Assembly: GCA_000739515.1 (NCBI GenBank) | Contig: DF820457.1 | Location: 349,804-413,803 of the forward strand | Direction of reading: 5' to 3' | DNA: 64,000 nucleotides | DNA from: Candidatus Moduliflexus flocculans | Lineage (GTDB): Bacteria; Moduliflexota; Moduliflexia; Moduliflexales; Moduliflexaceae | Part shown: positions 1 to 64,000 of the stretch, piece by piece | Position numbering within the stretch: position 1 is the first letter of the stretch | Layout: the number at the start of each line of letters is the position of its first letter | Made by a program: the position numbers and the translations under genes | The notes under the pieces: model-generated | What the model was told of the DNA's origin: nothing | Databases searched by the model: none | Seen by the model: only the letters and a program-made list of their open reading frames with translations

Positions 1-237
1 AAACCTGGCAAAGACATCATCATCGTGTCAATTGATGCCGTTCGCGGCGCGTTCGAAGCCATGATTGAAGGCAAACTGAATGCGACCATTGAATGCAGCC
101 CGTTGCTTGGCCCACAGTTGTTCGACGCCGTGGAAGATTTAGCGTTAGGCAAAGAATTGCCGAAACGGATCGTGACGGAAGAAGGCGTATTTCCGGCTGA
201 AGTTGCGAAAGAAGTCCTCCCACAGAGAACATATTGA
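1..237 (+). CDS. Sugar ABC transporter substrate-binding protein, C-terminal part (YtfQ-like), 5'-truncated by the window edge
   Basis: Open frame from base 1: KPGKDIIIVSIDAVRGAFEAMIEGKLNATIECSPLLGPQL; lies directly upstream of a YtfR/YtfT/YjfF-like set. Confidence 0.8.
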   Translation, partial: KPGKDIIIVSIDAVRGAFEAMIEGKLNATIECSPLLGPQLFDAVEDLALGKELPKRIVTEEGVFPAEVAKEVLPQRTY

Positions 238-517
238 TTCACGCTTTTCGCGCGAAGGCGGGCAGCCTTCGCGCGATCCGCACGCCTCCCCCCGCGCAAT
301 TTTGGAGCCATATACATGGACGATCAGCAGTACGTTGTGACTCAACATCACACGACATTGTTAACAATCTTACCAACCAGCCCAGCGCGAACGCCAGAAG
401 ACATCGAGATGTGCAGGTGTTATGTCAACTATATCAAACAAAAAGGATGCAAACGGCATTATCATTCGATTGCGGCAGAATTAGCCCACAAGACGTCAGA
501 TACGATCAGGAGGAGTC

Positions 518-2050
518 ATGATGGAAACGAATCATAAAATTATTCTTGAAATCCGGGGGTTGACCAAGACGTTTCCGGGCGTGAAAGCCCTGTCTGGCGT
601 GGATTTTTTCCTGAGAGCAGGAGAAGTGCATTGTCTGATGGGCGAAAATGGCGCAGGAAAGTCCACGTTGATTAAAGTATTGACCGGGTTATATAAAAAA
701 GATGGTGGGAAAATTTTATACGAAGGGCGGCCATTTGAATTATCCTCGCCCGTAGAAGCCCCTTTACATGGCATTAGCACGGTGTATCAGGAAATCAACC
801 TGATCCCGGCGCTTTCGGTGGCGGAAAATATTTATCTTGGCCGCCAGCCGATGAAACATGGCCGAATTGACTGGAAAGCGATTAACCAGGGGGCGCGAGC
901 GGCCTTAAAAAAGCTTGATGTTAACATTGACGTGACGCAGCCGGTCTCGTCGTATTCCGTCGCAATTCAGCAACTGGTTGCAATTGCTCGCGCGCTCGAT
1001 ATTTCCGCGAAAATCCTGATTTTAGATGAACCGACTTCCAGCCTTGATGCCCAGGAAGTCGAGCAATTGTTCAGCCTGATTCGCAAATTGAAAGCCGAAG
1101 GGATCGCAATTATTTTTGTGACGCACTTCCTTGATCAAGTCTATCAAATTTCCGACCGGATTACCGTGTTGCGCAACGGCGAACTTGTCGGAGAATATAA
1201 AACCGCCGAATTGCCGCGCGTGGAGTTGGTGGCGCGAATGTTGGGCAAGCAGTTAGAAGAATTCGTCAGCGAAAGCGGCGAGCACCTTTCAACAAAAGAA
1301 GAGCAAACCCGAAAAGCATTCTTGCAGGTTCGTGGGTTGGAGCGCAAAGGCGTGATTAATGCGTTTGATCTGGATATTCGCGAAGGCGAAGTGCTTGGAT
1401 TGGCCGGATTATTAGGCTCTGGCCGCACCGAAATCGCGCGGCTGCTGTTCGGCATTGATAAAGCGCATGCCGGAAAAGTATTGGTCGACGGCAAGGAAAT
1501 AGATGTGTCTTCGCCGCGCAAAGCCATTGACGCAAAATTCGCGTTCTGCCCGGAAGATCGCAAAACCGAAGGCATCATTCCTGATTTAACGGTGCGAGAA
1601 AATATTATTTTAGCATTGCAAGGCTCGAAGGGGATTTTTAATACGCTGTCAAAGCGTGAGCAGACGGAAATTGTAGATAAATACATCAAAGCGCTGGCAA
1701 TTAAAACGCCAAATTCCGAACAATCTGTCAAAAATTTGAGCGGCGGCAATCAGCAGAAAGTGATTGTCTCTCGTTGGCTGGCCTCGAATCCACGCTTTTT
1801 GATCCTCGATGAACCGACGCGCGGGATTGATGTCGGCGCAAAAGCGGAAATTCAAAAATTGGTGCTCGAATTGAGCCATGAGGAGCAGATGGCGATTTTA
1901 TTTATTTCGTCCGAATTGGAAGAAGTCATTCGATGCAGCGACCGTGTTGCTGTGCTGCGAGATCGTCAGAAATTGGCAGAATTAGTCGGCGATCAAATCG
2001 AGGAAAAACAGATCATGCACACGATTGCAAAGAAGGAGGTTTCCGAATGA
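518..2050 (+). CDS. ytfR: Sugar ABC transporter ATP-binding protein (two ABC domains)
   Basis: Walker A GENGAGKS, LDEPTSSLD, second-half LSGGNQQK and LDEPTRGIDVG; AGGAG RBS upstream. Confidence 0.9.
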   Translation: MMETNHKIILEIRGLTKTFPGVKALSGVDFFLRAGEVHCLMGENGAGKSTLIKVLTGLYKKDGGKILYEGRPFELSSPVEAPLHGISTVYQEINLIPALSVAENIYLGRQPMKHGRIDWKAINQGARAALKKLDVNIDVTQPVSSYSVAIQQLVAIARALDISAKILILDEPTSSLDAQEVEQLFSLIRKLKAEGIAIIFVTHFLDQVYQISDRITVLRNGELVGEYKTAELPRVELVARMLGKQLEEFVSESGEHLSTKEEQTRKAFLQVRGLERKGVINAFDLDIREGEVLGLAGLLGSGRTEIARLLFGIDKAHAGKVLVDGKEIDVSSPRKAIDAKFAFCPEDRKTEGIIPDLTVRENIILALQGSKGIFNTLSKREQTEIVDKYIKALAIKTPNSEQSVKNLSGGNQQKVIVSRWLASNPRFLILDEPTRGIDVGAKAEIQKLVLELSHEEQMAILFISSELEEVIRCSDRVAVLRDRQKLAELVGDQIEEKQIMHTIAKKEVSE

Positions 2051-3132
2051 AATCATGGTTGATGCGTCTTAAATCCGAGCAGACGCAAAAAGTCTTATGG
2101 CCGGTGGTGGCGCTCTGCTTGATTCTGTTATTTAACTTCTTTTTCACACCGGGATTTTTTCGAATTACCATCAAAGACGGCCATTTATTCGGCAGTTTAG
2201 TGGATATTTTGAATCGTGGCGCCCCGACGCTGATGCTGACGCTCGGCATGACGCTGGTCTATGCCTCTGGCGGCGTTGACCTGTCCGTCGGTTCTATTTT
2301 GGCAATTTCCGGCGCATTAGCCGCCTATTTGATTCGCCCGGGTTACGCAAGCGGCATTCTTGAATATCCTGATCCGCCAACGTCAATTATCATTGCCGTA
2401 GCATTGCCGCTGCTGCTTTCATTGGTGGCCGGAGCATGGAATGGTTTTTTAGTGGCGTATCTCGATATTCAGCCGATTATCGCCACGCTGATTCTGATGG
2501 TTGCCGGGCGTGGCATCGCGCAATTAATCACCAAGGGGCAAATTGTTATTTTTATCCATAAGCCGTTCGAATTTGTCGGCGGTGGGTTTTTATTCGGCTT
2601 GCCGTTCCCGGTTGTGTTGACGATCATTATGATTGCTCTGACGTTTTTCCTGACGCGCAAAACGGCGCTTGGCATGTTCATCGAAGCGGTCGGCGCCAAC
2701 CCGACAGCGAGTCGGTTTATGGGCTTAAAAGCGCAGAGAATCAAATTGATGTTGTATATCTTCTCAGGCTTCTGTTCGGGCTTAGCGGGTTTGATGATTT
2801 GCTCGAATATTCGCGGCGCGGATGCCAATAATGCGGGCTTGTTTCTTGAATTAGACGCCATCGCCTCTGTCATCATCGGTGGCACAATTAACGGCGGACG
2901 CTTTACGCTCGCCGGGTCGGTCGTCGGAACACTGATTATCCAGAGTTTAACCACGACGATTTTGACGCGAGGCATCGCCCCGGAAGTCACGTTGGTCTAT
3001 AAAGCGATTGTGATTATTCTGGTCGTCCTGATTCAATCGGAAAACTTCCGCAAGCTCCTGACTGGCTATATCAGAACCGCCAAAACGAATGGCGCGACAG
3101 TTCCGGCGCATGCGGTGAAAGAGGTCAAATAA
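2047..3132 (+). CDS. ytfT: Sugar ABC transporter permease
   Basis: ATGA overlap with the ATPase stop; GGVDLSVGS motif, many TM segments, ELDAIASVIIGG. Confidence 0.85.
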   Translation: MKSWLMRLKSEQTQKVLWPVVALCLILLFNFFFTPGFFRITIKDGHLFGSLVDILNRGAPTLMLTLGMTLVYASGGVDLSVGSILAISGALAAYLIRPGYASGILEYPDPPTSIIIAVALPLLLSLVAGAWNGFLVAYLDIQPIIATLILMVAGRGIAQLITKGQIVIFIHKPFEFVGGGFLFGLPFPVVLTIIMIALTFFLTRKTALGMFIEAVGANPTASRFMGLKAQRIKLMLYIFSGFCSGLAGLMICSNIRGADANNAGLFLELDAIASVIIGGTINGGRFTLAGSVVGTLIIQSLTTTILTRGIAPEVTLVYKAIVIILVVLIQSENFRKLLTGYIRTAKTNGATVPAHAVKEVK

Positions 3133-3199
3133 TAATATCAATATGCAGACTTTACCGGTCTTGAAGACCTGCGAGGTCTCGCGAGAGAGGACTTATCTT

Positions 3200-4186
3200 A
3201 TGAAACTACGGCTGAATCAACGTAATATTCCGATTTTGGCGACGTTTGCCGTGTTCGTGCTGATTTATATTGTCGGCTCGATCATGTATCGGAATTTCTT
3301 TTCATTGCGCGTCCTCGTCAACCTGTTGATTGATAACGCCTTTGTCGGCGTCATCGCGGTAGGCATGACGTTTGTGATTATTTCCGGCGGGATTGACCTG
3401 TCAGTCGGCTCGCTCGTCGCGTTTACCGGCGTGTTGACCGCGAAATTAGTCTCTGTTTATCATGTGCATCCATTGATTGTGATTGCGCTGGCTCTGGCAA
3501 TTGGCGCAGCTTTGGGCTTTACGATGGGGAATCTGATCCATCATTTCTCTCTTCCGCCGTTTTTGGTGACGCTGGTGGGAATGTTTTTAATGCGCGGGTT
3601 GTCGTTCCAATTATCCTTAAGCTCAATTGCCATTCAAAAGAATCCGTTTCTGTTCAGCTTGACCTCCATCGGCATTCCGCTCGCCAAGCGCCTCAAGCTT
3701 CCGCTTGGCACGGCGATTGTCTTTCTTATCGTGGTGGCGATTGGCATTTATGTGTCGCATTTCACAAAATTTGGACGAAACGTCTATGCCATTGGCGGCA
3801 ATGAACAATCCGCCATTTTGATGGGCTTGCCGGTAGGAAAAACCAAAATCATGATTTACACGCTGAATAGCACGTTGTGCGCGCTGGCAGGCGTTGTCTA
3901 TACGCTCTACACGCTGTCGGGCTATCCGCTTGCCTGCGTGGGGCTGGAATTAGACGTGATTGCGGCGGTCGTCATCGGCGGCACGCTGCTCACCGGCGGC
4001 GCTGGCTATATTGAAGGCACGCTGCTCGGCGTCCTGATTTTAGGCCTGATTCAGACCTTTATCACCTTCCAGGGCACGCTCAGTTCCTGGTGGACGAAAA
4101 TCGTGATTGGGATTCTCCTGTTTGTGTTTATCCTGCTGCAAACCTATATCACGAAAACATCGAGCCTCTCTGCGCGAAAAGCATAA
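3200..4186 (+). CDS. yjfF: Sugar ABC transporter permease
   Basis: ISGGIDLSVGS, GRNVYAIGGNE and ELDVIAAVVIGG motifs; start moved to ATG 3200 after GAGG. Confidence 0.85.
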   Translation: MKLRLNQRNIPILATFAVFVLIYIVGSIMYRNFFSLRVLVNLLIDNAFVGVIAVGMTFVIISGGIDLSVGSLVAFTGVLTAKLVSVYHVHPLIVIALALAIGAALGFTMGNLIHHFSLPPFLVTLVGMFLMRGLSFQLSLSSIAIQKNPFLFSLTSIGIPLAKRLKLPLGTAIVFLIVVAIGIYVSHFTKFGRNVYAIGGNEQSAILMGLPVGKTKIMIYTLNSTLCALAGVVYTLYTLSGYPLACVGLELDVIAAVVIGGTLLTGGAGYIEGTLLGVLILGLIQTFITFQGTLSSWWTKIVIGILLFVFILLQTYITKTSSLSARKA

Positions 4187-4294
4187 ACGCTCTCATTCGA
4201 ACGAGAGAAAGCCGTTAGACATTATGAACTGTGTCTGGCGGCTTTTGCTTTTTGAAGGGGGTTCTGTTCGCAAAAATATTTCTGATATTGTTTT

Positions 4295-4346
4295 ATGTTA
4301 TCGTTAACATAAATTTCTTGACAGAAATCCCTCGCTTTTCGATACT
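4295..4346 (+). promoter_or_regulatory. Sigma70 promoter of rhaA with an upstream LacI/GntR-like palindromic operator
   Basis: TTGACA 4318-4323, 17-nt spacer, GATACT 4341-4346; near-palindrome ATGTTATCGTTAACAT at 4295-4310. Confidence 0.6.
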
Positions 4347-4417
4347 CCTTGTATGCAAGATAAATGTCGGGTGAACCCCCGCGAATGCACGAAAATTCTA
4401 TTTTGAGGAGAATACCT

Positions 4418-5689
4418 ATGAGGGCACATCACGCAGAACAAATTGACGCAAGATACGCATTGGCGAAAGAACAGTATGCCGCGCTAAGCGTGGATACCGA
4501 CGCCGCGCTCGCCGCATTACGCGCGATTCCAGTGTCGCTACATTGCTGGCAGGGGGACGATGTCGGCGGCTTCGAACGCCCGGCGGCGACCTTGAGCGGC
4601 GGCGGCATTCAGGCCACCGGCAATTATCCCGGCAAAGCCCGCAACGCCGACGAACTCCGCGCCGACCTCGATATGGCCTTGAGCCTGATTCCCGGCACGC
4701 ATCGCTTGAATCTGCACGCGATTTACGGCGACTTCGGCGGCAAATTCGTTGACCGCAACGCCATTCAGCCGGAGCATTTCGCTCGCTGGATTGACTGGGC
4801 CAAAGCCAAAGGCATGGGAATGGACTTCAACCCGACCTATTTTTCGCATCCGAAAGCCGAAGACGGCACATTAAGCCATCCTGACCCGGCGATCCGCCAA
4901 TTCTGGATTGAACACGGCATCGCCTGCCGCAAAATCGGCGAAGCCTTCGGCAAAGCGCTCGGCACGCCCTGCGTCACGAATATCTGGATTCCCGACGGCT
5001 CGAAAGACATCCCGGTTGACCGCAAAGCGCCGCGCGAACGCCTGCTCGCCGCGCTTGACGCGATTCTCGCCGAAAAAATTGACCGCCGTTACCTGCTTGA
5101 CGCGGTCGAAAGCAAGCTCTTCGGCATTGGCTCGGAATCCTATGTCGTCGGCTCGCATGAATTTTACATGGGTTACGCCGTCAGCCGCCAACTCCTGCTC
5201 TGCCTCGATGCCGGGCATTTCCACCCGACCGAAGTCATTTTCGACAAGCTCTCGTCCGTGCTGGCGTTCGTGCCGGAAGTGCTACTGCATGTCAGTCGCG
5301 GCGTCCGCTGGGACAGCGACCATGTCGTGACGCTGACCGACGAATTGCAGGCCATCGCGCAGGAAATCATTCGCGGCGGCTATCAGCAGCGCGTCCATAT
5401 CGGCCTCGATTTCTTCGATGCCAGCATCAACCGCCTCGCCGCGTGGGTGATTGGCACGCGCAACATGATCAAAGCGCTGCTCCTTGCCCTGCTTGAGCCG
5501 ATTCAGACACTCAGAGTCAGCGAGCAGAACGGCGATTTCACCGCCCGCCTCGCCTGGCTCGAAGAAGCGAAAACGCTCCCGGTCGGCGCGGTCTGGGATT
5601 ATTACTGTCAGCAGCAGAACACGCCGGTCGGCGCGGCCTGGCTCGACGCTGTCAAAACGTATGAACGCGACGTATTGTCGAAACGATAA
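4418..5689 (+). CDS. rhaA: L-rhamnose isomerase
   Basis: [76 protein letters not shown] before ATG 4418. Confidence 0.95.
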
Positions 5690-5817
5690 CCCATTTACAA
5701 GAAACCACGAAAGACGCGAAAGACACGAAAATTTCCGTACCGCCGACGAGGACGTCGGCGGTACGAGGCGCTTCTGAAGTTTTCGTGTCTTTCGCGTCTT
5801 TCGTGGTAAAAAACATC

Positions 5818-6576
5818 ATGCAAGACCGCTTACAATCAGTTGTTGCAATGTCGAATATTCTTGGCTCTGCGGCGTATGACTGCGCGATTCTCGGCGAAGG
5901 GAATACGTCGGTCAAAGTTGACCATGAGACGTTTTTTGTGAAAGCTTCCGGCACGCAGCTTGGCACGATTGACGCAAACGGATTTGTGAAAGTCCGCTTT
6001 TCAACGATTTTCGAAGCCTTAGCGCGAGACACGCTGTCGGATGCCGAAGTCAAAGACGTGCTGTTGAACGCGACCGTTGACAATCCAAACAAAAAAATGC
6101 CGTCGGTCGAAACGTTTCTCCATGCGATTCTGCTGTCGTTAGACGGCATCAACTACGCCGGACACACGCACCCCACCGCCATCAACAGCATTCTCTGCTC
6201 GAAAAAAGCGGAAGAAGCGTACAGCGGCAACCTGTTCCCGGATCAAATCGTGGTGCTTGGCACTGCGCCGCTCTTTATTCCGTATACCGATCCCGGCCTT
6301 GTGCTGGCCAAGCTGCTGCAAGAGAAATTAGCGGCCTACATCGCGCGTTATGGTCGGACGCCGAAAGCGATTTACATGCAGAATCATGGCTTTATCGCGA
6401 TTGGCGCGACCGACAAAGACGTGCTGAACATCACGCAGATGGCCGTCAAAACCGCCCGAATTCTGCTTGGCGCGTATGCGCTCGGCGGTCCGAACTTTTT
6501 CTCCTCCGACAACACGCAGCGCATCGAAACCCGCCCCGACGAACATTATCGCCGCCAGCAACTCGCCGATAAATAA
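5818..6576 (+). CDS. Class II aldolase/adducin family protein (probable rhamnulose-phosphate aldolase-like)
   Basis: EGNTS, VKASG, PSVETFLH, HTHP and MQNHG metal-binding motifs; downstream of rhaA. Confidence 0.8.
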   Translation: MQDRLQSVVAMSNILGSAAYDCAILGEGNTSVKVDHETFFVKASGTQLGTIDANGFVKVRFSTIFEALARDTLSDAEVKDVLLNATVDNPNKKMPSVETFLHAILLSLDGINYAGHTHPTAINSILCSKKAEEAYSGNLFPDQIVVLGTAPLFIPYTDPGLVLAKLLQEKLAAYIARYGRTPKAIYMQNHGFIAIGATDKDVLNITQMAVKTARILLGAYALGGPNFFSSDNTQRIETRPDEHYRRQQLADK

Positions 6577-6582
6577 GCCGTT

Positions 6583-6617
6583 AACACCTCACAGGTTTTC
6601 AAAACCTGTGAGGTGTT
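6583..6617. terminator. REP-like hairpin after the aldolase, probable terminator
   Basis: AACACCTCACAGGTTTT-C-AAAACCTGTGAGGTGTT; related hairpins at 35352-35384 and 3147-3179 (degenerate). Confidence 0.65.
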
Positions 6618-6750
6618 TTAAGAAATCCTTCTTTCCGACAAAAAATCCACAACAAAAAATTGACATTCTCTCCGCGCCGATCAAAACCGATTTCATCGTC
6701 CGTATCGGATCATTTGCCGATCATTTCTGTCTTTCGAAAAAAAACCGTGA

Positions 6751-6811
6751 AGGAGTGCCAACGCTTGCTTTGGCGATTCAATGACAGGCCAAAGCAAGCG
6801 TTGGCACTCCT
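6751..6811. repeat. 24-bp perfect inverted repeat (GGAGTG REP family)
   Basis: AGGAGTGCCAACGCTTGCTTTGGC / GCCAAAGCAAGCGTTGGCACTCCT; related elements at 37548-37607, 45786-45836 and 49219-49248. Confidence 0.8.
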
Positions 6812-6838
6812 GAATGCGGATTCAAGGCGACGATTGCC

Positions 6839-9025
6839 ATGAAAACAACTCCTCGCGCGTGGACGATCTGGCCGGGCAAGCCGTTCCCGCTCGGCGCAAC
6901 CTTCGATGGTGGCGGCGTAAATTTTGCGCTCTTTTCCGAACACGCTTCCGGCGTCGTGCTGTGCCTGTTTGACGACGTTTCCGGCAACATTGAACGCGCG
7001 AAAATTCCGCTGACCGAGCGCACGAATCACGTCTGGCACGGCTACATTCCGCGCCTGCGACCAGGCCAGCGCTACGGCTACCGCGTCTATGGCGCATACA
7101 GCCCGGAGCAGGGGCATCGCTTCAATCCGGCGAAACTGCTGCTCGATCCTTACGCCAAAGCGATTGCCGGGCACATCGAGTGGCATGACGCCGTCTTCGG
7201 CTACACTATCGGCGCACCCGGCGGCGATCTGACGCAAGACGAGCGCGACAGCGCGGCCTACATGCCGAAGGCGGTGGTGGTGGATGATTGGTTCGACTGG
7301 GGCGGCGACCGCCAGCCGAAAATTCCGTTTCACGAGACGATTATTTATGAATTGCACGTCAAAGGCCAGACCTTCCGCCATCCCTCCATTCCGGCGCATC
7401 TACGCGGCACATACTCCGGGCTGTGTCATCCGGCCAGCGTCCGCTACCTTAAATCGTTAGGGATTACCGCCGTCGAATTGATGCCGGTGCATAGTTTTGT
7501 GTCAGACCGCCTGCTTGAAGAACGCGGCCTGCATAATTACTGGGGCTATAATTCAATTGGCTTTTTCGCGCCGGATTCCCGCTATGCCAGCGCGAACGAG
7601 CCGGAAAAGCAAGTCGCAGAATTCAAGCGAATGGTCAAAACATTGCATCGCGCCGGAATCGAAGTAATTCTCGATGTCGTCTATAATCACACCGCCGAAG
7701 GAAATCACCTCGGTCCCACGCTCAGTTTTCGCGGCATAGACAACGCGGCGTATTACCGCCTTGTCCACGACCAGCGCCGCTATTACATGGATTATACCGG
7801 CACGGGCAACACGCTGAATATGATGTCGCCCGCCGTGCTGCGCCTGATTATGGACAGCCTGCGCTACTGGATTCAGGAGATGCATGTGGACGGCTTCCGC
7901 TTCGACCTCGCGTCGGCATTAGCGCGGGAACTTCATGCGGTTGACCGGCTCGGCGCGTTTTTCGATATTATTCATCAAGACCCCGTGATTTCGCAGGTCA
8001 AGTTGATCGCCGAACCCTGGGACATCGGCGACGGTGGGTATCAGGTCGGCAATTTCCCGCCGGGCTGGGCGGAATGGAACGGCAAATATCGCGATACCGT
8101 CCGCGATTACTGGCGCGGCGCAGAGCAGACCCTCTCCGATTTCGCGTATCGCTTCACCGGCAGTTCCGATTTATATCAAAATGACGGACGCCATCCCACC
8201 GCCAGCATCAATTTTATCACCGCGCACGACGGCTTTACGCTGCGTGATCTCGTCTCGTATCATGACAAGCGGAACGAGGCCAACGGCGAGAGCAATCGCG
8301 ACGGCGAAAGCCATAACCGCTCCTGGAATTGCGGCGTAGAAGGCGAGACCGACGATCCGCATATCCTTGCGCTTCGCGCCAAGCAGCAGCGCAATTTCTT
8401 CACAACGCTGTTATTTTCGCAAGGCGTGCCGATGCTGCTGGCTGGCGATGAATTCGGGCGGACGCAGTGCGGCAACAATAACGCCTATTGTCAGGACAGC
8501 GAGTTGTCGTGGATGAATTGGGACGCGATGGATAACGCATTATTGGAATGGGTGCGCTTTCTGATTCGTTTTCGCAAACAACATCCGACGTTCCGGCGCA
8601 ATGGTTGGTTTCAGGGGCAGCCGATTCATGGCGGCGACGTGAGCGACATCGGCTGGTTCACGCGCTACGGCAGCGAGATGCAAGAAACCGATTGGCGGCG
8701 CGGCGTGGCCGGTTCGTTTGGCGTCTTTTTGAACGGACGCGGCATTCGTCACCCCGATAAAAAAGGGCGACCAGTCAAAGATCAAAGCTTTTACCTGATC
8801 TTCAACTCGCATTACGAATCCATGATCTTCGCCCTGCCAGACGAACGCTGGGGACGCCGCTGGCAGGTCCTTTTCGATACGCATCAGACCGCGCCGCACG
8901 CATCGCGGAAACGCCTGAACGCCGGACACGCGCTGATCATCGAAGCCCGTTCCGTCATGCTGCTGCAAGAAGTCGAATCAACGAGTTGGAGCGCCAACCC
9001 TCTGCGTTGGTTACGAAAACAGTAG
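6839..9025 (+). CDS. glgX: Glycogen debranching enzyme (GH13 isoamylase)
   Basis: NYWGYN, DVVYNHTAEG, DGFRFDLA, AEPWD and FITAHDGFTL motifs. Confidence 0.95.
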   Translation: MKTTPRAWTIWPGKPFPLGATFDGGGVNFALFSEHASGVVLCLFDDVSGNIERAKIPLTERTNHVWHGYIPRLRPGQRYGYRVYGAYSPEQGHRFNPAKLLLDPYAKAIAGHIEWHDAVFGYTIGAPGGDLTQDERDSAAYMPKAVVVDDWFDWGGDRQPKIPFHETIIYELHVKGQTFRHPSIPAHLRGTYSGLCHPASVRYLKSLGITAVELMPVHSFVSDRLLEERGLHNYWGYNSIGFFAPDSRYASANEPEKQVAEFKRMVKTLHRAGIEVILDVVYNHTAEGNHLGPTLSFRGIDNAAYYRLVHDQRRYYMDYTGTGNTLNMMSPAVLRLIMDSLRYWIQEMHVDGFRFDLASALARELHAVDRLGAFFDIIHQDPVISQVKLIAEPWDIGDGGYQVGNFPPGWAEWNGKYRDTVRDYWRGAEQTLSDFAYRFTGSSDLYQNDGRHPTASINFITAHDGFTLRDLVSYHDKRNEANGESNRDGESHNRSWNCGVEGETDDPHILALRAKQQRNFFTTLLFSQGVPMLLAGDEFGRTQCGNNNAYCQDSELSWMNWDAMDNALLEWVRFLIRFRKQHPTFRRNGWFQGQPIHGGDVSDIGWFTRYGSEMQETDWRRGVAGSFGVFLNGRGIRHPDKKGRPVKDQSFYLIFNSHYESMIFALPDERWGRRWQVLFDTHQTAPHASRKRLNAGHALIIEARSVMLLQEVESTSWSANPLRWLRKQ

Positions 9026-9133
9026 GGGCAGACCCCTGTGTCTGCCCCGTCTGTCGGGCGAATACAAGGGAACGGGCGAACACAGGGGGACGCCCCTACA
9101 TCGAAACAATCTATCAAAGAAAGGAGAAATCGT

Positions 9134-9979
9134 ATGGACGCAAAAGTTCTTGAATTGCAAGGCCAGTATGCCCAGGGGAAACTCAGTCGCCGCGAATTTT
9201 TAGAAAAGGCCAGTTTGCTGATCGGCAGCGCGGCAGCGTTATCGCTCATGCCTGCGATAGCCAGCGCCGAAGTCGTTCCGGCGGATGATGCGCGTTTGCA
9301 GATCGAGCGCATTACGTATCCCGGCGAAACCGGCGATATTCGCGCTACGTTAGCGCATCCGAAAGGGGACGCAAAACTTCCCGCCTTGATTATCATTCAT
9401 GAAAATCGCGGCTTGAATCCGCACATTGAAGATGTTGGGCGGCGATTTGCGTTAGAAGGATTTTTAACGCTTGCGCCGGACGCCCTTTCGCCTCTGGGCG
9501 GCACGCCGAAAGACCCGGACGAAGCGCGCGAAATGATCGGCAAGCTCGATGCGGCGGCGACGGTGAAAAATTACGTGGCGGCGGTGCAATATCTCAAGAC
9601 GCATCCGCTGTCAACCGGCAAAGTCGGCTGCATGGGCTTCTGCTGGGGCGGCGGCATGACGAATCAGGTGGCGGTCAACGCCGCTGATTTAGACGCTGCC
9701 GTGCCGTTTTATGGAATGCAGCCTAAGCCTGAAGATGTCCCGAAAATCAAAGCCCCGCTGTTGCTGCATTATGCCGGTAACGACGAACGCATCAACGCCG
9801 GGATTGCGGCGTATGAAGACGCGCTGAAAAAGGCGTCCATTCAGTACACGCTCTACATGTACGACGGCGCGCAGCACGCCTTTTTCAATGACACAAGCGC
9901 CGAACGGTACAATAAGGAAGCCGCTCAGTTAGCTTGGGAACGGACATTAGCCTTTTTGAACGAAAAGCTGAAAATGTGA
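9134..9979 (+). CDS. Dienelactone hydrolase family protein with Tat-like N-terminus
   Basis: IHENRGLNPHIEDV, GFCWGG nucleophile, AQHAFFND; SRREFL twin-arginine-like motif; AAGGAG RBS. Confidence 0.88.
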   Translation: MDAKVLELQGQYAQGKLSRREFLEKASLLIGSAAALSLMPAIASAEVVPADDARLQIERITYPGETGDIRATLAHPKGDAKLPALIIIHENRGLNPHIEDVGRRFALEGFLTLAPDALSPLGGTPKDPDEAREMIGKLDAAATVKNYVAAVQYLKTHPLSTGKVGCMGFCWGGGMTNQVAVNAADLDAAVPFYGMQPKPEDVPKIKAPLLLHYAGNDERINAGIAAYEDALKKASIQYTLYMYDGAQHAFFNDTSAERYNKEAAQLAWERTLAFLNEKLKM

Positions 9980-9984
9980 GCGCC

Positions 9985-10019
9985 AAGCTGTCAGACACTT
10001 TGAAAGTGTCTGACAGCTT
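9985..10019. repeat. REP-like palindrome (TGTCAGACAC family), probably a bidirectional terminator between convergent genes
   Basis: AAGCTGTCAGACACTTT-G-AAAGTGTCTGACAGCTT; related copies at 14901-14933, 51764-51796 and 63513-63546. Confidence 0.8.
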
Positions 10020-11271
10020 ATTTTTTGCCCAGGCAGCACTTCTTATATTTCAAGCCGCTGCCGCACGGACACGGATCGTTTCTGCCTGCTTTAAGAGCAT
10101 TCCCGTCGACCGGTTTGCGGGCGATTGGCGGCTGCGGCTGCGTTTGCCGCCGCCATTCCGCTGCGACCGCCTGCACGAAGGGCTGGCAATGCGTAAAAAA
10201 CCGCCGATAGCCTGCGCACAAATAATTCAAGCCTGGCTCGCCGTCAGGCGTTTGGAGAAACCGATTTTTCGGGCATTCGCCATAACACATCGCCTTGACT
10301 TCGCATCGTTGGCAATAGCGCGGCAATGTGGCCTTTTTCTTTCCAAATGCCATTTGCGCCGGACTGTCGAGCATGTCAACTAACGGCGTCGTCTTGATAT
10401 TGCCGAGCAGATGTTCCTGATTGACGTAATGATCGCAGGAATAGACATCGCCGTTGCGCTCGATGACAGGAATGTCGCCGCACGTCGGGCGGAAAATGCA
10501 AAGTGAATGCTCCTGTCCGAAGGCAGTTCGAGCGGCTTCCTCGAAAATCTGCACCTTGATTTTGCCAATATCGTTCGCCTGCCATTCGTCGAAAATCGCG
10601 CAGAGAAATTCGCCGAATGCGGCTGACGGTACGCTGAGCGGGCTGACATTGCCGTCTTCGTCTCGTTCAACAAGCGGCAGAAATGTGAGATATGAAGCGT
10701 TGATCTCCTTGAAAAAACGATAGATTTCTAACGGCTGCTTGACATTCAGCGCATTCACCACGCAGAGCAAATCGCAAGCCACGCCATGTTTTCGCAAGAG
10801 GTGATACCCTCGCAACGCCTGCGCATGAGTCGGCTGCTGCTGTTTCGTGGTTCGATAGGCGTCATGCAGTTCCGGCGTGCCGTCCAGACTGACGCCGACG
10901 AAAAAGCCTTCCTGCGCTAAAAAACGACACCACTCGTCATCCAAAAGCGTGCCGTTCGTCTGCATGCCGTTCAGAATGCGCCAGTTGCGCGGCTGATGCT
11001 TGCGCTGGATCGCCGCGATTGCGCGAAAATAGTCTAACCCCGCCAATGTCGGCTCGCCGCCATGCCACGAAAAACGAATCTCCTCGCCGGGAAACGCCTC
11101 GATTTGCTGCACAATATATTCTTCAAGCAGATTGAGAGGCATCCGCGCTGGCTCGTTCTCTGTATAGAACTGTTCTGTTTTCAGGTAATAACAATAACGG
11201 CAATCTAAATTACACGCCGCGCCAATCGGTTTGGCAAACACTTGGAATTCGCGAGAAGCTTTGCTCGTCAT
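10018..11271 (-). CDS. Anaerobic sulfatase maturase (radical SAM/SPASM) with C-terminal SEC-C motif
   Basis: CNLDCRYC, WHGGEPTL, SPASM cysteines (CIFRPTCG..CDHY..CQRC..CYGECPK), GRNDPCPCGSGLKYKKCC. Confidence 0.92.
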   Translation of the reverse strand: MTSKASREFQVFAKPIGAACNLDCRYCYYLKTEQFYTENEPARMPLNLLEEYIVQQIEAFPGEEIRFSWHGGEPTLAGLDYFRAIAAIQRKHQPRNWRILNGMQTNGTLLDDEWCRFLAQEGFFVGVSLDGTPELHDAYRTTKQQQPTHAQALRGYHLLRKHGVACDLLCVVNALNVKQPLEIYRFFKEINASYLTFLPLVERDEDGNVSPLSVPSAAFGEFLCAIFDEWQANDIGKIKVQIFEEAARTAFGQEHSLCIFRPTCGDIPVIERNGDVYSCDHYVNQEHLLGNIKTTPLVDMLDSPAQMAFGKKKATLPRYCQRCEVKAMCYGECPKNRFLQTPDGEPGLNYLCAGYRRFFTHCQPFVQAVAAEWRRQTQPQPPIARKPVDGNALKAGRNDPCPCGSGLKYKKCCLGKK

Positions 11272-11304
11272 AAATCCTGGATGAGTCCCAATACAATCGT
11301 TCTG

Positions 11305-11931
11305 TTATTCCTCTTCCGTCATCTCTTTGACTAATTCTTCAATCTGTATCGTTACATCATCCACCACCGGAATCATGTCATGCCATTTCGCTAACAGCCA
11401 CGTTTTTCCCTGTTCCGCCACCATGACTTTTTGTGTGTCAGTCAAAATCCAGATCACCTTTTCAATACCCGCCTTCAGCAAATCATCCGTCTTTTCGGTG
11501 AGATAGCCGAGAATATCGCTATACGGCTTCAAATCCGCTTTCGTATCCACTTCGATCACGATTTTCGGCGGGGTTTTGAGATATTTCGGCGAAAGCATCT
11601 CATGTTTCACAGCTTTTTTGTCATAAATCGCAATATCCAACAGTCGCCAGTTTTTCGGCGCATACAGAAATCCGGTTTCATTCGTCATGACCGCATATTT
11701 GCGCACATTCAATTTCCGCAGTAAATAGCCGACAATCCAGGCTATCAGTTGGCCTTGCAATCCGCTGCTTCCCATAACCTCCTCCAGAGATTTCTCATTG
11801 GTTAAGACTTTGCGATACCCGCGATAATACACCGGCCTATCGCGCACCATTTCGTAGATCAGTTCCTTGGGAATCGCGGCGCGTTTGACTTTTCGCATCG
11901 TTTGCGGCCGATCGTATGTGACCGTTTCCAT
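11305..11931 (-). CDS. Uma2/DUF820-like PD-(D/E)xK putative endonuclease
   Basis: LLDIAIYDK...PPKIVIEVDTK and AGIEKVIWI pattern typical of the Uma2 family; start taken at ATG 11931. Confidence 0.65.
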   Translation of the reverse strand: METVTYDRPQTMRKVKRAAIPKELIYEMVRDRPVYYRGYRKVLTNEKSLEEVMGSSGLQGQLIAWIVGYLLRKLNVRKYAVMTNETGFLYAPKNWRLLDIAIYDKKAVKHEMLSPKYLKTPPKIVIEVDTKADLKPYSDILGYLTEKTDDLLKAGIEKVIWILTDTQKVMVAEQGKTWLLAKWHDMIPVVDDVTIQIEELVKEMTEEE

Positions 11932-12120
11932 AAATGCTCCTCCTGTGACTCGTCCTACGCAGAGCGGGAACACGTTCTCTTTCTGAAAGCGTGACCTGTT
12001 TTTCTCAATCAATTCATGTATCAATGATAAGCAGCGAGGATGCTTTCGTCAAGGTAAAAGATGTTTCAATCTATCCTGGTCTCAATCGCCAGATCGTATT
12101 TGGGTTTATTTAAAAAATCT

Positions 12121-14892
12121 TCACAAGAACGCAAACGCCTGTTTCCCTTCCAATGCCTGCACATACCGTTCGCAGAGCGCATAGACCGGGCATAAATGGA
12201 GCGGTTTGCCGTAGGCGGCGGCGAACTGCTGCGTTTTGGTCTGGGTCGCTTCGGTGAAATCAGGGCGACCGATGACGACGAAGGCGACCGGCTGGGCGGC
12301 GAGGCCGACCGCAAGCAGGTTGCCGATCTGCTCGTCGTCGAGTTCGCGCTGATTCGGCGGTAGGACGCGGACGAATAACGCGCCGCTTTCCTGTTCGATG
12401 ACGTAATCGCTGCCGAAACGGTCGTGCTGCTGCGGCAATTCCCGGACGAAGAGATTGATGTGCGGAGCGCGGAAAAAGAGCGCGATGGCGTCGCGCAGTT
12501 CTGGCAGCGTGACGGCGGAATAGAGCCGCGTCAGCAGCCCGGCGTCATAGCCGAGCCGTTCCAATCGCAATTTATGGTCAACCAAATGCCGCGTTTCGAT
12601 GCGGCTGTATTTTTTATACACGCGGTCTTGCAAGCGAAACGCGACTTCTTGCGGAATGACGCGGGCGAGACTGTCCAATTCCGCTTCTAATAGCTGTTCT
12701 TCGGTGGAATAGCCCGCCTGAACGAGTCGCGCAATCATGGCGCGAGTCAGTCCCGCTACGCGCAGCGCGGCGATTTCGACGCCATCTTCCGGCACGCCGT
12801 AGAGCGTTTGCTTGGCGAAGCGTTGCAAGCGTCGCACGACCGCCGCGTCAGCGTGACGCGCCGTCGCGATGTCCGCTAACAGGCGAATCATCCACGCCGC
12901 ATTTTCCGACAGGCCGCGAATCACGCCGCTGTACGATTTGTCGCGAAAATACTGGCTGTATGTGATTTCAAGGCGTTGCAAGCTCGTTCCCGCCACCCAA
13001 TCCGCCAACAGCAGCGCCATTTTGATGCGCCGCGTCGTCTCGAACCGGTTTTGCAGAAATTCCTCCGATTTTTTCAGCAGCGGCTCGCACACATCGGCGT
13101 AGCGTTCGCGGATCGCCCGCCAATAATCGCCGGTTTCGTACTCTTCCTGCGACAGGCGGAAATGCAGGTCAGCCAGTTCTTTGTTATGCGAAACGACAAA
13201 AAAGAGTTCCCAGGTGTTGAACGCGGCCAGATCAAGCAGTTCCGAAAATTGCGTCAAGACCGCCATGCTTTCCGCCGAGACGCCTTGCGCCGCGCAGATG
13301 CGCCCGATTTCCGTCACGCGCAGCCGTGCGGCGTCGGAGCGGAGCATCAAGCCCTGTTCGACCGAATAGGCGACCGCATCGCCGACTCGCGCCACCATTG
13401 CGGCGCGGGCGGTTTCGTCATTTTTCCAGCGCAAAACCCCCGCATACGACATGTCGAAAAACGCCCGAATTTCCTCTTCTGACGCACAAATTTCGGCGGC
13501 GACGAGAAAGAGCGTTTCTTCGATCAGGCGGCTGTCGGCGAGTTGCGAGGCGAGACGCGGGAACGCGCCTTCGATGTAATTGCGCCACAAAATCTGCTCG
13601 TCGGCGGGCGTGTCGGCAAAGATGATCGAACGCCCGTCGTCGTGATGTTTCAGGCGTCCGGCGCGTCCGCTCATGTTCTTGTATTCGGCGGACGTGAGCG
13701 GCATTTCCTGAAAAATTTCCGCGTCGGGATCGGGCTTTTCGAGGTCGGCGATAATGACCGTTTTGACTGGCAGATTCATCCCCATTGCCAACGTCGAAGT
13801 CGCGCAAATCACGCGGATGCGGCTGTCGTCGGCTTTGAAGGCGCGTTCGATGGCCTGCCGCTCGTCGCGCCCAAGATCGGCGTTATGGAAGGCGACGCCA
13901 TGCCGCAGACATTCGAACAGCGCCTCTTTCGACACCGAATCTTCCATGTGCTGCAACACTTCAAGCGTCTGAAATGCCGCTGGCAGTTGCAAATCGCGAG
14001 CGAGCCGCAGCGCGGTTTCTCGCGTCAACCATTTCCATTTGCGGAAAATCAAGACCTGTTCGCCCTGCGCCAGCAAATCTGAGACGATCTGCTGCAAGCG
14101 TTTGTATTGATATTCGCGGCGGCCTTCCGCTGATTTCAGATTGAATTTGAAATGTTCTGGAAATGGCGTAAACTGCGTCGAGCCGATTTCTTTCGAGAGA
14201 AAACTGCGGTAAATAAACGTGCCGTCTCGCCGCAACATCCCTTCCCGCAATTCGACCGGGCGGGCGTCGGACATCAAGACCGCCGTTTGCAGCCATGCGT
14301 CGAGGCCGTTCAGGTCGCCGATGACGGCGGAGAGCGCGATCAACTGTGGGCGGGCGGCTTTGCGCATGTAGAGAATCGCAGTCAGGAGCATTTCAAGGCT
14401 ACTGCCCCGCGATGCGTCAGCAGTCATCTGAATTTCGTCAATCACAATCAGGCCGCAGGTGTTCAGGACATGCTTATTGCGCACCAACAGCCGGTGCGCT
14501 TTCTCGAACACGACGAGGGCAAGCTGGAAATCGCCGCGCTCGATGGCGTCGTCGGATTCGGTGTGATCGCCGGTGGAAATCACGACATCAATGCCGAACG
14601 CGCCGTATTTGTCGGTAAAATCGGCGTATTTCTCCTCGGCAAGTGCCTTGAGCGGCACAAGATAGAGGACTTTGCCTTGTTGAAAAATCGTGTGAATCGC
14701 TGCGATTTCCGCCAAAAATGTCTTGCCGGAAGAGGTCGGCGCGGAAACCAGCAGATCGCGGCCTTCCAGAATGCCATGCTCGCGAATGGCGGTTTCCTGA
14801 ATCGGCAGGAGTGCGGCACTTTCCCGCGCTGTCCAGATATTGATAATATCCGGTGCAAAATGGTAGTGCTGTTGCAGTTCGTGCAGAGTCAT
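12121..14892 (-). CDS. Ski2-like (Hel308/HelQ-type) SF2 helicase with C-terminal extension
   Basis: SAPTSSGKT, DEIQ, LSAVIGD, GVAFHNADL, ATSTLAMGMNLP, YKNMSGRAGR; HhH-like region GLTRAMIARLVQAGY. Confidence 0.88.
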   Translation of the reverse strand: MTLHELQQHYHFAPDIINIWTARESAALLPIQETAIREHGILEGRDLLVSAPTSSGKTFLAEIAAIHTIFQQGKVLYLVPLKALAEEKYADFTDKYGAFGIDVVISTGDHTESDDAIERGDFQLALVVFEKAHRLLVRNKHVLNTCGLIVIDEIQMTADASRGSSLEMLLTAILYMRKAARPQLIALSAVIGDLNGLDAWLQTAVLMSDARPVELREGMLRRDGTFIYRSFLSKEIGSTQFTPFPEHFKFNLKSAEGRREYQYKRLQQIVSDLLAQGEQVLIFRKWKWLTRETALRLARDLQLPAAFQTLEVLQHMEDSVSKEALFECLRHGVAFHNADLGRDERQAIERAFKADDSRIRVICATSTLAMGMNLPVKTVIIADLEKPDPDAEIFQEMPLTSAEYKNMSGRAGRLKHHDDGRSIIFADTPADEQILWRNYIEGAFPRLASQLADSRLIEETLFLVAAEICASEEEIRAFFDMSYAGVLRWKNDETARAAMVARVGDAVAYSVEQGLMLRSDAARLRVTEIGRICAAQGVSAESMAVLTQFSELLDLAAFNTWELFFVVSHNKELADLHFRLSQEEYETGDYWRAIRERYADVCEPLLKKSEEFLQNRFETTRRIKMALLLADWVAGTSLQRLEITYSQYFRDKSYSGVIRGLSENAAWMIRLLADIATARHADAAVVRRLQRFAKQTLYGVPEDGVEIAALRVAGLTRAMIARLVQAGYSTEEQLLEAELDSLARVIPQEVAFRLQDRVYKKYSRIETRHLVDHKLRLERLGYDAGLLTRLYSAVTLPELRDAIALFFRAPHINLFVRELPQQHDRFGSDYVIEQESGALFVRVLPPNQRELDDEQIGNLLAVGLAAQPVAFVVIGRPDFTEATQTKTQQFAAAYGKPLHLCPVYALCERYVQALEGKQAFAFL

Positions 14893-14905
14893 AAAAGCAT
14901 ACCTG

Positions 14906-15121
14906 TTAGACACTTTGGAAGTGTCTGACAGGTGTTTTCACGGCGGAAGTGTCCGTTAGCAAAAAGGTCGGTTCGTGCCGTCTGGATTCGATCAATTCGG
15001 CATCGCGAGCATCATTTTCATTGTCTGACTCGGCCAACTGTTCTAATAAAAAACGCATTAATTCGAATTTTTCATTGCGTGGGAGCGGCACGATTTCTCG
15101 CTCAAGTTCCATCAATAACAT
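14906..15121 (-). CDS. Small hypothetical protein (antitoxin-component-like)
   Basis: MLLMELEREIVPLPRNEKFELMRFLLEQLAE; GGAGG RBS upstream of ATG 15121; the 3' end runs into a REP hairpin. Confidence 0.45.
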   Translation of the reverse strand: MLLMELEREIVPLPRNEKFELMRFLLEQLAESDNENDARDAELIESRRHEPTFLLTDTSAVKTPVRHFQSV

Positions 15122-15500
15122 AATAAAACCTCCAGAGAGAGTTTTGTTGAAAACGAATGAGGAAGAACCCCTGTAATTACATCCACCAACGCGCTTTTTT
15201 GGCAAGGAAAATCTCGCATTTTCCTTATCGCATTCTCAGGCGGATTTTCTCTTGACACAGATTCAGTCATGCAGTCTATCGGCGTTGTTTTCTCTTGTCG
15301 TTGTCCCTGTTTGACAATGTTGTGTTTTTTAGAAGAGAAAATGACAACATTGTCAGAAATTTGTATTCGAAGAATAACGGATTCGGCTTATTTTGTGGGA
15401 AATTTGGGTATTTTTTAACGTGGCAGAATTGTTGAATGTGAACGTTCCCGTCGGAAGCATGAAATCGTTGTAATTCGATTCACCAAACAACAGAAGGAGG

Positions 15501-16670
15501 ATGCTGATGCGTAACATGAGAATGGTTGTTGCTCTTATCGCGGTGGTGTTGTTCGCCATGCCGGCATTGGCCGCAGACACCATCAAAATCGGGTTTAATA
15601 TTCCGTTGACCGGAGATATTCCGAAAGTCGGCGAAGGCTCGAAGTTTTCGGCGGAAATGCTGAAAGAAGAAATTAATAGCGCTGGCGGCCTGAAAGTCGG
15701 CGACAAGACGTACACGCTGGAATTTATTTATGAAGATAACGAATCCAAAGCGGAATCGGCGACGGCTGCCGCGATGAAACTGATCACCAGCGACGAAGTA
15801 TTAGCGATGATCGGGCCGCAATCGAGCAAGCAAGCCGTGCCAGCGGGCGAAGTGGCGAATAGCATGATGACGCCGATGATTTCCCCCTGGTCAACCAACC
15901 CGAATACCACGCTGGATCGCCCGTATGTGTTCCGCGCCTGTTTTCTTGACCCGTTCCAGGGCCCGGTTCTGGCAAAGTTCGTGACCGAAGAACTCGGTGC
16001 GAAGAAGGCGGCGGTGCTGTATGATATCGCCAGCGACTATCCGAAAGGGTTAGCCGAATTTTTCAAAGCCTCGTTCGAAGAAATTCATGGCGCAGGCTCA
16101 GTGGTGGCGTTCGAAACATTCACCACCAAAGACCGCGATTTCAGCGCCCAGTTGACCAATATCATCAATTCCGGCGCAGACATTCTGTTCACGCCGCAAT
16201 ATTATGATGAAGTGCCGTTGATTGCGAAACAGGCGCATGAACAGGGCTGGAAGAAACCGATTGTCGGCAGCGATAGCTGGGGCTCGGCGGAATTGAACAA
16301 CCTCTGCGGCGCAGACTGCTATGGCCTCTTTTTCAGCACACATTACGCGGCTGCCGGGGCGCAGGGGAAAACCAAAGAGTTTATTGACAAGTACAACGCC
16401 AAATACGGCTATATTCCGGATGATGTCGGCGCGTTGACGTGGGATGCAATGAATCTGCTGCTGCAAGCCATTCAAAACACCGGCGGCTTGACCGGCGACG
16501 TGCAGAAAGACCGCGACGCGATCCGCGAGCAGTTGGCAAGCACGAAAGAATTCGATGGGATTACTGGCAAGATGTCCTTTAACGGCAAAAACGATCCGAG
16601 TAAATGCGCAGTCATCGTAAAAATCAGCGATACCGGCGCGTTCGAATTCTACAAATCTGTTTGCCCGTGA
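15501..16670 (+). CDS. livK: Branched-chain amino acid ABC transporter substrate-binding protein
   Basis: Signal peptide; IKIGFNIPLTG, EDNESK and FRACFLDPFQG periplasmic-binding type I motifs; followed by livHMG. Confidence 0.85.
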   Translation: MLMRNMRMVVALIAVVLFAMPALAADTIKIGFNIPLTGDIPKVGEGSKFSAEMLKEEINSAGGLKVGDKTYTLEFIYEDNESKAESATAAAMKLITSDEVLAMIGPQSSKQAVPAGEVANSMMTPMISPWSTNPNTTLDRPYVFRACFLDPFQGPVLAKFVTEELGAKKAAVLYDIASDYPKGLAEFFKASFEEIHGAGSVVAFETFTTKDRDFSAQLTNIINSGADILFTPQYYDEVPLIAKQAHEQGWKKPIVGSDSWGSAELNNLCGADCYGLFFSTHYAAAGAQGKTKEFIDKYNAKYGYIPDDVGALTWDAMNLLLQAIQNTGGLTGDVQKDRDAIREQLASTKEFDGITGKMSFNGKNDPSKCAVIVKISDTGAFEFYKSVCP

Positions 16671-16680
16671 TGTAATTATT

Positions 16681-16708
16681 GTAGAGACGCACGGCCGTGC
16701 GTCTCTAC
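16681..16708. repeat. GTAG-type REP hairpin
   Basis: GTAGAGACGCACGGCCGTGCGTCTCTAC; sister copy at 17372-17400. Confidence 0.8.
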
Positions 16709-16721
16709 TGATTATTTATGT

Positions 16722-17375
16722 ATGAACCAGCGTCACCTGTTTTTTGATTTAGACGGCACGTTAATTGACCCCAAAATCGGCATTACGACGTGCCTGCAAT
16801 ACGCGCTGAAGAAATTAGACGTTCCCGTCCCCGATGCCGACGAGTTGCTCTGGTGCATCGGCCCGCCGTTATCTCGCAGCCTTGCCGAATTGCTTCAAAC
16901 AACTGATGAACGGTTGGTTGACGCAGGCGTTCAATTCTATCGCGAACGATTCAGGACGGTCGGAAAATTTGAAGCCACGCTCTATCAGGCGATTCCCGCG
17001 ACATTGTGTCGGCTGAAATCGGAAGGGTTTCAATTGTATATTGCGACATCAAAACCGCGCCTGTTTGCCGAAGACATTCTGCGGCATTTTGACGTTGCCG
17101 AATATTTTACAAACGTATATGGCAGCGAGTTAGACGGGCGGTTGAATGAAAAAGCCGATTTGCTAGCGCATGCGCTGAACGCCGAGCAATTTGCGCCCGA
17201 TGCCTGCTGGATGATTGGCGACCGGAAACATGACGTGATCGGCGCGAACGCGAACAATATGGATTGTATCGGCGTGTTATACGGCTACGGCAGCCGCGAA
17301 GAGCTTGTCAATGCCGGGGCGCGGCATCTCGCCGCCACGCCGGACGAATTGTGCGAAATTGTTTATTCATCGTAG
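16722..17375 (+). CDS. HAD-family hydrolase (phosphoglycolate phosphatase/nucleotidase-like)
   Basis: FDLDGTL motif I, ATSK motif II, MIGDRKHD motif IV. Confidence 0.9.
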   Translation: MNQRHLFFDLDGTLIDPKIGITTCLQYALKKLDVPVPDADELLWCIGPPLSRSLAELLQTTDERLVDAGVQFYRERFRTVGKFEATLYQAIPATLCRLKSEGFQLYIATSKPRLFAEDILRHFDVAEYFTNVYGSELDGRLNEKADLLAHALNAEQFAPDACWMIGDRKHDVIGANANNMDCIGVLYGYGSREELVNAGARHLAATPDELCEIVYSS

Positions 17376-17617
17376 AGACGCCCCAGCGGGGCGTCTCTAC
17401 GAAGTTTCGATGCGCCAACGGCGCAATTCATATTAGCCCAGGACGAAGTCCTGGGAATATGGTTATGTTGAGCTTTTCGCTCTGAAAGAGCGTTTTAAAA
17501 ATGATGAGATGCCCCTTCAGGGCGTAGGTTCGTAGTCGCGGTGTCTTTCCCTCCAGGGCTGTCGTCCTGGGCTAATATGATTATGCCCTTTCAGGGCGAA
17601 AAACAATAGAACATGTT

Positions 17618-18544
17618 ATGCAAAGCATTATTCAAAACCTGTTAAACGGCCTGCAATGGGGGAGTTTTTACGCGCTGATTGCATTGGGCTATACCCTTGT
17701 GTATGGCGTCTTGCGCCTGATTAACTTCGCGCATGGCGATATTTTCATGGTGGGCGCGTATTTCGGATTTTTCGCCTCCGCGTTTCTGCTCGGCACGTAT
17801 GCCATTCACCTGCCGTTTCAATTGCCGAATTCAGTGGTGTTTATTCTCTGTATCCTGATTTCGATGGTGCTGACCGCCGTTGTCGGCGTGAGCATCGAGC
17901 GCATCGCGTATCGCCCGTTGCGGCGCAAAGGCGCGGGGCGGCTCTATGTCGTCATCACGGCGCTTATGGCTGGCTTATTGCTGGAAAATGGCAACTTGGC
18001 GCTTTTAGGGGCGCGACGCCTGAAATTCCCGGATTTGATTGAAAAACAGGTCTATTCCATCGGCGGCGTGTCGTTTACAAATATCAAGGTGTTTGTCATT
18101 ATCGCCGCGATTCTCGTCTTCGTGCTGCTCCAATTTATTATCCGCCATACGCGGCTTGGCATGGCAATGCGGGCAATTTCGTATGATCGAATGGCGGTGC
18201 CGTTGATGGGAATTCCGGTGGATCAGGTCATCATGTTTACGTTTGTGCTTGGGTCGTCAATGGCGGCGCTGGCTGGCGTGTTGTTCGTCACGGCTTACCC
18301 CGTGTTAGAACCGTACATGGGTGCGATGATTGGCTGGAAAGCGTTTATCGCTGCCGTGCTCGGCGGGATCGGCGATATTCGCGGCGCGTTTATCGGCGGC
18401 TTTTTGTTGGGCTTTGTCGAAATTTTGACCGTCGCCTTCTTCCCGTCCACATTCCGGGATTTGATTGCGTTCTCCATCTTATTAGCCATTCTCAGCGTCA
18501 GGCCAACCGGCATCTTCGGCGTGGCAAAGGCAACGAAAATTTAA
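17618..18544 (+). CDS. livH: Branched-chain amino acid ABC permease
   Basis: YALIALGYTLVYGVLRLINFAHGD, GMAMRA, KAFIAAVLGGIG. Confidence 0.92.
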   Translation: MQSIIQNLLNGLQWGSFYALIALGYTLVYGVLRLINFAHGDIFMVGAYFGFFASAFLLGTYAIHLPFQLPNSVVFILCILISMVLTAVVGVSIERIAYRPLRRKGAGRLYVVITALMAGLLLENGNLALLGARRLKFPDLIEKQVYSIGGVSFTNIKVFVIIAAILVFVLLQFIIRHTRLGMAMRAISYDRMAVPLMGIPVDQVIMFTFVLGSSMAALAGVLFVTAYPVLEPYMGAMIGWKAFIAAVLGGIGDIRGAFIGGFLLGFVEILTVAFFPSTFRDLIAFSILLAILSVRPTGIFGVAKATKI

Positions 18545-18559
18545 TTTTTGTAATTAGTT

Positions 18560-18697
18560 ACCACGAAACACACAAAATACACGAAAAAATAGAACGCTGA
18601 ATAATCCTGATAAAAAACCAGAAAAAAATCAGGATCAATCAGTCTAATCAGCCTCATCAGTGTTCTATTTTTTCGTGTATTTTGTGTGTTTCGTGGT
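18560..18697. repeat. Paired 27-bp inverted repeat element between livH and livM
   Basis: ACCACGAAACACACAAAATACACGAAA at 18560-18586 with its inverse at 18671-18697; identical pair at 32725-32751/32915-32941; variant at ~5704-5808. Confidence 0.85.
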
Positions 18698-18720
18698 GGC
18701 CATTAAACTGTAACTTATTC

Positions 18721-19836
18721 ATGCGGAAATATACGGGGCTTCTTCTTTATCTGCTGGTCGGAGGGCTGATTGTCGGCCTCTCACAAGGCAAACTTCTGAA
18801 TGCATACATCCAGCTTGTCATCATGTATATCGGTATTAACATTATTTTGTCCTCCAGCCTCAACATCGTTAATGGTTATATGGGGGAGTTTACCTGCGGC
18901 CATGCGGCATTTATGGCAATCGGGGCGTATGTGACTTCGGTGTTGAATGTCTGGCTCTTTACGAAAAGTCAGGTCTTCGGGCCGCCCGCGCTGTCGCCGT
19001 CATTCGCGATTGTGTTGTTTCCGGTCACGCTCCTGATCGGCGGAGTTGTGGCGTCATTAGCAGGCTTGTTTATCGCGATTCCATCCTTCAAAACTCGCGA
19101 CGATTATTTGGCGATTATCACCTTAGCGGTCAACTACATTGTCAAAAGCTTGATTGAAAACATCGAGCAGATCGGCGGAGCGCGCGGCTTTATGGGGATG
19201 CGCAACGTGATCAACGAAATGACGAAAGTCGTCAACCTCCCCTGGATGATGATCTGGATTCTGATCGCCACCGGCTTGACAGTGTTAGTGATTTATCGCT
19301 TTGTCAATTCCAATTATGGCAAAGGGATGCTCGCGATTCGCGACGACGAAATTTCCGCTGAAATCATGGGAATTGACACGCGCCATATCAAAGTGGTCGC
19401 CTTTATGCTTTCCGCCGGATTAGCTGGCATTGCGGGCGGCCTGTTTGCGCATATCCTCGGCTACGTGAATCCGGGGAGCTTTTCCATCATGAAATCCACC
19501 GAAGTCTTAGTGATGATTTACCTCGGCGGCATGGGGTCGTTAAGCGGTTCGGTGCTGAGCGCAATCCTGTTTACCGTGTTGTTAGAATTGCATCGCTATA
19601 TCTCTGCGCCATTAGAAACGCTGGTCGCCGCTGTGCCAGATGGCGGTTTCTGGGGGCTGATTTCCGCGCCGTTAGAAAAAGTGATTGTGCCGCTGTTGGT
19701 CAATAAATGGGTGGTTATTCCATTTTTGCTCTTCATGCTGATGCAGTACCGCCCCGAAGGATTGTTAGGACATCGCGAACTGACCGATGTGTTTCCGAAA
19801 TTACGCAAATGGTTTTCCCCGCAGGAGGAACGATAA
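18721..19836 (+). CDS. livM: Branched-chain amino acid ABC permease
   Basis: LNIVNGYMGEFTCGHAAF, DYLAIITLA, AIRDDEISA, LGGMGSLSG. Confidence 0.9.
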   Translation: MRKYTGLLLYLLVGGLIVGLSQGKLLNAYIQLVIMYIGINIILSSSLNIVNGYMGEFTCGHAAFMAIGAYVTSVLNVWLFTKSQVFGPPALSPSFAIVLFPVTLLIGGVVASLAGLFIAIPSFKTRDDYLAIITLAVNYIVKSLIENIEQIGGARGFMGMRNVINEMTKVVNLPWMMIWILIATGLTVLVIYRFVNSNYGKGMLAIRDDEISAEIMGIDTRHIKVVAFMLSAGLAGIAGGLFAHILGYVNPGSFSIMKSTEVLVMIYLGGMGSLSGSVLSAILFTVLLELHRYISAPLETLVAAVPDGGFWGLISAPLEKVIVPLLVNKWVVIPFLLFMLMQYRPEGLLGHRELTDVFPKLRKWFSPQEER

Positions 19837-20607
19837 ATGAGTGTGCTGGAAGTTTCTCATCTCAAACGAGTATTCGGCGGGTTGACCGCTGTTGATGACT
19901 TCAATCTGACGATTGAGGATGGCGAATTGATCGGTTTGATTGGGCCGAACGGCGCGGGCAAAACGACAGTGTTTAACGTGGTCTGCGGCTTTTATCAGCC
20001 GAGCGGTGGTTCGATTCGATTTCAGGGGCAGGATATTGTCGGCCTGCGCCCACATAAGGTGACGGCAAAAGGGTTAGCGCGCACCTTTCAAAATATCCGG
20101 CTCTGGAACAGCCTGACCGTTCGGGAAAACCTCTGCGTGTCACAATATCACCGCTTGGCGTATCATCTGTGGGGCGCGACATTCCGCACCGCCGCATTTA
20201 AAAATAGCGAAAAAGAGGCGGGCAAAGTGGCGGATAAAATGTTGGAAATTTTGGGCTTGACCGCTTATGCCCACGAATACCCGAAAAACTTGCCCTATGG
20301 CTTGCAGCGCCGGGTCGAAATCGGACGGGCGCTGTCGGTTGACCCGAAACTGCTGCTGTTAGACGAACCCGCCGCCGGAATGAACCCCAGCGAAGTGAAT
20401 GATTTGATCGAATTGATTCACTGGATTCGCAAGCAGTTCAATCTGACGATCTGGCTGATCGAGCATCACATGCGCGTCGTGATGAGCGTCTGCGAGCGCA
20501 TCAAAGTGATTGACTTCGGGCGGGCGATTGCCGAAGGCACGCCGAACGAAATTCAGCAGAATCCACACGTCATTCAAGCCTACCTCGGCGAAGATGACGC
20601 GGCGTAA
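19837..20607 (+). CDS. livG: Branched-chain amino acid ABC ATP-binding protein
   Basis: GPNGAGKTT, RTFQNIRL, LPYGLQRRVEI, LLDEPAAG, C-terminal VIQAYLG. Confidence 0.92.
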   Translation: MSVLEVSHLKRVFGGLTAVDDFNLTIEDGELIGLIGPNGAGKTTVFNVVCGFYQPSGGSIRFQGQDIVGLRPHKVTAKGLARTFQNIRLWNSLTVRENLCVSQYHRLAYHLWGATFRTAAFKNSEKEAGKVADKMLEILGLTAYAHEYPKNLPYGLQRRVEIGRALSVDPKLLLLDEPAAGMNPSEVNDLIELIHWIRKQFNLTIWLIEHHMRVVMSVCERIKVIDFGRAIAEGTPNEIQQNPHVIQAYLGEDDAA

Positions 20608-20714
20608 AATTTATCCCATTGCTCTGTGTCTATTTCCGCCGCAGAGCGGCGAGATGTCGGCATTCCACGCAGAGCGTGGAACGAGATCGTAACAATTCTG
20701 TTCTGCATAGGGAA

Positions 20715-21386
20715 TTAATTCGCAATCTGCGGGGCGCATAAAAAGGCACTGCGGGATGATTTTCCTGTGGCAAAGGCATTGTATAACGCGCTCAACTCGC
20801 GCATGAAGACCCCGATTGACCAGCCATCGTACACAATATGATGGATCGTCAATAAAAAGAGATGTTCCTGGTCGGCGAGACGCAGCAGCGCGACCCGTAA
20901 AAGCGGGCATTGCGCGAGATCGAAGAGATAGCGGGCTTCCTGCTGCACAAGCGTTTGCAGCCTCTTGTCGCGTTCTGCTGCGGGAAACTGGCGGAGATCA
21001 TGAACCGGGAGCGGCAGCGTGAGTGTGGAGAGAATCTGTTTATGTGGCACGCCTTTTATGGCTGTAAAAGATGTACGTAACGTGTCGTGCCGCCGCACAA
21101 TCTCATTCACGCTTTGTTCCAGCGCCGCCACATTCAACTGCCCTTTGAGGCGAAAACCGAATGGGATCGTATAGGTCGGATATCTTTCCTCCAATTCTTC
21201 GAGAAACCAGAGACGCTGTTCAGCAAATGATAACGGTGTTGGCGCGTCGGAACGGGGATGGCGCGGGATGGAGTGTGAAGAAGTTCCGCCCATGTTGAAT
21301 TTTCCCTGGAGGCGTTGTTCGAGCAGAGCTCGTTTCGCATTTGAGAGTGTTAATCGTTTCTGGTATTGTTCACTGATCTCTTTCAT
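20715..21386 (-). pseudogene. Truncated NRPS gene: N-terminal docking segment plus first half of a condensation domain
   Basis: LSNAKRALLEQRL docking-like start, PLSFAEQRLWFL, LRRHDTLRTSF-type motif, HHIVYDGWS; homology stops abruptly after YNAFATGKSS (~20753). Confidence 0.8.
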
Positions 21387-21424
21387 TTTCAGGTTGTTTC
21401 TCAGGCAAAGATTGGTTGCTGTGT

Positions 21425-23005
21425 TTACTTCAAAATCGGAAACGGCACCCAGATGATAGATGGAAAACTAATTCTGTCTGCAACTTCCGAACGTACGCCA
21501 TGCTGATACGTTTGAGTATAAAGAATGGCTAATGGCCCGTCATCAAGGATAATCTCCTGAATTTGGCGATAGAGCGCTTGCCGTTTATCAGAATCAAGTT
21601 CGCTTGCCGCCTGTTCAACTAATTTTGACGTTTGTAAATTGACATAATTACACCACCATGCCACTGCCTGTATTGTCGCGTCATCGCCAGGGCTGTCGCT
21701 ATGAGCGATCGATTTCGCAAGCGCATCAGGGTCAGGATAATCAAACCCCCACTCCCAAACGTACATTTGAAACTCTTTCCGACTGCTAAAAAGTTCTGGC
21801 ATTAATTTTGCGCCTGTTCCCTGATTGATTGTGACTTTGATACCAATATCCCCCAGATTTTTCTTTAATTGCAAGGCTAAATCTATCCAGGGAGAATAAT
21901 TCAAACATTTCAATTCAACATCAAATCCTTCAGGATAACCGGCCTCAACGAGAAGTTGTTTTGCTTTTTCGATATTGTGTGTATAAGGCGTTTCAGGCCA
22001 ATATCCGAAAAGTCCTTTGGGAATGAACGTCTGGATTTTCTCTCCCGTACCTTGCAAAATATTGCTGATGATGCGATCATAATCAACGGCATACCGGATG
22101 GCTTTTCGGACATTCGAATTGCCTAACGGGGGATACGCGTTATTCATGCCGATAAAGGTAAAAAAGAAGGATAATGTATCAAAGATGCGAATATCTTGCG
22201 TGTTTACAAGTTCTTGCACTTGATCTGGCTGAAGATTTAGTGCAACATCAATCTGCCTCTCCTGCAATTGGAGCATTTGTTCTACTGGTTCAGGTACCAC
22301 TTTTACGATAACGCGGTTAAATTTGGGTATGCCTCGTTGATAAAACGTATTTCTTTCCAGCACATAAGATTTATTACGCACCTGTTCTCCCATCACAAAT
22401 GGACCACTTCCAGCAGAATGCTCTTCCAGCCACGCGCTCCCCCAATCATTATTTTGCTCATGCTCTTTAACAATGACAGGATCAAGAATGCTTGCGACCG
22501 GAGGAATTAAACATGCAAGGAATAATTCAGGCGCATACGGCTTATTCAACATCATCTGAACAGTGTACTCATCTATTTTAGTGATTGTTTGCTCCGTCAA
22601 GCCGAACTGGGTTAATACCCAGGATGAAGGATTGGCTAACGCAATCGCACGATGTAATGAATAGACAACAGCATCGGCATTCACAGGATTTCCGGTTGAA
22701 AACTGTGTATTTTTTCGGATGTGAAAAATCCAAGTTTTGCCATCTTCAGACAATTCCCAGGATTCCGCCAGCCCTGGAACTGGTTTGATATAATTATCCC
22801 CTTCAAAAGTCACAAGTGTTTCATACATCTGCCATAACAATACCCAGGCTCCTGCTTCATAGCCCTTCGCAGGATCAAGTGACGCAGTATCATCTTGCTT
22901 GCCGATAATTAAGGTATCTTTTTGCGCCAGGGCATCCACTGAAAACATCATCAAACTCGATAATTGGAAACAGAGAATCAATAGAATCATCCAAAATTTT
23001 CTCAT
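21425..23005 (-). CDS. Orphan ABC solute-binding protein family 5 (peptide/nickel)
   Basis: Signal peptide MRKFWMILLIL..ALA; SLDPA, PGLAESWE, GSGPF, NVRKAIRYAVDY; no permease or ATPase adjacent; start taken at MRKFW. Confidence 0.85.
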   Translation of the reverse strand: MRKFWMILLILCFQLSSLMMFSVDALAQKDTLIIGKQDDTASLDPAKGYEAGAWVLLWQMYETLVTFEGDNYIKPVPGLAESWELSEDGKTWIFHIRKNTQFSTGNPVNADAVVYSLHRAIALANPSSWVLTQFGLTEQTITKIDEYTVQMMLNKPYAPELFLACLIPPVASILDPVIVKEHEQNNDWGSAWLEEHSAGSGPFVMGEQVRNKSYVLERNTFYQRGIPKFNRVIVKVVPEPVEQMLQLQERQIDVALNLQPDQVQELVNTQDIRIFDTLSFFFTFIGMNNAYPPLGNSNVRKAIRYAVDYDRIISNILQGTGEKIQTFIPKGLFGYWPETPYTHNIEKAKQLLVEAGYPEGFDVELKCLNYSPWIDLALQLKKNLGDIGIKVTINQGTGAKLMPELFSSRKEFQMYVWEWGFDYPDPDALAKSIAHSDSPGDDATIQAVAWWCNYVNLQTSKLVEQAASELDSDKRQALYRQIQEIILDDGPLAILYTQTYQHGVRSEVADRISFPSIIWVPFPILK

Positions 23006-23065
23006 AATCATTTCCTCCTTGAATAAGTGATGGTTTATAGAACGCAAGATACTGCGCTTCTGCTT

Positions 23066-26000
23066 TTACACGCTAAACGCAAGTTGTTGAGCCTCTTCTT
23101 CACTCAGGGATTCGATCTCTTCAATGAAGATATTTTCAATATGTGCTGCTAATGTGGCAATGTTATGGGCATCAAATACATCAGAAATCGATAACTCTAC
23201 GCCGAACGCACTTCGTAAATAGGAAACAAGCCGAGTGGCTGTCAACGAATCACCTCCTAATTCAAAAAAATCATCGTAAATTCCCACATATTCCATGTCA
23301 AGCAATTCTGCCCAGAGCTTGCATAACGTCGTTTCAAGTTCTGAATGGGGTTGTACATATGCCGTTTCCAACTCAGGTCGTGTTCTGTCCGGCAAGGGTA
23401 ATGCCTTTCGATCAATCTTTCCGTTTGGGGTGAAGGGAAATTTATCAACGAGGATGAATGTTGATGGAATCATATAATCCGGGAGTTGTTCATGTAAATA
23501 TTCCCGCAATTGAGGGATGAATTTATGTTGTTCCCCCACTCGCAAGGGATTATGAGCGTATGTTGTGTACGGCTTATTTTCAAGAGGTTGGGTAGGAAAT
23601 GCATAAAGCCTCTGCTTTACCTGTGGTTGGTTTTGCTGTTCGTATTTGATAAAAAGAACATCATATAATCCTTCGGGGTCAGCGTTTGCCCAATTCATAT
23701 CAACCTGATAGGGCAAATCATCGCTGAGCGCCCATAAATCTTCAGGATCAATCCCTTGTAATGGAACAATATTATCCAAAAGAGTTCGCAGTTCGCCGAC
23801 CGTTTTGATATTATGATGAGTAAGAAGTTCTGATGCACGTATATCTTTCATCAATCGGGCATTGGCAATACGCTGAATCCCTAAAAAATCAGGAGATTCT
23901 TTTTGTAGTTTCTGGCGGATTGCCTGAACAGTCAATGGTCGCTTTTGCCAATCAATCCAGGTTATTGGCGGGACAGATGGGAGATGAGGAGCCATATAAA
24001 GCATCACATCATATCGAAAACGAGTGAGTTCATTCTGAAAACAACCACGTTTAGGAAGAATTTGGATATGAGTGATTTGCGGAAAATACTGTTGTAATGC
24101 CAGAAAAAATTCTGGCGAAATCACCACTTCATTTTCTTTGTCAAGATGGCGTTGTACTCGCTGCCGCAATTGAGGGATTGATAGTGATGTCGGAGCTTGA
24201 TAGAGTTGCACGGAGAGATGAAACAGTTTTAATAATGGAAGGCTGCGAACATCACCGATAAAAAGAACTCCTCCTGGTTGAGCGGCGTGTATCATTCCTT
24301 CGATTACCTGAAATAAATAGGCAATATCTGGAAAATGCTGTGAAACTGAATTTAAAATCAGAACATCGAAACATGCTGATGGAATTCCTTCGAAGTTGTC
24401 TGCGGTTCGTTGAAATAATGAGACGTGCGGTAATTCATGACCTGGCGTTGCGATGTATTGTCGAATTGCATTCAATGCAATTTTCGAAAAATCAATCCCC
24501 CAATACTGCTGGCAATGAGGGGCAATTCGAAAAAGGAGCAACCCGGTGCCACACCCAATTTCTAACACGTGATTCGGCTGAAGAGATGTTATCCGGCACA
24601 CAGTCTGTTCTACCCATTCGCGCATTTCTTCTGTTGGAATCGGTTGCCTGGTATAGCTGCTATTCCAGCCGGTAATATTAAATGTTGGATCGCTAACAAA
24701 AGCGCCCTGAGTGTAAGTGACATCATATAATTGCTGCCATTGAGAAACTTGCGCGTGTTGAATTGCCGAATCGAGCGTATCCTCCCGATATTCAGCCGTG
24801 TTTGATTTTAACGTGAGGTACGCGATTAATCGTTTTTATCCTGGAATATGTTCCTGAGTGGTTATCACAACGTCGTTTATGACCGGATAGTTTTTTAGAG
24901 CAGTTTCAATTTCTCCTAATTCCACTCGAAAACCTCGAATCTTTACTTGTTGATCGTATCGCCCAAGAAATTCGATATTTCCATCAGGTAAAAACCTTGC
25001 TATATCGCCAGTTTTATACAGCCGCGCAGACGGCTCATCAGAAAACGGGTGCGGGATAAATTTTTCATGCGTCAATTCTGAGGCATGAAGGTATTCACGC
25101 GCTAATCCATCGCCACCAACAAACAATTCTCCTGCCACGCCAATTGGAAGTGGCTGAAGATGCCTATCAAGGATATATGCCTGACTATTCGCAATTGGAC
25201 GTCCGATTGGGATAGAATGGTTTTTGAGAAGTGTCCCTCCTTTCATTGGAAAACAGCATGAAAATGTCGTATTTTCTGTCGGGCCGTATCCGTTAATAAG
25301 AGTGCAATCGGTTAAGGTATGAAGCGCTTTATGAACATGTTCAGGGGATAGCACATCTCCACCCGCTAGAAGCTGGTGTATCGAGCGTAAATCATCAATA
25401 TGTTCTTCAATCATGAGGTGGAACAAGCCGGCAGTCAGCCAAAGCGTGGAAATTTTATGGATGCGAATTGCCTGAGCGATTTGCTTTAAGGATGGTTTGA
25501 CGCCAGGCATCAATACAAGCGTGGCTCCATTTAATAGGCTTCCCCAGATTTCAAATGTTGATGCGTCAAACGAAATCGGGGCTAATTGTAAAATTGTATC
25601 TTCTGGAGAAAATGTAATGTAATTCGTGCCTTTTACAAGCCTGATGACACCTTGATGAACAATACAAACTCCTTTAGGTTCTCCCGTCGAGCCGGAAGTA
25701 TACATAATATATGCGCGAGTACGGGAAGTTACTGCTAAGGGGAGGTTCTCTGAAGATTCCGATGCAATTTCTTCATACGCCACATCAAAGGCTATTGTTT
25801 GAACCTTTCTTAATGGCTGGCGGAAATCGAGCATTTTTTGTGTAATGATGACAGAAAGTTCAGCGTCTTCAATCATCTTTGTCAGGCGTTGATTGGGAAA
25901 TGAAGAGTCTAAAGGCACATAGGCTCCCCCGGCTTTCAGAATGCCTAACAGTCCGACCACCATTTCTATAGAACGTTCAAGGCAGAGTCCGACCGGAACA

Positions 26001-27742
26001 TCTGGCCCGACGCCGTATTTACGCAGGTAATGAGCGAGTTGATTGGCGCGTTGATTGAGTTCCTGATACGTTAAGCGTTCGCCGTTATACACAACCGCCA
26101 CCGCATCCGGCGTCTGGATAACCTGTTCCTCAAATAATTCGTGAATGCACGCATTTTTCGGATAATCGGTGGCGGTCTGATTCCATTCCACAAGGAGCGT
26201 ATGCCGTTCCATGTCGGTTAATATTGGTAAATAGCCGATCCGTTCTTCAGGATTGGCGGTAATTCCTTCCAGCAAGACCTGAAAACGTTCCGCCATGCAC
26301 TCAATTGTTGTTTCATCGAACAGATCGCTGTTGTATTGCCAGTAGGTTAAAAAACTGCCATGATCTTCAAGCATCGTCACCTGAAGGTCTACGAATGTCA
26401 TCATCTGCTCCTCCTGCCCCATTGAAATCATCGTTAATCCGCCGACATCAATCCGTTCGTCCCCCTGCCCAACCAGGAACGGCAGGATATTCTTCTCGCG
26501 CTGAGATTCTTGCAGCATGAAGATCGTCTGGAATAGCGGGGGATGACTGGCGTCTCGATGGAGATGAAGTTCTTTTGCCAACAGATGGGTGGGGTAATCA
26601 GCATGATCGAACGCTTCCCAGATGCCTTGATGCACGCTGCGAAGCAAGGCTCTGAACGTCGGATTTCCAGACAGATCTGCTCTGAGTGGCAATGGATTAT
26701 CAAAAAATCCTACGACACCTTTAAAATGACGATGGCCTTGTTCTGAGGCCGGAATGCCGATAATCATATCTTCCTGGCCAGTATGGCGACGCAAAAACAC
26801 AACATACGCGGAGACTAACAGGGCGTGCAATGTGGTGCGCTCACGTTTCGCGGTTTTGTGAAGCCGCTGCGTCAATGCTGCACTGAGCGGAAAGAAACGC
26901 GATGAGGTATGATAAGTTTGCGCTGGTGGGCGAGGCCGGTCTGTTGGCAGGTGAAGGATCGGCAATTCTCCGTCAAAACGGTGCTGGAAATACGCGCGAT
27001 GCCATTCCCCTTCAGCCCCGGCCAACATGTCGAGTTTCCAGCGGATATAATCGGTATATTGCCTGCTCAACGGCGGTAATGGCGATGGATGGTTTGCAAT
27101 TTCCGCGGCGTACAACACGCCCAATTCGTTTATCAGGATTTCAAGGGAACAAAAATCAGCGGCAATATGATGAATTAACAGCCAAAAAATATACTGTCCT
27201 TTGGGAAGAGAAAAGAGTGAGGCTCTCAGCAGCGGGCCATGCGCTAAATCAAACGGTTGGCTCGCTTTTTCCTGCAAACAGCGGTTGCGTTCTTCCGATT
27301 CCCAGTCAGTGGCGTCAATCACGTCAAAACAGACCTCCTGCTGTTCCTGAATCTGTTGCACGGGTTCGCCATCAATCGTGATATAGGTCGTGCGAAGCGA
27401 AACGTGCCGATCTATTAAGCCTTGCAGCGCCCGCCGAAAGGCAGGAATATCAATTTTCGAAAAAATGCGGGCGTCAAATTTGATGTTGTATGCCTCACTG
27501 TGCGGCGCGCTCTGGTAGAGAACCCACAAGGTTTTTTGAATAGAGGAGAGTGGGTAAAATGGGAGCGAATCACCCTGAGGGCGTCGTAAATACGCCAGGA
27601 GTGTTGTTTCGTAATGATCAAGTTTTGCGCGGAGTTCAGGAGTCAACGCATGATGCGGATCGCGATAATGCAGCCGTTCGCCGCTGACGAATATTCGAAT
27701 GTCAAGGCGATAAATTTCATCAAGAAATTCTGCTAAGGTCAT
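23066..27742 (-). pseudogene. NRPS module TubC_N-C-A(N-methyltransferase-interrupted)-T split by one in-frame TAA (24836-24838)
   Basis: Reading through gives ...QEHIPG*KRLIAYL...DPTFNITGWNSSYTRQPIPTEEMREWV, in frame with ORF 23066-24625; motifs HHIAADF, YTSGSTGEPKG, GYGPTE, LEIGCGTG, LPDYMIP, NGKIDR, GGDSL. Confidence 0.9.
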
Positions 27743-27843
27743 GGAGAGGTTATCCGTTTCGGTGAAAGGTTAATATTCTTTGAAAGACGGCGGTCATAAG
27801 GAATTGATGCTACGCAGTGTCTCCGCGATTCCCCTCCCAGGAT

Positions 27844-28065
27844 CAGGGCTGTGAAGTTCTCAAACGCGCCAACGGCGCGAATCATATTAGCCCAGGGTGA
27901 AACCCTGGGAACAGGAGGTGAGCGGAGGTCGCGCTCTGAAAGAGCGCCTCATTGAAACGCTCTTTCAGAGCGTGACCGCTGAACCGTCTTCTTCCCAGGG
28001 TTTCACCCTGGGCTAACTAATATGATCTGCCCTTTCAGGGCAAACAATAGAACGTAACAGCCCTG
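27844..28065. mobile_element. MITE-like element with imperfect 17-bp terminal inverted repeats and a 9-bp direct repeat
   Basis: CAGGGCTGTGAAGTTCT (27844) and AGAACGTAACAGCCCTG (28049-28065); CTCCCAGGA at 27834-27842 and 28066-28074. Confidence 0.7.
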
Positions 28066-28303
28066 CTCCCAGGAGGGGAATTCGCGGTGATCGATTCTGT
28101 TGCGTAACCATGGTCGCTTAACCAAAGGCGTGTATCGTATTTTTTGATGCTGTCAACAGAATTTTATTGGAATTTTCACGATAACTTCCAGGAAAATTAT
28201 GGATTTTATTGACAATTTCATCCCCTTTTTCATGATGAGTGTCACCTGATGTTACATTGCTTTGCGACCTTGTTGACCGACTTTTTCAGGAAATGAATTC
28301 ACC

Positions 28304-31300
28304 ATGAGTTTACGACGGAAAGTCTTGCTGCGGATTTATTTACTGATCATGTTGATGATTGTCGCCATGTCAGTGACCTACTACTATCTCTTTACGCGCG
28401 ATATTCGCGAGAGATCGCAGCAGAGCATTTCTACGGCGATGACGATGATTTTGGATGATTTTGCCACGAAAGCGCATGACATCCCGATACAAATCAATCA
28501 ATTCCTCGAAAATTCTGTGTCAAAACCATTATATACGTTGCAACTCATCGAACAAGAATTTGATCAGACCGATAAAGAATCGTTACTCTGGTCTGTCAAA
28601 AAAAGCATGACATACATTGATGCGATTGCTTCGCGGATGCGGGATTTTGCCGGATTAGTGGATGCGGCTGAAATTGTCATCTATAATAAACACGGAAAAT
28701 TATTGACCACTTATCGGAATGAGGCTGGAACGATGACGACAGGCGCATTGATTCCGGGATTAAGCGCGGAAACCTTTGTCATATTGAATCCGGGCGACCG
28801 TTGGTATGCAGCCATGCAGACGATAGACGAAATCCCAGCGCACCCGTTGTTAGACAATCTTTCGACAACGTATGCCGACGCTGTGCCAGAACGGCTCTCC
28901 ATTGAATTGAGCCAATTTCAAACATTCCTGGCATTAAAATTTACCATGCCGATTATTGAACGCGGCGAATTACAAGGGATTTGTGTCGTGCAGCGCGCAA
29001 TTCAATCGAAAGATGCCAGGCGATACGCCAGATTAGCAGGTGCAGAGGTCAATATTTTTGTTGGAGAGTCTCTCAGCGTCGGCACGTTGCCCGCTTTTAA
29101 GTCTTTGCCTGCTCCCCAGCGTGATGTTCCACAAGAATTGAATTTTGAAGCGTTTCCTCTTATGCCGGTACTCAGCTTTTCTGAAATGACTGTGCAGGGA
29201 ACGTCGTATTATCAGGGAACATTGACGCTTGGCGATCAACAGTCGCAGATCGGTGCGATGACAATCCATTATCCTCGTTCTTTGGAAGAAAAACAGAAAA
29301 AGAATTTTATTCGGGTGGTGTTTGGCATTGCCGTCATTTTCAGCGCGCTTGCCGTGCTTGAAGCCTTAGGGTTGAGTTCGGCGATTGTTCAGCCGATTAT
29401 GCGTTTAGTGAATGCCATGTCAGAGATGAAACAGGGCAATCTGAACATCGCGGCAAAGGTCGAAAGCAACGATGAAATCGGGCTGCTCGCCGACTCATTT
29501 AATGGTATGATCACGCAGATTCGAGACGATTTCCAGCAGATTGACGAGCAGCGCCAGCGGTTGGAACAGCAGAATGCCGAATTACAACGATTGGATAAAA
29601 TGAAAGACCAGTTTTTGTCCAACACCTCGCATGAACTCCGTACCCCGCTCAACGGCATCGCCGGATTAGCGGACGCCCTGCTGAGCGGCGTTGATGGGGC
29701 GCTGAATCCGGAAGAGCGCAAACATGTGCGCATGATCCTGCAAAGCAGCAAACGCCTCTCGCATTTGGTGAACTCGCTCTTGGATTTCTCGAAAATCCGC
29801 TCGAACAAACTTGAATTGCATATTCGCCCCTTTCCGCTGCCGGAAGTGGTGGAGGTGGCGTTGGCGTTTCTCCGTCCGCAGGCGGATGAAAAGGGGCTTG
29901 AACTGCGGATGGATTTTCCAGAGAATCTGCCGGAAGTGCGTGGCGATCTTGATAAAGTGGAGCAGATTATAACCAATCTGCTCGGCAATGCCGTCAAATT
30001 CACGCGCGAAGGGTCTGTCACCGTCTCGGCGCAACAGGAAGGCGACATGGTCAAAATTCTGGTGAAAGATACCGGCATCGGCATCCCGCGCGAGGCGCAG
30101 GAACGGATTTTTTCGCCGTTCGAACAGGCGGACGGATCCACCACGCGGGAATTCGGCGGCACAGGGCTTGGGCTGGCAATCAGCAAAGAATTGGTGGAAC
30201 TCCATCGCGGCGAGATCGGCGTCATCAGCGAACCGGGCATGGGCAGCGAATTTTATTTCACGCTCCCTGCCGGGGAGACGCTCTGGAATGGCGAGGCGAA
30301 GAGCGTGTCAGAACGCTCCGTTGCCGTTATCTCAGCGCCCGCTGTTGAAGAATTGGAAGGTAACAAAGTGGAAAATCTACCCGCGATCCAGATATCCGGC
30401 AAGGGGCATCGCATTTTAGTGATTGATGATGATCCGACGAATGTCGAGGTCTTAAAAACACAATTAGAACATGTTGGCTTTGAGGTCTGGAAGGCGTCCG
30501 ACGGCAAAGAAGCGTTTGACGTCGTCAACGGCTATACGGTTGATTTGATTCTCTGCGACGTGATGATGCCGTTAGTGGACGGCTACACGTTTGCAATGCG
30601 GATGCGGGAGCGGGAGAATTTGAAAAATATTCCGCTGATTTTCGTCAGCGCCAAAACCCAGAAAGCGGATATTATCAAGGGGTATCAGGCCGGGGCGATT
30701 GATTATCTTGCCAAGCCGGTGGAATCGGATGAACTCCTTTTCAAAGTCAATGCGATTATTAACGCGCAGCAGCATCGTACTGCACATCGCACAGGAGCAG
30801 TCGTCGGTTTGCCTGATACCTTTTATGACACAGACGAAGACAAAGAGCAGCAATTGATGACTGCTCCGCATGGAAATGGCGAAAAAATTCTCGTGGTGGA
30901 TGACGAGCCGATTAACCTCGAAGTGATCAAAGCGCAATTGACGCAATATAACTATCAGGTCGTGACCGCATCAAACGGGAGCGCCGCGTTGGAACTGCTG
31001 GATCGAGAAGAGCCGGAACTTGTGCTGTTGGATTTGATGATGCCCAAAATGTCGGGATTTAAAGTCTGCAAAATCATTCGACGCGACAAAAGACTGATCG
31101 ATCTGCCAATTGTGATGTTGACCGCCAAAAGCAATCTGTACGATAAAATCTATGGCCTGAATATTGGCGCCAACGATTATCTGATCAAGCCATTTGACAA
31201 AGAGGAACTGCTGACGCGAATTTATGTGCTGCTTACGTTGTCAGCGTTGCAGCAGCGGCTTGTAGAGACGAATATCGGGTTGCAGGCAGAAGTGGTGGAA

Positions 31301-32164
31301 CGGCGACAGGCGGAAGAAGCGCTGCGCCGATTGAATGAAGAGCTTGAAGATCGCGTCTCGGCGCGCACTGCCGATTTGCAGGCGTCGTTAGAAACGTTGA
31401 AGCAGACGCAGCAGCAATTGGTGCAATCGGAAAAGATTGCCGCGCTCGGCGAATTGGTGGCTGGCATGGCGCATGAAATTAATACGCCGCTCGGCGTCTG
31501 CATCACGGCAGCCTCACATCTGCAAGACCGCTCGCGTGACCTTGAATCGCATTATACGCAAGGGCAGATGCGGCGCAGCGAGATAGAACGCTTCTGGCAG
31601 ATCAGCCAGCAATCGCTCGACATGCTTATGACGAATCTGACGCAGATGTCACGGCAGATTCAGACCTTTAAGCAAGTTGCCGTGAATGAAACGCATGTGG
31701 AACAGCGGCGGTTTGTGGTGCGTGAGATGCTGGAAAATGCGCTGTTCAGCATAAAAAACGATCTAACTGCCGCGAACCATCGCCTGACGATTTCCGGCGG
31801 AGAGTCAGTTGTCATGGAGAGTTATCCGGGCGCGTTTTCGCATGTGATGAACAGTCTGGTGATGAATTCGTTAACTCATGCGTATCCATCAAAACAGACG
31901 CCGGGAGAACTGCGCATTGAGATTGCAGAAGCCGAAGATTCGATTATGGTGCGCTATGCTGACGATGGCTGCGGCATTTCGCCAGAACATCTGTCTCGCC
32001 TGTTTCAGCCTTTTTTTACCACATCGCGCGGAACGAATACCGGCTTAGGACTACATATCGTCTATAATTTAGTGACGCACAAAATGCGCGGAAATATTCG
32101 CTGTGAAAGCGAAGTCGGCAAAGGCGCAACGTTTATTATCGAATTGCCGAAAACTATCCGGTAA
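28304..32164 (+). CDS. Hybrid sensor histidine kinase (TM-HAMP-HisKA-HATPase-REC-REC-HisKA-HATPase)
   Basis: SHELRTPL, NLLGNAVKF, GGTGLGLAI; two receivers (LCDVMMP, LLDLMMP); second H-box AHEINTPL and GTNTGLGL. Confidence 0.92.
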   Translation: MSLRRKVLLRIYLLIMLMIVAMSVTYYYLFTRDIRERSQQSISTAMTMILDDFATKAHDIPIQINQFLENSVSKPLYTLQLIEQEFDQTDKESLLWSVKKSMTYIDAIASRMRDFAGLVDAAEIVIYNKHGKLLTTYRNEAGTMTTGALIPGLSAETFVILNPGDRWYAAMQTIDEIPAHPLLDNLSTTYADAVPERLSIELSQFQTFLALKFTMPIIERGELQGICVVQRAIQSKDARRYARLAGAEVNIFVGESLSVGTLPAFKSLPAPQRDVPQELNFEAFPLMPVLSFSEMTVQGTSYYQGTLTLGDQQSQIGAMTIHYPRSLEEKQKKNFIRVVFGIAVIFSALAVLEALGLSSAIVQPIMRLVNAMSEMKQGNLNIAAKVESNDEIGLLADSFNGMITQIRDDFQQIDEQRQRLEQQNAELQRLDKMKDQFLSNTSHELRTPLNGIAGLADALLSGVDGALNPEERKHVRMILQSSKRLSHLVNSLLDFSKIRSNKLELHIRPFPLPEVVEVALAFLRPQADEKGLELRMDFPENLPEVRGDLDKVEQIITNLLGNAVKFTREGSVTVSAQQEGDMVKILVKDTGIGIPREAQERIFSPFEQADGSTTREFGGTGLGLAISKELVELHRGEIGVISEPGMGSEFYFTLPAGETLWNGEAKSVSERSVAVISAPAVEELEGNKVENLPAIQISGKGHRILVIDDDPTNVEVLKTQLEHVGFEVWKASDGKEAFDVVNGYTVDLILCDVMMPLVDGYTFAMRMRERENLKNIPLIFVSAKTQKADIIKGYQAGAIDYLAKPVESDELLFKVNAIINAQQHRTAHRTGAVVGLPDTFYDTDEDKEQQLMTAPHGNGEKILVVDDEPINLEVIKAQLTQYNYQVVTASNGSAALELLDREEPELVLLDLMMPKMSGFKVCKIIRRDKRLIDLPIVMLTAKSNLYDKIYGLNIGANDYLIKPFDKEELLTRIYVLLTLSALQQRLVETNIGLQAEVVERRQAEEALRRLNEELEDRVSARTADLQASLETLKQTQQQLVQSEKIAALGELVAGMAHEINTPLGVCITAASHLQDRSRDLESHYTQGQMRRSEIERFWQISQQSLDMLMTNLTQMSRQIQTFKQVAVNETHVEQRRFVVREMLENALFSIKNDLTAANHRLTISGGESVVMESYPGAFSHVMNSLVMNSLTHAYPSKQTPGELRIEIAEAEDSIMVRYADDGCGISPEHLSRLFQPFFTTSRGTNTGLGLHIVYNLVTHKMRGNIRCESEVGKGATFIIELPKTIR

Positions 32165-32165
32165 C

Positions 32166-32291
32166 GCGGGGTTACGTCCCCGCGATTCCTCCATAAGTAG
32201 GGCGGGGTTGCGTCCCCGCGATTCCTCCATAAGTAGGGCGGGGTTGCGTCCCCGCGATTCCTCCATAAGTAGCGCGGGGTTGCGTCCCCAC
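32166..32291. repeat. 36-bp tandem repeat (3.5 copies) of a REP-like hairpin
   Basis: GCGGGGTTRCGTCCCCGCGATTCCTCCATAAGTAGG units start at 32166, 32202 and 32238, partial at 32274; no spacers. Confidence 0.9.
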
Positions 32292-32326
32292 GAAAAAAGG
32301 CGGGAATGCAATCCCGCCCTACCGCA

Positions 32327-32716
32327 TTATGTCGTGATTTCCAGCCGATTGCCGTCCGGATCAAGGACGCAGCTTTCATAATATCCGTCGCCTGTGCGGC
32401 GCGGGCCGTCTAATACAAGATAACCATCCTGCTTCAATCGCGCGGTCAGCGCGTCCACCTCTTTTTCCGAGCCGATGGAAAATGCCACGTGAATCAGGCC
32501 GAGAAACTGATGAATCGGATCGTTCGCGGTTTCGGGAATATCCGGGCGGCGCATCAGCTCGAGACGCGCACCGGATTCGAACGCCAGAAAATACGATTCG
32601 AATTGTTTCGCCGCGTTTTCGTATTTGTTCCCGGCAGTCGCGCCGAAATAGGTCATGTAGAATGTCTTGAGCCGTTCCAAATCTTTTGTCCAGATGGCTA
32701 AATGTTCAATTCGCAT
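32327..32716 (-). CDS. VOC/glyoxalase family protein
   Basis: IEHLAIWTKDLE, HVAFSIGS, GDGYYESCVLDPDGNRLEIT. Confidence 0.9.
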   Translation of the reverse strand: MRIEHLAIWTKDLERLKTFYMTYFGATAGNKYENAAKQFESYFLAFESGARLELMRRPDIPETANDPIHQFLGLIHVAFSIGSEKEVDALTARLKQDGYLVLDGPRRTGDGYYESCVLDPDGNRLEITT

Positions 32717-32946
32717 GAAATTTTACCACGAAACACACAAAATACACGAAATTTTTTCAGGTATGTAAAATGTAAAAAATAACTTCCACGTATCCACCAC
32801 AACCCCACCCCCTGCCCATCCCCAAAGTGGGAGGGGAGTTCCCCCTCTCCTTCGGAGAGGGGGCAGGGGGTGAGGTGTTTGGGCGTTATTTTTTCAACTT
32901 TACTATGTTTTGATTTTCGTGTATTTTGTGTGTTTCGTGGTTATAA

Positions 32947-34290
32947 CTATTGATGTGTCAAATTATGAATCCATTTGCGCGAAATGATGCGATGGATTCC
33001 GACCGCGACTTTACAGAATTCTTCGATCATCGTCAGCGCATACACCGCGTAAATCGGGAGTTTCCAGATGATGCCGCCGAGAAAGGCGGACGGCACGCCG
33101 ATCAGCCAGATCGCGCACATTTCCAAATACATCGAAAACTTTGTATCGCCGCCGCCGCGCAGAATGCCGACAATGTTAATCATGTTAAACATTTTCATCC
33201 AGAGCGCGCCGCTCAACACATAGAGACAATAGCGGCTCAAGGTTTGCACTTCTGGCGGCACTTTGAACCAGAGCACCGCATACGGCGCGAACAGCGCGAC
33301 AAGGCCGCCGACCAGCATTGCGCCAAGCGGCGTGATAATCGCAAAGCGTTTGGCGTAGAGATAGGCGATGTCGTTTTCGCCTGCGCCGATTTTATTGCCG
33401 ACCATCGTCGCCGTCGCGCTGGAAATGCCGAAAAAGCAGCTTGAGGCAAATTGTTCGAGCGGATTCAGAATCGTCATCGCCGCCACGTCTGATGTGCCCA
33501 TGCGGCCATAGACGACGGCGTATATCGTGACGGCCATAACCCACGCGAATTCATTCACGACCACCGGCAGCGCGGTTTTGATAAATTGGCGGATGAGCAC
33601 GGCGTCGAATCTGAAATCCGCCAACACGACAAGCATGCGCCCGTTGTGCTTGCTGAACCAGAGCATCACGCTCGTTTCGATGACGCGCGAGATGACGGTT
33701 GCAATCGCCGCGCCTTTGACGCCGAGCGCCGGAAACCCAAATTTCCCGAAAATCAGGCAATAATTGAGCGTCGTGTTCATGCTCAATGAGAGAATGCTGG
33801 CGTACATCGGCAGTTTCACATTTTCCATGCTGCGCAACGCGAACGAATAGAGCATCGGAATCACGCCGAAAACGGCGGCTGGCGCGACATATCGCAGGTA
33901 ATCCGCTCCCATCGCAATCAATTGCGGGTCTTTCGAAAAGGCGAACATGATCTGCTTTGGGAAAAACAGCGCCGCAAGGCAAAACCCGGACGCAATCGTC
34001 ATATTCAGCGCGAGCGCAAGCGCCGTGACCTTGCCGATGCGAGCGACATCCTTTTTGCCCCAGTATTGCGCGGTGAAAATCGCCGTGCCGCTGCTGACCG
34101 CAAACAGGACGATAATCAGGATAAACGAAAAACGATTCGCCTGCCCGACTGCCGCGACCTCAATCGCCCCTAATTGGCCGACCATGACGGTATCCACCAG
34201 ATTGAGCGACGACATAAAAATATTTTGAATCGTCACTGGAATTGTGAGTTGAATCGCGGTGCGATAAAATTGACGACGTTCTGACGGCAT
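32947..34290 (-). CDS. MATE family efflux transporter
   Basis: LNLVDTVMVGQLG, GVKGAAIATVISR, GILRGGGDTK; about 12 TM segments. Confidence 0.92.
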   Translation of the reverse strand: MPSERRQFYRTAIQLTIPVTIQNIFMSSLNLVDTVMVGQLGAIEVAAVGQANRFSFILIIVLFAVSSGTAIFTAQYWGKKDVARIGKVTALALALNMTIASGFCLAALFFPKQIMFAFSKDPQLIAMGADYLRYVAPAAVFGVIPMLYSFALRSMENVKLPMYASILSLSMNTTLNYCLIFGKFGFPALGVKGAAIATVISRVIETSVMLWFSKHNGRMLVVLADFRFDAVLIRQFIKTALPVVVNEFAWVMAVTIYAVVYGRMGTSDVAAMTILNPLEQFASSCFFGISSATATMVGNKIGAGENDIAYLYAKRFAIITPLGAMLVGGLVALFAPYAVLWFKVPPEVQTLSRYCLYVLSGALWMKMFNMINIVGILRGGGDTKFSMYLEMCAIWLIGVPSAFLGGIIWKLPIYAVYALTMIEEFCKVAVGIHRIISRKWIHNLTHQ

Positions 34291-34292
34291 GT

Positions 34293-35336
34293 TCACCATT
34301 CCCATCCTAACATCAGGCAATTCAGGCCGCTGCCGATGCCAAGAAACGCTACGCGGTCGCCGGTTTCAAGCGCGTCGCGCTCTTCCGCCAGCCCGGCAGT
34401 CAACGGCAAAGATACCGTGCCGATATTGCCAAGATACGGATACGTCACGAAATCCTTCTCTTCGGAAATGCCGAGCGTCCGCAGAATCGTTTGCTGGTGA
34501 GCACTGCCGACTTGATGGCAAATCACGCGATCAACCATCTCCGGCGACCAGTTTAATTCGTTCAAAAACGCCTCCCACGTCCGCTTGCCGAGCGCTACGC
34601 CATTTTCTAACACACTGACCGAATCGGTACGCATATATTGCCAGTGCGGCGATTGCGGGTCGGTATCCACGCCCCACCAGCAGAGATCGTAAAACTGCGG
34701 CGCGGTCTGCGTGACGCCGCCGACGAGCCGCCGACGCGGTTTTTCTGAAAATGAGCCGTCCGTCAGAATCAGCGCCACCGCGCCCGATCCGCCGGTCAAC
34801 GTGGCAAGCGAGTATTTGAACGACTCCATATCCTGCATCCGCGCTAATCGCTCAATGGTGGAGAGCATAATGTCTCGCGCCGATTCGCACGACACCACCA
34901 TTCCGGCGCGAATCTGGCCGAGTTCGATGCGGTTGGCGAGGTCGAGAATGCCGTTCAGGACGCCGAGGCAGGCGTTACTGATGTCATAGACCGCCGCTGC
35001 CGGTTTCACGCCGACAAATGCCGCCACGCGGCAGGCGGTGGCGGGTTCGAAACTTTCGCGGCAGACCCCCGCGTAAATCAGCACATCAAGATCATCCGGT
35101 CGCACCGGCGATTTTGCCAATGCTTTTTTCGCCGCCGCTATCGCGCCATCCGACACCCGAAATCCCGGATGCCACCAGCGCCGCTCGATAATGCCGGTCA
35201 GGGCTTCCAATTGGCCTTCCGGCAGATATAATTTTTTGTAGATCGGCTTGAGGCGATCCTCCAATTCTGAGGATGTTACCACCACCGGCGCAAATTCATA
35301 GCCAATCGCATCTAAAAAGACTCTGGTATATTTCAT
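34293..35336 (-). CDS. oleA: OleA-type thiolase / 3-oxoacyl-ACP synthase III family protein
   Basis: LTGIIERRWW, GVCRESFEPATA (OleA-like Glu-Pro), DISNACLG catalytic Cys, CHQVG, GNIGTVSLP, LGIGSGLN. Confidence 0.75.
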   Translation of the reverse strand: MKYTRVFLDAIGYEFAPVVVTSSELEDRLKPIYKKLYLPEGQLEALTGIIERRWWHPGFRVSDGAIAAAKKALAKSPVRPDDLDVLIYAGVCRESFEPATACRVAAFVGVKPAAAVYDISNACLGVLNGILDLANRIELGQIRAGMVVSCESARDIMLSTIERLARMQDMESFKYSLATLTGGSGAVALILTDGSFSEKPRRRLVGGVTQTAPQFYDLCWWGVDTDPQSPHWQYMRTDSVSVLENGVALGKRTWEAFLNELNWSPEMVDRVICHQVGSAHQQTILRTLGISEEKDFVTYPYLGNIGTVSLPLTAGLAEERDALETGDRVAFLGIGSGLNCLMLGWEW

Positions 35337-35580
35337 GAAAGACGGAAAATGAACCCTGACAGGGTTCAACACCCTGTCAGGGTTGGGTTTCATCATATAG
35401 ACGACATTAAAAACAATCAATCGCAAGCGTTGAATCTCTGTCAAGATCAAAAACGCGGCAGTACTGCCGAACATCGAAACAATTAGGTTGACAGTGCAAG
35501 GATTTTCTATAAGTGGGGATATTGACGGTTGTTGAGCGGTTTGAATGCTGATGAGTCAAATATTTGTGATACTGATTGTC

Positions 35581-37494
35581 CTAAGCTTTAAAACATTTCC
35601 AGACCATCCCGGCGGTAAACATCGCAAGCCCGCCGAACCAGATTAACAGAATCGCCGGATAGACGATGATTGTAAACGTCGCTTCTCGTTCGTTTTCCCA
35701 CCCATCTAAAATGACATACAAATCTCGAAGCAGCGAAGTTTTCAGGCCGATCTCTGTCGTGATCTGAGTGTCGCTGTAAAACCGCTTTTCCGGCCAGAGC
35801 GTCGCCACGATTTTGTTATTGTTATAAACCGTGATTCGCGCTGAAACCGTGCCATACTCAGTCGTTTGCTGATCCATCAGTTCGACAAACTCGAACCGAT
35901 AGGCGCCGACCATTATTGATTCGCCTTGTTTCAGCGTGGCTTGTTGCTCGATTTTATAACTCGATGACACGGCAATTCCAGCACATAGAACAGCAATGCC
36001 AAGATGAAAAATTGCAAACGGACGCTGAGAGCTATGTTTTTGCAAGAGTATTGTCGCGCCCACGAGGACAGCCAATCCAGATGTGAGTAACGCCAGCCAT
36101 GCGTGGATGCCGAAAAACGCGAATGCGGCCATGGCGATTCCAACAATCGCGAACGCTAAAAAAACGCGGCCTCGCAGCATCTTTACCGCCGCCTGCTTCC
36201 AGGGAAGCAATTGACATACGCCGATGAGCGCTAAAATCGCCAGTCCTAATGGAATGCTGACGCGATTAAAAAAATCGGCGCTGATGACGATGTTTTTCCC
36301 GCTGAGAAGTTGCGCGAAGATCGGATACAGTGTGCCGTATAACACGGCAAACGCGAATCCCATCAACAATTGGCCGGTCAGTTGTAGGCTATATTCTTTC
36401 GAGAGAAATGTTATGGGGAGTGTCGGCGGGCGAAACTGCCGCCGGCGAGCGAGAAACAGCGCGAGCGTCACGACGCTTGCGATGGTGAGAAACAACAAAA
36501 AATACACACCGACTGGCGATTCGGCGTATGCATGAACCGATTGCAAGACACCGCTTCTGGTGATGAACGTGGCAAATACGCAGAGCAGAAAGGTGACGAT
36601 GCTGAGAAAGAGATTCCAGCGCGGCAGGCTGCCGTTGCGTTGCTGCAAGATCAGCGTATGCAAGAGCGCGGTCGCGGTCAGCCAGGGAATCAGTGAACTG
36701 TTCTCTACGGGATCCCAGCCCCAGTAGCCGCCCCAGCCAAGCTCGAGATAAGCCCAGTGCGCCCCCAATAAGATGCCGATGCCTAAAAAATACCATGAAA
36801 ACAGCACCCAGCGCCGCATGATATTCAGCCAGGCCGGGCGAATCGTTCCTGCCCAGAGCGCGCCGAATGCCATCGCAAACGGCACAACGAATCCGGCATA
36901 TCCCAGAAATAAGATCGGTGGATGCACGACCATATACGGTGTTTGCAGCAATGGGTTCAACCCGTTGCCATCATTCGGCGGGGCGAACAGCACACGAAAG
37001 GGATGCGAATGGGTCACAAGCAGCAGCAAAAAACCGGTTAGCACGGCTGCCAGCACGATCTCGGCCACGGCAAGCTCATCAGCATAGACTGGAAAACTGC
37101 GGAGCAGGCGCGGAACGCGGCGTAAGCCGAAGCGTTCCTTGATGGCTTCGCGTCGCGCTGACCAGACGAATAACACACTGCATATCGTCATGCTCCATCC
37201 CCAAAACAACAGCGAGCCTTCTTGCCCTGCCCAGAGCGCGGAGAGGACGTAAATCGGCGGGAGATTCAGACTGGAATACGCGGCGACATATTCGACGCGA
37301 AAATCTCGCAGCAAGAGCAAAAATAGCAACAGCAGCATGGCGAGCGTCAGCAAGCCCGCAAGCGCTTGAAGCGCCCGCGTTGCGCTGGTCAACCAGCGCG
37401 AGCTGCGCATCACCAACGCGACGCCACCGGCAATCAGGGCATACATGGCACATGCCAGCGCAAAAAACAACGAAAAAGACGCAAGATGGGTCAT
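35581..37494 (-). CDS. ccmF: Cytochrome c biogenesis heme lyase
   Basis: WAGQEGSLL, HPPILFLGY, WGGYWGWDPVEN WWD motif, TRSGVLQSVHAY. Confidence 0.92.
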   Translation of the reverse strand: MTHLASFSLFFALACAMYALIAGGVALVMRSSRWLTSATRALQALAGLLTLAMLLLLFLLLLRDFRVEYVAAYSSLNLPPIYVLSALWAGQEGSLLFWGWSMTICSVLFVWSARREAIKERFGLRRVPRLLRSFPVYADELAVAEIVLAAVLTGFLLLLVTHSHPFRVLFAPPNDGNGLNPLLQTPYMVVHPPILFLGYAGFVVPFAMAFGALWAGTIRPAWLNIMRRWVLFSWYFLGIGILLGAHWAYLELGWGGYWGWDPVENSSLIPWLTATALLHTLILQQRNGSLPRWNLFLSIVTFLLCVFATFITRSGVLQSVHAYAESPVGVYFLLFLTIASVVTLALFLARRRQFRPPTLPITFLSKEYSLQLTGQLLMGFAFAVLYGTLYPIFAQLLSGKNIVISADFFNRVSIPLGLAILALIGVCQLLPWKQAAVKMLRGRVFLAFAIVGIAMAAFAFFGIHAWLALLTSGLAVLVGATILLQKHSSQRPFAIFHLGIAVLCAGIAVSSSYKIEQQATLKQGESIMVGAYRFEFVELMDQQTTEYGTVSARITVYNNNKIVATLWPEKRFYSDTQITTEIGLKTSLLRDLYVILDGWENEREATFTIIVYPAILLIWFGGLAMFTAGMVWKCFKA

Positions 37495-37623
37495 AGATGA
37501 ATCGTTCGGAATGAGTGCCTGATCGTTCTGCTACGCGACGTCATGAGTTTTTAGGAGTGCGAAATCTTGATGTCGCGTGTCAAATCAAGATTTGGCACTC
37601 CTAAAAATCCATGTTCGAATGTA

Positions 37624-38523
37624 TTATGACGGTTTCGCTGATTTCGGCGGCACAAGCACTTTGAGCGCCTGATGTAGCAGCGTATATTGCAGCACTTCGC
37701 CAGCCATAAAAGATTCTCCATCCACATGTGCCGGACCTGGAAAATTTCTGGTAATCGTTAATGAAGCGGTGCGATGTGTCTTGCTGTTCGGAAAGGTATG
37801 CATTTCGCCAAAGAATAATTTGGGAATCTGTGTGACCAGCGTCAGCGGATCGGTCTGCGGAATGACAACAACATCAAATAAACCATCGTCAGGCTGCGCT
37901 CCCGGGGCGATAATCGCACCGCCCCCATATTGCTCGGTATTGGCAACCGTCAGGACGAGCGGCGTATAACAATACGTTTTCCCGTTACACCGAAGAATCA
38001 CATTATCCGGCGTATAATTAAAAAATTCTGACACCGCAATTTGCACGTATGGCCTGATCCCTCTGGAATGTCCGGGAGTTTCATTGAAAAGTTTCCCGAC
38101 ATGCGCGTCAAATCCGACGCCGGAAGTGGCAAAAAAATTGCGTCCCTCGACCTGTCCGACATCAATTTTCCGCGCAGTGCCTTCTAACAAGACGCGGCAG
38201 GCATCTTGATACTTCAACGGAATGCCAAGCGAACGCGCTAATCCGTTGCCGGAGCCTAATGGGAGGATCGCTAATGTGGCGTCTCTGCCGATTAAGCCAG
38301 ATGCGACTTCGTTAATTGTGCCATCGCCGCCCGCCGCTGCAACGATGCTATACCCTTCTTGTGCTGCCTTAATCGCAAAACGCGTTGCATCTCCCTGTTT
38401 TTCAGTCAACGCGATGTCAATGCACAAATCGGCCCATCTCGTCATTGACTGCAATAAGGATTTCACCTCTTGCGTCACGCGCCCGCCGCCTGCGACTGGA
38501 TTCAGAATGCATAACATTTTCAT
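37624..38523 (-). CDS. Diacylglycerol kinase family lipid kinase (YegS/BmrU-like)
   Basis: NPVAGGG, AAGGDGTINEV, PLGSGNGLAR, HVDGE. Confidence 0.9.
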   Translation of the reverse strand: MKMLCILNPVAGGGRVTQEVKSLLQSMTRWADLCIDIALTEKQGDATRFAIKAAQEGYSIVAAAGGDGTINEVASGLIGRDATLAILPLGSGNGLARSLGIPLKYQDACRVLLEGTARKIDVGQVEGRNFFATSGVGFDAHVGKLFNETPGHSRGIRPYVQIAVSEFFNYTPDNVILRCNGKTYCYTPLVLTVANTEQYGGGAIIAPGAQPDDGLFDVVVIPQTDPLTLVTQIPKLFFGEMHTFPNSKTHRTASLTITRNFPGPAHVDGESFMAGEVLQYTLLHQALKVLVPPKSAKPS

Positions 38524-38839
38524 ACTCGTTCCATATAAACATCACCTGTTCTTGTCAAGGGGTTTCTACGAAGGATTCGCTAAAAGATTGCTGCCATCGC
38601 AACAGCAACATAGGTATGGCGCAACTGTCAGATAACGATGAAGATTCTGTTTGGAAAGTATTTCGAGCGGGCGTCTTGCCCGACAATAAAGCCGAGAGAT
38701 AACGGTTTTGCGCATTTCTATTCAACCTTTCATGCGAATGATCGCTCTATTTCAGCAGAGGAATTTTAGAAATATGGCACAGAGCAATGAACGCGCAGGT
38801 TGCGTCATCTGCGCGGTTTTTCTTGTAGGAGTCATACGA

Positions 38840-40735
38840 ATGACATCATTAAAACTTGAATTTGTGTGCAAAGTGCTTCAGCAGCATAAGCTGTTGAACG
38901 AGCAGCAAATCCAAACAGTGCTTCAGCAGGAAAGCGACATACGAGCGCAGTTGAAACAGCAGGCTGGCGTTGATGTGAACACGCTGACGGCCATAGATGT
39001 TCTTTGCGCGATGCACCTTGTCAGCGCGGCAGACGGACAAACGGTTCTCTCTGAAGAACTGATCATGCGGGCGCTGGCGGCGCATTGGAAATTGCCGTTT
39101 TTACGGATTGAATTGAACAAAGTTGAATCCTGCAAGCTCGCCTCGAAAATTTCTGCGCCATTTGCTCGAAAGCACGCCATATTTCCGGTTTCCATGTCTA
39201 AAAACATGTTGTTTATCGCGGTTGTCAATCCATTAAATGTCGAAATGCTTGATACGCTCCGCAATGTCACGAAGATGGAAATTCGGCCAGTCATTAGCCT
39301 GAAAAGCGACATTTTTCATGCTATTGAGGAATGCTACAAAATTCAGGAAGCCGAAAAAGCCTCGCAAAAGCACTTTGAAGGATTCGAAGCGTCAGTGAGC
39401 GCCGCCAGCGCCGCTTCCAAAGATGAGACCGCACCGGCCGTTCCGGGAGGGATGACTTCGGTGAATGCCGATGACGCGAACGACGCGAATATTGTGACGG
39501 CCGTCAACCTCATGCTGCAATACGCTTGCGAACAACGGGCGAGCGAGATTCATCTTGAGCCGCGCCAATTTCAATCGCAAATTCGTTTTCGCATTGATGG
39601 GATGTTGTATGATGTAAAACAGATTCCCCAGGGAATTCATAACAACATGTTGATGCGATTTAAAGCGTTAGGCGGCATGAACATTTCCGAAAAACGCAAA
39701 GCGCAGGATGGGCGGACGCATTTCAGTTTTCATGGGCGCGACATGACGCTGCGCATTTCAACCATGCCCATGACGTTTGGGGAAAAGGTCATGATTCGCC
39801 TGCTCGACCCGATTTTGCTGCTGCGCCACGTTGAGACGCTCGGTTTTTCAGACGAGCAATATGCGCAATATCGCGCGTTGATTTCGCGCGCGAACGGCAT
39901 TTTGCTGATTGCCGGGCCGACTGGAAGCGGCAAAACGACCACCCTTTATTCGACGCTCGATGCGCTCGCAGAACGCGGCATTAATGTCACCACGCTCGAA
40001 GACCCGGTGGAATTGCCCTATGATCGGTTCAATCAGATTGCACTCCAGCCCGGCGTCGGATTTGATTTCGAGCAAGCCGTGAAACATTTGGTGCGCCAAT
40101 CGCCGGATGTCATTATGATCGGCGAAGTACGCGACAAACAGACTGCTGATAACGCGATTCAAACAGCGTTATTGGGGCATTTAGTCTTCAGCACGTTGCA
40201 TACTTACGACGCGGCGTCGGCCTTAACGCGCCTCGTCAAGATGGGCGCTGAACCGTTCTTCGTTGAATCAGCGGTGATCGCGGTCATTGCGCAGCAATTG
40301 CTCCGGCGCGTCTGCCAGCATTGCGCTCAGCCATATCGCCCATCGGAGCAGGATATGGCGATGCTGCAACTTTCCTCAGAGCAGACGGGATTGTTGCGAA
40401 AGGGAAAAGGATGTATGAAGTGTCGCGGCACTGGTTATTTAGGGCAAACTGGTGTGTTCGAAATCCTGGAAATGACCGATGAACTCCGGTCACTCGTGCA
40501 TGACAACATCGGCGTGAGCATGATCCGAGAAACCGCGGCGCATCAAGGCGTGAAACTGCTGCGAGATATGGCAATGGCTAAAATGTTAGAAGGCCAGACC
40601 ACGGTCGAAGAAGTGCTTCGCATGACCGCTGGCATCGCCACGCCGCATTCGGCGCGATTCAAAACGAAAATTACGCTCAGCGATGAAGTTGAGCGTTCTG
40701 ACGATCCCGCCGAACTCGAAGCGGTGTCGTTTTAA
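38840..40735 (+). CDS. GspE/PilB-family secretion ATPase
   Basis: ASEIHLEP, RFRIDG, QDGR, GPTGSGKTTT, EDPVE, PDVIMIGEVRD, GHLVFSTLH, CMKCRGTGY; start at ATG 38840 after AGGAG. Confidence 0.9.
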   Translation: MTSLKLEFVCKVLQQHKLLNEQQIQTVLQQESDIRAQLKQQAGVDVNTLTAIDVLCAMHLVSAADGQTVLSEELIMRALAAHWKLPFLRIELNKVESCKLASKISAPFARKHAIFPVSMSKNMLFIAVVNPLNVEMLDTLRNVTKMEIRPVISLKSDIFHAIEECYKIQEAEKASQKHFEGFEASVSAASAASKDETAPAVPGGMTSVNADDANDANIVTAVNLMLQYACEQRASEIHLEPRQFQSQIRFRIDGMLYDVKQIPQGIHNNMLMRFKALGGMNISEKRKAQDGRTHFSFHGRDMTLRISTMPMTFGEKVMIRLLDPILLLRHVETLGFSDEQYAQYRALISRANGILLIAGPTGSGKTTTLYSTLDALAERGINVTTLEDPVELPYDRFNQIALQPGVGFDFEQAVKHLVRQSPDVIMIGEVRDKQTADNAIQTALLGHLVFSTLHTYDAASALTRLVKMGAEPFFVESAVIAVIAQQLLRRVCQHCAQPYRPSEQDMAMLQLSSEQTGLLRKGKGCMKCRGTGYLGQTGVFEILEMTDELRSLVHDNIGVSMIRETAAHQGVKLLRDMAMAKMLEGQTTVEEVLRMTAGIATPHSARFKTKITLSDEVERSDDPAELEAVSF

Positions 40736-40754
40736 CGATGCGTTTTTCCGGCAG

Positions 40755-41204
40755 CTACAGCATTTTTTTCATGCAAATGCTATTGTCATTCCCCACGTAT
40801 GCGCCGTAATTTTCGATGACATGATACCCAAGCGTTTGATACAAAGAGATTGCCGCAATTTGTTTTTTGCCGGTTTCTAAAATCAACGCGGTTTTGCCAA
40901 GTTCTCGCGCCCATTGTTCCACGTCCTGCATTAAGATTTTCGAAAGTCCCTGTCCGCGATAGTCAGGCCGCACAAAGACCCGTTTTACTTCCATTTCCAG
41001 AGCATTCACTTCTTTTATGCCCGCGCAGCCAATCGGCGTCTGCTCTCGATAACAAAGCACAACAGGGATGCGATCAACGATGTTTAATGCGGTATAATTC
41101 TCCTGCTTCTGGCCGTACAACTCGCGTAATTCGGCATCCAACAGGCCAACTAATTGCTGAAAATCGGCGTGGGTCGAATCGGTGCGTTTCAGAATATTTT
41201 CCAT
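40755..41204 (-). CDS. GNAT family N-acetyltransferase
   Basis: EVKRVFVRPDYRGQGLSK, LILETGKKQIAAISLY. Confidence 0.88.
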   Translation of the reverse strand: MENILKRTDSTHADFQQLVGLLDAELRELYGQKQENYTALNIVDRIPVVLCYREQTPIGCAGIKEVNALEMEVKRVFVRPDYRGQGLSKILMQDVEQWARELGKTALILETGKKQIAAISLYQTLGYHVIENYGAYVGNDNSICMKKML

Positions 41205-41261
41205 ACGTTACGTTGCAGCGTAGGTCGAAACGATCGTTTCGACCTACACAAAAAGTGTTTA

Positions 41262-42323
41262 TCAGATGAGCGATGCAACCAGATCGCCGATTTCGCTGGT
41301 ACCCATGCCCATTTTTCCGGCGGCAAGACTTTTGATTTTGCCGGATTCGAGGGCTTTTGTGACGGCGGAGTCAATCGCATTTGCCACCGCATCTTCTTTT
41401 AAGGTTTCCATCATCATGATCCCGGAACAAATCGAAGCCAGCGGGTTGATGACGTTCTGGCCGGTATATTTCGGGGCAGAGCCGCCAATCGGCTCGAACA
41501 TCGACACGCCTTCCGGGTTGATGTTGCCGCCTGCCGCGATTCCCATACCGCCTTGAATCATTGCGCCGAGGTCGGTAATAATATCGCCAAACATGTTTTC
41601 GGTCACGATTACGTCGAACCATTCCGGATTTTTCACCATCCACATCGTCACCGCGTCCACATTATTGTATTCGCGTTTGATGGTGGGATAATCTTTTGCG
41701 CCGACTTCTTCATGGACACGGAACCAGAGATCGCCACAGTCAGTCAACACGTTGGTTTTGTGCGCAAGGGTCAATGTGTTGCGTTTGTTGCGCTTCTTCG
41801 TGAATTCGTAAGCGTAGCGGACGCAGCGTTCGACCTGTTTGCGTGTGTAGAGCATCACCTGCGTCGTCACTTCGTCCGGCGTGCCTTTTGCGACCGTGCC
41901 GCCGAGACCGGTGTAGATGCTGCTGGTATTTTCCCGCACAATCACGAAATCAATTTCTGCCGGGCCTTTGTCTTTGATTGGCGTATAGACGTTCGGATAC
42001 AGTTTCACCGGGCGCAAATTGATATATTGATCCAACTCGAACCGCATCGTCAGTAGAATCCCTTTTTCTAAAATGCCAGGTTTGACATCAGGATGCCCAA
42101 TCGCACCAAGGAAAATCGCGTCGAATTTCCGCAGTTCGTCAATCGCGCTTTGCGGCAGCAATTCCCCCGTCCGCATATAGCGTTCGCCGCCAAAATCATA
42201 CGTCTGATAATTCAATTTTACGTCAAATTTTGCGCAGGCGGCATTCAGAACTTTTACCCCTTCGCGCACCACTTCCGCGCCCGTGCCGTCGCCTGGAATG
42301 ACGGCGATATTATACTGTTTCAT
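41262..42323 (-). CDS. leuB: 3-isopropylmalate dehydrogenase
   Basis: [47 protein letters not shown]. Confidence 0.9.
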
Positions 42324-42729
42324 GTTGTTGTTCTCCCTCAAGTAGAATGTTCTTGTCAATGTGCGAAATCGAAAAAACGCGCATTCCGTGCTCGATAAGA
42401 ACGCAAATATCTTGTCAAGGAATTTTCAGGCGAAAACTCTTGACGGATTTGACCTTGTCGGAAACTAAAAACGCAAAAGGCGCAAATGACGCGAGAGGCG
42501 CAAGCGTTATTTACTCACTCATGTTACGCAGCCGATTCGAGACGAATGACCGCACACTCCCCTCCGGGAAGGGGTTGGGGGGGGTTCTTGACACGAGCAA
42601 TCACTTACGGACGAACCCACCCCTTGCCCCTCCCAGGAGGGGAATTGTCGGCGGCGCTGCGTAACATCAGTTATTTAATCTGGCGTTTGCGTTTATTGCG
42701 CCATTCGCGTCGTTTGCGTTAAAATAATT

Positions 42730-43545
42730 ATGACACTCGACGAAAAATATCAGACATTACAGCATATTCTGGGCGAAATGGATTCCGTGTTAGTCGCCTT
42801 TTCCGGCGGCGTGGACAGCACATTTTTGGCATTTGCGGCGCGTCAAGTATTGGGTGACTGCGCTGCCGCCGTGACCGCCTGGTCGCGGCATTATCCCGAA
42901 TTTGACCCCGATGAATTGCGACAATTAGTGGCGCGGCTCGGCATTCGACATCATACTGTCGAATACGATGAAATGACCATTCCGCATTTTCAAGAAAATT
43001 CAGTCGAACGCTGCTATCATTGCAAATGTTATCTATTCGGCCAATTCACGCAGCTTGCCAAAGAATTGAACGCGAAGTTCTTGATTGACGGCTCGAACGC
43101 GGACGATGAACATGATTTCAGGCCGGGACGACGCGCCTTGCAGGAAATGGGAATTCGCAGCCCGCTGCAAGAGGCCGGATTGACGAAGGCGGAAATTCGT
43201 CAGCTTTCGCGGCAATTGGCGCTGCCGACCTGGAATAAGCCGTCCATGCCGTGCCTCGCGACGCGCGTGCCGTACGACATGGAAATCACGCCCGCTGTGC
43301 TGAATATGGTCAATCAGGCTGAAACGTTTCTGCGGCAATTCGGTTTTCAACACATCCGCGTCCGACATCATGGCAATCTCGCTCGAATCGAGCTTGTCAA
43401 ACGCGACATGGAGTGGCTGTTTTCTGAACAATTGACAGAGCAGATCTCCGCCCGTTTCAAGGACATCGGCTATACTTACGTCACGCTCGATTTGCAGGGT
43501 TTTCGCAGCGGCAGCATGAATGAGGTGTTGCGCGAAAAGGGTTGA
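42730..43545 (+). CDS. larE: ATP-dependent sacrificial sulfur transferase
   Basis: AFSGGVDS PP-loop, RCYHCK, DGSNADD, RPG, CLATR, GFRSGSMN. Confidence 0.9.
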   Translation: MTLDEKYQTLQHILGEMDSVLVAFSGGVDSTFLAFAARQVLGDCAAAVTAWSRHYPEFDPDELRQLVARLGIRHHTVEYDEMTIPHFQENSVERCYHCKCYLFGQFTQLAKELNAKFLIDGSNADDEHDFRPGRRALQEMGIRSPLQEAGLTKAEIRQLSRQLALPTWNKPSMPCLATRVPYDMEITPAVLNMVNQAETFLRQFGFQHIRVRHHGNLARIELVKRDMEWLFSEQLTEQISARFKDIGYTYVTLDLQGFRSGSMNEVLREKG

Positions 43546-43546
43546 T

Positions 43547-44911
43547 ATGACACAATTTCTGAATGCACATCGCGCCGCTCTTCATCGAATATTATTGGTT
43601 TGTAGCCTTGCTCCAATCGTCAGTGGCGTTATGTTTGTTGGATTTTTCGGGACGAATGTCCTGTTCTGGGATGAGTGGGTTATTGTGCCGTTGCTGAAAA
43701 AGTTGGTATCCGGGACGTTGACATTCGGAGACCTTTTCGGCATGCACAACGAACACCGAATGTTCTTTCCGCGCCTCGTTCAATTAGGCGTCGTGGCGAT
43801 CACGCACAATTACAACAGCGTGTCTTTCATGTATCTCATTCAGGTCTGTCTGCTGATGACGCTTGCCGTGTTCTATCTCAAGGCGAAACGCCAGTTCAAA
43901 TTCGAACGTCTCCCTTTCTGGTTTCTGCTGATTCCGTGTTTTGTCTTCAATTGGAGGCAATGGGAAAATCTGCTGTCCGGGTTTCAAATCACGTTCGTTA
44001 TGCCCTTGTTTTTCGGCGTTCTCAGTCTCTATTTTCTTGATTCTCACGCAGCGTCTCAATTTGACAGAAGCATCAAACAAAGCTATTGGCCTTTTATCGG
44101 GGCGGTGTTGTCTGCGATTGTCGCGTCTTTTTCAATGTCAATGGGCTTGTTGATCTGGCCTACAGGAATCGTCTGCTTGCTGTTTACCGAAAAGAACCGG
44201 CTGAAAATCCCTTCGATATTGGCGTGGAGTATGCTTGCGCTGTTGACGTGGAGGCTCTATTTTTTTGAAACGCCGCTGCTGTCGCTCTTTCAATCGCATA
44301 AAACAGATACGAGCTTGCTGCTGTACGGGAAATATTTCCTGTCGCTGATAGGCGCGTTTTTTTATGACGAGCCTCATGCGTTGATGTATGGAGTCGCTCT
44401 ACTCGCGCTATTCGCGCTGACGTGCGGCATCGCATGGCGGCAAAACATTCTTGGCGCGCACGTGTTTTGGCTGTCGTCAGGCATCTATTCGCTTGGCGTT
44501 CTTGCCGCCATCACGTTTGGGCGAGCGCCGTTCGGAAGCGCGTTTATTATGTGGAGCCGCTATAGCACCTACACGTTTCCGCTGCTGATTTCGCTCTATA
44601 TGCTTTCGGTTGCGACGGCGCATCATCAGCGGCGGAAAAAATTCGCTCTTCCAGTCAATATTCTGTGCGGCATTGTTTCTGGCCTACTTGTCTGGGGGAT
44701 TGCGGTATCGTCTATGAAAGGATTCAATGACGGGCGCTCCACAAAAATTTATATGGAGAAGGCGGCGCAGACCCTTTTGAATTATCGCGCGGCCTCTTCT
44801 CAAGAGTTGACGATACTCTATCCCAGCGCTGAATTCGTGAAACAATACGCACCATTTTTGGAAACGCGCCAATATAGCGTCTTTCATAATCATCGTTCGG
44901 TGAAACGGTAA
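43547..44911 (+). CDS. Multi-pass membrane protein, GT-C/glucosyltransferase-like
   Basis: WDEW, HNEHRMFFPRL, WENLLSGFQ and SRY motifs in a polytopic protein. Confidence 0.6.
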   Translation: MTQFLNAHRAALHRILLVCSLAPIVSGVMFVGFFGTNVLFWDEWVIVPLLKKLVSGTLTFGDLFGMHNEHRMFFPRLVQLGVVAITHNYNSVSFMYLIQVCLLMTLAVFYLKAKRQFKFERLPFWFLLIPCFVFNWRQWENLLSGFQITFVMPLFFGVLSLYFLDSHAASQFDRSIKQSYWPFIGAVLSAIVASFSMSMGLLIWPTGIVCLLFTEKNRLKIPSILAWSMLALLTWRLYFFETPLLSLFQSHKTDTSLLLYGKYFLSLIGAFFYDEPHALMYGVALLALFALTCGIAWRQNILGAHVFWLSSGIYSLGVLAAITFGRAPFGSAFIMWSRYSTYTFPLLISLYMLSVATAHHQRRKKFALPVNILCGIVSGLLVWGIAVSSMKGFNDGRSTKIYMEKAAQTLLNYRAASSQELTILYPSAEFVKQYAPFLETRQYSVFHNHRSVKR

Positions 44912-44978
44912 ATAATTAGAGGCATGCTGACTGTGTTGCGCTCCTGAAAATTATTCATAGCTAATAAGGAGAATTCTT

Positions 44979-45740
44979 ATGGATATTGACCGTTTGCGGG
45001 AAGTGTTAGAAGGTGTGAAAAATCAGGCGGTGTCGGTGGATGCCGCGTTGGAGACGCTGAAAGATTTGCCATATCATGATATGGGTTTTGCGAAACTCGA
45101 CATGCATCGCCATCTGCGTACTGGCGTGCCGGAAGTGATTTTCTGTCAGGGTAAAACGGTGGAGCAAGTGGTGGCGATTGCGAAACGCCTGACGCAAGAT
45201 CATCACAACATCATGGCAACGCGGGCGACGCAAGACATGGCTGATCGCGTCATTGCCGAAATCGGCGACGCGGAATATCATGAACTTGCGCGGGTGATCG
45301 TCGTCAAACCCGCTCCGCTGCCGGAAAAAGTCGGGAAGATCGCCGTTGTTTGCGCGGGAACTGCCGATTTGCCGGTGGCCGAAGAAGCCGCGATTGTCGC
45401 GGAAACGCTCGGCAACTATGTCGAAAAATTCTACGATGTCGGCGTGGCCGGAATTCACCGCCTTTTGCATCAGCGCCAGAACATCGCGCAGGCGAATGCG
45501 ATCATCACGGTCGCGGGCATGGAAGGAGCGCTCGCCAGCGTCGTCGCCGGATTAATGGATAAACCGGTGATCGCCGTGCCGACGAGCGTGGGGTATGGCG
45601 CAAGCTTTCACGGTCTGTCCGCGCTACTGACCATGCTCAATAGCTGCGCTCCCGGCATTTCGGTCGTTAATATTGATAATGGCTTCGGCGCGGGTTATCA
45701 GGCGCATTTGATCAATCATCTGAGTGGCAAACGGCAATGA
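44979..45740 (+). CDS. larB: Nickel-pincer cofactor biosynthesis protein (PurE-like)
   Basis: PEVIFCQGKT, GTADLPVAEEA, DVGVAGIHRL, AGMEGAL, VVNIDNGFGA. Confidence 0.92.
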   Translation: MDIDRLREVLEGVKNQAVSVDAALETLKDLPYHDMGFAKLDMHRHLRTGVPEVIFCQGKTVEQVVAIAKRLTQDHHNIMATRATQDMADRVIAEIGDAEYHELARVIVVKPAPLPEKVGKIAVVCAGTADLPVAEEAAIVAETLGNYVEKFYDVGVAGIHRLLHQRQNIAQANAIITVAGMEGALASVVAGLMDKPVIAVPTSVGYGASFHGLSALLTMLNSCAPGISVVNIDNGFGAGYQAHLINHLSGKRQ

Positions 45741-45872
45741 CCATAATTTTACAGATACAAACGGAGTACACTGTTTCGGCAATTCTTAGGAGTGCGAAAT
45801 CTCGATTTCGCCCGTCAAATCAAGATGTGACACTCCCCGGTACTCTTAAAAATTACTGAAACAATATAGGAG

Positions 45873-46619
45873 TTACGCCTTTTTGTTTGCTACAATCACT
45901 ACATTCGGGGATTGTTCGGGAATGAACGGATGAAATTGCATATCGCCGAAGCATTCGAATTCCCCGAATCCATGTTGCGCCAGTATTGTTTCGATCTCGT
46001 CTTGCTGATAAGGATACAGCGTGGTGGCGTTGAGTGTTGACGCGGCGTGATCTCCCTGCCACTGAATCGTCAGCACGTTAAAGCGAATGAGCGGATCGAG
46101 AAAATCGTAAAAACGAACATATTCGGTGTTGTCATGCCGATGAATGCCGACAACGCGCTCTTTTTCGGATAAAACGCGAGTGTAATTGAGTAATTGAATC
46201 GCCAGAATGCCAGCGGGATGCAGTATTTGCGCAAAACTGCTGGCCGCTGCCTCAAATGCCTGCGGCGTCAAGAGATGCGGCAGCGAATTGCCGAAACAAA
46301 ACACGGCATCGAATGACTGGTGAACATGGGTCGCGACATTTTCCATGCTCGCCTGAACCCATTCAACGTGAACTCCTAATTGATCGGCATGACCTTTTGC
46401 CTGCGCTAACATTGCGCTGGAGAGGTCTGTGCCCACCGTTCGAATTCCCATCTGCGCCAATAAGACTGCATGAAGCCCTGTCCCGCAAGCGGCATCAAGC
46501 ACTGATTGAACACGATAACGCTCACGCCAGCCTTGCAGCATCGCGCGTTCTTTGGGAAGACGCTCATCAAAGCGCGTCATTTTATCATACTCTGCGGCAA
46601 GTTCTTCGTAAAACGCCAT
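45873..46619 (-). CDS. Class I SAM-dependent methyltransferase
   Basis: VLDAACGTG, FDAVFCFGNSLPHL. Confidence 0.88.
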   Translation of the reverse strand: MAFYEELAAEYDKMTRFDERLPKERAMLQGWRERYRVQSVLDAACGTGLHAVLLAQMGIRTVGTDLSSAMLAQAKGHADQLGVHVEWVQASMENVATHVHQSFDAVFCFGNSLPHLLTPQAFEAAASSFAQILHPAGILAIQLLNYTRVLSEKERVVGIHRHDNTEYVRFYDFLDPLIRFNVLTIQWQGDHAASTLNATTLYPYQQDEIETILAQHGFGEFECFGDMQFHPFIPEQSPNVVIVANKKA

Positions 46620-46930
46620 AATTCTCCCCCCTGAAAGAGTGTTCATCGTTTGCGGCGTAAGTCGAAACTACAGTTTCGACCAACATGAATAGCTTCTCTG
46701 AAAATCCTATTAATATGGCCATTTTTTTACAAGTCAAGCGTCTGAATGAATCGAGCGAACGCTGAGAAGTTATCGTCATTATTGCGTCCGTGAATTCAGG
46801 TCCCATAAAATGTGAGTACCTCCTGAAAAAACTTGACTTTCCACTGGCATTTTTCACACGTACAGGCGAGATACACTCTGTTATTCAATTCTATTCTACT
46901 CGTCAACTCGCCAAAAGGAGGCGCATAATT

Positions 46931-47596
46931 ATGTCCGCGTATGTCAACGGCAAACAATACCTGCAAGTCACCACACTGCGCATGACGCCGCAGCTTAAGA
47001 TATTATTAACCATTATTCGTGATAAAAACACGAAACGCAACGATTTTATTTTTTACGCTGATCGGATTAACCGCTTATTAGTGGAAGAAGGACTGAATTT
47101 TTTGCCTGTGCGAGAAAAAAAGATCGAGACCCGCACCGGAGCGCAATACGTTGGGGCAGAATTTGTCGGGAAAATTTGCGCCGTCCCGATCATGCGAGCG
47201 GGCTTGAGCATGGAAAGCAGCATCCGCGAAGTGGCTAAACGTATCCGCATCGGGCATATTCTCATCCAACGCAACGAAGAAACTGCGGAAGCGATGTTTT
47301 TCAAAGAATGGCTGCCGGATGATATCCATGAACGCTTTGTGTTCATTCTCGATCCGATGCTGGCCACAGGCGGATCGGCGAACGTGACGATTCGGCGGCT
47401 TAAAGAGCGCGGCGTGAAGGAAGAAAAAATTATTTACATTAATCTTGTTGCCGCGCCAGAAGGGATCGAGGCCGTATTGAGCGTCTTTCCAGGCATCCGC
47501 ATTATCACGGCGGAAATTGACGAAGGGTTGAATGATCGCGCCTATATTATCCCAGGATTAGGGGATTTTGGCGATATGTATTTTGGCACCGAATAA
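46931..47596 (+). CDS. upp: Uracil phosphoribosyltransferase
   Basis: VPIMRAG, GHILIQRNEET, ILDPMLATGGS, YIIPGLGDFGD; AAGGAGG RBS. Confidence 0.95.
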   Translation: MSAYVNGKQYLQVTTLRMTPQLKILLTIIRDKNTKRNDFIFYADRINRLLVEEGLNFLPVREKKIETRTGAQYVGAEFVGKICAVPIMRAGLSMESSIREVAKRIRIGHILIQRNEETAEAMFFKEWLPDDIHERFVFILDPMLATGGSANVTIRRLKERGVKEEKIIYINLVAAPEGIEAVLSVFPGIRIITAEIDEGLNDRAYIIPGLGDFGDMYFGTE

Positions 47597-47638
47597 CCGA
47601 CGGACATCTGACTTGTAAAACAGGAGGAATGACCACTG

Positions 47639-49189
47639 ATGAAAGTCGCTACCGCAGAAGAGATTCAAGAGCTTGATCGCCGGGCTATCGAAGAAATTGG
47701 AATTCCAGGCGTCGTGTTGATGGAAAATGCTGGCTTGCATGTTGTTAGAGCCATGCGCGACCATTTTCCTGATCTGGACAAACAGCGCGTATTAATTGTG
47801 TGCGGCAAAGGAAATAACGGCGGCGATGGCCTTGTCGTGGCGCGGCATTTGTTTAATCAGGGGATTGACGAAGTTCGCGTGACGTTGCTGGCAGAAAAAG
47901 AGCAATTGAAAGGGGATGCCAAAATTAATTTCGATATTGTCACCAAAATGAATATTCCAATTATCGAAATTACCTCGAATGAGCAAATTCCGGCTTTTCG
48001 CAATCTCAGCGCACAAGCAGATATTTTAGTGGACGCGATTCTTGGCACGGGCTTAAAAGATGCGGTGCGTGGACTCTATAAAAATGTTATCGAGTCCATG
48101 AACAAGGCCAGACGACCGATTATTTCAGTGGACATTCCTTCTGGACTCAGCGCAGATTCCGGCGTGGTGTACGGCAGTTGCATCAAAGCGGATATCACGG
48201 TGACATTTGCCATTCCCAAACGCGGCGTCCTGCTTTATCCCGCCGCCGAGTATGTCGGCGAATTGGAAATTGTGGATATTGGCATTCCGCAGCAATTGAT
48301 TGAACACTCCGACATTAAAGTTCATCTGGTGCAAGCCGCAACCGTGAAACGCACGTTTCGCGACCGTCCGGCCAATACGCATAAAGGCACGTATGGGCAT
48401 GTGCTGACGATTGCCGGCTCTCCTGGAAAAGCGGGGGCTGCCTTGATGGCTGGACGCAGCGCATTGCGTGCCGGCTCTGGATTGGTGACGCTTGCAGTGC
48501 CGGAAAATTTGCGGATTCCGCTGGAAATTCCGACATTGGAAGTGATGACCGCTGCGCTGCCGGAAACCAAAGAAGGGACGATCAGTCTCGACGCCTACGA
48601 CGCGATTATGGCCTTGCTGGAGGATAAGCGCGTGTTGGCGTTAGGCCCGGGACTCTCCACGCATCCGTCAACTGTTGAGCTTGTGCATCGGTTAATTCAA
48701 TCGGTTGAAGTGCCGATGGTCATTGACGCAGATGGCATCAATGCGGTGGCGCAGAATCCTGGAGTGCTATTGAAAGCGAAAGCGCCGGTTGTGTTGACGC
48801 CGCATCCCGGCGAGATGGCGCGGTTAGTGCCAAACATCGCGATTCAGACCAATCGGATCGAAGTCGCGCAAGAGACGGCGCGGCGATATAACGTTTTTCT
48901 TGCCTTAAAAGGCGCTCGGACGGTGATCGCTTCGCCAGATGGCAATGTCTTTATCAACCCAACCGGCAATCCCGGCATGGCTACGGCTGGCGCGGGCGAC
49001 GTGCTGACCGGCATTATCGCCGGATTAATCTCTCAAAATATCATTCCAGTGGAAGCGGCCAAAACTGGCGTCTATCTGCATGGGCTGGCCGGCGATCTTG
49101 TCGCCGCCGAAAAGGGCTATTACGGGCTGATTGCCGGGGATATTCTCGAAATGATTCCGTATGCGATCAAGCGCATTCAGGAAGAATAA
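47639..49189 (+). CDS. nnr: Bifunctional NAD(P)H-hydrate epimerase/dehydratase
   Basis: LMENAG, GKGNNGGDG, VDIPSG, HKGTYG, LTPHPGEM, GMATAGAGDVL. Confidence 0.95.
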   Translation: MKVATAEEIQELDRRAIEEIGIPGVVLMENAGLHVVRAMRDHFPDLDKQRVLIVCGKGNNGGDGLVVARHLFNQGIDEVRVTLLAEKEQLKGDAKINFDIVTKMNIPIIEITSNEQIPAFRNLSAQADILVDAILGTGLKDAVRGLYKNVIESMNKARRPIISVDIPSGLSADSGVVYGSCIKADITVTFAIPKRGVLLYPAAEYVGELEIVDIGIPQQLIEHSDIKVHLVQAATVKRTFRDRPANTHKGTYGHVLTIAGSPGKAGAALMAGRSALRAGSGLVTLAVPENLRIPLEIPTLEVMTAALPETKEGTISLDAYDAIMALLEDKRVLALGPGLSTHPSTVELVHRLIQSVEVPMVIDADGINAVAQNPGVLLKAKAPVVLTPHPGEMARLVPNIAIQTNRIEVAQETARRYNVFLALKGARTVIASPDGNVFINPTGNPGMATAGAGDVLTGIIAGLISQNIIPVEAAKTGVYLHGLAGDLVAAEKGYYGLIAGDILEMIPYAIKRIQEE

Positions 49190-49279
49190 GGCCAATCGAG
49201 TTTGAAAAGAACCTGTGTAGGAGTGTCAAAGCAAACGTTGGCACTCCTGAATAGCTACGATTTTTTATAATACGCAAGT

Positions 49280-51529
49280 TCACATCCATATCGTAATCGG
49301 GTTCATCTCGGATTCACTGATTGGCTTCGGAATCCATCCTAATTTCACCGGCACGTCATATAAGCGCCCCGGCGCAAATCGCGCTCGAATGTGGCGAAGA
49401 CCTGGCACAATCACCTTAACCACGCTCATTCCGATGTCCGGTCGCGTGACATCATTCACAAGAAATTCTGCCCCTAAATTGCGCGTAATCTCAAAACAGC
49501 GTTCAAGATCATCCAGAATATCCTCGCGATACCATTCGGAGTAAGATGAACGGGTTTTCGCGGGAACGGATCGATCCGGAGCAAGATACGGCAGATGTTC
49601 AAGTCGTCCAGTGCGATTCCAATCCTTCATAAATTGCTCGCGTTCCGACCGCGCTCGTTCCGCCATGCGCCCGCTTTCCATCAGATATAAGGATTGATTC
49701 ATTTCCGTCAGCGCCCTGCTGAGCGCAATTCTGACATCAAAATGCGTGCCATACCCAAAGGTCAGCATTTCGTCTTCGCGTCCCACGGTGCGAGAGATCG
49801 CTGCGTATGTCGGAATCGTTGAATCTGTCGTCAAATCCAGCACCCAGAGTTCCCTGCTGAGTGCGGCGTAATATTCACGCAAGGCGTCGAAATACGAATC
49901 GTGAAAACTGTCTAAATCCACCGCCGGGCGCTGTAAGCGGTTATACCACCAGATTGACACGGAATCCCGCTCGACGACCTCGAAAAATGCCTGCAAAATC
50001 GCCTCTTCAAGCACATTTCCAGCCGCAAAGCCATTCGATTCGACGCTATAAAACAAATCGCCGCCATCAGCAGGATCAGTGTAGCGCAAATAACAATACG
50101 CCGTCGGCACATATTTGACAGTCTGCGCTGTGCACGACCAGACTGGCGTCCAATCAATCGGCGTTTCTGGATCAAGGCGGATCGGGACATGTTCAAGCGA
50201 GAGATGCGACCGATTCCATTCCTCGCGGCAGCGATATTGCTCCTCGCTGAACAACATGCAGCGCTCAATCGGGATAAAACGCTCATCAGCCTGGCTATAT
50301 GGCATGCGGATGCGAAATTCATGGCCTTGATAGATCGCCGAATACCGCTCGACCGCTTCGCTGAAGGCGCTGGCGCGCGATTGCAGGTCGCTTCGCCCTT
50401 TGCCGGTGCTGTTGTTGCGCAACGCCCGCTGCAATTCGGCATAATTCCTGTTTACCAGAGATAGGCGATGAATCCCGGCATACATGGTGATTAATCCGTT
50501 CGCATCCGTGAACATCTGCCGCAATTCCGTGACAATGCCAGTAATCGGGCTGATCAAATGTCCGTAGCGCTTGAAGGTTTCTGTAGGAGAACAAATGCGA
50601 TGTCCGCCATCTTCGGTAAAAAATTTTTTTCTGGATTGCAATTGCAGAGGACGAGGCTCTTCATCGTGTGGCATTCCGCAGATAGGGCATTGCGGACGCT
50701 TTGAGAGGATATGCTTATCAGTCTGCAAGGTCGCGGCATCAAGTGTGATGATCGTTCCTTTCAGCGGAGAATGCGCGATATCCGCCAGACACAGCGCGAC
50801 CTGCGTTGCCGCTAACGCGCAGCCGGTTTGAAGCGTGCTCGGCAGCATCGCCCGCGACACCGGGAACGGCGCGGAACGTTCAATTTGATATTGCAGGGAA
50901 CTTTCGACTTTGCGATGTTCCGCCAACCGGTGAGCCAGACAATACCAGCAGCCCGTTTCGCCCGGAATAAAGAGCGGGCCAATCCATAACACCGCGCCGA
51001 CTGGCTTGACAAGCAGCCAGGGAGACCCCGCCTGCAACCGTTCCTGATTAAATTCGCGCAGCCCGTCTTGCAAGTAATCGTCAACGAGCGCAACAGCAAG
51101 CTCGCCAGCGTGATCGGGCTGAATTCCTAACGCGCTGAGTTGAGCCGCGAACGGCTCAGCCTGAACTTCCCCAAACGTATGCAATGCGACCCGTGCAGGC
51201 GTCTTTTGCCAGTTCGCCTGGTTGGGATCAATGCCATGCAGATGCCAAAATGCCGCCGTCGCATCCGCAGGCGCGTCTGCCGCATCCACAAGGTACCCCT
51301 GCGTTTCCAGACGCTCTAACGCATAACGGATGCTCGCTTCAGAGACAAACGCCTTCAGTTTCTCCTCAATGTCGTTGACAGCGTGCGTTCCGTCTAAAAA
51401 CGGGGCAATGGCTCGATACAAAAGTCCGCGCAAGGCATAATGCCTTTTTTCGCTCAACAAATAGACGACATCTTCGTCAGGAGCAACTTCGACATGGAAA
51501 TGCGGTTTAAATTTGGGCTTTTCAAGCAT
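49280..51529 (-). CDS. Fused RRE/E1-like + YcaO cyclodehydratase (TOMM C-D fusion)
   Basis: N-terminal RRE-like segment; IGPLFIPGETGCWYCL, KRPQCPICG, GKGRSDLQSRASAFSEAVERY, SNGFAAGN, EVVERD, RALTEMNQ, VKVIVPGLRH; ends MNPITIWM. Confidence 0.92.
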   Translation of the reverse strand: MLEKPKFKPHFHVEVAPDEDVVYLLSEKRHYALRGLLYRAIAPFLDGTHAVNDIEEKLKAFVSEASIRYALERLETQGYLVDAADAPADATAAFWHLHGIDPNQANWQKTPARVALHTFGEVQAEPFAAQLSALGIQPDHAGELAVALVDDYLQDGLREFNQERLQAGSPWLLVKPVGAVLWIGPLFIPGETGCWYCLAHRLAEHRKVESSLQYQIERSAPFPVSRAMLPSTLQTGCALAATQVALCLADIAHSPLKGTIITLDAATLQTDKHILSKRPQCPICGMPHDEEPRPLQLQSRKKFFTEDGGHRICSPTETFKRYGHLISPITGIVTELRQMFTDANGLITMYAGIHRLSLVNRNYAELQRALRNNSTGKGRSDLQSRASAFSEAVERYSAIYQGHEFRIRMPYSQADERFIPIERCMLFSEEQYRCREEWNRSHLSLEHVPIRLDPETPIDWTPVWSCTAQTVKYVPTAYCYLRYTDPADGGDLFYSVESNGFAAGNVLEEAILQAFFEVVERDSVSIWWYNRLQRPAVDLDSFHDSYFDALREYYAALSRELWVLDLTTDSTIPTYAAISRTVGREDEMLTFGYGTHFDVRIALSRALTEMNQSLYLMESGRMAERARSEREQFMKDWNRTGRLEHLPYLAPDRSVPAKTRSSYSEWYREDILDDLERCFEITRNLGAEFLVNDVTRPDIGMSVVKVIVPGLRHIRARFAPGRLYDVPVKLGWIPKPISESEMNPITIWM

Positions 51530-51588
51530 ATTCAGATTCTTTCCCGCTGAGATTCATATCCAGTATTATGCGTTACGATTGAGCAAAG

Positions 51589-51757
51589 GTAACTATTTAG
51601 CCCGTAGGGCTTGAGGTATTGTAGAAGAGCATTCCAGGAAACCTCTCTACCGCGTAGCGGTTGTGGACGCCGTATCGCCTACGGCGAATGGGGGCGTGTT
51701 GTGCATGTCCATTCTACAAGACCCTATCGCCTACGGCGAAAATAGCTAAATAGTTAC
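51589..51757. mobile_element. 169-bp MITE with 13-bp perfect terminal inverted repeats and an 8-bp target-site duplication
   Basis: GTAACTATTTAGC (51589-51601) and GCTAAATAGTTAC (51745-51757); GAGCAAAG at 51581-51588 and 51758-51765. Confidence 0.85.
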
Positions 51758-51799
51758 GAGCAAAGTTGTCAGACACCTTCAACGTGTCTGACAACTATT

Positions 51800-53170
51800 T
51801 TACGGGTTGTTGTCTTCCTCTGGCGCGTCGAGAAATTCCTGCACGCTCTGCATGATGTCGCCGGAATGATAAAACTCAAGAATTTTGCGATAAATGGACT
51901 CTTGAAATTCCAGACTTCCGGCATGGGTATGGAGTTTCTGCTGGTCGAACCAGCGTTTTTGAGGCAAGCGCACTAATTTGCGGCATAATGAATCCACGAC
52001 GGGATCGTTGAACGAGTATCGCAAAATCTGCAAGCGTTCTTTATCCGATTTAATCATGCCTCTGGTTTGCATTTCATGCCAGATTCCCGTATTTCGCAAT
52101 CCGACAAGATAGAGCGAAATGACGCTCTGCGAACATTGATATTGGCCGATAAATTTGACATTTTCGACAAAATCCTCTAACGTCATGTCGTAATGCGAAA
52201 ATAAGATCATATAGGCCAAAATTTTAACATCAGGAGCATATCGCTCGCGCAGCCGCATCATGGTCGTGAGCGCCTGCGCGTTTTTTTCCGGCGTCGTCCG
52301 GCGTCCGAGCAAATTCAGCAGATGCTGAGTATTCCCTTCAACACCCATTTCAATGGCGCACGGACGAATAATCTCGCTGCGAAAGAGATATTCCATTACT
52401 GCGGCATTCCGCAGGAAATCTTCTGGCCGCCCGACGATGGAGATGTGTACCGGCAGCTTTCGCGTTTCCAGTTCGCTGAATAATTCCTGGAGCAATTGCC
52501 CGTTCGCCGCAGCATTGGCATTTCCAAGATGAAAGGTGTCATATCCCTCGCGATACCAGGCTTCAATTTCGTCTGCGGCCTTCTTCGCGCTTTTAAAGCG
52601 CATGGTCGCCACGTCCTGGCAATAGTAGCAGCGCCCGTAGCAGCCGCGCGTTAATTCGATAAACACGATGCCCTGAACCACGACCAGCGTATTCGGGCGA
52701 GGTAATTCATCCAAATCCACGAATTCTGTCGGCGGGCGGACGATAATGCCGCGCTGAGAATCCCGGTACGCAATGCCGTCAATCGCATCAAATAATTCGG
52801 GCTGCTTGAAGGAGCGCAGCAGATTCAGCAGGCGTTTTTCCCCTTCTCGCAAAATCACGTAATCAACGTTGGGGTTCTCCCGCAGCATCATTTCCGGATC
52901 GGAGGTCGCCGCCCAGCCGCCCCAGATAATCGTTTTCTGCGAAAGGCGCTGCGTCAGTTCTTGCGCGGTCGCATACACATAATTCAGCACCGAAAACCCA
53001 AACACATCCGCTTGATCAATATAGTGATCAAGCTCGGAACTTGAAATGATTATGCTGTTGATGCCGTGCTGTTTCAAATACGGATCGAGAACCGCCAATC
53101 CGCTGTTGTTTGGCATCCAACTGTCAATATTCACGAAAATAATATCCGCTTTTTCTTGTGGCGCACACAT
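51800..53170 (-). CDS. Cobalamin-dependent radical SAM enzyme (class B methyltransferase-like)
   Basis: B12-binding-like N-terminus (GLAVL..YLKQHG, WGGWAAT, REGE); ELTRGCYGRCYYC. Confidence 0.82.
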   Translation of the reverse strand: MCAPQEKADIIFVNIDSWMPNNSGLAVLDPYLKQHGINSIIISSSELDHYIDQADVFGFSVLNYVYATAQELTQRLSQKTIIWGGWAATSDPEMMLRENPNVDYVILREGEKRLLNLLRSFKQPELFDAIDGIAYRDSQRGIIVRPPTEFVDLDELPRPNTLVVVQGIVFIELTRGCYGRCYYCQDVATMRFKSAKKAADEIEAWYREGYDTFHLGNANAAANGQLLQELFSELETRKLPVHISIVGRPEDFLRNAAVMEYLFRSEIIRPCAIEMGVEGNTQHLLNLLGRRTTPEKNAQALTTMMRLRERYAPDVKILAYMILFSHYDMTLEDFVENVKFIGQYQCSQSVISLYLVGLRNTGIWHEMQTRGMIKSDKERLQILRYSFNDPVVDSLCRKLVRLPQKRWFDQQKLHTHAGSLEFQESIYRKILEFYHSGDIMQSVQEFLDAPEEDNNP

Positions 53171-53212
53171 CGCTCTTTCCTTTTTGAAATTCCATTGCGG
53201 TTAGTTATGCCA

Positions 53213-54112
53213 TTACGCCAGGCCATGTTCGTTCAGTAGTTCCGGCAAATACGTCACTGTCAGCGGGAATTGCTCCTGAAGGTTGTTCAGCACCCGATTT
53301 TCAATCCACTGCCAATGTTCTGACGGCGTGTATCCACTGAAACGAGATCGGCAGATGTCAATCAGCGCGGGGCGAATATGCTGCTCCCGCACCCAGGCGG
53401 TCAGTTGGTCAATGCGCCGCTCGACTTCTGCTACCTCAAATTTGGGAGTTTCTGGAATCGGCCCCATTTGATACAGGTAATAATAACCGTCATCGCGCTC
53501 TTCTGCTCGCACAAAACCTCCGCAAATGCGAATCCGGTGATACGGATGGTCGTGAAATGCGCGATATTCGCGTTCTGTCACTTGCACTTCAAAGGTTTCG
53601 CCGGTTTGATAATCGCAGAAAAAGTAATCTAAATCAATGTCCAGAATCACAGTTTGAGAGGCCGAAATCGTTCGGTCTGGCGTGATATGATAGAGATTGG
53701 CGACTTTCCGGTCGGGATTCAGCAGCCCGGCCTGAAAGAGGTTTTCCGTGACAAAAAGGCGGCGGCCTTCGCCTTGCGCCGAAAACATATTTAACATCCG
53801 ATCTTTCCGCAAGCGATGATGTTCCCGCCGCATCCAGTAAATATCGCTGAACAGCCCTTGATAGACGGCGGGGAGAATAAAATCGCCGATGCCAAGATTG
53901 GTTCGCGTAAACAGCAGCGTGTCGCGCAAGTCCGTCCCGATCTCTTTCAGCGAACTTTTCAGCAGCGGAAGGTTCAGGTCGTCATGATCATCCACATGGA
54001 GCAGCGTGTTGCGGGTTGCTGGGATTAGCTGGTTCATAACCGCGTACCGCCAGATGAAAAAGGCTTCGTAATGCTCTTCCATAATAAAAGTCGGTATCAT
54101 ACTGTCCCCCAT
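53213..54112 (-). CDS. UPF0489-family peptide arginase (OspR-like, Arg to Orn)
   Basis: IPTFIMEEHYEAFFIW, LLHVDDHDD, ILDIDLDYFFC, CRSRFSGYTP; embedded in the RiPP operon. Confidence 0.72.
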   Translation of the reverse strand: MGDSMIPTFIMEEHYEAFFIWRYAVMNQLIPATRNTLLHVDDHDDLNLPLLKSSLKEIGTDLRDTLLFTRTNLGIGDFILPAVYQGLFSDIYWMRREHHRLRKDRMLNMFSAQGEGRRLFVTENLFQAGLLNPDRKVANLYHITPDRTISASQTVILDIDLDYFFCDYQTGETFEVQVTEREYRAFHDHPYHRIRICGGFVRAEERDDGYYYLYQMGPIPETPKFEVAEVERRIDQLTAWVREQHIRPALIDICRSRFSGYTPSEHWQWIENRVLNNLQEQFPLTVTYLPELLNEHGLA

Positions 54113-54130
54113 TTTTCCCTCGAGAAATTT

Positions 54131-55510
54131 TTAGTTCAGGCTCTCTTCCGGCGAATCGAGAAACCGCATAATGCGAGCGTGAATGTTTTCAGCCGCAGAA
54201 AATTCTACGATTTTCTCGTAAATCTGACTTTGGATGCGCTTATAACCCCAATAGATCGCGTGTTTCCCGGCGACTTGCCGAACGCTAAGCAAGGCGTGAA
54301 AATAGGAAGAAAATTTTTGGAAGAGCCGGTTAACGGTTTCATCCGTGAACGCATATTCCTGAATTTGCAAACCTTTATTGGAATTGGTAAGAAATCCTCT
54401 GGCGCGCATATCTTTCCAGACAGGCGTCATTGCCACGCCGTACAGGTTCATCGCCATCACATCTTTTGTGCAGCCATATTCTCCGATAAAACGAATGTTG
54501 GCGATTAATTCTTCCATAGTCATATCGTAGTGCGAAAACAAGATCATGTTCGCCAGAATTCGAGTGGTGGGGGAATATTTCTGCTGCAATTCTCTCAGGG
54601 CGGTGATCGCCTGATGATTGGTTGCAGGACTTCCTCTTCGCCCTAATAAATCGAGGAGGCGCTGCGTGTTGGCTTCAATACCGACTTCAATCGTGATGAG
54701 ACGCTGAGTCGGGTTTTTGAAAATGCGTTCAAGCGTGTCATAATTTCGCAGCACATCTTCCGGGCGACCAACTAAGCAGAATTCTATCGGCAAGCCGCGC
54801 GATTCCAACTCATCCATCAATGACCGTAGCAACGGACCATTCGCTAAAGAATTGGCGTTGCCAAGATAGAATTTCTTGAAGCCTTTCTGATGCCACGCCT
54901 GAATTTCATCAACGACTTTTATGGCATTTTTAAAGCGCATGTGGGAATTTTCCTGACAATAGCCGCATCTGCCGTAGCATCCCCGCGCCACCTCGACAAA
55001 CACGAGGTTATCCTGAACAGCCATCTCATTCGGCAGCGGCAGGTTATTCATATCCACAAACCCCTCTGGCGGGCGAACGCAAATTGTGTTCTGACCGTCT
55101 CGATACGCGATGCCATCAAGCGCGTCAAAGAGTTCTGGCTGTTTCAGCGAGCGCAGCAGGGTGACGAGTCGGCGCTCTCCTTCTTGCAGCACCACGTAAT
55201 CTACGCCCGGATTTTCTGTCAGAATATACTCTGGAAGCGCCGTTGCCGTCCAGCCGCCCCAAATGACTGTTTTATCCTGCAAGTGTTTTGTCAGGGTTTG
55301 CGCAATGCGATAGGTGTGATCCATGACGGAAATTCCGAATACATCCGCCTGATCAAGGTATTGGTTGATTTGAGAACTGTTGACGATCTGGCTTCTGAAG
55401 CCTGCCTGTTTCAACACCGGATCAAGAATCGCCAACGCGTTATTCATGGGAAACCAGTCGTCAATATGAATGAGAATAATATCCAATTTTCGATCAGTAT
55501 CGCGCATCAT
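54131..55510 (-). CDS. Cobalamin-dependent radical SAM enzyme, paralog of 51800-53170
   Basis: WGGWTATALP, QEGE, EVARGCYGRCGYC; start ATG 55510 after TAAGGTG. Confidence 0.82.
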   Translation of the reverse strand: MMRDTDRKLDIILIHIDDWFPMNNALAILDPVLKQAGFRSQIVNSSQINQYLDQADVFGISVMDHTYRIAQTLTKHLQDKTVIWGGWTATALPEYILTENPGVDYVVLQEGERRLVTLLRSLKQPELFDALDGIAYRDGQNTICVRPPEGFVDMNNLPLPNEMAVQDNLVFVEVARGCYGRCGYCQENSHMRFKNAIKVVDEIQAWHQKGFKKFYLGNANSLANGPLLRSLMDELESRGLPIEFCLVGRPEDVLRNYDTLERIFKNPTQRLITIEVGIEANTQRLLDLLGRRGSPATNHQAITALRELQQKYSPTTRILANMILFSHYDMTMEELIANIRFIGEYGCTKDVMAMNLYGVAMTPVWKDMRARGFLTNSNKGLQIQEYAFTDETVNRLFQKFSSYFHALLSVRQVAGKHAIYWGYKRIQSQIYEKIVEFSAAENIHARIMRFLDSPEESLN

Positions 55511-55512
55511 AA

Positions 55513-57852
55513 TCACCTTATATACGGCGGAAGCGCAAAACGCGCGATATATTCCGCATGGGTTTTGCACTGGTAGCGTGGATGGCAGGCAGCTCGCGCA
55601 GTGGTTTTGGGAAATGCATTCGCGGCGACTCCAAGCGCTGAGGTGGTCAACGCGGATAAAATCATCAACGATTTATCCTCATAATACGAAATGGCATGAT
55701 ACGTCTTGCCGACTGCCGCCACGCGCTCTCCATTCAATGCTTTGAGGTGAAGCAATGCGTGAAATGAGGATGGATCGTCTTCAAGCAGATCGCTTGAATA
55801 AAATGGAATTGGCGCGTCAGGCGTCGGATGCCTGTCAAGCTCATCTGCTATCCAGCACTGCGCCTGCGCGATTCTGTCGCTGTTAGCGCCAAGCGCGGCG
55901 AGCGTCAAAATCGCCAGCGCGGTGGAAAGCATTTGATCAAACTCGCCGAAAGCCCCGTCGTTTTGCTGACTGGCGCAGATTTCCTGCATGAGTTTGTTTC
56001 GCAGTTCATCCGCCTGATCGTCATGGCAGAGAGCCAGAGCGAGCGCCCAATCCGCCAAATACGGATTGGCGAAATACAATCCGCTCCGCTGCTCGAATCC
56101 ATCTGCAAGATACGTCAGCGATGTGCTGGGCGGCAAGCCGTGCCGCATCCTGTGCCAGCGCACGAGGCAAGTCGTGGCATAATCGGCCTGACACCAATGG
56201 CGGACATTCGGAGTGAACAGCATGAAATCAGGGCGTTGCTCCTGCGACCAGAGTTGCGGGTAATAGCCGTTCTGACCATCATGAAACCTCTCAAGCGCTT
56301 CAACCGCCTTCATGTCGTTCAGCCCGAGCAAAATCAGGGAAGAATCGGTGGCTGTGATGACATGGCCGGTATGAAACGCCCATAAATCTCCCTGCTTGCG
56401 TGTGGTAAGCAACTCTTCCAGAGACGAAAGCACGGCGGCAAGCTCGCCGTTTTGCTCGACAATCTGCCGCAATGCATATAAGAGAAAACCTAACGGCACA
56501 AGGTCGCCGTATGGAAACGGCTTTTGCGGCGCAGGCGGAATGCACATCATTGGAATCGGCTGTTGACAAGCTTTTTGCGCCAATGTCAACAGGCGCTGGA
56601 AATATTGTTTTGGCGGCGATGACAATTCAGTGCTGCGGCTCGTATCCTGAAGAAAGCGCCTGACATGCTGCGCAGTTTCCTGGCCGGATTTCACCGCAGC
56701 GTCCATGCCATAGGGAAACTCGCGATAGAGATAATCACCGGCAAGATAAATACCTGGCGCGGCGCACAAGACATCCGCGTTCCATGTCGCGTAACTTTCG
56801 GGCGTGATGATTGTTCCGCCGCATTCCCAGCGATGCGTTTCCGCAAAAAGCTGTTCAGCCCCGGCGATATTCAGCCCGACGCGCTCCATAGCGCATTTCG
56901 TCCGCGTGATCAGCTCATCATCCGGCAATTGCCGGGTTTCCTGCGACGCCCGATTGCAATAATAGACGAGAAGGACCGTTATCCGGCTTCCTGGAAACGT
57001 CATTTTGTAGATTGTGGTCATCGGTAGTTCTGGCGTCACAACGTAGGAAAATTCCTGATCGCAGATAATATCCTTATATCCGAGCGCGACGACTGTGAAT
57101 CGGCCATAACGAATGGAATGGAGAAACTGTCGGCATGGCTCGCGCATGTCTGAAAGCAGGGCGAGCGCAACCGGCGCGGGAGTCGCCACAATCACGGCGC
57201 GAGCGTATGTCTCATGGCGTGTTCCCTGCTGCGTGAATAAGACGCACATGCCGCGTTCTGTGCTCGTAATGGACTCAACCGCTGCCTCGTATTCGACGTG
57301 CGCCTGAATTCTCTGGCAATAAGCGTCAATCAGCCCATAATTTCCATCGGGATAATGTTGCGGATGATAACGCAAAAATGCGTGAGAGTGAAATGCGGGG
57401 AGATATTCTTCGATGTCGCCGGGATGAATGACCTGAAAGAACGCATTCAGCAGGTCGCGATGCTGCTGAGGCAGCCGGGCGGGGCTGAGTTTCCCATTTC
57501 CTGCGGCAAGCATGTTCGCGAACGCCGCTGATTCCGGCGGAACGATTGCGCTCAGGCATTCGGCGACCGATTCGCCGCGATAAAGCGCTCCGTCCCAAAA
57601 TACGCCAATAGGCGCAAGTTCTTCGAATGCTAACGGCGGCGAAAAATCGCGTGGAGCGCATTCGAGATCGTAGGACAACACTGCCCCGACATCATAACAA
57701 TGCGCTCCGAATTTCTGCGTGCGGATTCTCCCGCCGGGAATGGCCTCTTGTTCTAAGATCAGCGTGTTGCGATCTCGCAAATGATACGCAGCCGATAAGC
57801 CTGCCAACCCAGCGCCAATGATGATTGTCTCGAATGTTATTCCACTAACCAT
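55513..57852 (-). CDS. FAD-dependent amine-oxidase-type oxidoreductase fused to a squalene-cyclase/prenyltransferase-like alpha-alpha domain
   Basis: IIGAGLAGLSAA, GGRIRT, LAGDY..GMDAAVKSG in the first ~400 aa; helical C-terminal part with QW-like motif SQQNDGAFG. Confidence 0.7.
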   Translation of the reverse strand: MVSGITFETIIIGAGLAGLSAAYHLRDRNTLILEQEAIPGGRIRTQKFGAHCYDVGAVLSYDLECAPRDFSPPLAFEELAPIGVFWDGALYRGESVAECLSAIVPPESAAFANMLAAGNGKLSPARLPQQHRDLLNAFFQVIHPGDIEEYLPAFHSHAFLRYHPQHYPDGNYGLIDAYCQRIQAHVEYEAAVESITSTERGMCVLFTQQGTRHETYARAVIVATPAPVALALLSDMREPCRQFLHSIRYGRFTVVALGYKDIICDQEFSYVVTPELPMTTIYKMTFPGSRITVLLVYYCNRASQETRQLPDDELITRTKCAMERVGLNIAGAEQLFAETHRWECGGTIITPESYATWNADVLCAAPGIYLAGDYLYREFPYGMDAAVKSGQETAQHVRRFLQDTSRSTELSSPPKQYFQRLLTLAQKACQQPIPMMCIPPAPQKPFPYGDLVPLGFLLYALRQIVEQNGELAAVLSSLEELLTTRKQGDLWAFHTGHVITATDSSLILLGLNDMKAVEALERFHDGQNGYYPQLWSQEQRPDFMLFTPNVRHWCQADYATTCLVRWHRMRHGLPPSTSLTYLADGFEQRSGLYFANPYLADWALALALCHDDQADELRNKLMQEICASQQNDGAFGEFDQMLSTALAILTLAALGANSDRIAQAQCWIADELDRHPTPDAPIPFYSSDLLEDDPSSFHALLHLKALNGERVAAVGKTYHAISYYEDKSLMILSALTTSALGVAANAFPKTTARAACHPRYQCKTHAEYIARFALPPYIR

Positions 57853-58943
57853 GCGCCTCCCGCATTTTTCGAAAAGATGGCATTCGCGTTTAACCCCGGA
57901 TGGCTTAACGCTAAATACGCTTTGGCTTCTTTCGCCTGTCCGGACGTAATACTCAGCTTGATGTGATGAATTTTACGCAAAAGGAATTGATAGGCAATAC
58001 CTTCGGCGGGGCGCGGCCAATCTTTCGGAAAGTGCGTCATGCCTTGAAAATCCAGGATTCCCTGATATTTTGACGGAAGGCAGAGATGCATCGCCGCAGT
58101 TGCGTCGAGGAGCGGTATCCACTGTTTGGGATCATTTTCCAGCCAATTCATATAACATTCCACGCCGATTTTTTCCGCCGGTCCGTCCGGCATCAAATTG
58201 ATGTTCATCGCAAACGATTCCAGCCCTTGCGGCAACTGCCGCAAAATATCCGCGATGTTTTCCGGGTTTCCTTGCCAGCCAACCGCGCGAAGCCAGACAG
58301 GAATTTCCTCTGCCGTCAGCGGATACACGCACACTCGCAAGCCCGGGTTGGGTCTGGAAAGCATAATTCCAATTTGAAAGATGCGCGCCTCGCCGGGAAG
58401 TTCCTTGATCAGTGCATTTAGCGCGTCTTCATGATATATTGGATTTTCTAAGGCGCTTAATGCCTCGCAAATCAGGTGGGCATCCTGTTCTTTTTGGAGC
58501 GTTTTGGCATTCGGGCCGAAAAAAATGCACGGGCGGCTCAAAATCTCATCAGCCTGCGACGGGTCATCTATTGCGGCGGTGTCGAATTCTAACCAGAGAT
58601 TTCGAATGTGCGTGGAAAATGCATGATGCGGGTTTGCCCACAACGTTGCAAATCTGCGCAGATTCTTCCAGGCAGGCCATTGCGCGCATAAGGCATCTAA
58701 GGTTGAGGGCATCTCCCCGGCGAGGATATTCCGCCCCTGAGATTGACGTTTGATTTCAAAAAGAATATCCATTTTTGCGCTCGCTTCGCCGAGGCGGCAT
58801 TCAAAGCCCCAGAACGTCGCTAACTCAAACGGCAAACGCTCTGCCGCGAGCGCTAACAACGCATACCCTTCCGCGTCAACCAGGCTGTCAGGGAGCGAAG
58901 CTTTCGCCAATTCCAGCACAGAGAGCAGATTGGTCGTGATCAC
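57837..58943 (-). CDS. Putative ABBA-fold aromatic (Trp) prenyltransferase
   Basis: FECRLG, WLEFD, QIGIMLSR, KIGVECY, HHIKL..AKAYL: repeating beta-strand pattern with Arg/Lys/Tyr residues; GTG start overlaps the epimerase stop; fold assignment is inference. Confidence 0.55.
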   Translation of the reverse strand: MITTNLLSVLELAKASLPDSLVDAEGYALLALAAERLPFELATFWGFECRLGEASAKMDILFEIKRQSQGRNILAGEMPSTLDALCAQWPAWKNLRRFATLWANPHHAFSTHIRNLWLEFDTAAIDDPSQADEILSRPCIFFGPNAKTLQKEQDAHLICEALSALENPIYHEDALNALIKELPGEARIFQIGIMLSRPNPGLRVCVYPLTAEEIPVWLRAVGWQGNPENIADILRQLPQGLESFAMNINLMPDGPAEKIGVECYMNWLENDPKQWIPLLDATAAMHLCLPSKYQGILDFQGMTHFPKDWPRPAEGIAYQFLLRKIHHIKLSITSGQAKEAKAYLALSHPGLNANAIFSKNAGGAWLVE

Positions 58944-60436
58944 TGATACACCTCATCCAGCAGCCCATGATCGAATAAACTTTTTACCATCGCGACAACA
59001 GTGATCAAATTGAATTGGTTTGCGACCATTTCCTCTGTGAGCTCTTTATACGTGAATGCCTGTCTGGAAATTGCGTCGCCTAAGAACCGATGCGGCGCTT
59101 TTCCGCGAAAATGATGCACCTGATTCGGCGAGACTAAATCAAATCCCTCGTCTGTCGGGCGATAACGTAAATCGTCGCGGAAGCGCATCGGCATGTCGGC
59201 GCGTGGGGATTCCGGCATATTTCGGTCAATCAAGGATTCGATGGCCTTGCGGAAATCGGCGGCGTCAGTGAAGGAGGCGTTATCAAACACGCGATAACCG
59301 TAGGGCCATTTCGAACTGGAATAGCAGGGGCTGATCAATTGAATCGTCCGCGTGACGAAACTGACCATAAAACCGGACATGCACTCAATTGTCCCTTGCG
59401 GCACGACGCCGTTAAGATATTCTCCGTCCTCCTTGCCGCGCAAGCCGTCTTCCTCTTTCAACACGCGTCCGCTGGACACTTTCGGGCGCACATGCTCTTT
59501 CATCTGCATCAGCAAGTCCACGTCCAGCAGTTCTTCTGGGGAATATAATTCATGAATTTTGAACAGCGCCGCCTTTGAGAGAACGCTGATTCGTAAGGAG
59601 GCGGGAAACTTTCTTTCTTTGTAAAATGCGATCAATTGCCGCAGCCATGGCGCGTCCGTGCCGACTGCGGTGGAGGTAAATGGCGCAGCCCCGCAGATGT
59701 CGGTATAATCCCGCAGAAATTCAAAATAATGCGGATTATCATGCGGCTCTGTGCCGCAGTAGAGCATGGTTCTGCCGGTCTGCTCCGCGCCAAAAATATC
59801 TACGCACGCCTCAACAATAGAACGAAAAAACTCCTTGTGAATCGCATAATCGAGGTTATCGGTCAACTTCCGCGCCGCGAACGCGCAAAACCAACACCCC
59901 ACGCTGCATCCGTCGCTCAATTCAAATGATAGCACCGGATGGCTAATGTGATAGCCATAAATGCCTAATTCGCTGCGCGCGGAATGAACGCGGCGCTTGC
60001 GCCAGGCATCGAACGCGGGATTCGTTTCCACCGGCAGAACGCGATTCCGCAGCATGGCGTAGAGTTCCTCTTTCAGGGTGAGAAACCGCGCCCATAAATG
60101 GAATAAGGGATAGGCTGCGATGTCTTCAAGAATATTGGCAGGTAGTTCCTGCGTTTTCTTTGTGCGCACCGCTCTCATGAATTGCTGAACGCTCTCCGGC
60201 GATTTCCAGAGAATCGCGAGTTCATCGGGAGCGAAAGAAATGCCGATGCGCCGCAAGCGCTCACGCGCCTCCGGTCGGAACGTTCCTGCGTCAACCTCTC
60301 GGCAAAACTCGGGATCGCCTTCTGTCCATTCAAAGAACCGCTTGATCTGGGCTATCGTGGCGAGTTCTTGCTCGGAAAACGTCCCGAATAATTCTACGAC
60401 GTTGTGGCATGAATTCGAGGGTTGAGGATTCAGCAT
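58940..60436 (-). CDS. Radical SAM RiPP amino-acid epimerase (PoyD/OspD family)
   Basis: HPVLSFELSDGCSVGCWFCAF, TEPHDNPHY, GTIECMSGF, SPCYSSSKWPYGYR. Confidence 0.88.
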   Translation of the reverse strand: MLNPQPSNSCHNVVELFGTFSEQELATIAQIKRFFEWTEGDPEFCREVDAGTFRPEARERLRRIGISFAPDELAILWKSPESVQQFMRAVRTKKTQELPANILEDIAAYPLFHLWARFLTLKEELYAMLRNRVLPVETNPAFDAWRKRRVHSARSELGIYGYHISHPVLSFELSDGCSVGCWFCAFAARKLTDNLDYAIHKEFFRSIVEACVDIFGAEQTGRTMLYCGTEPHDNPHYFEFLRDYTDICGAAPFTSTAVGTDAPWLRQLIAFYKERKFPASLRISVLSKAALFKIHELYSPEELLDVDLLMQMKEHVRPKVSSGRVLKEEDGLRGKEDGEYLNGVVPQGTIECMSGFMVSFVTRTIQLISPCYSSSKWPYGYRVFDNASFTDAADFRKAIESLIDRNMPESPRADMPMRFRDDLRYRPTDEGFDLVSPNQVHHFRGKAPHRFLGDAISRQAFTYKELTEEMVANQFNLITVVAMVKSLFDHGLLDEVYQ

Positions 60437-61995
60437 TCACTCGTCGAACTGACGCCTGAGTGAGCATTGACCTCATTCAAGAATCCGTTATCAAATAAAT
60501 TTTTCAGCGCCACCACAACAATCATCGGGTTGCAGCCATGCTGTTTCGTCATAATGTCATACAACTCGTCATAGCTGTGCGTGCCTTCAGCGAGCAAGTT
60601 TCCTAACGGCTTGTGCAATGCGGCGTTGCGAAAATGGTGAATCTGATTCGGCGAGGCGAGTTCAAATCCGGATTCTGTCGGACGATAGATGAAATCATCG
60701 CGAAATTGCATCAACATGTCTTTGGGCGGATTTTCAGGCATATTCCGATCAATCAGCGCTTGCATCACGCGATGAAAATCTTCTGCGTCAGCAAAGGTGG
60801 CCTCATCGAAGACGCGATAGCCATAAGGCCATTTTTGCGAGGTATAACACGGGCTGACGATCTGGATTGTTCGCCTGACCATGTTGATTAAAAAGCCAGA
60901 GACACAGGCAATTGAGCCTTGAGGCACGATCTCGTCAAGATAATGCCCCTGTTCGCGTTCGCGCAATCCGGCCTCTTCTTTCAAAATGCGTCCGCCCGAC
61001 ACTTTTTGGCGCGGGCCGTGCTTAATTTGCATCAAAAGTTCGACGTCCCGAAGCTCTTCTGGCGAATAAAGATCGTGAATTTGATGCAGCATGGCTTTGG
61101 ACAGGACGCTCAACCTCGGCCAGGGAGAATTCGATTGCCGATAGAACGCGATCAGTTCGCGCATCCAGACCGGATCGGTTGGCACTGCTGTTGATGTGCA
61201 TACCGGAAATCCGGTAATTTCGGTATAATCTTTAACAAAGTCCAGATAATGCGGATTATCGTGCGGCTCCGTGCCATAATAGAGCAATGCCAGACTCGTT
61301 TCATATCTGCCGAACAGATCGACGCAGGCATACGTCACTTGCCGGAAAAAGTCGCGATGTTCTGTATAATCGAAATTTTGCGTCAATTTGTGTGTGGCAA
61401 ACGCGCAGAACCAACAGCCAACGCTGCATCCATCCCCCAATTCGAAGGCTAAAATCGGATGATCGAGCATATAACTGAAATAGCCTAATTCGCTTTTGGT
61501 CGCGGCAATTCGACGGAGACGCCAGGCGTCGAATTTGGGATTGGCCGGGATGCGAATCACTTTTTCCGCAATATTGCCCATATAGTTCCTGAATAAGCGA
61601 TTTTTGGCCGAAAGATACCGCCCCCATAAAACGAATAATGGATACTCCGCAATTTTCTGCATTATCTCTTCTGGTAAGGCTTCTTCATGACGTGCCTGAC
61701 AATTCAGGACAAAACGCTGCGCGGCTTCGGGATATTTCCAGAGGATGGCGACTTCATCGAGATTGAAGGTTATGCCGATGCGCTGCAAACGCTCCACTGT
61801 GGCGGGAGACATATTGCCGGAAGTCAATTGTTTTTCGAAGGCCGGATCGCCCTGCGCCCATTCAAACAGCCGTTTTAATTGGACGATCAAGGACATTTCG
61901 TCTGCTGAAAATTGGCGCAACAGTCTTGCATGAAAATCTTCGCAATTTTCAGTACTTTCAGGGATATTTGATGCTGCCTGTTGATGATTGCTCAT
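60430..61995 (-). CDS. Radical SAM RiPP amino-acid epimerase (PoyD/OspD family), second copy
   Basis: HPILAFELGDGCSVGCWFCAF, TEPHDNPHY, GSIACVSGF, SPCYTSQKWPYGYR. Confidence 0.88.
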   Translation of the reverse strand: MSNHQQAASNIPESTENCEDFHARLLRQFSADEMSLIVQLKRLFEWAQGDPAFEKQLTSGNMSPATVERLQRIGITFNLDEVAILWKYPEAAQRFVLNCQARHEEALPEEIMQKIAEYPLFVLWGRYLSAKNRLFRNYMGNIAEKVIRIPANPKFDAWRLRRIAATKSELGYFSYMLDHPILAFELGDGCSVGCWFCAFATHKLTQNFDYTEHRDFFRQVTYACVDLFGRYETSLALLYYGTEPHDNPHYLDFVKDYTEITGFPVCTSTAVPTDPVWMRELIAFYRQSNSPWPRLSVLSKAMLHQIHDLYSPEELRDVELLMQIKHGPRQKVSGGRILKEEAGLREREQGHYLDEIVPQGSIACVSGFLINMVRRTIQIVSPCYTSQKWPYGYRVFDEATFADAEDFHRVMQALIDRNMPENPPKDMLMQFRDDFIYRPTESGFELASPNQIHHFRNAALHKPLGNLLAEGTHSYDELYDIMTKQHGCNPMIVVVALKNLFDNGFLNEVNAHSGVSSTSEC

Positions 61996-62186
61996 AATTT
62001 TTTTTGATGTTTGTTGGGCGAAAATCGCTCATACATTGTTGGTTATCAGGAAGCCGTGACAGGATCGCCCAACCTCCTCTGATCTTCACGTTACCGGGTA
62101 TTCCGATTCTGTCGAGAGTTCCCCGAATGTTTTCACACAAGTTCGACACTGATGAACGTCTCTTTCTCGGATGTTGGCGTACGTTG

Positions 62187-62503
62187 TTACCAGGCTCTAC
62201 CCAGGACAGCGCCGCTGACGACGACGGAGCCACCGACGGCGCCGACAGCACCAGCAATAGCCATTGTCACAGTGACGACTCCACCAGCCACCTGCTCTAA
62301 TTCCTCGTCACTCAATTCATTCGTCGGCCTGATTTCGTCGGCCAACGCTTGAATATCGCGTTATCGAATTCAAGGCCAAGTTCGTTTTTACTATACGCGA
62401 TCCAGCCATCAACATTTTCGATGCCGATCGCTTTGACTCGTTCTCTGATTTTTTCATCTTCCGCACAGAGTTGCCCAAATTTTTTGAAATTTTCTACGCT
62501 CAT
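62187..62503 (-). pseudogene. Nif11-like RiPP precursor D with a 1-bp deletion; restored core VVTVTMAIAGAVGAVGGSVVVSGAVLGRAW
   Basis: GATAACGC at ~62361 versus GATAAACGC in precursor C; 317 nt, and adding one A restores a 75-aa leader plus 30-aa core ending in TAA at 62187-62189. Confidence 0.85.
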
Positions 62504-62561
62504 AATTTTCCTTCCTGAGATGTTTGAGATGTATGTTTCTGCATGTCGCGCACAGGCGGCG

Positions 62562-62927
62562 TTACCAGCCTCTACCGACGGCAACGCCAACGAGGCTGCC
62601 GGCGGCGGCACCAGCGACGCCGCCGCCGACGATGCCGACGACGCCTGCGGCGACGATGGCGCCGCCGACGGCGCCAACAATAGCCATTGTCGCAGTGACG
62701 ACTCCGCCCGCCACCTGCTCTAATTCCTCGTCACTCAATTCATCCGTCGGCCTGATTTCGTCGGCCAACGCTTGAATATCGCGTTTATCGAATTCCAGGC
62801 CAAGTTCGTTCTTACTATACGCGATCCAGCCATCAACATTTTCGATGCCGATCTCTTTGACTTTTTCTCTCACGTTAACATCTTCAGCGCAAATCTGCCC
62901 GAATTTTTTAAAATTTTCTACGCTCAT
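62562..62927 (-). CDS. Nif11-like RiPP precursor C; core VVTATMAIVGAVGGAIVAAGVVGIVGGGVAGAAAGSLVGVAVGRGW
   Basis: 75-aa leader MSVENFKKF...ELSDEELEQVAGG (double-Gly site) plus 46-aa core. Confidence 0.92.
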   Translation of the reverse strand: MSVENFKKFGQICAEDVNVREKVKEIGIENVDGWIAYSKNELGLEFDKRDIQALADEIRPTDELSDEELEQVAGGVVTATMAIVGAVGGAIVAAGVVGIVGGGVAGAAAGSLVGVAVGRGW

Positions 62928-63053
62928 CGCATTTGTTCCTTTTATTCTTGAGGCGTCTCGACTTCGCTTGGTGCATCATGCTTTAAATCATCGCACAAAG
63001 TCGAGGCCGCCCTACAGAATACTATCGAATAGAAAACAAGACTCGCCCGTAAC

Positions 63054-63413
63054 TTACCATCTTCTGATAGCTCTCACAACTGCAATCGCGGCGCCAGCAA
63101 CAGCCCCCAAGGCTGCGGCTCCACCGGCAGCAGCTCCGGCAAGAGCAATCATCCCGGCAACAGCGGCGCCGGCGGTTGCCGTGATGAAGCCTCCGGCCAC
63201 CTGCTCCAATTGCTCTTCGCTCAATTCATTCTCTGGGCTGACTTCAGCGGCCAAGGTCTCGATGTCCTCTTTACTGAATTCCAGGCCGAGTTCATCCTTG
63301 CTATAGGCGATCCAACTGTCAATATTTTCGATGCCGATCTCTTTGACTTTTTCTCGGATTGCGGGATCTTCTGCACAAAGCTGTCCGAATTTTTTGAAAT
63401 TCTCAACGCTCAT
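63054..63413 (-). CDS. Nif11-like RiPP precursor B; core FITATAGAAVAGMIALAGAAAGGAAALGAVAGAAIAVVRAIRRW
   Basis: 75-aa leader ending ELSEEQLEQVAGG plus 44-aa core; AAAGGA RBS. Confidence 0.92.
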   Translation of the reverse strand: MSVENFKKFGQLCAEDPAIREKVKEIGIENIDSWIAYSKDELGLEFSKEDIETLAAEVSPENELSEEQLEQVAGGFITATAGAAVAGMIALAGAAAGGAAALGAVAGAAIAVVRAIRRW

Positions 63414-63586
63414 ATCACTCGTTCCTTTCTCTTGTTTACGGGGCTCGATGTCGTTCGATGTTCGGCACAGTCCCGCCTTGTCCTTACAGGTATGGACATA
63501 CAATGTTATGGCAAGCTGTCAGACACCTTCAAGGTGTTCGACAGTTTTTTCCTGACCACAACGTGTTGTGTCATTACAAATTGGCA

Positions 63587-63925
63587 TTACCATCTCTTAA
63601 TGGCAGAACCAACCGACGCGACAACTCTGGCAGCGCCAGCGGCGATTGACACTCCACCAGCAATTACTCTGATGACGGAGGCAGCGGTTGACGTGACGAA
63701 TCCGCCAGCGACTTGTTCTAATTGTTCTTCGCTCAATTCATCGACCGGCCCAACTTCGTTGGCCAGAGTCTGCATGTCTTCTTTCGTGAATTCTAAGCCG
63801 AGTTCGTCCTTGCTATAGGCAATCCAGCCATCAATGTTTTCCACGCCGATTGCTTTGACTTTTTCTCGGATTGTGGGGTCTTCTGCGCAAAGCTGTCCGA
63901 ATTTTTTGAAATTCTCAACGCTCAT
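63587..63925 (-). CDS. Nif11-like RiPP precursor A; core FVTSTAASVIRVIAGGVSIAAGAARVVASVGSAIKRW
   Basis: 75-aa leader ending ELSEEQLEQVAGG plus 37-aa core; AAAGGAG RBS. Confidence 0.92.
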   Translation of the reverse strand: MSVENFKKFGQLCAEDPTIREKVKAIGVENIDGWIAYSKDELGLEFTKEDMQTLANEVGPVDELSEEQLEQVAGGFVTSTAASVIRVIAGGVSIAAGAARVVASVGSAIKRW

Positions 63926-64000
63926 ATCACTCGCTCCTTTCTCTACTTCATTGGCCTCAATGGTGTTCGATGCCCAACATTCCATGTGAGCCACACAACG

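What the first reader, a model, noticed from the sequence alone, without database searches (positions are those of the whole stretch)
49280..51529. YcaO cyclodehydratase with Cys-free substrates, no azoline dehydrogenase and an atypical C-terminus
Seen: none of the four cores contains Cys, and core B has only Thr3 and Thr5 as hydroxyl residues. No McbC/SagB-type FMN dehydrogenase is in the window. The C-terminus is NPITIWM rather than a Pro-rich PxPxP-like tail. Inference: the products would be methyloxazolines at Thr3/Thr5 left unoxidised, or the enzyme does non-azoline YcaO chemistry (amidine, or azoline-assisted cleavage near the leader site).
Basis: partly seen in the sequence, partly recalled or inferred. 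Interest (0 to 1): 0.6.

Follow-up and report, generated by a model that had tools for sequence, protein, structure and literature searches.

The report
Thr-only PatD-type YcaO cyclodehydratase
This gene encodes an intact relative of the cyanobactin ring-forming enzymes, placed at the end of a large ribosomal-peptide gene cluster; it most likely turns two conserved threonine/serine residues at the start of each peptide into oxazoline rings that stay unoxidised, which is an unusual substrate set for an otherwise ordinary enzyme.

Summary
ORF 49280-51529 (-) is an intact 749-aa enzyme with three fused parts: a wHTH/RRE domain, an E1-like domain and a YcaO domain. It is of the PatD/LynD/TruD/MusD type (E about 1e-190 to the solved structures).

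It is the only YcaO in this 7.1-Mb genome of a small candidate phylum; relatives are named KSB3. The only Nif11 precursors in the genome are the array next to it. There are eight, not four: four lie beyond base 64000, and one in the window is frameshifted. All eight cores lack Cys. No SagB/McbC/ThcOx-type oxidase lies in or near the cluster.

Across 58 related cores, position 3 is Ser/Thr in 90% and position 5 is Thr in 86%, against a 10% background. A distant sister cluster (L090) keeps the motif, the YcaO, the epimerases and the B12-rSAM genes, also with no oxidase.

The tail NPITIWM is real but not very atypical. About half of PatD-type representatives lack the second Pro, including relatives with adjacent oxidases and the characterised MusD.

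Best reading: leader-directed (methyl)oxazoline formation at core residues 3 and 5, left unoxidised. This is a new variant of a known kind.

The parts
49280..51529 (-). Fused RRE / E1-like / YcaO cyclodehydratase, 749 aa, PatD/LynD/TruD/MusD type. It is the only YcaO gene in the genome.
51287..51511 (-). N-terminal winged helix-turn-helix (residues 7-81), the presumed leader-binding RRE domain.
   Evidence: PF21084, 62.1 bits against a cut-off of 24.1.
50531..51022 (-). E1-like 'TOMM precursor leader peptide-binding' domain (residues 170-333). It contains four invariant Cys (C194, C197, C281, C284).
   Evidence: TIGR03882, 168.2 bits; invariant columns in the alignment.
49394..50404 (-). YcaO ATP/Mg2+ domain (residues 376-712). 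The conserved acidic motifs are intact: S387/E391/E394/R395 and E508/E509/Q513/E517/E520/R521.
   Evidence: PF02624, 316 bits; invariant columns; no clade-specific change at these positions.
49283..49303 (-). C-terminal tail NPITIWM (residues 743-749). It has the family's length, Asn-Pro and penultimate aromatic residue; the second Pro is replaced by Thr.
51530..51799 (-). Spacer of 270 nt between the B12-rSAM gene and the YcaO gene. It consists of repeat elements found across the genome: a 13-bp hairpin directly after the rSAM stop codon (about 51765-51795) and an element of about 150 nt with inverted ends.
   Evidence: RNA fold z-score -5.3; 484 blastn hits in the genome; 16-mer direct repeat.
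63587..63925 (-). Nif11-leader precursor A. The core is Cys-free, starts xxTST and ends KRW.
63054..63413 (-). Nif11-leader precursor B. Thr3 and Thr5 are the only hydroxyl residues in its core.
62562..62927 (-). Nif11-leader precursor C.
62187..62503 (-). Precursor D. The leader is frameshifted; the core is intact and Cys-free.
58940..61995 (-). Two PoyD-family radical SAM peptide epimerases (context for the YcaO).
   Evidence: TIGR04517, 377 and 384.5 bits against a cut-off of 325.
57837..58943 (-). 368-aa protein with no Pfam match. Earlier notes call it an ABBA prenyltransferase. Its homologues lie next to PatD-type YcaO genes in other phyla.
55513..57852 (-). 779-aa flavin amine-oxidase-type domain fused to a C-terminal domain. 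The C-terminal domain has a 47%-identical homologue in the Pleurocapsa locus L020.
51800..55570 (-). B12-rSAM gene, peptide arginase gene (FlmR/OhkR family model, 256 bits, below its strict cut-off of 350) and a second B12-rSAM gene.

Best explanation
The gene encodes a working, leader-directed, ATP-dependent cyclodehydratase of the PatD family.

Proposed mechanism:
1. Its N-terminal RRE/E1-like part binds the Nif11 leader, probably the conserved acidic stretch just before the Gly-Gly site.
2. Its YcaO domain phosphorylates the backbone amide preceding core residue 3 (Thr/Ser) and the one preceding residue 5 (Thr).
3. The side-chain hydroxyl attacks, giving (methyl)oxazolines.
4. Where residue 4 is also Ser/Thr, a third ring is possible.
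5. With no cognate FMN oxidase, the rings stay at the oxazoline level, as the oxazolines of patellamides do.

The product would be an oxazoline-bearing N-terminus on a long Gly/Ala/Val peptide. The neighbouring enzymes would epimerise and C-methylate that peptide, convert Arg to Orn, and modify the terminal Trp.

Shown here: family membership, intact motifs, substrate-motif conservation and absence of an oxidase. Inferred: the sites, the number of rings and their persistence.
For: - **Family.** E-values are 2.5e-196 to MusD, 3.6e-194 to LynD and 3.7e-190 to TruD over the full length. TIGR03604 and TIGR03882 score above cut-off.
- **Integrity.** Of 186 columns that are at least 90% conserved in outgroup homologues, 134 are kept in at least 90% of this clade. 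None of the 8 clade-specific departures lies in the acidic ATP/Mg motifs. Close relatives of 77-93% identity are all full length.
- **Only possible substrates.** The genome has one YcaO, and its 7 intact Nif11 leader matches are all in this array.
- **Motif.** In 58 distinct related cores, position 3 is S/T in 90% and position 5 is T in 86%, against 10% S/T elsewhere. No core has Cys at position 3 or 5, and 50 of 58 match xx[ST]xT.
- **Sister cluster.** L090 carries a YcaO of 45% identity in the same clade (support 1.0) with a Cys-free core that starts xxSxT. It also has three PoyD-like genes, two B12-rSAM genes and no oxidase.
- **Same position in Cys-bearing relatives.** In cyanobacterial relatives L020 and L023, the heterocyclisable residues (xCTP) sit in the same place right after Gly-Gly, beside a ThcOx oxidase.
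- **Chemistry.** YcaO is the only enzyme family seen inside the window whose known chemistry needs a beta-hydroxyl or thiol; a sulfotransferase-like gene just beyond it is the one other possible claimant (see evidence against).
- **From established knowledge, not tested here.** PatD and MusD process Thr/Ser. The i, i+2 spacing is the pattern found in patellamide cores.
Against: - No biochemical data exist for this enzyme or its clade.
- A sulfotransferase-like gene is conserved in both clusters (51% identity) and could claim some of the same hydroxyls.
- Thr3/Thr5 conservation could serve recognition by the epimerases or B12-rSAM enzymes, which are also shared with L090.
- MusD, the best solved match, also hydrolyses peptide bonds.
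- A 270-nt repeat-filled spacer with a strong hairpin separates the gene from the operon, so co-transcription is not shown.
Confidence: 0.55

Rival explanations
1. MusD-like or other non-azoline amide activation. The YcaO phosphorylates a backbone amide, and water, or an amine such as the ornithine made by the arginase, attacks. The result would be ATP-dependent cleavage, for instance after the xxTxT segment as a way of removing the leader, or an amidine.
For: - MusD is the top solved match, and its tail lacks the same Pro at the same position.
- MusD is reported to hydrolyse a C-terminal dipeptide through ATP-dependent activation (PMC10885120).
- No protease gene lies between the YcaO and the precursors.
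Against: - The leaders keep a canonical Gly-Gly site.
- The genome has a C39-peptidase ABC exporter, and L090 carries one inside its cluster.
- Both clusters also hold a DUF7005 protein with an HExxH motif that could do any trimming.
- L090 has the YcaO but no arginase, so ornithine cannot be the general nucleophile.
- MusD is about as similar to this protein as the plain heterocyclases LynD and TruD are.
Confidence: 0.12
2. Oxazolines are made and then oxidised to oxazoles by a non-canonical oxidase. Candidates are the flavin domain of the 779-aa fusion protein or one of the unlinked nitroreductases.
For: - A flavoprotein gene sits in the cluster.
- The Pleurocapsa relative L020 has a ThcOx oxidase.
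- The genome has 18 PF00881 matches.
Against: - The flavin domain's best family matches act on isoprenoids and porphyrinogens (HpnE, CrtI/CrtD, protoporphyrinogen oxidase).
- It is fused to a domain that earlier notes read as a terpene cyclase, so an isoprenoid substrate is simpler.
- L090 has neither a flavoprotein nor an oxidase.
- The two nitroreductases I examined sit among housekeeping genes.
Confidence: 0.1
3. The conserved hydroxyls belong mainly to another enzyme. Candidates are O-sulfation by the conserved sulfotransferase-like protein, or use as a recognition handle by the epimerases or methyltransferases. The YcaO would then act on other, variable Ser/Thr residues, or make only one ring.
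For: - The sulfotransferase-like protein is 51% identical between this cluster and L090.
- The protein atlas places it with sulfotransferases, with a feature score of 0.98 and TM 0.82-0.88.
- Position 4 is also Ser/Thr in 59% of cores, so three hydroxyls are on offer.
Against: - Core B has no hydroxyl other than Thr3 and Thr5, so the YcaO would have no substrate there.
- The Pfam sulfotransferase match is below cut-off (E 4e-4).
- Its acceptor is unknown.
Confidence: 0.1
4. The YcaO is a passenger or relic that no longer acts on these peptides.
For: - It is the last gene of the cluster.
- Inserted repeat elements with a terminator-like hairpin set it apart from the operon.
- The other eight genomes searched in the phylum lack the cluster.
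Against: - The frame is full length and the catalytic and Zn-site residues are intact.
- Full-length orthologues of 77-93% identity exist.
- Two of them appear to share a contig with related precursors, judged by equal contig lengths of 87,978 and 242,896.
- The same gene set is conserved in L090.
Confidence: 0.05

Closest known systems
Cyanobactin heterocyclases PatD, LynD (PDB 4V1T) and TruD (4BS9)
   Same: - The same three-domain fused architecture.
- About 45-50% identity across the solved relatives over the full length.
- Cys4 site, ATP/Mg motifs and tail length are conserved.
- Leader-directed action on residues a few positions after an acidic leader motif.
- Ser/Thr oxazolines can persist in the products, as in patellamides (established knowledge).
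   Different: - There are no PatA/PatG proteases, no macrocyclisation and no PatE-type cassettes.
- The precursor has a Nif11 leader with a Gly-Gly site and a core of 30-46 residues.
- The substrates lack Cys altogether.
- The tail has one Pro instead of two or three.
- The enzyme belongs to a separate, well-supported clade.
MusD, the muscoride heterocyclase/peptidase (PDB 7U58)
   Same: - It is the best solved match (E 2.5e-196).
- It is a Thr-processing enzyme (established knowledge).
- Its tail likewise has Ser/Thr in place of the second Pro.
   Different: - MusD works with an oxidase to give methyloxazoles.
- It has a reported ATP-dependent peptidase activity, which is untested here.
- Its substrate is a short linear cyanobactin core.
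Carnazolamide (dehydrazole) and nostatin A pathways: proteusin-type RiPPs that include a YcaO (carnazolamide also a radical SAM epimerase)
   Same: A YcaO cyclodehydratase sits within a proteusin-type pathway. In carnazolamide it occurs together with a radical SAM epimerase (PMC10676384). Nostatin A is a second example (PMC11583998).
   Different: Carnazolamide has an NHLP leader, a Cys-rich core and a dedicated dehydrogenase, and its products are azoles. Nostatin A is likewise an azole-containing NHLP peptide. This cluster has a Nif11 leader, no Cys and no dehydrogenase.
Polytheonamide, aeronamide and landornamide pathways
   Same: PoyD-type epimerases, B12-rSAM enzymes and a peptide arginase act on long hydrophobic cores (PMC10028609, PMC12703449).
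   Different: None of those pathways contains a YcaO. Their N-terminal cap arises from Thr dehydration, not cyclodehydration (established knowledge).

Membership tests
Azoline-forming fused E1-like/YcaO cyclodehydratases (PatD type; TIGR03604 + TIGR03882) | YcaO domain with the ATP/Mg2+-binding acidic motifs | tested here: met
   - PF02624 scores 316 bits.
- TIGR03604 scores 263.9 against a cut-off of 219.25.
- S387/E391/E394/R395 and E508/E509/Q513/E517/E520/R521 are invariant in the clade alignment.
- These positions are not among the clade-specific departures.
Azoline-forming fused E1-like/YcaO cyclodehydratases (PatD type; TIGR03604 + TIGR03882) | Fused N-terminal leader-binding part (wHTH RRE plus E1-like domain) with a Cys4 site | tested here: met
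   - PF21084 scores 62 bits.
- TIGR03882 scores 168 bits against a cut-off of 36.9.
- C194, C197, C281 and C284 are invariant.
Azoline-forming fused E1-like/YcaO cyclodehydratases (PatD type; TIGR03604 + TIGR03882) | Pro-rich C-terminal tail (PxPxP) | tested here: not met
   - The tail is NPITIWM, with one Pro.
- The same holds for 70 of 150 family representatives.
- It holds for 21 of 22 members of this enzyme's clade.
- It holds for the characterised MusD and for relatives that have adjacent oxidases.
- Tail length, Asn-Pro and the penultimate aromatic residue are kept.
- For the PatD type, therefore, the strict motif does not define membership.
Azoline-forming fused E1-like/YcaO cyclodehydratases (PatD type; TIGR03604 + TIGR03882) | Leader-bearing substrate with Cys/Ser/Thr in the core | tested here: met
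   Eight adjacent Nif11 precursors start xx[ST]xT, and the motif is kept in 50 of 58 related cores.
Azoline-forming fused E1-like/YcaO cyclodehydratases (PatD type; TIGR03604 + TIGR03882) | ATP-dependent loss of water (-18 Da) from the substrate | not testable with these tools
   This needs an enzyme assay and mass spectrometry.
Thiazole/oxazole-modified microcin systems in the strict sense (cyclodehydratase plus FMN dehydrogenase) | Cognate SagB/McbC/ThcOx-type dehydrogenase | tested here: not met
   - No PF00881 or TIGR03605 match lies within 300 kb on the contig.
- The two candidates I inspected are housekeeping-like.
- There is none in the 19 kb beyond the window.
Cyanobactin pathway | PatA/PatG-type proteases and a PatE-type precursor with recognition sequences flanking the core | tested here: not met
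   - Pfam and NCBIfam scans of every cluster ORF show no subtilisin-type protease.
- The precursors are of the Nif11 type (TIGR03798).
Thioamide-forming YcaO systems | TfuA partner | tested here: not met
   PF07812 has no match in the genome, which is 93.9% complete.
MusD-like YcaO peptidases | ATP-dependent hydrolysis of a peptide bond next to the azol(in)es | not testable with these tools
   I know of no sequence signature for this activity. The only evidence is overall similarity and a similar tail.

The most novel reading that the evidence does not exclude
This rare clade is seen almost only in metagenomes and is represented by two or three clusters at 50% identity. It may have been recruited as a Ser/Thr-only enzyme with one of two roles. 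It might build an unoxidised oxazoline cap on epimerised, C-methylated, Trp-lipidated helical peptides. Or, like MusD, it might use ATP to cut the peptide after the oxazoline segment, providing a protease-free leader-release step. The conserved sulfotransferase-like and HExxH (DUF7005) partners might act on the same N-terminal segment.
Probability: 0.15. Interest if true: 0.7.

Novelty: new variant of a known kind. Interest (0 to 1): 0.42.

Why it matters
PatD-type heterocyclases are widely used tools and are well understood on Cys-containing cyanobactin cores. Here one is dedicated to Thr/Ser, with no oxidase, inside a pathway that also epimerises, C-methylates, makes ornithine and modifies a terminal Trp. 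That would extend the known combinations of peptide modifications. It would also offer an oxazoline-selective enzyme with a Gly-Gly/Nif11 leader logic.

The work also corrects two assumptions. The PxPxP tail is not a reliable hallmark within the PatD type. Absence of an oxidase next to such genes is common: 22 of 76 loci with adequate flanks lacked one.

Tried and rejected
I therefore could not read the contexts of the closest homologues (P0002-P0015, P0034/35/49, P0107). Co-occurrence with precursors rests only on equal contig lengths.
- **Scans of genome contigs and metagenome contigs** returned no homologue above 50% identity. The other eight genomes searched in the phylum lack the cluster.
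- **A search with the L090 precursor** found only itself and one weak hit.
- **A PDB search with a precursor** did not retrieve PatE. It gave only a Nif11 domain and non-significant compositional matches to alpha-synuclein. The similarity of the leader's acidic stretch to the cyanobactin heterocyclase recognition sequence therefore rests on my recall only.
- **Rejected: the Pro-poor tail marks non-azoline chemistry or loss of the oxidase**.
- **Rejected: a nitroreductase near the only C39 exporter is a trans-acting azoline oxidase.** It is ferredoxin-fused and sits among creatininase and carbamoyltransferase genes.
- **Literature.** Paper searches found no description of a Nif11 / PoyD / YcaO cluster without an oxidase.
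- **Not run.** I did not predict the structure, because sequence identity to three solved homologues already fixes the fold and the tool returns no coordinates.
Full report
**1. The gene**

The minus-strand ORF 49280-51529 translates to 749 residues without a stop and ends in NPITIWM.
- Pfam finds a full YcaO domain (residues 376-712, 316 bits) and an N-terminal winged helix (residues 7-81).
- NCBIfam places it above the curated cut-offs of TIGR03604 (SagD-type cyclodehydratase) and TIGR03882 (leader-binding E1-like domain).
- Against solved structures it matches MusD, LynD and TruD over the whole length, with E-values of 1e-190 to 1e-196.

It is therefore a fused PatD-type heterocyclase. Homologues of 77-93% identity have the same length and start, so the gene model is sound.

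**2. The organism and the cluster**

The window is G000:C6:349804-413803 of a 7.1-Mb assembly. Its phylum holds only nine genomes in the collection searched. Close homologues of the YcaO and of the precursors are named 'Candidatus Vecturithrix' and 'candidate division KSB3' by their sources.

All of the following genes lie on the minus strand upstream of the YcaO:
- a B12-rSAM gene;
- a peptide arginase gene;
- a second B12-rSAM gene;
- a 779-aa flavoprotein fusion;
- a 368-aa protein with no Pfam match;
- two PoyD-family epimerase genes;
- Nif11-leader precursors.

Earlier notes of this scan read the 368-aa protein as an ABBA prenyltransferase and the C-terminus of the fusion as a terpene cyclase aimed at the terminal Trp. 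I did not re-test that.

The genes below 49280 are housekeeping.

**3. Beyond the window**

Reading 20 kb further (L001) shows four more precursors, so there are eight in all. Next comes an AmpH-like membrane protein with a beta-lactamase fold.

On the opposite strand lie two further genes:
- a 251-aa sulfotransferase-like protein;
- a 384-aa DUF7005 protein with an HExxH motif.

Both have homologues in the sister cluster L090, at 51% and 28% identity, and the HExxH motif is kept there. They probably belong to the pathway.

No dehydrogenase and no Cys-containing precursor appears in this stretch.

**4. Substrates**
- The genome has a single YcaO gene.
- It has seven intact Nif11 leader matches, all in this array. 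The frameshifted precursor D makes the eighth.
- None of the eight cores contains Cys. All start xx[TS]xT and end in a basic residue, one more residue, then Trp.
- A search with precursor A recovered 56 related proteins from metagenomes.
- Over 58 distinct cores, position 3 is Ser/Thr in 90% and position 5 is Thr in 86%. Position 4 is Ser/Thr in 59%, against 10% in the rest of the core.
- Fifty cores match xx[ST]xT and 54 end in Trp.
- Eleven cores carry a Cys, never at position 3 or 5.

These sequences are related to one another, so the counts show conservation, not independent events.

**5. Oxidase and partners**
- PF00881 has 18 matches in the genome. None lies in the window, and the nearest on the contig is more than 300 kb away.
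- The one hit above cut-off to the SagB model is a lone 251-aa nitroreductase beside an arginyl-tRNA-protein transferase gene on another contig.
- The nitroreductase near the only C39 exporter is ferredoxin-fused and sits among metabolic genes.
- TfuA is absent.

**6. Relatives and the tail**

A tree of 146 homologues puts this protein in a clade of 22 with support 1.0. In that clade, 21 of 22 lack the second Pro of the family's tail, against 16 of 124 outside it.

The clade contains the YcaO of metagenome locus L090. That locus holds:
- a Nif11 precursor with a Cys-free core starting xxSxT;
- three PoyD-like genes;
- two compact B12-rSAM genes;
- the sulfotransferase-like and DUF7005 genes;
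- its own HlyD and C39 exporter;
- no oxidase.

The tail nevertheless says little about function, for three reasons.
- Among 150 representatives clustered at 50% identity, 70 keep only Asn-Pro and 64 have the second Pro.
- Among 76 loci with adequate flanks, 47 tails lacking the canonical second Pro sit next to a ThcOx-like oxidase. One of these tails is almost identical to this one.
- MusD, which makes azolines, has Ser at that position.

Tail length, Asn-Pro and the penultimate aromatic residue are conserved throughout.

Eight other positions differ between the clade and the outgroup: 243, 398, 420, 421, 518, 692, 694 and 715. None lies in the acidic ATP/Mg motifs.

**7. Comparison with Cys-bearing relatives**

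In every other fetched locus where I could find a Gly-Gly-type precursor, the core contains Cys. These are L020, L022, L023, L025, L028, L033, L047 and L104.

Two cyanobacterial loci, L020 and L023, have cores that start xCTP directly after Gly-Gly and end in Lys-Trp, beside a ThcOx oxidase. L020 also holds homologues of the 368-aa protein and of the fusion's C-terminal domain.

The heterocyclisable residues therefore sit in the same N-terminal place as Thr3/Thr5 here. This supports those residues as the YcaO's targets.

**8. Interpretation**

The best-supported mechanism is ordinary PatD-type cyclodehydration of Thr/Ser at core positions 3 and 5, with the oxazolines left unoxidised.

What is unusual is the setting:
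- the substrates lack Cys;
- there is no oxidase;
- the enzyme works alongside epimerases, B12-rSAM enzymes, an arginase and Trp-modifying enzymes;
- the host belongs to a candidate phylum.

Published pathways that combine a YcaO with a radical SAM epimerase use NHLP leaders, Cys-rich cores and a dehydrogenase (PMC10676384; PMC11583998). I found no description of this arrangement.

The main uncertainties are these:
- whether the conserved sulfotransferase-like protein shares the hydroxyls;
- whether a MusD-like hydrolysis occurs (PMC10885120);
- whether the gene is co-transcribed across the 270-nt spacer. That spacer is made of genome-wide repeats and folds strongly (z -5.3, 484 genomic hits).

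**9. Verdict**

The tail argument is weak. This is a new variant of a known enzyme kind, of moderate interest.

Noticed in passing
L001 854-2762 (equivalent to window positions 64054-65962, outside the window): Four further Nif11 precursors, all Cys-free, all starting xx[TS]xT and all ending in Trp. The array therefore has eight members.
   Followed up: yes
L001 4730-5485 (+) and 5492-6646 (+): A sulfotransferase-like 251-aa protein and a DUF7005 protein with an HExxH motif. Both are conserved in the sister cluster L090 (51% and 28% identity) and are probably part of the pathway. The DUF7005 protein looks like an uncharacterised zinc peptidase.
   Followed up: partly
L001 2921-4330 (-): A 469-aa AmpH-like / class C beta-lactamase-fold protein with an N-terminal membrane segment, directly after the last precursor. 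It might be a peptidase acting on D-residues, or an immunity protein.
   Followed up: no
window 51530-51799: The spacer between the B12-rSAM gene and the YcaO gene is built from repeat elements found hundreds of times in the genome: a palindromic hairpin and an element of about 150 nt with inverted ends. It folds far better than shuffled sequence.
   Followed up: partly
L020 (Pleurocapsa MAG) and L023 (Nostocales HT-58-2): Nif11 precursors whose cores start xCTP and end Lys-Trp, beside a PatD-type YcaO and a ThcOx oxidase. L020 also has LanM and homologues of the window's 368-aa protein and of the fusion's C-terminal domain. These look like a Cys-bearing, oxidised cousin of this pathway.
   Followed up: partly
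L037, L038, L046, L050, L053, L067, L088: MAGs of Gammaproteobacteria, some named after sponge symbionts, carry weak homologues (22-27% identity) of the 368-aa protein within about 10 kb of PatD-type YcaO genes (immediately adjacent in L037 and L050). No oxidase lies nearby, and the tails are of the type NPVPVIA.
   Followed up: no
L166 (G008, same family) 528-3207: Two Nif11 precursors with Gly/Ala-rich cores ending in Phe sit next to a small stand-alone 418-aa YcaO. This is a different YcaO system in a related genome.
   Followed up: no
L164 4086-10786 (G000:C6, about 812-819 kb): The genome's only C39-peptidase ABC exporter, with HlyD and a second ABC protein, lies about 400 kb from the cluster. 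It is the likely trans-acting Gly-Gly leader protease and exporter.
   Followed up: partly
L151 (G005, same genus): A genome of the same genus has a 40%-identical PatD-type YcaO with an adjacent ThcOx-like oxidase on a short contig. This is a conventional pair.
   Followed up: no
window 63587-63925: The end of the leader plus the core gives non-significant (E 0.2-2) compositional matches to the amyloid-forming NAC region of alpha-synuclein. This fits a strongly beta-prone Gly/Ala/Val core.
   Followed up: no

Follow-up and report, generated by a model that had tools for sequence, protein, structure and literature searches.

A putative ABBA-fold prenyltransferase encoded beside a terpene cyclase-like protein in a cluster of Nif11-type precursors ending in tryptophan

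Described peptide prenyltransferases and organization of the locus

The system whose description comes closest to the locus analyzed here is NctPC, in which an ABBA-fold P domain is joined to a C domain resembling MstE, and which geranylgeranylates Trp and then cyclizes the chain (PMC13290415, citing Hubrich et al. 2024). MppC, the lanthipeptide prenyltransferase of Moorena producens, is also an ABBA enzyme; it is dependent on a Nif11 leader, geranylates Trp and is inactive on free L-Trp (PMC12715784). The window, i.e., the whole 64,000-nucleotide stretch of DNA analyzed, harbors a 368-aa protein (termed P) next to a gene for a cyclase-like domain (termed C). NctPC and the window system have in common an ABBA-barrel transferase of low similarity to the cyanobactin prenyltransferases, an MstE-like class II terpene cyclase partner and, putatively in the window, the Trp of a leader-bearing ribosomal precursor as the acceptor of a long chain that is cyclized afterwards; P0174, a P-C fusion belonging to the P family, has exactly the architecture of NctPC. 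The window deviates in that its transferase is a separate gene, its cyclase is joined not to the transferase but to a flavin amine-oxidase-like domain, its Trp is the C-terminal residue, and its cluster additionally encodes two PoyD epimerases, two B12 radical SAM enzymes, an arginase and a YcaO protein. The window genome has an FPP-type synthase only, so the donor may be C15 and not C20. With MppC, the window system would share a soluble ABBA-type enzyme, a cluster with Nif11-type leaders, the Trp indole as target and a preference for donors longer than C5 (GPP for MppC), whereas MppC takes a macrocyclized lanthipeptide core, modifies an internal Trp (indole C5) and is not followed by a cyclase (PMC12715784).

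The open reading frame of P, reported in a preliminary description of this DNA as translationally coupled to an epimerase gene, was found on the minus strand (Table 1). Its start codon, GTG, runs into the TGA stop of the upstream 498-aa radical SAM gene (cagTGAtc, a 4-nt GTGA overlap), and the score of the latter against TIGR04517 (rSAM_PoyD), above the cut-off, agrees with its designation as an epimerase. Downstream, the gene of the 779-aa protein (55513-57852) begins with an ATG inside the 3′ end of the P gene, so that the two share 16 nt; hence, P is coupled on both sides. The N-terminus of P aligns with its homologues from their residue 1, which makes the GTG start credible. P is present as a single copy in the genome. 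The YcaO gene is the last of the cluster on its side, with housekeeping genes beyond.

Table 1. Cluster features within the window
Feature	Coordinates	Strand	Remarks
YcaO cyclodehydratase with E1-like/leader-binding N-terminal region	49280..51529	-	PF02624 3e-94, TIGR03604, TIGR03882
Second B12-binding radical SAM enzyme	51800..53170	-	
Peptide arginase (Arg to Orn), FlmR/OhkR/OspR family	53213..54112	-	PF12640; NF052474 256 bits, under the 350-bit cut-off
B12-binding radical SAM enzyme, probable C-methyltransferase	54131..55570	-	PF02310 + PF04055
C, class II terpene cyclase-like alpha/alpha barrel, single-domain, C-terminal ~369 aa of the 779-aa protein	55513..56622	-	AF2, Foldseek
Flavin amine-oxidase / HpnE- or CrtI-like domain, N-terminal in the 779-aa protein	56623..57852	-	PF01593 1.4e-25, PF13450
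P, putative peptide tryptophan prenyltransferase, stand-alone ABBA-fold (PT-barrel), 368 aa	57837..58943	-	GTG start; ORF list, AF2, Foldseek
PoyD-type radical SAM peptide epimerase, second copy, 498 aa, coupled to P	58940..60436	-	TIGR04517 377 bits, cut-off 325
PoyD-type radical SAM peptide epimerase, first copy	60430..61995	-	TIGR04517 384.5 bits
Fourth precursor, core end ...VLGRAW	62187..62345	-	Frame holds leader end + core only
Nif11-type precursor, core end ...AVGRGW	62562..62927	-	
Nif11-type precursor, core end ...RAIRRW	63054..63413	-	
Nif11-type precursor, core end ...SAIKRW	63587..63925	-	

Predicted fold and conserved residues of P

P gave no Pfam match even at E ≤ 10 and no NCBIfam match, and neither phmmer with the single sequence nor a 57-sequence profile found a match among PDB sequences. 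A search of the genome with PF11991 was negative but uninformative, the same search being silent in every control genome. The family, comprising ∼4,400 clusters at 50% identity, is entirely unannotated and has no Pfam model. Alignment of 57 family members (25-83% identity to the window protein) revealed the invariant columns G46, E48, L51, D59, W92, W117, E119, D121, F141, G192, M194, R197, R203, G260, E262, H327, K329, K341, and Y343. All the motifs singled out in the preliminary description were located in P, i.e., FECRLG (47-52), WLEFD (117-121), QIGIMLSR (190-197), KIGVECY (258-264), HHIKL (326-330), and AKAYL (340-344), and the invariant columns all lie within or beside them, which indicates that these motifs are not chance strings.

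The ABBA fold assumed earlier was borne out by structure prediction and Foldseek. The AF2 model of P (pLDDT 92.9, pTM 0.92) is a five-fold alpha-alpha-beta-beta barrel of ten strands (44-50, 58-65, 113-120, 139-144, 187-194, 202-209, 243-251, 254-264, 320-333, and 336-347) arranged in five hairpins, with two helices before each hairpin. Ranks 1-32 of the Foldseek search against the PDB were occupied exclusively by ABBA prenyltransferases, and at rank 33 the probability fell to 0.03. The best match was 6zs0, a 5-DMATS (E 1.3e-6, TM 0.55), followed by PriB, IptA, TleC, DMATS1, FunA, LimF, CloQ, PatF, PirF, PagF, and NotF. It can be predicted with high confidence that P has the barrel fold of aromatic prenyltransferases. 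The TM-scores of the best matches were only 0.5-0.57 with an rmsd of about 7 Å, suggesting that P represents a distant ABBA branch. By the model, P would be grouped within the ABBA fold superfamily, outside its named sequence families (Trp_DMAT PF11991, PTase_Orf2, and the cyanobactin prenyltransferases).

The conserved residues are spaced i/i+2 on the strands (G46-E48-R50, W117-E119-D121, Q190-G192-M194, R203-C205, G260-E262-Y264, H327-K329, and K341-Y343), which places them on one face of each strand, as expected of a conserved barrel lumen. The strands bear, with this spacing, R50, R197, R203, K292, K329, K341, H326/H327, Y264, and Y343, all of them invariant or almost invariant. In ABBA prenyltransferases, lumen Arg, Lys, and Tyr bind the donor diphosphate; the residues listed are candidates for this role in the putative active site of P. 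The residue roles put forward earlier, Arg/Lys/Tyr at the diphosphate and a Glu near the indole, were compared at the level of conservation and strand periodicity.

The bacterial DMATS-type indole prenyltransferases (SCO7467 5-DMATS 6zs0, PriB 5jxm, IptA 7w8u, and TleC 4yzl) ranked highest among the structural matches (E 1e-6 to 1e-5, TM 0.51-0.57) and are similar to P in their length of about 350 residues and their ten-stranded PT barrel. However, they share only 12-13% identity with P, which lacks a PF11991 match, and their acceptors are free Trp or small indoles; the lumen of P also contains more invariant acids (E48, D59, E119, D121, and E262) as well as a His-His-x-Lys motif. The cyanobactin F-family (PagF, LimF, PirF, KgpF, and PatF) likewise consists of ABBA-barrel peptide prenyltransferases of RiPP pathways, but its members were weaker structural matches (E 5e-4 to 0.3, TM 0.37-0.46) and differ from P in being about 290-300 aa long and leader-independent, with macrocycle substrates and short donors. 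PalQ, ComQ, and the P domain of ChrPC resemble the window system in the chemistry of peptide Trp prenylation, followed in ChrPC by a cyclase domain. PalQ prenylates a C-terminal Trp, and its Gly-Trp/Gly-Gly-Trp preference is reminiscent of the ...GGW and ...RGW ends that occur among the precursors. A PalQ-type (trans-IDS) identity, raised by the C-terminal Trp and the GW/GGW ends, was rejected on fold: these enzymes have the all-alpha isoprenoid-synthase fold with Asp-rich motifs, whereas the predicted fold of P is a beta-barrel with no isoprenoid synthase among its Foldseek matches. Hence, the likeness is convergent, and P is not a member of this group.

Terminal tryptophan and co-inheritance with the cyclase domain

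The precursors were described earlier as all ending in Trp, and this was observed for all four in the window as well as for four more just past its end, so that all 8 precursors of the genome have this end. Nif11 precursors located beside P homologues showed a terminal Trp in 33 of 38 cases (five without), a correlation drawn from at least 13 clusters from Chloroflexota, Synergistota, Desulfobacterota, Bacillota, Cyanobacteria, and the lineage of the window. In the NHLP precursors of Thiorhodovibrio, Trp lies 2-6 residues before the C-terminal end. The terminal Trp was the only core feature common to the Nif11 clusters in all phyla examined, and 11 genomes share the gene order precursor - epimerase - P. 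The leader of the fourth precursor of the window appears out of frame, upstream of the frame that holds its core.

The adjacent domain, earlier called cyclase-like, indeed adopts a class II terpene cyclase fold by AF2 and Foldseek. The model of C (pLDDT 93.8) best matched the small squalene-hopene cyclases 8pak/8paj, MstE (6sbb-6sbg), and drimenyl-PP synthases, with TM-scores of 0.60-0.68. The Asp of its TATDS motif is invariant, and T90, D93, and S94 are invariant among homologues. No Pfam match was obtained for C, and a C-domain profile gave no match against the PDB; SQHop_cyclase Pfam hints were seen in a homologue. The flavin domain preceding C showed sub-threshold NCBIfam matches to the HpnE, protoporphyrinogen oxidase, and phytoene desaturase models.

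Loci related to P were searched with a 16-sequence alignment as the query. P and C are adjacent at every locus having C, and the two families occur together in at least seven phyla. The combination of P with a flavin domain-cyclase protein was found in the window and at three other loci (L019, L015, and L023). In cyanobacterial cyclase proteins of ∼600 aa, C carries another N-terminal domain (termed X), and P together with X-C was found in Rivularia PCC 7116, Nodularia NIES-3585, Nostocales HT-58-2, Oscillatoria CS-180, Thiorhodovibrio, and an uncultured cyanobacterium. X was compared with P by hhalign, both local and global, as a potential diverged copy of it; the probability was below 1%, which gave no evidence of a relationship. 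Natural fusions of the order P-C (P0174, 750 aa) and X-C-P (P0343, 975 aa) also exist, and a search with P0174 for further P-C fusions returned three proteins only. The conserved synteny, the two independent fusions, and the Trp-ended precursors in many unrelated genomes support the proposed link between the transferase, the cyclase, and the terminal Trp. Two clusters with P (L022 and L005) are devoid of a recognizable cyclase, and hence cyclization is not obligatory.

Proposed role of P, alternative readings, and prenyl donor

On the basis of the modeled fold, it is proposed, with a probability of about 0.7, that P is a soluble ABBA-fold prenyltransferase acting on the Nif11-type precursors of its own cluster. 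An allylic prenyl diphosphate would be bound in the lumen lined by R50, R197, R203, K329, K341, H327, Y264, and Y343 and ionized by P, and E48, E119, D121, or E262 in the lumen may hold Mg2+ or accept the proton. Most likely, P attaches the isoprenoid lipid to the Trp that ends every precursor of the cluster. The class II terpene cyclase domain encoded by the following gene would then protonate and cyclize the prenyl chain, and the flavin oxidase-like domain fused to the cyclase would presumably oxidize the terpene or the indole. The peptide expected from such a sequence of steps would be hydrophobic, D/L-epimerized, and C-methylated, with its terminal Trp bearing a (poly)cyclic isoprenoid.

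It is conceivable, though unlikely, that P is an active ABBA prenyltransferase with a different acceptor, i.e., a Thr/Ser early in the core, the core N-terminus once the leader has been cleaved off, or the ornithine produced by the arginase. Among ABBA enzymes, those of the cyanobactin type are active on Ser, Thr, Tyr, His, Arg, and N-termini (PMC12715784; PMC13290415), and many cores open with a Thr-rich motif (VVTTT, FITAT, or FVTST). However, most P-bearing clusters lack an arginase, and the core at L015 lacks an N-terminal Thr and yet retains the terminal Trp, the one core feature that the Nif11 clusters of all phyla examined have in common. The closest structural matches of P are, moreover, indole prenyltransferases, and NctPC, as described, acts on Trp (PMC13290415).

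Equally unlikely is an ABBA-fold P devoid of a transferase role that, like PatF, would serve as a catalytically dead scaffold or present the substrate, or that would host other barrel chemistry, with the transfer carried out elsewhere, e.g., by X. PatF (4bg2), which we take to be a catalytically inactive ABBA protein, is among the structural matches of P; P has no sequence similarity to the active families and has an unusually acidic lumen, and X, the extra domain on the cyanobacterial cyclases, could be the transferase that is called the 'P' domain in NctPC, which would leave the P family with a different role in those clusters. Against this, 19 residues, mostly charged and lumen-facing, remain invariant down to 25% identity, which argues for a conserved active site. 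The window and the loci L001-L011, L015, L019, and L023 contain neither X nor another transferase candidate, and the X-less window cluster and its relatives nevertheless retain a terpene cyclase, an enzyme dependent on a substrate that has been prenylated. In addition, a P-C fusion without X exists, and the X-C genes were accompanied by P in all six loci examined. That P acts on a small molecule (free tryptophan, an indole, or a phenol metabolite) with its place in a peptide cluster being incidental is highly improbable, for although its nearest structural neighbors (5-DMATS, PriB, and IptA) prenylate free Trp, P is translationally coupled on both sides in a RiPP operon, keeps the precursor - epimerase - P order in 11 genomes, and co-varies with Trp-terminated precursors.

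Bromination of a terminal Trp, as by SrpI (PMC10858898), was also weighed as an explanation of the Trp conservation and was rejected, as the cluster has no flavin halogenase and its flavin domain is of the amine-oxidase/CrtI type.

Extending the proposal of Trp prenylation by P, the cluster peptide can tentatively, at somewhat less than even odds, be pictured as polytheonamide-like, i.e., hydrophobic and C-methylated with alternating D/L residues, its terminal Trp bearing a flavin-oxidized, cyclized sesqui- or diterpene. It would form a membrane-inserting beta-helix with a sterol-like anchor, and the P family would be a general module for terminal-Trp lipidation of Nif11/proteusin peptides in at least seven phyla. 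The terpene unit would here be built by three separate parts, namely, the stand-alone ABBA transferase, the class II cyclase, and the flavin oxidase fused to the cyclase. As the host pathway resembles that of the channel-forming polytheonamides, a pore former with a lipid anchor is a possible product.

To our knowledge, the first reports of peptide-terpene hybrids with cyclized isoprenoids date from 2024, and very few such maturases have been characterized. The locus would represent an uncharacterized member of this pathway type that is naturally split, with the transferase on its own and the cyclase joined to a flavin enzyme. A strictly C-terminal Trp target would be attractive for a tool for site-selective lipidation of peptides and proteins. 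A single biochemical characterization of the P family would name thousands of 'hypothetical proteins' and would sharpen the rules of RiPP genome mining, e.g., 'Nif11 or NHLP precursor ending in Trp plus P'.

No prenyl diphosphate synthase gene is present within the cluster. The genome (94% complete) contains one trans-prenyl diphosphate synthase, which adjoins dxs and has a Tyr at -5 of the first Asp-rich motif, similar to IspA-type FPP synthases. Judging from this sequence feature, a farnesyl (C15) donor supplied by the single IspA-type synthase is plausible and would be favored, while a C20 donor, for which NctPC provides the precedent, is still compatible.

Gene organization and predicted fold of the prenyltransferase

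The putative ABBA-fold peptide Trp prenyltransferase (P) of Candidatus Moduliflexus flocculans is coupled on both sides, as both neighboring genes overlap its ends. The GTG start of P lies within cagTGAtc and shares 4 nt (GTGA) with the TGA stop of the upstream gene, whose 498-aa product exceeded the curated cut-off for PoyD-family RiPP radical SAM epimerases (377 vs. 325 bits), and the downstream 779-aa gene starts within P, its ATG overlapping the 3′ end by 16 nt. All the motifs listed in the preliminary description of this epimerase-coupled 368-aa ORF (FECRLG, WLEFD, QIGIMLSR, KIGVECY, HHIKL, and AKAYL) were found, and the 19 columns invariant in a 57-sequence alignment of the family (25–83% identity) sit within or beside them, confirming that the motif set is no chance pattern.

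Sequence searches with P returned no match in Pfam even at E ≤ 10, none in NCBIfam, and none among PDB sequences with either the single sequence or the family profile. A word-indexed search retrieved >130 homologs, all labeled "hypothetical," and an exhaustive profile search covering 1.84 billion cluster representatives (50% identity) gave 4,403 matches at E ≤ 1e-3 and 2,061 at E ≤ 1e-30; no Pfam or NCBIfam model exists for this family. A Thiorhodovibrio member is labeled "DUF4123 domain-containing" in one UniRef entry, a label that the Pfam scan of the window protein does not bear out. Some members have a 2OG-Fe(II) oxygenase as fusion partner (about 590–600 aa; P0073, P0080, and one in locus L018) or a class I methyltransferase (604 aa; P0118), and tandem P-P duplications of about 700 aa occur as well (P0341 and P0371). 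The fusions hint at coupled oxidation or methylation of prenyl-Trp, and the duplications at double prenylation.

The AlphaFold2 model of P (pLDDT 92.9, pTM 0.92; 57-sequence alignment as input) showed five hairpins comprising 10 strands, with two helices before each hairpin, which is the (ααββ)×5 layout of the prenyltransferase barrel. A Foldseek search of the PDB with this model placed exclusively ABBA prenyltransferases at ranks 1–32, and the probability fell to 0.03 from rank 33. Hence, the fold proposed in the preliminary description, rather than a non-ABBA one, was predicted with confidence. The best match was the 5-DMATS 6zs0 (E 1.3e-6, TM 0.55), which together with PriB, IptA, and TleC formed a top group of bacterial indole prenyltransferases, followed at lower ranks by DMATS1, FunA, LimF, CdpNPT, CloQ, PatF, PirF, PagF, and NotF. 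Identity to these matches was 10–15% with an rmsd of about 7 Å, and P is therefore modeled as a remote branch of the ABBA fold superfamily, outside every named sequence family. The invariant residues show i/i+2 spacing on the strands (G46-E48-R50, W117-E119-D121, Q190-G192-M194, R203-C205, G260-E262-Y264, H327-K329, and K341-Y343) so that each strand presents them on a single face, a pattern resembling a conserved barrel lumen with putative basic and Tyr diphosphate ligands.

Association with a terpene cyclase-like domain

The N-terminal part of the 779-aa protein is a flavin amine-oxidase/HpnE- or CrtI-like domain (PF01593, 1.4e-25), and its C-terminal 369 residues (C) carry no sequence annotation. 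The model of C (pLDDT 93.8; 37 homologs as input) resembled single-domain class II terpene cyclases with TM up to 0.60–0.68, so that the "cyclase-like domain" noted beside P at the outset proved real. Matching structures were the small squalene-hopene cyclases 8pak and 8paj, MstE (6sbb–6sbg), drimenyl diphosphate synthases, Rv3377c, and Tpn2; the substrate of MstE is a prenylated aromatic acid, whose prenyl chain it cyclizes. An invariant T-x-T-D-S motif in C (Asp93 of the domain, residue 503 of the 779-aa protein) would be the counterpart of the class II cyclase acid motif. With its GTG start as listed, the B12 radical SAM gene would overlap the other end of the 779-aa gene by 58 nt; its true start is probably an internal Met-Met (MMRDTDRKLD...) located a few codons further on.

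A scan of species-representative genomes for P yielded 14 loci, and more were added by protein-identity look-ups. The order Nif11 precursor(s), PoyD epimerase, P was kept in Anaerolineales, Synergistaceae, Desulfobulbus, Clostridia/Peptococcaceae, and other Bacillota, with P usually followed by a flavin protein. C was more conserved than P (40–50% identity where P showed about 30%) and adjoined P even in distant clusters devoid of an epimerase. In Rivularia PCC 7116, Nodularia NIES-3585, Nostocales HT-58-2, Oscillatoria CS-180, an uncultured cyanobacterium, and Thiorhodovibrio, C follows a 235-aa N-terminal domain (X) in a ∼600-aa protein immediately adjoining a P homolog; a 2OG-Fe(II) oxygenase often lies ahead of this homolog or in one protein with it. 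Natural fusions with P-C (P0174, 750 aa) and X-C-P (P0343, 975 aa) architecture were also found. As a terpene cyclase requires a prenylated substrate, the lasting pairing and fusion of P and C constitute the strongest functional evidence that P is the prenyl-transferring partner. P could instead be an ABBA protein with no catalytic role or a different one, but this is unlikely: clusters of the window's type contain neither X nor another candidate transferase, and none of the six X-C loci examined lacked P. No similarity between X and P was detected.

More than 200 cyanobacterial "hypothetical" proteins of ∼600 aa consist of X and C; X is highly conserved and has no Pfam match. The X-C loci examined carry Trp-terminated Nif11 precursors alongside the P homolog (NHLP precursors in Thiorhodovibrio).

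Precursor termini

The earlier observation that the precursors all end in Trp held for all eight in the genome (KRW, RRW, RGW, or RAW), four of which lie in the window and four just beyond. Across the loci examined, Trp was the prevailing last residue: 33 of 38 Nif11-type precursors beside P homologs ended in it, typically as ...SRVW, ...SKAW, ...QGGW, ...MPGW, ...AKW, or ...GKW, and the Thiorhodovibrio NHLP precursors carried Trp 2–6 residues before the end. The cores were otherwise unrelated hydrophobic Ala/Val/Gly/Thr stretches, and arginase, YcaO, and B12 enzymes were present in some P clusters and absent from others; thus, the terminal Trp is the sole core feature that tracks P, a correlation spanning at least six phyla. 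An acceptor residue other than the terminal Trp is accordingly improbable, and action of P on a small molecule, given the retained precursor-epimerase-P order, is very improbable. The fourth window precursor has an intact core (...VLGRAW) and just the last part of its leader in frame, a state that a frameshift, or a sequencing error at a homopolymer, in the leader could explain.

Coordinates of features at the P locus and in related loci (L numbers denote loci; L024 continues the window, and L021 holds the trans-prenyl diphosphate synthase)
Feature	Position	Strand	Size	Remarks
B12 radical SAM gene	54131-55570			listed GTG start
779-aa protein gene	55513-57852		779 aa	flavin amine-oxidase-like N-terminal part + C
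P ORF	57837-58943	minus	368 aa	GTG start
Fourth window precursor	62187-62503			
Precursor array continuation	L024:391-2766 (window-equivalent about 63587-65962)			four further Nif11 precursors, all (K/R)RW
Three genes past precursors	L024:2925-6650			beyond window end
PF00144 beta-lactamase/D-peptidase-like protein	within L024:2925-6650		469 aa	homolog in L023
Sulfotransferase-like protein	within L024:2925-6650		251 aa	∼250-aa homologs in L015, L019, L023; 635-aa in L022
DUF7005 protein	within L024:2925-6650		384 aa	homologs in L025, L027
Trans-prenyl diphosphate synthase	G000:C8:912130-912855 (L021)			IspA-like
X-C proteins (cyanobacteria and Thiorhodovibrio)	L025:10001-11812		∼600 aa	also L026, L027, L014, L016-L018; Riv7116_6270 is an example
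P-oxygenase fusion	L018:10001-11800		about 590-600 aa	

Proposed function, prenyl donor, and related systems

The predicted fold agrees with the initial assignment of P as an ABBA prenyltransferase, and the comparative evidence strengthens it. With a probability of roughly 0.7, P is a leader-guided ABBA-fold enzyme that would prenylate the terminal Trp of the precursor, after which the FAD-fused class II cyclase would cyclize the chain and the flavin-cyclase fusion protein would probably also oxidize it. If true, an oxidized cyclic terpene anchor on a D/L β-helical peptide raises the interest of the locus.

A class II cyclase partner implies a donor of at least C10. No prenyl diphosphate synthase is encoded within the cluster, and the genome (7.1 Mb, 94% complete) gave a single trans-prenyl diphosphate synthase match, located directly upstream of dxs; ispA and dxs form an operon in E. 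coli. It reads ...HTYSLIHDDLPAMDNDD..., in which a Tyr at position −5 relative to the first Asp-rich motif is typical of IspA-type FPP synthases. As this is the sole such synthase detected, farnesyl would be the most obviously available long donor. In contrast, NctPC, an ABBA-fold Trp geranylgeranyltransferase domain fused to an MstE-like cyclase, uses GGPP and, as summarized in a 2026 review (PMC13290415), places geranylgeranyl on Trp prior to cyclization (Hubrich et al., 2024). ChrPC catalyzes the same two steps but with a trans-IDS-like transferase. PalQ, also trans-IDS-like, prenylates a C-terminal Trp with preference for GW and GGW ends, and the ABBA enzyme MppC geranylates a lanthipeptide Trp and requires a Nif11-type leader (PMC12715784). 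In proteusins, the C-terminal Trp is brominated by SrpI (PMC10858898), evidence that a terminal Trp serves repeatedly as a handle in this class of precursors.

P is likely homologous to the P domain of NctPC. In the abstract of the NctPC study, proteusin, Nif11-like, and lasso peptides are reportedly predicted from genome data to carry cyclic isoprenoid units, in which case clusters like the window's had already been anticipated. This kind of system has been known since 2024, and the window's locus is an uncharacterized member set apart by its split architecture, new cyclase fusion partner, and polytheonamide-like host pathway. The three genes past the precursors, which have homologs in other P/C clusters, probably belong to the pathway, with possible roles as leader or D-residue peptidase and in sulfation of the terpene.

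Follow-up and report, generated by a model that had tools for sequence, protein, structure and literature searches.

The window analysed here, a 64,000-nucleotide stretch of contig DF820457.1 from Candidatus Moduliflexus flocculans, carries on its minus strand two colinear genes for radical SAM peptide epimerases, the upstream EpiA (60430..61995, 521 aa) and the downstream EpiB (58940..60436, 498 aa), the latter of a derived subtype. Both are members of the PoyD family. Against the NCBIfam model TIGR04517 (rSAM_PoyD; radical SAM RiPP amino acid epimerase; model length 446), which has a curated cut-off of 325 bits, EpiA scores 384.5 bits (E 7e-115, model positions 3-445) and EpiB 377 bits (E 1.3e-112, model positions 1-446). 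The two proteins share 53% identity and 71% positives across 499 residues (BLASTP), and their reading frames have 7 nt, ATGCTGA, in common. The cluster-motif stretches read FELGDGCSVGCWFC in EpiA and FELSDGCSVGCWFC in EpiB; TEPHDNPHY is present in both, and GSIACVSGF of EpiA has the counterpart GTIECMSGF in EpiB. These results bear out the earlier note, which had described a tandem pair of such paralogs with the same motifs and overlap. EpiA and EpiB are the only PoyD-family genes in the 7.1-Mb genome, and no gene of this family was found in eight genomes of the same order, three of them from the same genus. Each protein has its own C-terminal RRE-like domain. The AlphaFold model of EpiB (pLDDT 91.3) retrieved nothing closer in a Foldseek search than distant radical SAM folds, plus an RRE-like match spanning about 86 residues, and a PDB sequence search found no solved relative of EpiA.

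Immediately downstream, a gene on the same strand (57837..58943, 368 aa) shares 4 nt (GTGA) with the stop of EpiB. Its product has no match in Pfam or NCBIfam, and its predicted model (pLDDT 90.4) matches 5-DMATS, TleC, PriB, CymD, LimF and PagF with probabilities of 0.97-1.00 and TM values of 0.4-0.55 (Foldseek); the first five are indole prenyltransferases, each with a probability of 1.00 and a TM value near 0.5. The product is therefore predicted to adopt an ABBA aromatic prenyltransferase fold, and across clusters the presence of this gene goes with a C-terminal Trp on the precursor peptides. In 7/7 clusters seen, the gene of the B-type epimerase overlaps that of the prenyltransferase-fold protein by 4-8 nt, and B is translationally coupled to this neighbour throughout. 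The A-to-B junction, by contrast, ranges from the 7-nt overlap to a 26-nt gap. The cluster also includes two proteins with B12-binding and radical SAM domains, assigned from domain matches, a YcaO, an amine-oxidase/cyclase-like fusion and, in the window, a peptide arginase, which matches PF12640 and reaches 256 bits with NF052474, short of the 350-bit cut-off of that model. With Nif11 leaders, epimerases and B12-radical SAM C-methyltransferase-like genes, it has the makeup of a proteusin-type, poy/aer-like hypermodified peptide cluster.

Directly upstream of the epimerases lie eight Nif11-leader precursor genes with a GG cleavage motif, and not four; four of the eight are positioned past the end of the window (precursors 5-8, L010 858-2766). 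Within the window, all on the minus strand, precursor 1 (62187..62503; core VVTVTMAIAGAVGAVGGSVVVSGAVLGRAW) is nearest to the epimerases and is split across two reading frames, with the leader HMM matching two ORFs in different frames, while its orthologue is intact in L008. It is followed by precursor 2 (62562..62927), precursor 3 (63054..63413) and precursor 4 (63587..63925), the cores of which end in GRGW, RRW and KRW, respectively. The leaders are nearly identical throughout the array. An example core is FVTSTAAAVVGAVAGGVSAAAGVASAIVAVGRAIKRW; the cores of the eight precursors are 30-46 residues long and fall into subtypes that start with VVT.. or F.T.. and end with GR(A/G)W or (R/K)RW. Gly parity was uninformative on whether there are two registers, as the Gly positions counted from the C-terminus are unbiased. 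Neither length, composition nor Gly parity of the cores was found to separate two-epimerase from one-epimerase clusters.

The catalytic residues are retained in both epimerases. The CxxxCxxC motif for the [4Fe-4S] cluster is intact as DGCSVGCWFC (C190, C194 and C197 in EpiA), and its three cysteines are invariant in 16/16 and 97/97 aligned sequences. In addition, the column of C364 in EpiA and C352 in EpiB is Cys in 146/146 family members, and the sole other near-invariant Cys column (C383) lacks Cys in one member. In PoyD, Cys372 is the single strictly conserved Cys and the proposed H-atom donor (PMC8326336); the C364/C352 column fits with being that of Cys372, a correspondence deduced with PoyD outside the alignment.

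Beyond these residues, the two active sites have diverged asymmetrically, with EpiA following the family consensus and EpiB being remodelled. EpiA carries the canonical signature of LAFEL, LLYYGTEP, VCTSTAV and SIACVSGF; the corresponding subtype residues of EpiB are S170, M224, C227, F253, S322 and E351-C352-M353. Six columns with a conservation of at least 85% across 128 other family members differ in one of the two clades, and in all of them (6/6) it is the B clade alone that has changed, namely A183S, C266F, P291A, G334S, A363E and V365M in the numbering of EpiA. Thus Glu and Met replace both neighbours of the putative donor Cys in EpiB, and the 95%-conserved Cys266 on strand 3 gives way to Phe. 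A further change, Y240C (EpiB 227), which places Cys immediately ahead of the GTEP motif, is present in 9/9 B members and 0/137 others. In the EpiB model, the B-specific positions map to core strands 1-3 and the donor-Cys loop.

Changes fixed in B alone at such positions, together with the faster evolution of B described below, might suggest that EpiB is no longer an epimerase and that its C-alpha radical chemistry, though unchanged, leads to another outcome, or that it acts at a non-backbone position. However, none of the SAM-cluster ligands has been lost from EpiB, nor has the donor Cys, and its score exceeds the equivalog-like cut-off set for the epimerase family. Moreover, Glu beside the Cys and loss of C266 are also found in sole-copy members (L046, L041/42), on which their clusters must depend for epimerisation, so these two B-type substitutions are compatible with catalysis. 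We consider a loss of epimerase function in EpiB improbable.

Phylogenetic analysis indicates that the pair is old and has been inherited together, with no recent duplication. Six further metagenomic clusters have two intact epimerases, and in the maximum-likelihood tree their upstream copies form one clade (A; support 93/58) and their downstream copies another (B; support 100/99), with mirrored internal branching over the lineages of the window, L008, L048, L005, L049 and L054. Both copies are under purifying selection, with dN/dS values of 0.07-0.09 for EpiA and 0.08-0.12 for EpiB in unsaturated comparisons. With this constraint and the catalytic residues kept in each, an inactive copy, which the earlier note had named as one of the outcomes that would overturn its reading, finds no support. 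B has evolved about 1.9-fold faster: the path from the window to L005 is 0.93 for B versus 0.50 for A, and amino-acid identity is 63% versus 72%. As the AU test of A and B as a single clade is not decisive (p = 0.18) and the tree backbone is a polytomy, the pair may have arisen either by local tandem duplication or through a second copy brought in from another source.

If the two enzymes did the same job, with the second copy just raising throughput, the eight precursors and their long cores would provide the demand, as many epimerisations would be needed. A divergence of 47%, clade-specific fixed differences in the active site and purifying selection over several speciation events would, however, be unexpected for redundant copies, and the pair is retained even where only one precursor exists; simple dosage is accordingly hard to credit.

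Such a case is provided by a Candidatus Vecturithrix relative, which has both epimerase types but a single precursor along the full length of its 29.5-kb contig, all of which was read. Conversely, one canonical epimerase in L050 serves 6 precursors, alongside the same accessory genes as in related two-epimerase clusters, and one epimerase in L027 serves 17-19. These loci argue against a division of labour in which each enzyme serves a subset of the precursors, and the proposal of the earlier note that one enzyme takes precursors A/B and the other C/D is not sustained, the window genome having eight precursors and not two pairs. The several core subtypes of this genome and an independent Leptospirales pair, with two precursors for two epimerases, would suit such a division, but the near-identical leaders of the array speak against it, and we regard it as having little chance of being correct. 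The work may instead be split by core region or register, as the earlier note also suggested, or by residue type.

A heteromer of EpiA and EpiB, obligate or facultative and perhaps joined by the prenyltransferase-fold protein, in which the partners need each other for any or for full activity, would account for genes that overlap or almost abut, for their co-inheritance and mirrored phylogenies, and for the constant coupling of B to the next gene. It would also suit the database counts of 90% clusters, which are much the same for the A type and the B type, 8 and 8, where the A count includes the window's own A, which was absent from the list obtained with the A query. On the other hand, PoyD is active alone in vitro and performs 18 epimerisations as a single enzyme (PMC8326336). 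Most family members are likewise single genes (33/37 loci), and EpiA and EpiB each possess a full catalytic set and an RRE-like domain, neither having decayed to a scaffold. In L051, a B-type gene stands alone beside an internally deleted remnant of the upstream copy, so the pair is not indispensable. Such a complex is thus unlikely, although it deserves somewhat more weight than the alternatives above.

Two-epimerase loci also arose independently at least four more times, accounting for the other 4/37 species-representative loci, and they recur in other phyla; one such independent cluster, L030, is that of the cultured Catenovulum sediminis D2. This recurrence, the asymmetry between a canonical A and a derived B, and the strict coupling of B to the prenyltransferase-fold gene are points that the earlier note had not raised. 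In the independent pairs L013, P0050/51 and L028, both copies are canonical and show none of the B-type active-site changes. A literature search found no published two-epimerase RiPP pathway, which is no proof of absence from the field.

Comparison with characterised systems places the pair in context. PoyD and AerD resemble EpiA and EpiB in belonging to TIGR04517, in having CxxxCxxC and the conserved donor Cys, and in being encoded with precursors that have long Gly/Ala/Val-rich cores, and the poy and aer clusters, like the present one, encode B12-radical SAM enzymes. In contrast, poy, aer and gan (GanD) have one epimerase each and NHLP-type leaders, whereas two diverged epimerases and Nif11 leaders are found here; the C-terminal Trp, the prenyltransferase-fold gene, the peptide arginase, the YcaO and the amine-oxidase/cyclase-like fusion further distinguish the present cluster from all three. 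To our knowledge, OspD, AvpD and PlpD are each the sole epimerase of their own cluster. These PoyD homologues are described as installing a few D-residues in ribosomal peptides (PMC8326336). The gene for OspD (landornamide) has that of the peptide arginase OspR as a neighbour (PMC10028609), and a peptide arginase gene is present in the window, too. The nearest characterised type of substrate to the present cores (Ala 31%, Val 22%, Gly 17%) is that of EreD (pythonamide, Candidatus Eudoremicrobium), a single radical SAM epimerase that converts seven Val and Ala positions in a Val/Ala-rich core of 46 residues (PMC9259500). The statement that characterised pathways use one epimerase therefore holds for PoyD, GanD and EreD, and the one-epimerase-per-cluster architecture of characterised proteusin pathways is departed from both here and in the six related clusters. 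As EreD shows that one enzyme is enough for such a core, the retained, active-site-diverged second copy is the element that calls for explanation. EpeE/YydG (epipeptide) is also a radical SAM peptide epimerase with a Cys H-atom donor but is of a different family, matching the EpiB model weakly (Foldseek E 0.06, TM 0.27-0.38) and giving no PDB sequence match.

We propose, with a probability of roughly 0.55, that both enzymes are functional, derive from an old duplication and are non-redundant, being specialised for different sites or stages on the same cores. The proposal is based on family membership, the catalytic residues, purifying selection, co-divergence, active-site asymmetry, the coupling of the genes and an epimerase number that does not follow that of the precursors; that both enzymes epimerise, at differing sites, and which sites these would be, we infer. 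Several observations count against it: one canonical epimerase suffices beside the same accessory genes in L050, L051 gets by with a B-type gene and a mere remnant of the upstream copy, and two-epimerase clusters have no distinguishing core feature. EpiA and EpiB would thus stem from an old gene duplication and be co-inherited as a unit with the prenyltransferase-fold gene. The Nif11-leader clusters that contain this unit form a rare group and make long Gly/Ala/Val-rich peptides ending in Trp. Most likely, the precursors are not divided between the two enzymes; both would act on the same ones while these are bound through their leaders, but differ in the site or the stage. As EpiA keeps the family-consensus active site, it probably installs the bulk of the D-Ala and D-Val in the hydrophobic stretch, as do PoyD, AerD and EreD. 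Given its remodelled pocket and its constant translational coupling to the prenyltransferase-fold gene, EpiB probably epimerises a distinct subset of residues; candidate targets are positions out of reach of the canonical enzyme or not tolerated by it, for example close to the basic-Trp C-terminus that the precursors share, or residues on which other maturases have acted before. More tentatively, the EpiB type may represent a neofunctionalised subfamily, marked by S170, C227, F253 and E351-C-M353, with a site selectivity unlike that of any characterised PoyD-type enzyme, for instance for the basic-Trp C-terminus or for residues that have been modified or prenylated beforehand, and cooperating with the Trp prenyltransferase to which it is coupled, although we hold this to be doubtful.

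Radical SAM epimerases are tools for placing D-amino acids in gene-encoded peptides, and their regioselectivity is thought to be largely set by the substrate core. A naturally retained pair that would act on the same leader, one enzyme canonical and the other substituted right around the H-donor Cys, offers a ready-made comparison for the enzyme-side determinants of site choice, and the B signature defines a small, recognisable subfamily. As two-epimerase clusters evolved repeatedly, the arrangement is probably adaptive. If the EpiB type is indeed a neofunctionalised subfamily, EpiA and EpiB would write a D-pattern beyond that of one core-directed epimerase, and the repeated origins of two-epimerase clusters would point to a general limit on a single radical SAM epimerase. 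In a wider context, the pair belongs to a large uncharacterised natural-product family, distributed over many phyla, in which an epimerase and an ABBA-fold prenyltransferase occur with Trp-terminated Nif11 peptides.

The tandem epimerase pair reported in the earlier note is confirmed, and the evidence for it lies far beyond chance. The upstream gene, EpiA (60430-61995, minus strand, 521 aa), and the downstream gene, EpiB (58940-60436, minus strand, 498 aa), are colinear PoyD-family paralogs, both of which match the NCBIfam profile TIGR04517 (rSAM_PoyD; "radical SAM family RiPP maturation amino acid epimerase") from end to end, with 384.5 and 377 bits, respectively, over a curated cut-off of 325 bits; Pfam returned only a weak Radical_SAM signal for each. 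The two products are 53% identical across 499 residues and carry the epimerase motifs attributed to them, and the 7-nt overlap of their genes, ATGCTGA, can be read in the sequence itself. No further PoyD-family gene was found in the 7.1-Mb, 8-contig genome.

The surrounding cluster is transcribed on the minus strand, with eight Nif11-leader precursor genes ahead of EpiA and EpiB, four of them inside the window and four past its end (858-2766 of L010, the adjoining stretch of the same genome; G000:C6:413857-415765). These are preceded by a beta-lactamase-family gene (L010 2925-4334, 469 aa), which related clusters have also conserved at their head. Gly, Ala and Val make up 70% of the residues of the precursor cores, and every core is Trp-terminated. 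The precursor closest to the epimerases (62187-62503, minus strand) is split, with its leader in one frame and its core in another, which reflects either recent inactivation or a sequencing error; its orthologue in the metagenomic cluster L008 is intact. EpiB is followed, in order, by a 368-aa gene (57837-58943, minus strand), an amine oxidase fusion, two B12-radical SAM genes flanking a peptide arginase (below the NCBIfam cut-off), and a YcaO gene; the C-terminal part of the fusion has a separate homologue in a relative, which matches the squalene-hopene-cyclase family PF13243. In the Vecturithrix cluster, the YcaO gene is immediately followed by a 61-aa, very hydrophobic ORF (L055 13706-13891), which may encode a membrane or immunity protein. 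The best-named homologues belong to Candidatus Vecturithrix / candidate division KSB3, and the cluster is regarded as accessory because all eight same-order genomes, three of them from the same genus, are without a PoyD-family gene. Elsewhere in the window, a match to the Rfam Acido-Lenti-1 sRNA (RF01687; 27865-27909, minus strand) scored 37.1 bits, barely reaching the gathering threshold of 37.

The 368-aa gene is tightly coupled to EpiB: its start overlaps the EpiB stop by 4 nt here, and overlaps of 4-8 nt occur at this junction in every related cluster. The junction between the two epimerases is variable, from overlapping by 7 nt to being separated by 26 nt. Its product had no family match in NCBIfam or Pfam, and its structural model (pLDDT 90.4) is an ABBA barrel matching indole and cyanobactin prenyltransferases with a probability of 0.97-1.00. 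Across many phyla, about 25 of 37 species-representative loci have a homologue adjoining an epimerase (e.g., L011 11463-12626 and L030 8751-9926). The presence of this predicted prenyltransferase-fold gene correlates with Trp-terminated Nif11 precursors: cores are Trp-ended in 22 of the 23 loci with a homologue and end in other residues in all eight complete loci without one. This widespread adjacency, together with the Trp correlation, indicates that an epimerase and the prenyltransferase-fold gene form an old two-gene module. In clusters with both epimerases, the module position is kept by B, the diverged copy, and the added upstream A stays canonical.

The unit of two epimerases and a 368-aa homologue recurs in six further metagenomic clusters, with both copies in L005/L006 (Ca. 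Vecturithrix), L008/L009, L048, L049 and L054, and the downstream type only in L051. There, an epimerase remnant with an internal deletion (L051 3-176; residues ~25-51 fused to ~422-454) lies directly upstream of the B-type gene, so this lineage seems to have lost the upstream copy, or the remnant, being at a contig end, may be an assembly artefact. When 69 family members were placed in a careful maximum-likelihood tree, the downstream copies formed a single clade (support 100/99), as did the upstream copies (93/58), which were monophyletic in every bootstrap tree. The separate clades and their mirrored internal branching orders imply a single duplication or recruitment, after which the two copies diverged in step; the backbone among A, B and single-copy relatives is a polytomy, and A+B as one clade was not rejected (AU p = 0.18). 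Searches of 5.8 billion proteins with each epimerase yielded 7 A-type (8 including the window's own A) and 8 B-type clusters at 90% identity, indicating a rare system in which the two types are equal in number.

Both copies look functional, as judged from their sequences. Purifying selection acts on A (dN/dS 0.07-0.09) and B (0.08-0.12; unsaturated comparisons), the CxxxCxxC motif is retained, and a Cys shared by all 146 family members compared is kept as C364 in EpiA and C352 in EpiB. This column probably corresponds to Cys372 of PoyD, the single strictly conserved Cys and proposed H-atom donor (PMC8326336). The EpiB model (pLDDT 91.3) has a helical domain at its N-terminus, a partial barrel and, as its C-terminal unit, three strands with three helices. 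RRE domains are matched by some 86 of its residues (TM 0.62-0.64), a match assigned to the C-terminal unit on the basis of its fold. EpiA and EpiB align through this RRE-like region.

Divergence of the pair has been asymmetric, with B the faster-evolving copy. Between the window and Vecturithrix, the path length is 0.93 for B versus 0.50 for A, and amino-acid identity is 63% versus 72%. Among columns at least 85% conserved across 128 other family members, six are altered in either clade, all of them in B (A183S, C266F, P291A, G334S, A363E and V365M, in A numbering), and Y240C occurs in 9/9 B members and 0/137 others. Two changes alter the flanks of the donor Cys (SIACVSGF to (S/T)IECMSGF), and the remainder fall in barrel strands 1-3 or just ahead of the GTEP motif of the EpiB model; by general radical SAM enzyme architecture, these positions would line the SAM/substrate cavity. 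As the Glu beside the Cys and the loss of C266 are shared by some sole-copy family members (L046, L041/42), such changes are compatible with catalysis.

Two epimerases were also found in 4 of the 37 species-representative loci, namely L013 (Leptospirales MAG), L028 (Defluviitaleaceae MAG), L047 (Verrucomicrobia SCGC AAA164-E04) and L030 (7157-11497; the cultured gammaproteobacterium Catenovulum sediminis D2), where the prenyltransferase-fold gene lies between them; P0050 and P0051 likewise share a contig. By their tree positions, these are independent duplications: the copies are sisters within the L013, L047 and P0050/51 pairs, and the L028 pair falls into two sister subclades, each with one P0100/P0120 member. 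B-signature positions are canonical in both copies of the L013, L028 and P0050/51 pairs. In every pair, divergence is greatest in the N-terminal helical domain (in L013, 59% identity versus 78-87% in the other domains); as this domain also evolves fastest among orthologues, the pattern is only suggestive. Two more distant family proteins, P0124 and P0133, are apparently encoded on one 7400-bp contig, possibly another locus with two epimerases. L028 carries 6-12 Nif11-type precursors (7533-12973) beside its epimerases and L027, a Deferribacterales MAG, has 17-19, both very large arrays with ~190-aa products; neither locus has the prenyltransferase-fold gene or a terminal Trp.

The suggestion that the two enzymes divide the work by precursor is not supported: both accompany one precursor on a Vecturithrix contig (29.5 kb, read at full length), and a single epimerase serves the L027 array and, in L050, where it is canonical and the accessory genes are the same, six precursors. 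That the copies are redundant is unlikely, since both have long been retained and differ at active-site positions in a fixed, clade-specific way. The copies may instead form a heteromer, but PoyD is active by itself (PMC8326336), the catalytic and RRE-like parts are complete in both, and L051 retains B beside an internally deleted remnant. Non-redundant specialisation on the same precursors is therefore favoured, at a probability of roughly 0.55. EpiA would be a generalist serving the hydrophobic stretch, and EpiB would handle a distinct set of residues or act later in biosynthesis; neither the length and composition of the cores nor their Gly parity hinted at which residues each modifies.

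In contrast to the two epimerases here, the PoyD (PMC8326336), GanD (with AerD and PoyD as surrogates) and EreD (PMC9259500) pathways each use one, as the earlier note had stated, and full-text searches of incomplete coverage turned up no RiPP pathway described as having two epimerases. Both enzymes clearly belong to an established family, and the novelty lies in the conservation of the A/B pairing and in the derived B subtype. Published work holds that the D-pattern is largely dictated by the core. The A/B pair is chiefly valuable as a naturally occurring test of how the enzyme itself controls epimerisation sites, for which the Catenovulum sediminis D2 cluster may offer a tractable native system.

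Follow-up and report, generated by a model that had tools for sequence, protein, structure and literature searches.

Peptide Trp is a known target of RiPP tailoring enzymes. In the NctPC and ChrPC systems, as described in a review (PMC13290415), Trp is geranylgeranylated and then cyclised; PalQ prenylates a C-terminal Trp and favours Gly-Trp ends (PMC13290415), and SrpI brominates a C-terminal Trp (PMC12615548). The 64,000-nucleotide stretch of the Candidatus Moduliflexus flocculans genome analysed here (the window) carries a cluster that partly resembles these systems. As in NctPC/ChrPC by the account in PMC13290415, an ABBA-fold prenyltransferase, with low similarity to the cyanobactin enzymes, and a monodomain class II cyclase are predicted to act on peptide Trp. 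However, compared with the review's description of NctPC/ChrPC, the prenyltransferase here is a separate protein, the cyclase forms a fusion with a flavin amine-oxidase/desaturase-like domain, prenylation would fall on the C-terminal Trp, and the pathway adds epimerases, B12-radical SAM enzymes, an arginase and a YcaO. PalQ and SrpI both act on C-terminal Trp, and the preference of PalQ for Gly before Trp fits the GGW and RGW tails of this precursor family; yet PalQ has a trans-isoprenyl-diphosphate-synthase fold rather than the ABBA fold, and the substrates of SrpI combine an NHLP leader with a short core, whereas no halogenase is encoded in the window.

The other enzymes recall different families. 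PoyD-family epimerases, B12-radical SAM enzymes (there the PoyB/C methyltransferases) and long cores that are rich in Ala, Val and Gly and could form membrane helices of alternating D- and L-residues are shared with the polytheonamide and aeronamide proteusins, but here the leader is of Nif11 type rather than nitrile-hydratase-like, the cores lack an Asn-rich segment, no N-methyltransferase or dehydratase is found among the genes scanned, and the precursors number eight rather than one, with a terpene module added. The landornamide and selidamide clusters (OspR, OspD) share a PF12640 arginase with intact metal motifs beside a PoyD-type epimerase, so that conversion of Arg to ornithine would be expected; unlike in those clusters, the genes scanned include no lanthionine synthetase or GNAT acyltransferase, and lipidation would be Trp prenylation rather than ornithine acylation. 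With the prochlorosins the present system shares multiple precursors, whether tandem or dispersed, that join hypervariable cores to a conserved Nif11 leader at a Gly-Gly site, as well as an exporter/protease whose genes lie elsewhere; but the present cores are free of Cys and are not lanthipeptide substrates, and the enzyme set is wholly different.

The cluster appears to be a new variant of the prenyltransferase-cyclase RiPPs of 2024, joined to polytheonamide-type enzymes. Hubrich et al., writing in Chem in 2024, reportedly predicted Nif11-like precursors among the hosts. We place at about 0.7 the probability that the locus is an eight-gene array of Nif11-type RiPP precursors whose cores are all processed by one shared downstream enzyme set and whose C-terminal Trp is prenylated.

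The precursor array and its relatives

Three of the four precursors that the first-pass annotation described as an array (A, B and C; Table 1) are intact, but D is not an intact gene as assembled. Its leader frame runs from the ATG at 62503 to a stop at 62312 (63 aa), and the remaining leader and the core (VVTVTMAIAGAVGAVGGSVVVSGAVLGRAW, 62187-62279) lie in another frame. The sequence at the deletion site is GAT-AA-CGC, with three bases in place of the AA in paralogue C and in the intact D orthologue, which lies on a related metagenome contig (L049:633-968). Copy D may be a dead gene. Four further intact precursors lie just past base 64000 (G000:C6:413857-415723); therefore the array comprises eight genes, seven of them intact, and the four genes of the window would form its promoter-distal half. 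A search of the genome found all eight copies confined to this single array, which lies directly upstream of the first enzyme gene on the same strand, 191 nt away. No promoter or terminator was found in a scan across the array, and the intergenic RNA folds no better than shuffles (z-scores -2.0 to +1.0).

Table 1 Features of the array and enzyme cluster. Positions are those of the window, except for the precursors beyond its end.
Feature	Position	Strand	Details and evidence
Fused E1-like leader-binding/YcaO cyclodehydratase	49280..51529	minus	749 aa; PF02624 3e-94; the cluster's final gene at this end
Second B12-binding radical SAM enzyme	51800..53170	minus	456 aa; profile matches
Peptide arginase (UPF0489/PF12640)	53213..54112	minus	299 aa; PF12640 57.5 bits, cut-off 27
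B12-binding radical SAM enzyme, putative C-methyltransferase	54131..55570	minus	479 aa; PF02310 and PF04055
Flavoenzyme-cyclase fusion	55513..57852	minus	779 aa; N-terminal flavin amine-oxidase/phytoene-desaturase-like domain, C-terminal class II terpene cyclase domain
Predicted ABBA-fold prenyltransferase	57837..58943	minus	368 aa; AF2 model and Foldseek; C-terminal Trp as its proposed target
Radical SAM peptide epimerase 2 (PoyD type)	58940..60436	minus	498 aa; TIGR04517 377 bits
Radical SAM peptide epimerase 1 (PoyD type)	60430..61995	minus	521 aa; TIGR04517 384.5 bits; CxxxCxxC at residue 190
Precursor D, frameshifted	62187..62503	minus	30-aa core VVTVT...LGRAW in a different frame from the leader start; three-frame translation
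1-nt deletion site in D	62361..62362	minus	AA versus AAA in C; alignments to C and L049
Precursor C	62562..62927	minus	121 aa: 75-aa leader, 46-aa core VVTAT...VGRGW; ORF and translation
Precursor B	63054..63413	minus	119 aa: 75-aa leader, 44-aa core FITAT...AIRRW; ORF and translation
Precursor A	63587..63925	minus	112 aa: 75-aa Nif11-type leader, 37-aa core FVTST...AIKRW; ORF and translation
Out-of-window precursors	L010 258-602, 854-1192, 1313-1651, 1786-2124		Intact

With average protein identities among copies of 85% in the leader and 52% in the core, the copies are, as judged from sequence, paralogues rather than chance likenesses. Two duplication pairs had been proposed: C/D holds (91% identity in leader DNA), but A/B was rejected because A is nearer to the out-of-window copy N1 (90%) than to B (82%). 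The out-of-window copies N2 and N3, 91% identical by the same measure, are a further pair.

The translations bear out the 75-aa leaders of Nif11 type ending ELS(D/E)E(E/Q)LEQVAGG; in all copies the leader end is ELSEEQLEQVAGG or ELSDEELEQVAGG, with a double-glycine motif after an acidic L(x)4L stretch, as described in PMC12715784. The TIGR03798 leader model scores 47.2 bits for A and 51.3 for B (cut-off 32.3), and PF07862 reaches 25.1 against a cut-off of 23.8, with precursor A among its matches. These profile matches place the precursors in the Nif11-like leader peptide family (TIGR03798/N11P). The label 'proteusin' was rejected because the nitrile-hydratase-like leader model TIGR03793 gives 17.3 bits (cut-off 50.9) and covers the last 19 leader residues only. 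The cores of A-D have the lengths, (F/V)(V/I)TxT starts and KRW, RRW, RGW and RAW ends originally reported for them, contain no Cys, Asn, Asp or Glu, and consist predominantly of Ala, Val, Gly and Ile; they are also rich in GxxxG.

Homologues were collected from several phyla (82 precursors, 79 cores scored). The terminal Trp is present in 74 of the 79 cores (94%), Thr5 in 66 (84%) and Thr or Ser at position 3 in 65 (82%). The conservation foreseen for these positions was therefore found, but that foreseen for Arg was not: in most relatives it is replaced by Lys or missing from GGW/GSGW-type tails. The xxTxT start and the terminal Trp characterise the precursor family as a whole, and a basic residue two before Trp marks the sub-family with the flavoenzyme-cyclase fusion. 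Named close homologues belong to candidate division KSB3 only, and a metagenome scan gave mainly short contigs and added little. The set of precursor, epimerase, prenyltransferase, flavoenzyme-cyclase and sulfotransferase-like protein recurs in Desulfobulbaceae, Synergistaceae and metagenomic relatives; a Saprospiraceae locus (L044) retains only the prenyltransferase and the flavoenzyme fusion of that set.

TxT motif, YcaO and arginase

The first-pass annotation had matched each invariant position to one enzyme, with Thr3 and Thr5 as azoline sites of YcaO, Arg for the arginase and Trp for the prenyltransferase. Such a one-to-one map accords with Thr3 and Thr5 being the sole hydroxyl residues that the eight cores share (core B has no others), and with a YcaO that is a fused cyclodehydratase of the azoline type (TIGR03604 263.9 bits, cut-off 219; TIGR03882 168.2 bits, cut-off 36.9) beside Cys-free cores. 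However, xxTxT is just as conserved in clusters with no YcaO within 10 kb (L011, L015, L016, L017, L018, L020-L022 and L024-L026), among them Desulfobulbaceae (L011 and L015), the Ruegeria halogenase loci and alphaproteobacterial loci. The motif therefore predates YcaO or is independent of it, and YcaO was rejected as the cause of Thr3/Thr5 conservation. Since the Arg, too, is not family-wide, the complete one-to-one map is doubtful. Three other factors were rejected as explanations of the TxT motif: the sulfotransferase-like protein and the epimerase are each missing from some TxT loci, and the C39 exporter is missing from some and also occurs at Nif11 loci that have no TxT.

The proposed link between Arg and the arginase has moderate support. 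The metal motifs described in PMC12703449 are intact (EEHYEAF, DDHDD, LDIDLDYFFC), and peptide arginases are known to act on N11P precursors (PMC12703449); the enzyme is not an FlmR/OhkR equivalent because it scores 256 bits with NF052474, below the cut-off of 350. In all four arginase-bearing clusters found (the window, L046, L047 and L071) the residue two before Trp is Arg or Lys, an Arg occurs among the last three residues, and the arginase is seen only in these four, where Arg neighbours Trp; because the four clusters are related, they do not count as independent evidence. In arginase-free clusters of the flavoenzyme-cyclase sub-family the basic residue two before Trp is Lys: Desulfobulbaceae cores, for example, end S-K-x-W, and the arginase is absent there.

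Both PoyD-type epimerases exceed the TIGR04517 cut-off of 325 bits and carry CSVGCWFC, a CxxxCxxC motif. The 479-aa B12-radical SAM enzyme matches models of RiPP C-methyltransferases weakly only. The aliphatic middle of the cores would be a plausible substrate for the epimerases and methylases. The gene past the YcaO fusion encodes a housekeeping NAD(P)HX epimerase/dehydratase.

Terminal Trp and the prenyltransferase-cyclase pair

The 368-aa protein has no match among the Pfam or NCBIfam models, and a PDB sequence search with the prenyltransferase profile gave no hit; at the sequence level it matches no characterised enzyme. Its AF2 model (pLDDT 86.9, pTM 0.87) consists of repeated strand-strand-helix-helix units, and in a Foldseek comparison with the PDB hits 1-28 are all ABBA prenyltransferases (probability 0.85-1.0). 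The best matches are the tryptophan/indole prenyltransferases PriB, IptA, DMATS1 and TleC, at TM-scores of only about 0.5. By its modelled structure, the protein is an ABBA-fold prenyltransferase whose fold is nearest to the indole prenyltransferases. Its family has 3740 representatives at 50% identity.

In the adjoining 779-aa fusion the N-terminal domain matches PF01593 (1.4e-25). A profile of the C-terminal half finds squalene-hopene cyclase (3.5e-19), the monodomain cyclase 8pak (1e-17) and the prenylcyclase 6ij1 (1.4e-8) in the PDB, and a low-confidence model of the cyclase domain (pLDDT 55.6) has 8pak, 6ij1, 5bp8 and MstE as its top Foldseek matches. As modelled, this half fits the class II terpene cyclases (alpha/alpha barrel, QW-type repeats). 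It has no evident canonical DxDD; a conserved stretch T-x-x-D-S-x-L contains D503 and S504, which are invariant in six homologues. No polyprenyl diphosphate synthase is encoded within or beside the cluster.

Of 20 genomes with precursors ending in Trp, 19 have this prenyltransferase, a Trp halogenase or both next to them, compared with none of the 12 Nif11 loci without terminal Trp (Fisher p = 6e-8, uncorrected for phylogeny and from counts that are not phylogenetically independent). A Peptococcaceae locus (L029) serves as a control: it has an epimerase and neither terminal Trp nor prenyltransferase. In Ruegeria and other Proteobacteria relatives of the precursors adjoin a Trp-halogenase homologue. 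One Catenovulum locus (L019) has a Trp end but encodes, in place of a prenyltransferase or halogenase, YcaO/TfuA together with a cupin and an FAD oxidase. The predicted ABBA fold, the class II cyclase domain and this co-occurrence uphold the initial pairing of terminal Trp with prenylation and cyclisation, and the invariant last Trp is most likely the attachment site of a terpene lipid.

Membrane-spanning segments are commonly flanked by Trp and hydroxyl residues. The terminal Trp and the N-terminal TxT could accordingly be interfacial anchors or recognition elements on either side of a transmembrane stretch, with the prenyltransferase-like protein acting on another substrate; the sub-family of that protein has a G/A-W motif at its own C-terminus, which could point to Trp binding without turnover. 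However, two unrelated Trp-modifying enzymes, the ABBA prenyltransferase and the flavin halogenase, accompany the terminal Trp in different phyla, and characterised precedents modify precisely a C-terminal Trp, which makes the anchor role alone improbable. It is very improbable that the precursors are ordinary, essentially unmodified double-glycine bacteriocins of class IIb type beside enzymes of another pathway: A does exceed the cut-off of TIGR03949, the class IIb model for lactobin A/cerein 7B (25.3 against 21.5 bits, over no more than the GG site and a stretch rich in Ala and Gly), and matches PF10439 weakly, and the cores are GxxxG-rich, but B falls below the cut-off (16.9 bits), the array directly precedes the enzyme genes on their strand, and the linkage of precursor, epimerase and prenyltransferase persists in several phyla despite rearranged gene order.

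Proposed pathway and its significance

No protease or exporter is encoded inside the cluster. The genome encodes just one full C39 ABC exporter (C6:812-819 kb), which lies 400 kb away together with HlyD and a second ABC protein and shares 58% identity with the exporter that is linked to the cluster in L015; a C39 exporter adjoins the cluster in the relatives L015, L047, L048 and L071.

The analysis establishes gene structures, family assignments, folds and, across phyla, the co-occurrence of a terminal Trp with Trp-modifying enzymes; from these we infer every chemical step of the pathway, the residues modified, the length of the prenyl chain and any bioactivity. All precursors would be processed by the single downstream enzyme set with the leader still attached. 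The two epimerases would first invert L-residues of the aliphatic body to the D-form, and the two B12-radical SAM enzymes would then add methyl groups. The arginase would next convert the Arg near the C-terminus, and probably internal Arg, to ornithine, and the fused YcaO cyclodehydratase would convert Thr/Ser to oxazolines. The ABBA prenyltransferase would place an isoprenoid on the indole of the invariant C-terminal Trp, and the flavoenzyme-class II cyclase fusion would oxidise and cyclise it there. Finally, the HlyD/C39-peptidase ABC exporter would cleave after Gly-Gly and export the product, a hydrophobic, D-residue-containing peptide anchored in the membrane by its terpene. It is reasonable to regard the array as a natural combinatorial library of lipidated membrane peptides, as the first-pass annotation suggested, and this fits eight paralogues with conserved leaders and divergent cores.

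A bolder reading, which we advance tentatively and with the odds against it, is that precursors of the form GG/hydrophobic-hydrophobic-(T/S)-x-T, Ala/Gly/Val body, W-COOH constitute an undescribed multi-phylum RiPP class, in which the free C-terminal Trp is a universal handle and prenyltransferase and halogenase are interchangeable. Such precursors occur in KSB3-like bacteria, Desulfobulbaceae, Synergistaceae, Anaerolineales, Alpha- and Gammaproteobacteria, Saprospiraceae and Selenomonadaceae. In the present branch the pathway would yield a polytheonamide-like membrane helix of D- and L-residues with a cyclised terpene cap, and a primary amine two before Trp would be required: Lys where there is no arginase, and Lys or arginase-made ornithine in the arginase branch. 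The flavin amine-oxidase domain would have this amine as its partner, for instance by cross-linking it oxidatively to the terpene-indole unit.

The year 2024 saw the first description of a terpene being attached to Trp and cyclised there. If the proposed pathway is correct, a single operon would unite this chemistry with the installation of D-residues and C-methyl groups of the polytheonamide type, and would apply both, the two most elaborate forms of tailoring known for ribosomal peptides, to eight different natural substrates. A Trp-ended precursor beside a Trp-modifying enzyme, the rule found across the family, provides a simple and testable signature for genome mining, and the prenyltransferase belongs to a large, unannotated family: some 3700 sequence clusters for which Pfam has no model. 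Enzymes that are guided by the leader and tolerant of the core are useful tools for making lipidated, protease-resistant peptides.

Precursor array

The precursors are of the Nif11 type, with leaders that match the Nif11-like leader model TIGR03798 at 47-51 bits (cut-off 32.3). A proteusin-type leader was rejected because the nitrile-hydratase-like leader model is not matched (17 bits against 50.9). Leaders of the intact copies A, B and C have 75 residues, start with MSVENFKKFGQ and end in ELSEEQLEQVAGG or ELSDEELEQVAGG. Re-checked translations of A-D agree with the core description in the first-pass annotation, including the starts, the KRW, RRW, RGW or RAW ends and a composition in which Ala, Val, Gly and Ile predominate and Cys, Asn, Asp and Glu are absent. 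Each gene follows a Shine-Dalgarno-like AAAGGA or AGGAAGG; spacers measure 55-251 nt, and the first enzyme gene begins 191 nt past the end of D. A 12-bp hairpin (CUGUCGAACACCUUGAAGGUGUCUGACAG; 63478-63506, minus strand) follows A, and the whole A-B spacer folds just slightly more stably than shuffled sequences (z = -2.0).

Across all 7.15 Mb of the assembly, the precursor profile matched nine pieces, all at this one site. Four more precursors lie past base 64000, with cores VVTTT...AVKRW, FATST...AVRRW, FVTST...AIKRW and LVSST...AVKRW; thus, what had been described as a four-precursor array is an eight-gene array cut by the window, in which A, B and C are intact but D is frameshifted. When all eight copies are aligned, C and D form a pair, with 91% identity in leader DNA. 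A and B, the other proposed pair, do not: they are 82% identical, and A is nearest to the first out-of-window copy (90%). Mean protein identity among copies is 85% for leaders and 52% for cores.

D reads GAT-AA-CGC at 62361-62362 where its paralogue C reads GAT-AAA-CGC, and three bases also stand at this site in an intact orthologue from a related contig of metagenomic origin (L049). The frame from the ATG stops after 63 residues, and this 63-aa product is present in a public protein collection (P0049). Because the remainder of D is otherwise undamaged, either the gene was inactivated very recently or the missing base is a homopolymer error.

Precursors, enzyme genes and associated loci (window positions unless a fetched locus, L, is named; L010 extends past base 64000; G000:C6 is the contig holding the window)
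Feature	Position	Strand	Description
Precursor A	63587-63925	minus	intact; core 37 residues, FVTST start, KRW end
Precursor B	63054-63413	minus	intact; core 44 residues, FITAT start, RRW end
Precursor C	62562-62927	minus	intact; core 46 residues, VVTAT start, RGW end
Precursor D	62187-62503	minus	disrupted; core 30 residues, VVTVT start, RAW end
Four further precursors	L010 258-602, 854-1192, 1313-1651, 1786-2124		intact; just beyond base 64000
Enzyme genes 1-2		minus	two PoyD-type radical SAM epimerases, downstream of array
Enzyme gene 3	57837-58943	minus	368-aa protein; no family assignment
Enzyme gene 4	55513-57852	minus	779-aa protein; flavin amine-oxidase-like domain N-terminal
Enzyme gene 5			B12-radical SAM enzyme
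Enzyme gene 6			PF12640 peptide arginase; EEHYEAF, DDHDD, LDIDLDYFFC motifs intact
Enzyme gene 7			second B12-radical SAM enzyme
Enzyme gene 8			fused E1-like/YcaO cyclodehydratase
Membrane-anchored beta-lactamase-family and DUF7005 proteins	L010 2325-3734 and 4896-6050		outside window
Sulfotransferase-like protein	L010 4134-4889 (G000:C6:417733-418488)		251 aa; PF13469, below cut-off; outside window
Exporter operon	L073 5085-11785 (G000:C6:812085-818785)		HlyD, C39-peptidase ABC, second ABC transporter
SDF/binding-protein genes	L015 7296-8489, 16026-18282; L047 6495-9880; L019 17004-19226		recurring beside RiPP clusters

Enzymes and export

All eight enzyme genes follow the array on its own strand, in the order tabulated. 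The cluster ends at 49280, since the neighbouring gene beyond is a housekeeping gene. Modelled with ten homologues (pLDDT 86.9), the 368-aa protein shows repeated strand-strand-helix-helix units. All of its best 28 PDB structure matches are ABBA prenyltransferases; the tryptophan/indole prenyltransferases PriB, IptA, DMATS1 and TleC rank first and the RiPP enzymes LimF, PagF and PirF next. Its family has 3740 representatives at 50% identity (E below 1e-10 in 2818) and is not covered by Pfam. For the 779-aa protein, a profile built from six sequences of the C-terminal 355 residues matches squalene-hopene cyclase (3.5e-19), the monodomain cyclase 8pak (1e-17) and, weakly, MstE, and a low-confidence model (pLDDT 55.6) of this domain finds the same class II cyclases. 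The anticipated prenylation/cyclisation thus has real enzymes behind it, the cyclase having an uncertain catalytic motif.

The prenyltransferase itself ends in ...GGAWLVE (57837-57866), and in almost all of its nearest homologues a small-residue-Trp-hydrophobic motif likewise lies 3-4 residues from the C-terminus (GGGGWL, EGGWR, NHAW, DGAWIVD and others). Trp falls within the last six residues in 37/115 full-length relatives, against ~13% expected, with enrichment among the best hits. This motif, akin to the ...G-W end of the substrates, could be a pseudo-substrate tail. One family member (P0196, 640 aa) is fused to a sulfotransferase, and other relatives are fused to 2OG-Fe(II) oxygenases.

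The beta-lactamase-family, sulfotransferase-like and DUF7005 proteins, encoded upstream of the array, accompany the cluster again in distant relatives: the sulfotransferase-like protein travels with the prenyltransferase and flavoenzyme-cyclase in L011, L014-L016, L046 and L047, and the other two adjoin precursors here and in L011, L015, L046, L048, L071 and L072. These two may belong to the cluster, for instance as a peptidase for D-residue peptides or in immunity.

No protease or exporter occurs within the cluster. Of full C39-peptidase ABC exporters the genome has just one, encoded 400 kb from the array on the same contig. It is 58% identical to the exporter linked to the cluster in L015, and the genes of its operon are 58%, 47% and 34% identical to cluster-linked exporter genes of Desulfobulbaceae. 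By analogy with prochlorosins, leader cleavage after Gly-Gly likely occurs in trans.

Conserved core residues

The precursor profile search returned 82 proteins, the closest named ones from candidate division KSB3. Cores were recognisable in 79, of which 74 have a terminal Trp, 66 Thr5 and 65 Thr/Ser3. Judged by the refuting condition in the first-pass annotation, that homologous cores do not conserve the positions, Thr3, Thr5 and Trp stand, whereas Arg is conserved in a sub-family and not across the family: the residues before Trp are RRW, KRW, RGW or RAW in close relatives, S-K-x-W in Desulfobulbaceae, GDGGW, GSGW or GRGGW in Proteobacteria and RRRW in Selenomonadaceae.

Thr3 and Thr5 had been assigned to YcaO. 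Homologues of the window's fused YcaO, arginase and B12 enzymes are confined to the window and to L046, L047 and L071, its closer relatives; YcaO proteins in L019, L023, L027 and L028 are distant (24-27% identical), the one examined (L019) being paired with TfuA. As the xxTxT start is equally conserved in clusters without any YcaO, its conservation is not owed to that enzyme, and none of the enzymes and transporters tested is shared by every TxT locus. Thr3 and Thr5 are nonetheless the sole hydroxyl residues common to all cores here, and thus the only possible universal azoline sites.

The pairing of Arg with the arginase fares better, in that no arginase-bearing cluster lacks an Arg among the last three residues before Trp, but arginase-free flavoenzyme-cyclase clusters have Lys two residues before Trp instead (one exception, the Synergistaceae locus L016, PGW). 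The motif is better stated as [K/R]-x-W; Arg-derived ornithine would offer a primary amine like that of Lys.

Terminal Trp across genomes

Neighbourhoods were compared at 35 loci from named genomes and at several from metagenomes, searched with the window's enzymes. A recurrent set of precursor(s), one PoyD epimerase, prenyltransferase, flavoenzyme-cyclase fusion and sulfotransferase-like protein, in many cases joined by a C39-ABC exporter, is present in Desulfobulbaceae (L011, L015), Synergistaceae (L016) and metagenomic relatives (L046, L047); a Saprospiraceae locus (L044) has only the prenyltransferase and flavoenzyme fusion. Proteobacterial loci combine epimerase, prenyltransferase, a Trp-halogenase homologue and an FAD_binding_4 oxidase, and Ruegeria loci have halogenase and oxidase only.

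An alphaproteobacterial MAG (OZ243948, 1.045-1.102 Mb; L017, L021, L024) holds a super-cluster of ~18 GDGGW-ended precursors over ~56 kb, with epimerases, prenyltransferases, halogenase and exporters. Selenomonadaceae (L032 6364-11361, L034 1-4600) have seven or eight Nif11-type precursors, all ending in R-R-W or similar, with cores that are not all hydrophobic; they adjoin a protein of 625-641 aa that is distantly related to the prenyltransferase in its N-terminal part (23-24% identity). Beside these RiPP clusters in unrelated lineages, though not beside the window's cluster, genes recur for a sodium:dicarboxylate symporter (SDF), a family-3 solute-binding protein and an ANF-receptor-type binding protein.

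Among genomes whose contigs extend far enough, a prenyltransferase and/or halogenase lies beside W-ended precursors in 19/20, against 0/12 for Nif11 loci without Trp-ended cores (Fisher p = 6e-8, uncorrected for shared ancestry), which supports the proposed role of the terminal Trp in prenylation/cyclisation. The exception is Catenovulum, with YcaO/TfuA, a cupin hydroxylase and an FAD oxidase. In a Peptococcaceae locus the epimerase is present, and terminal Trp and prenyltransferase are both missing.

No earlier description of a W-ended xxTxT Nif11 precursor family was found in the literature. In its epimerase/B12 part the cluster resembles polytheonamide pathways, in its arginase part landornamide. 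C-terminal Trp is also the target of the SrpI brominase (PMC12615548) and, according to a review (PMC13290415), of PalQ, which prefers Gly-Trp ends. Prenyltransferase-cyclase RiPPs, reported in 2024, have the nearest chemistry: as that review describes it, NctPC joins an ABBA prenyltransferase and an MstE-like cyclase in one protein that geranylgeranylates and then cyclises on Trp, whereas in this cluster the prenyltransferase is a separate protein and the cyclase's fusion partner is a flavoenzyme. The cluster's chemistry is a prediction from sequence and models; co-occurrence across genomes provides the strongest evidence for the terminal Trp as the prenyltransferase's handle.
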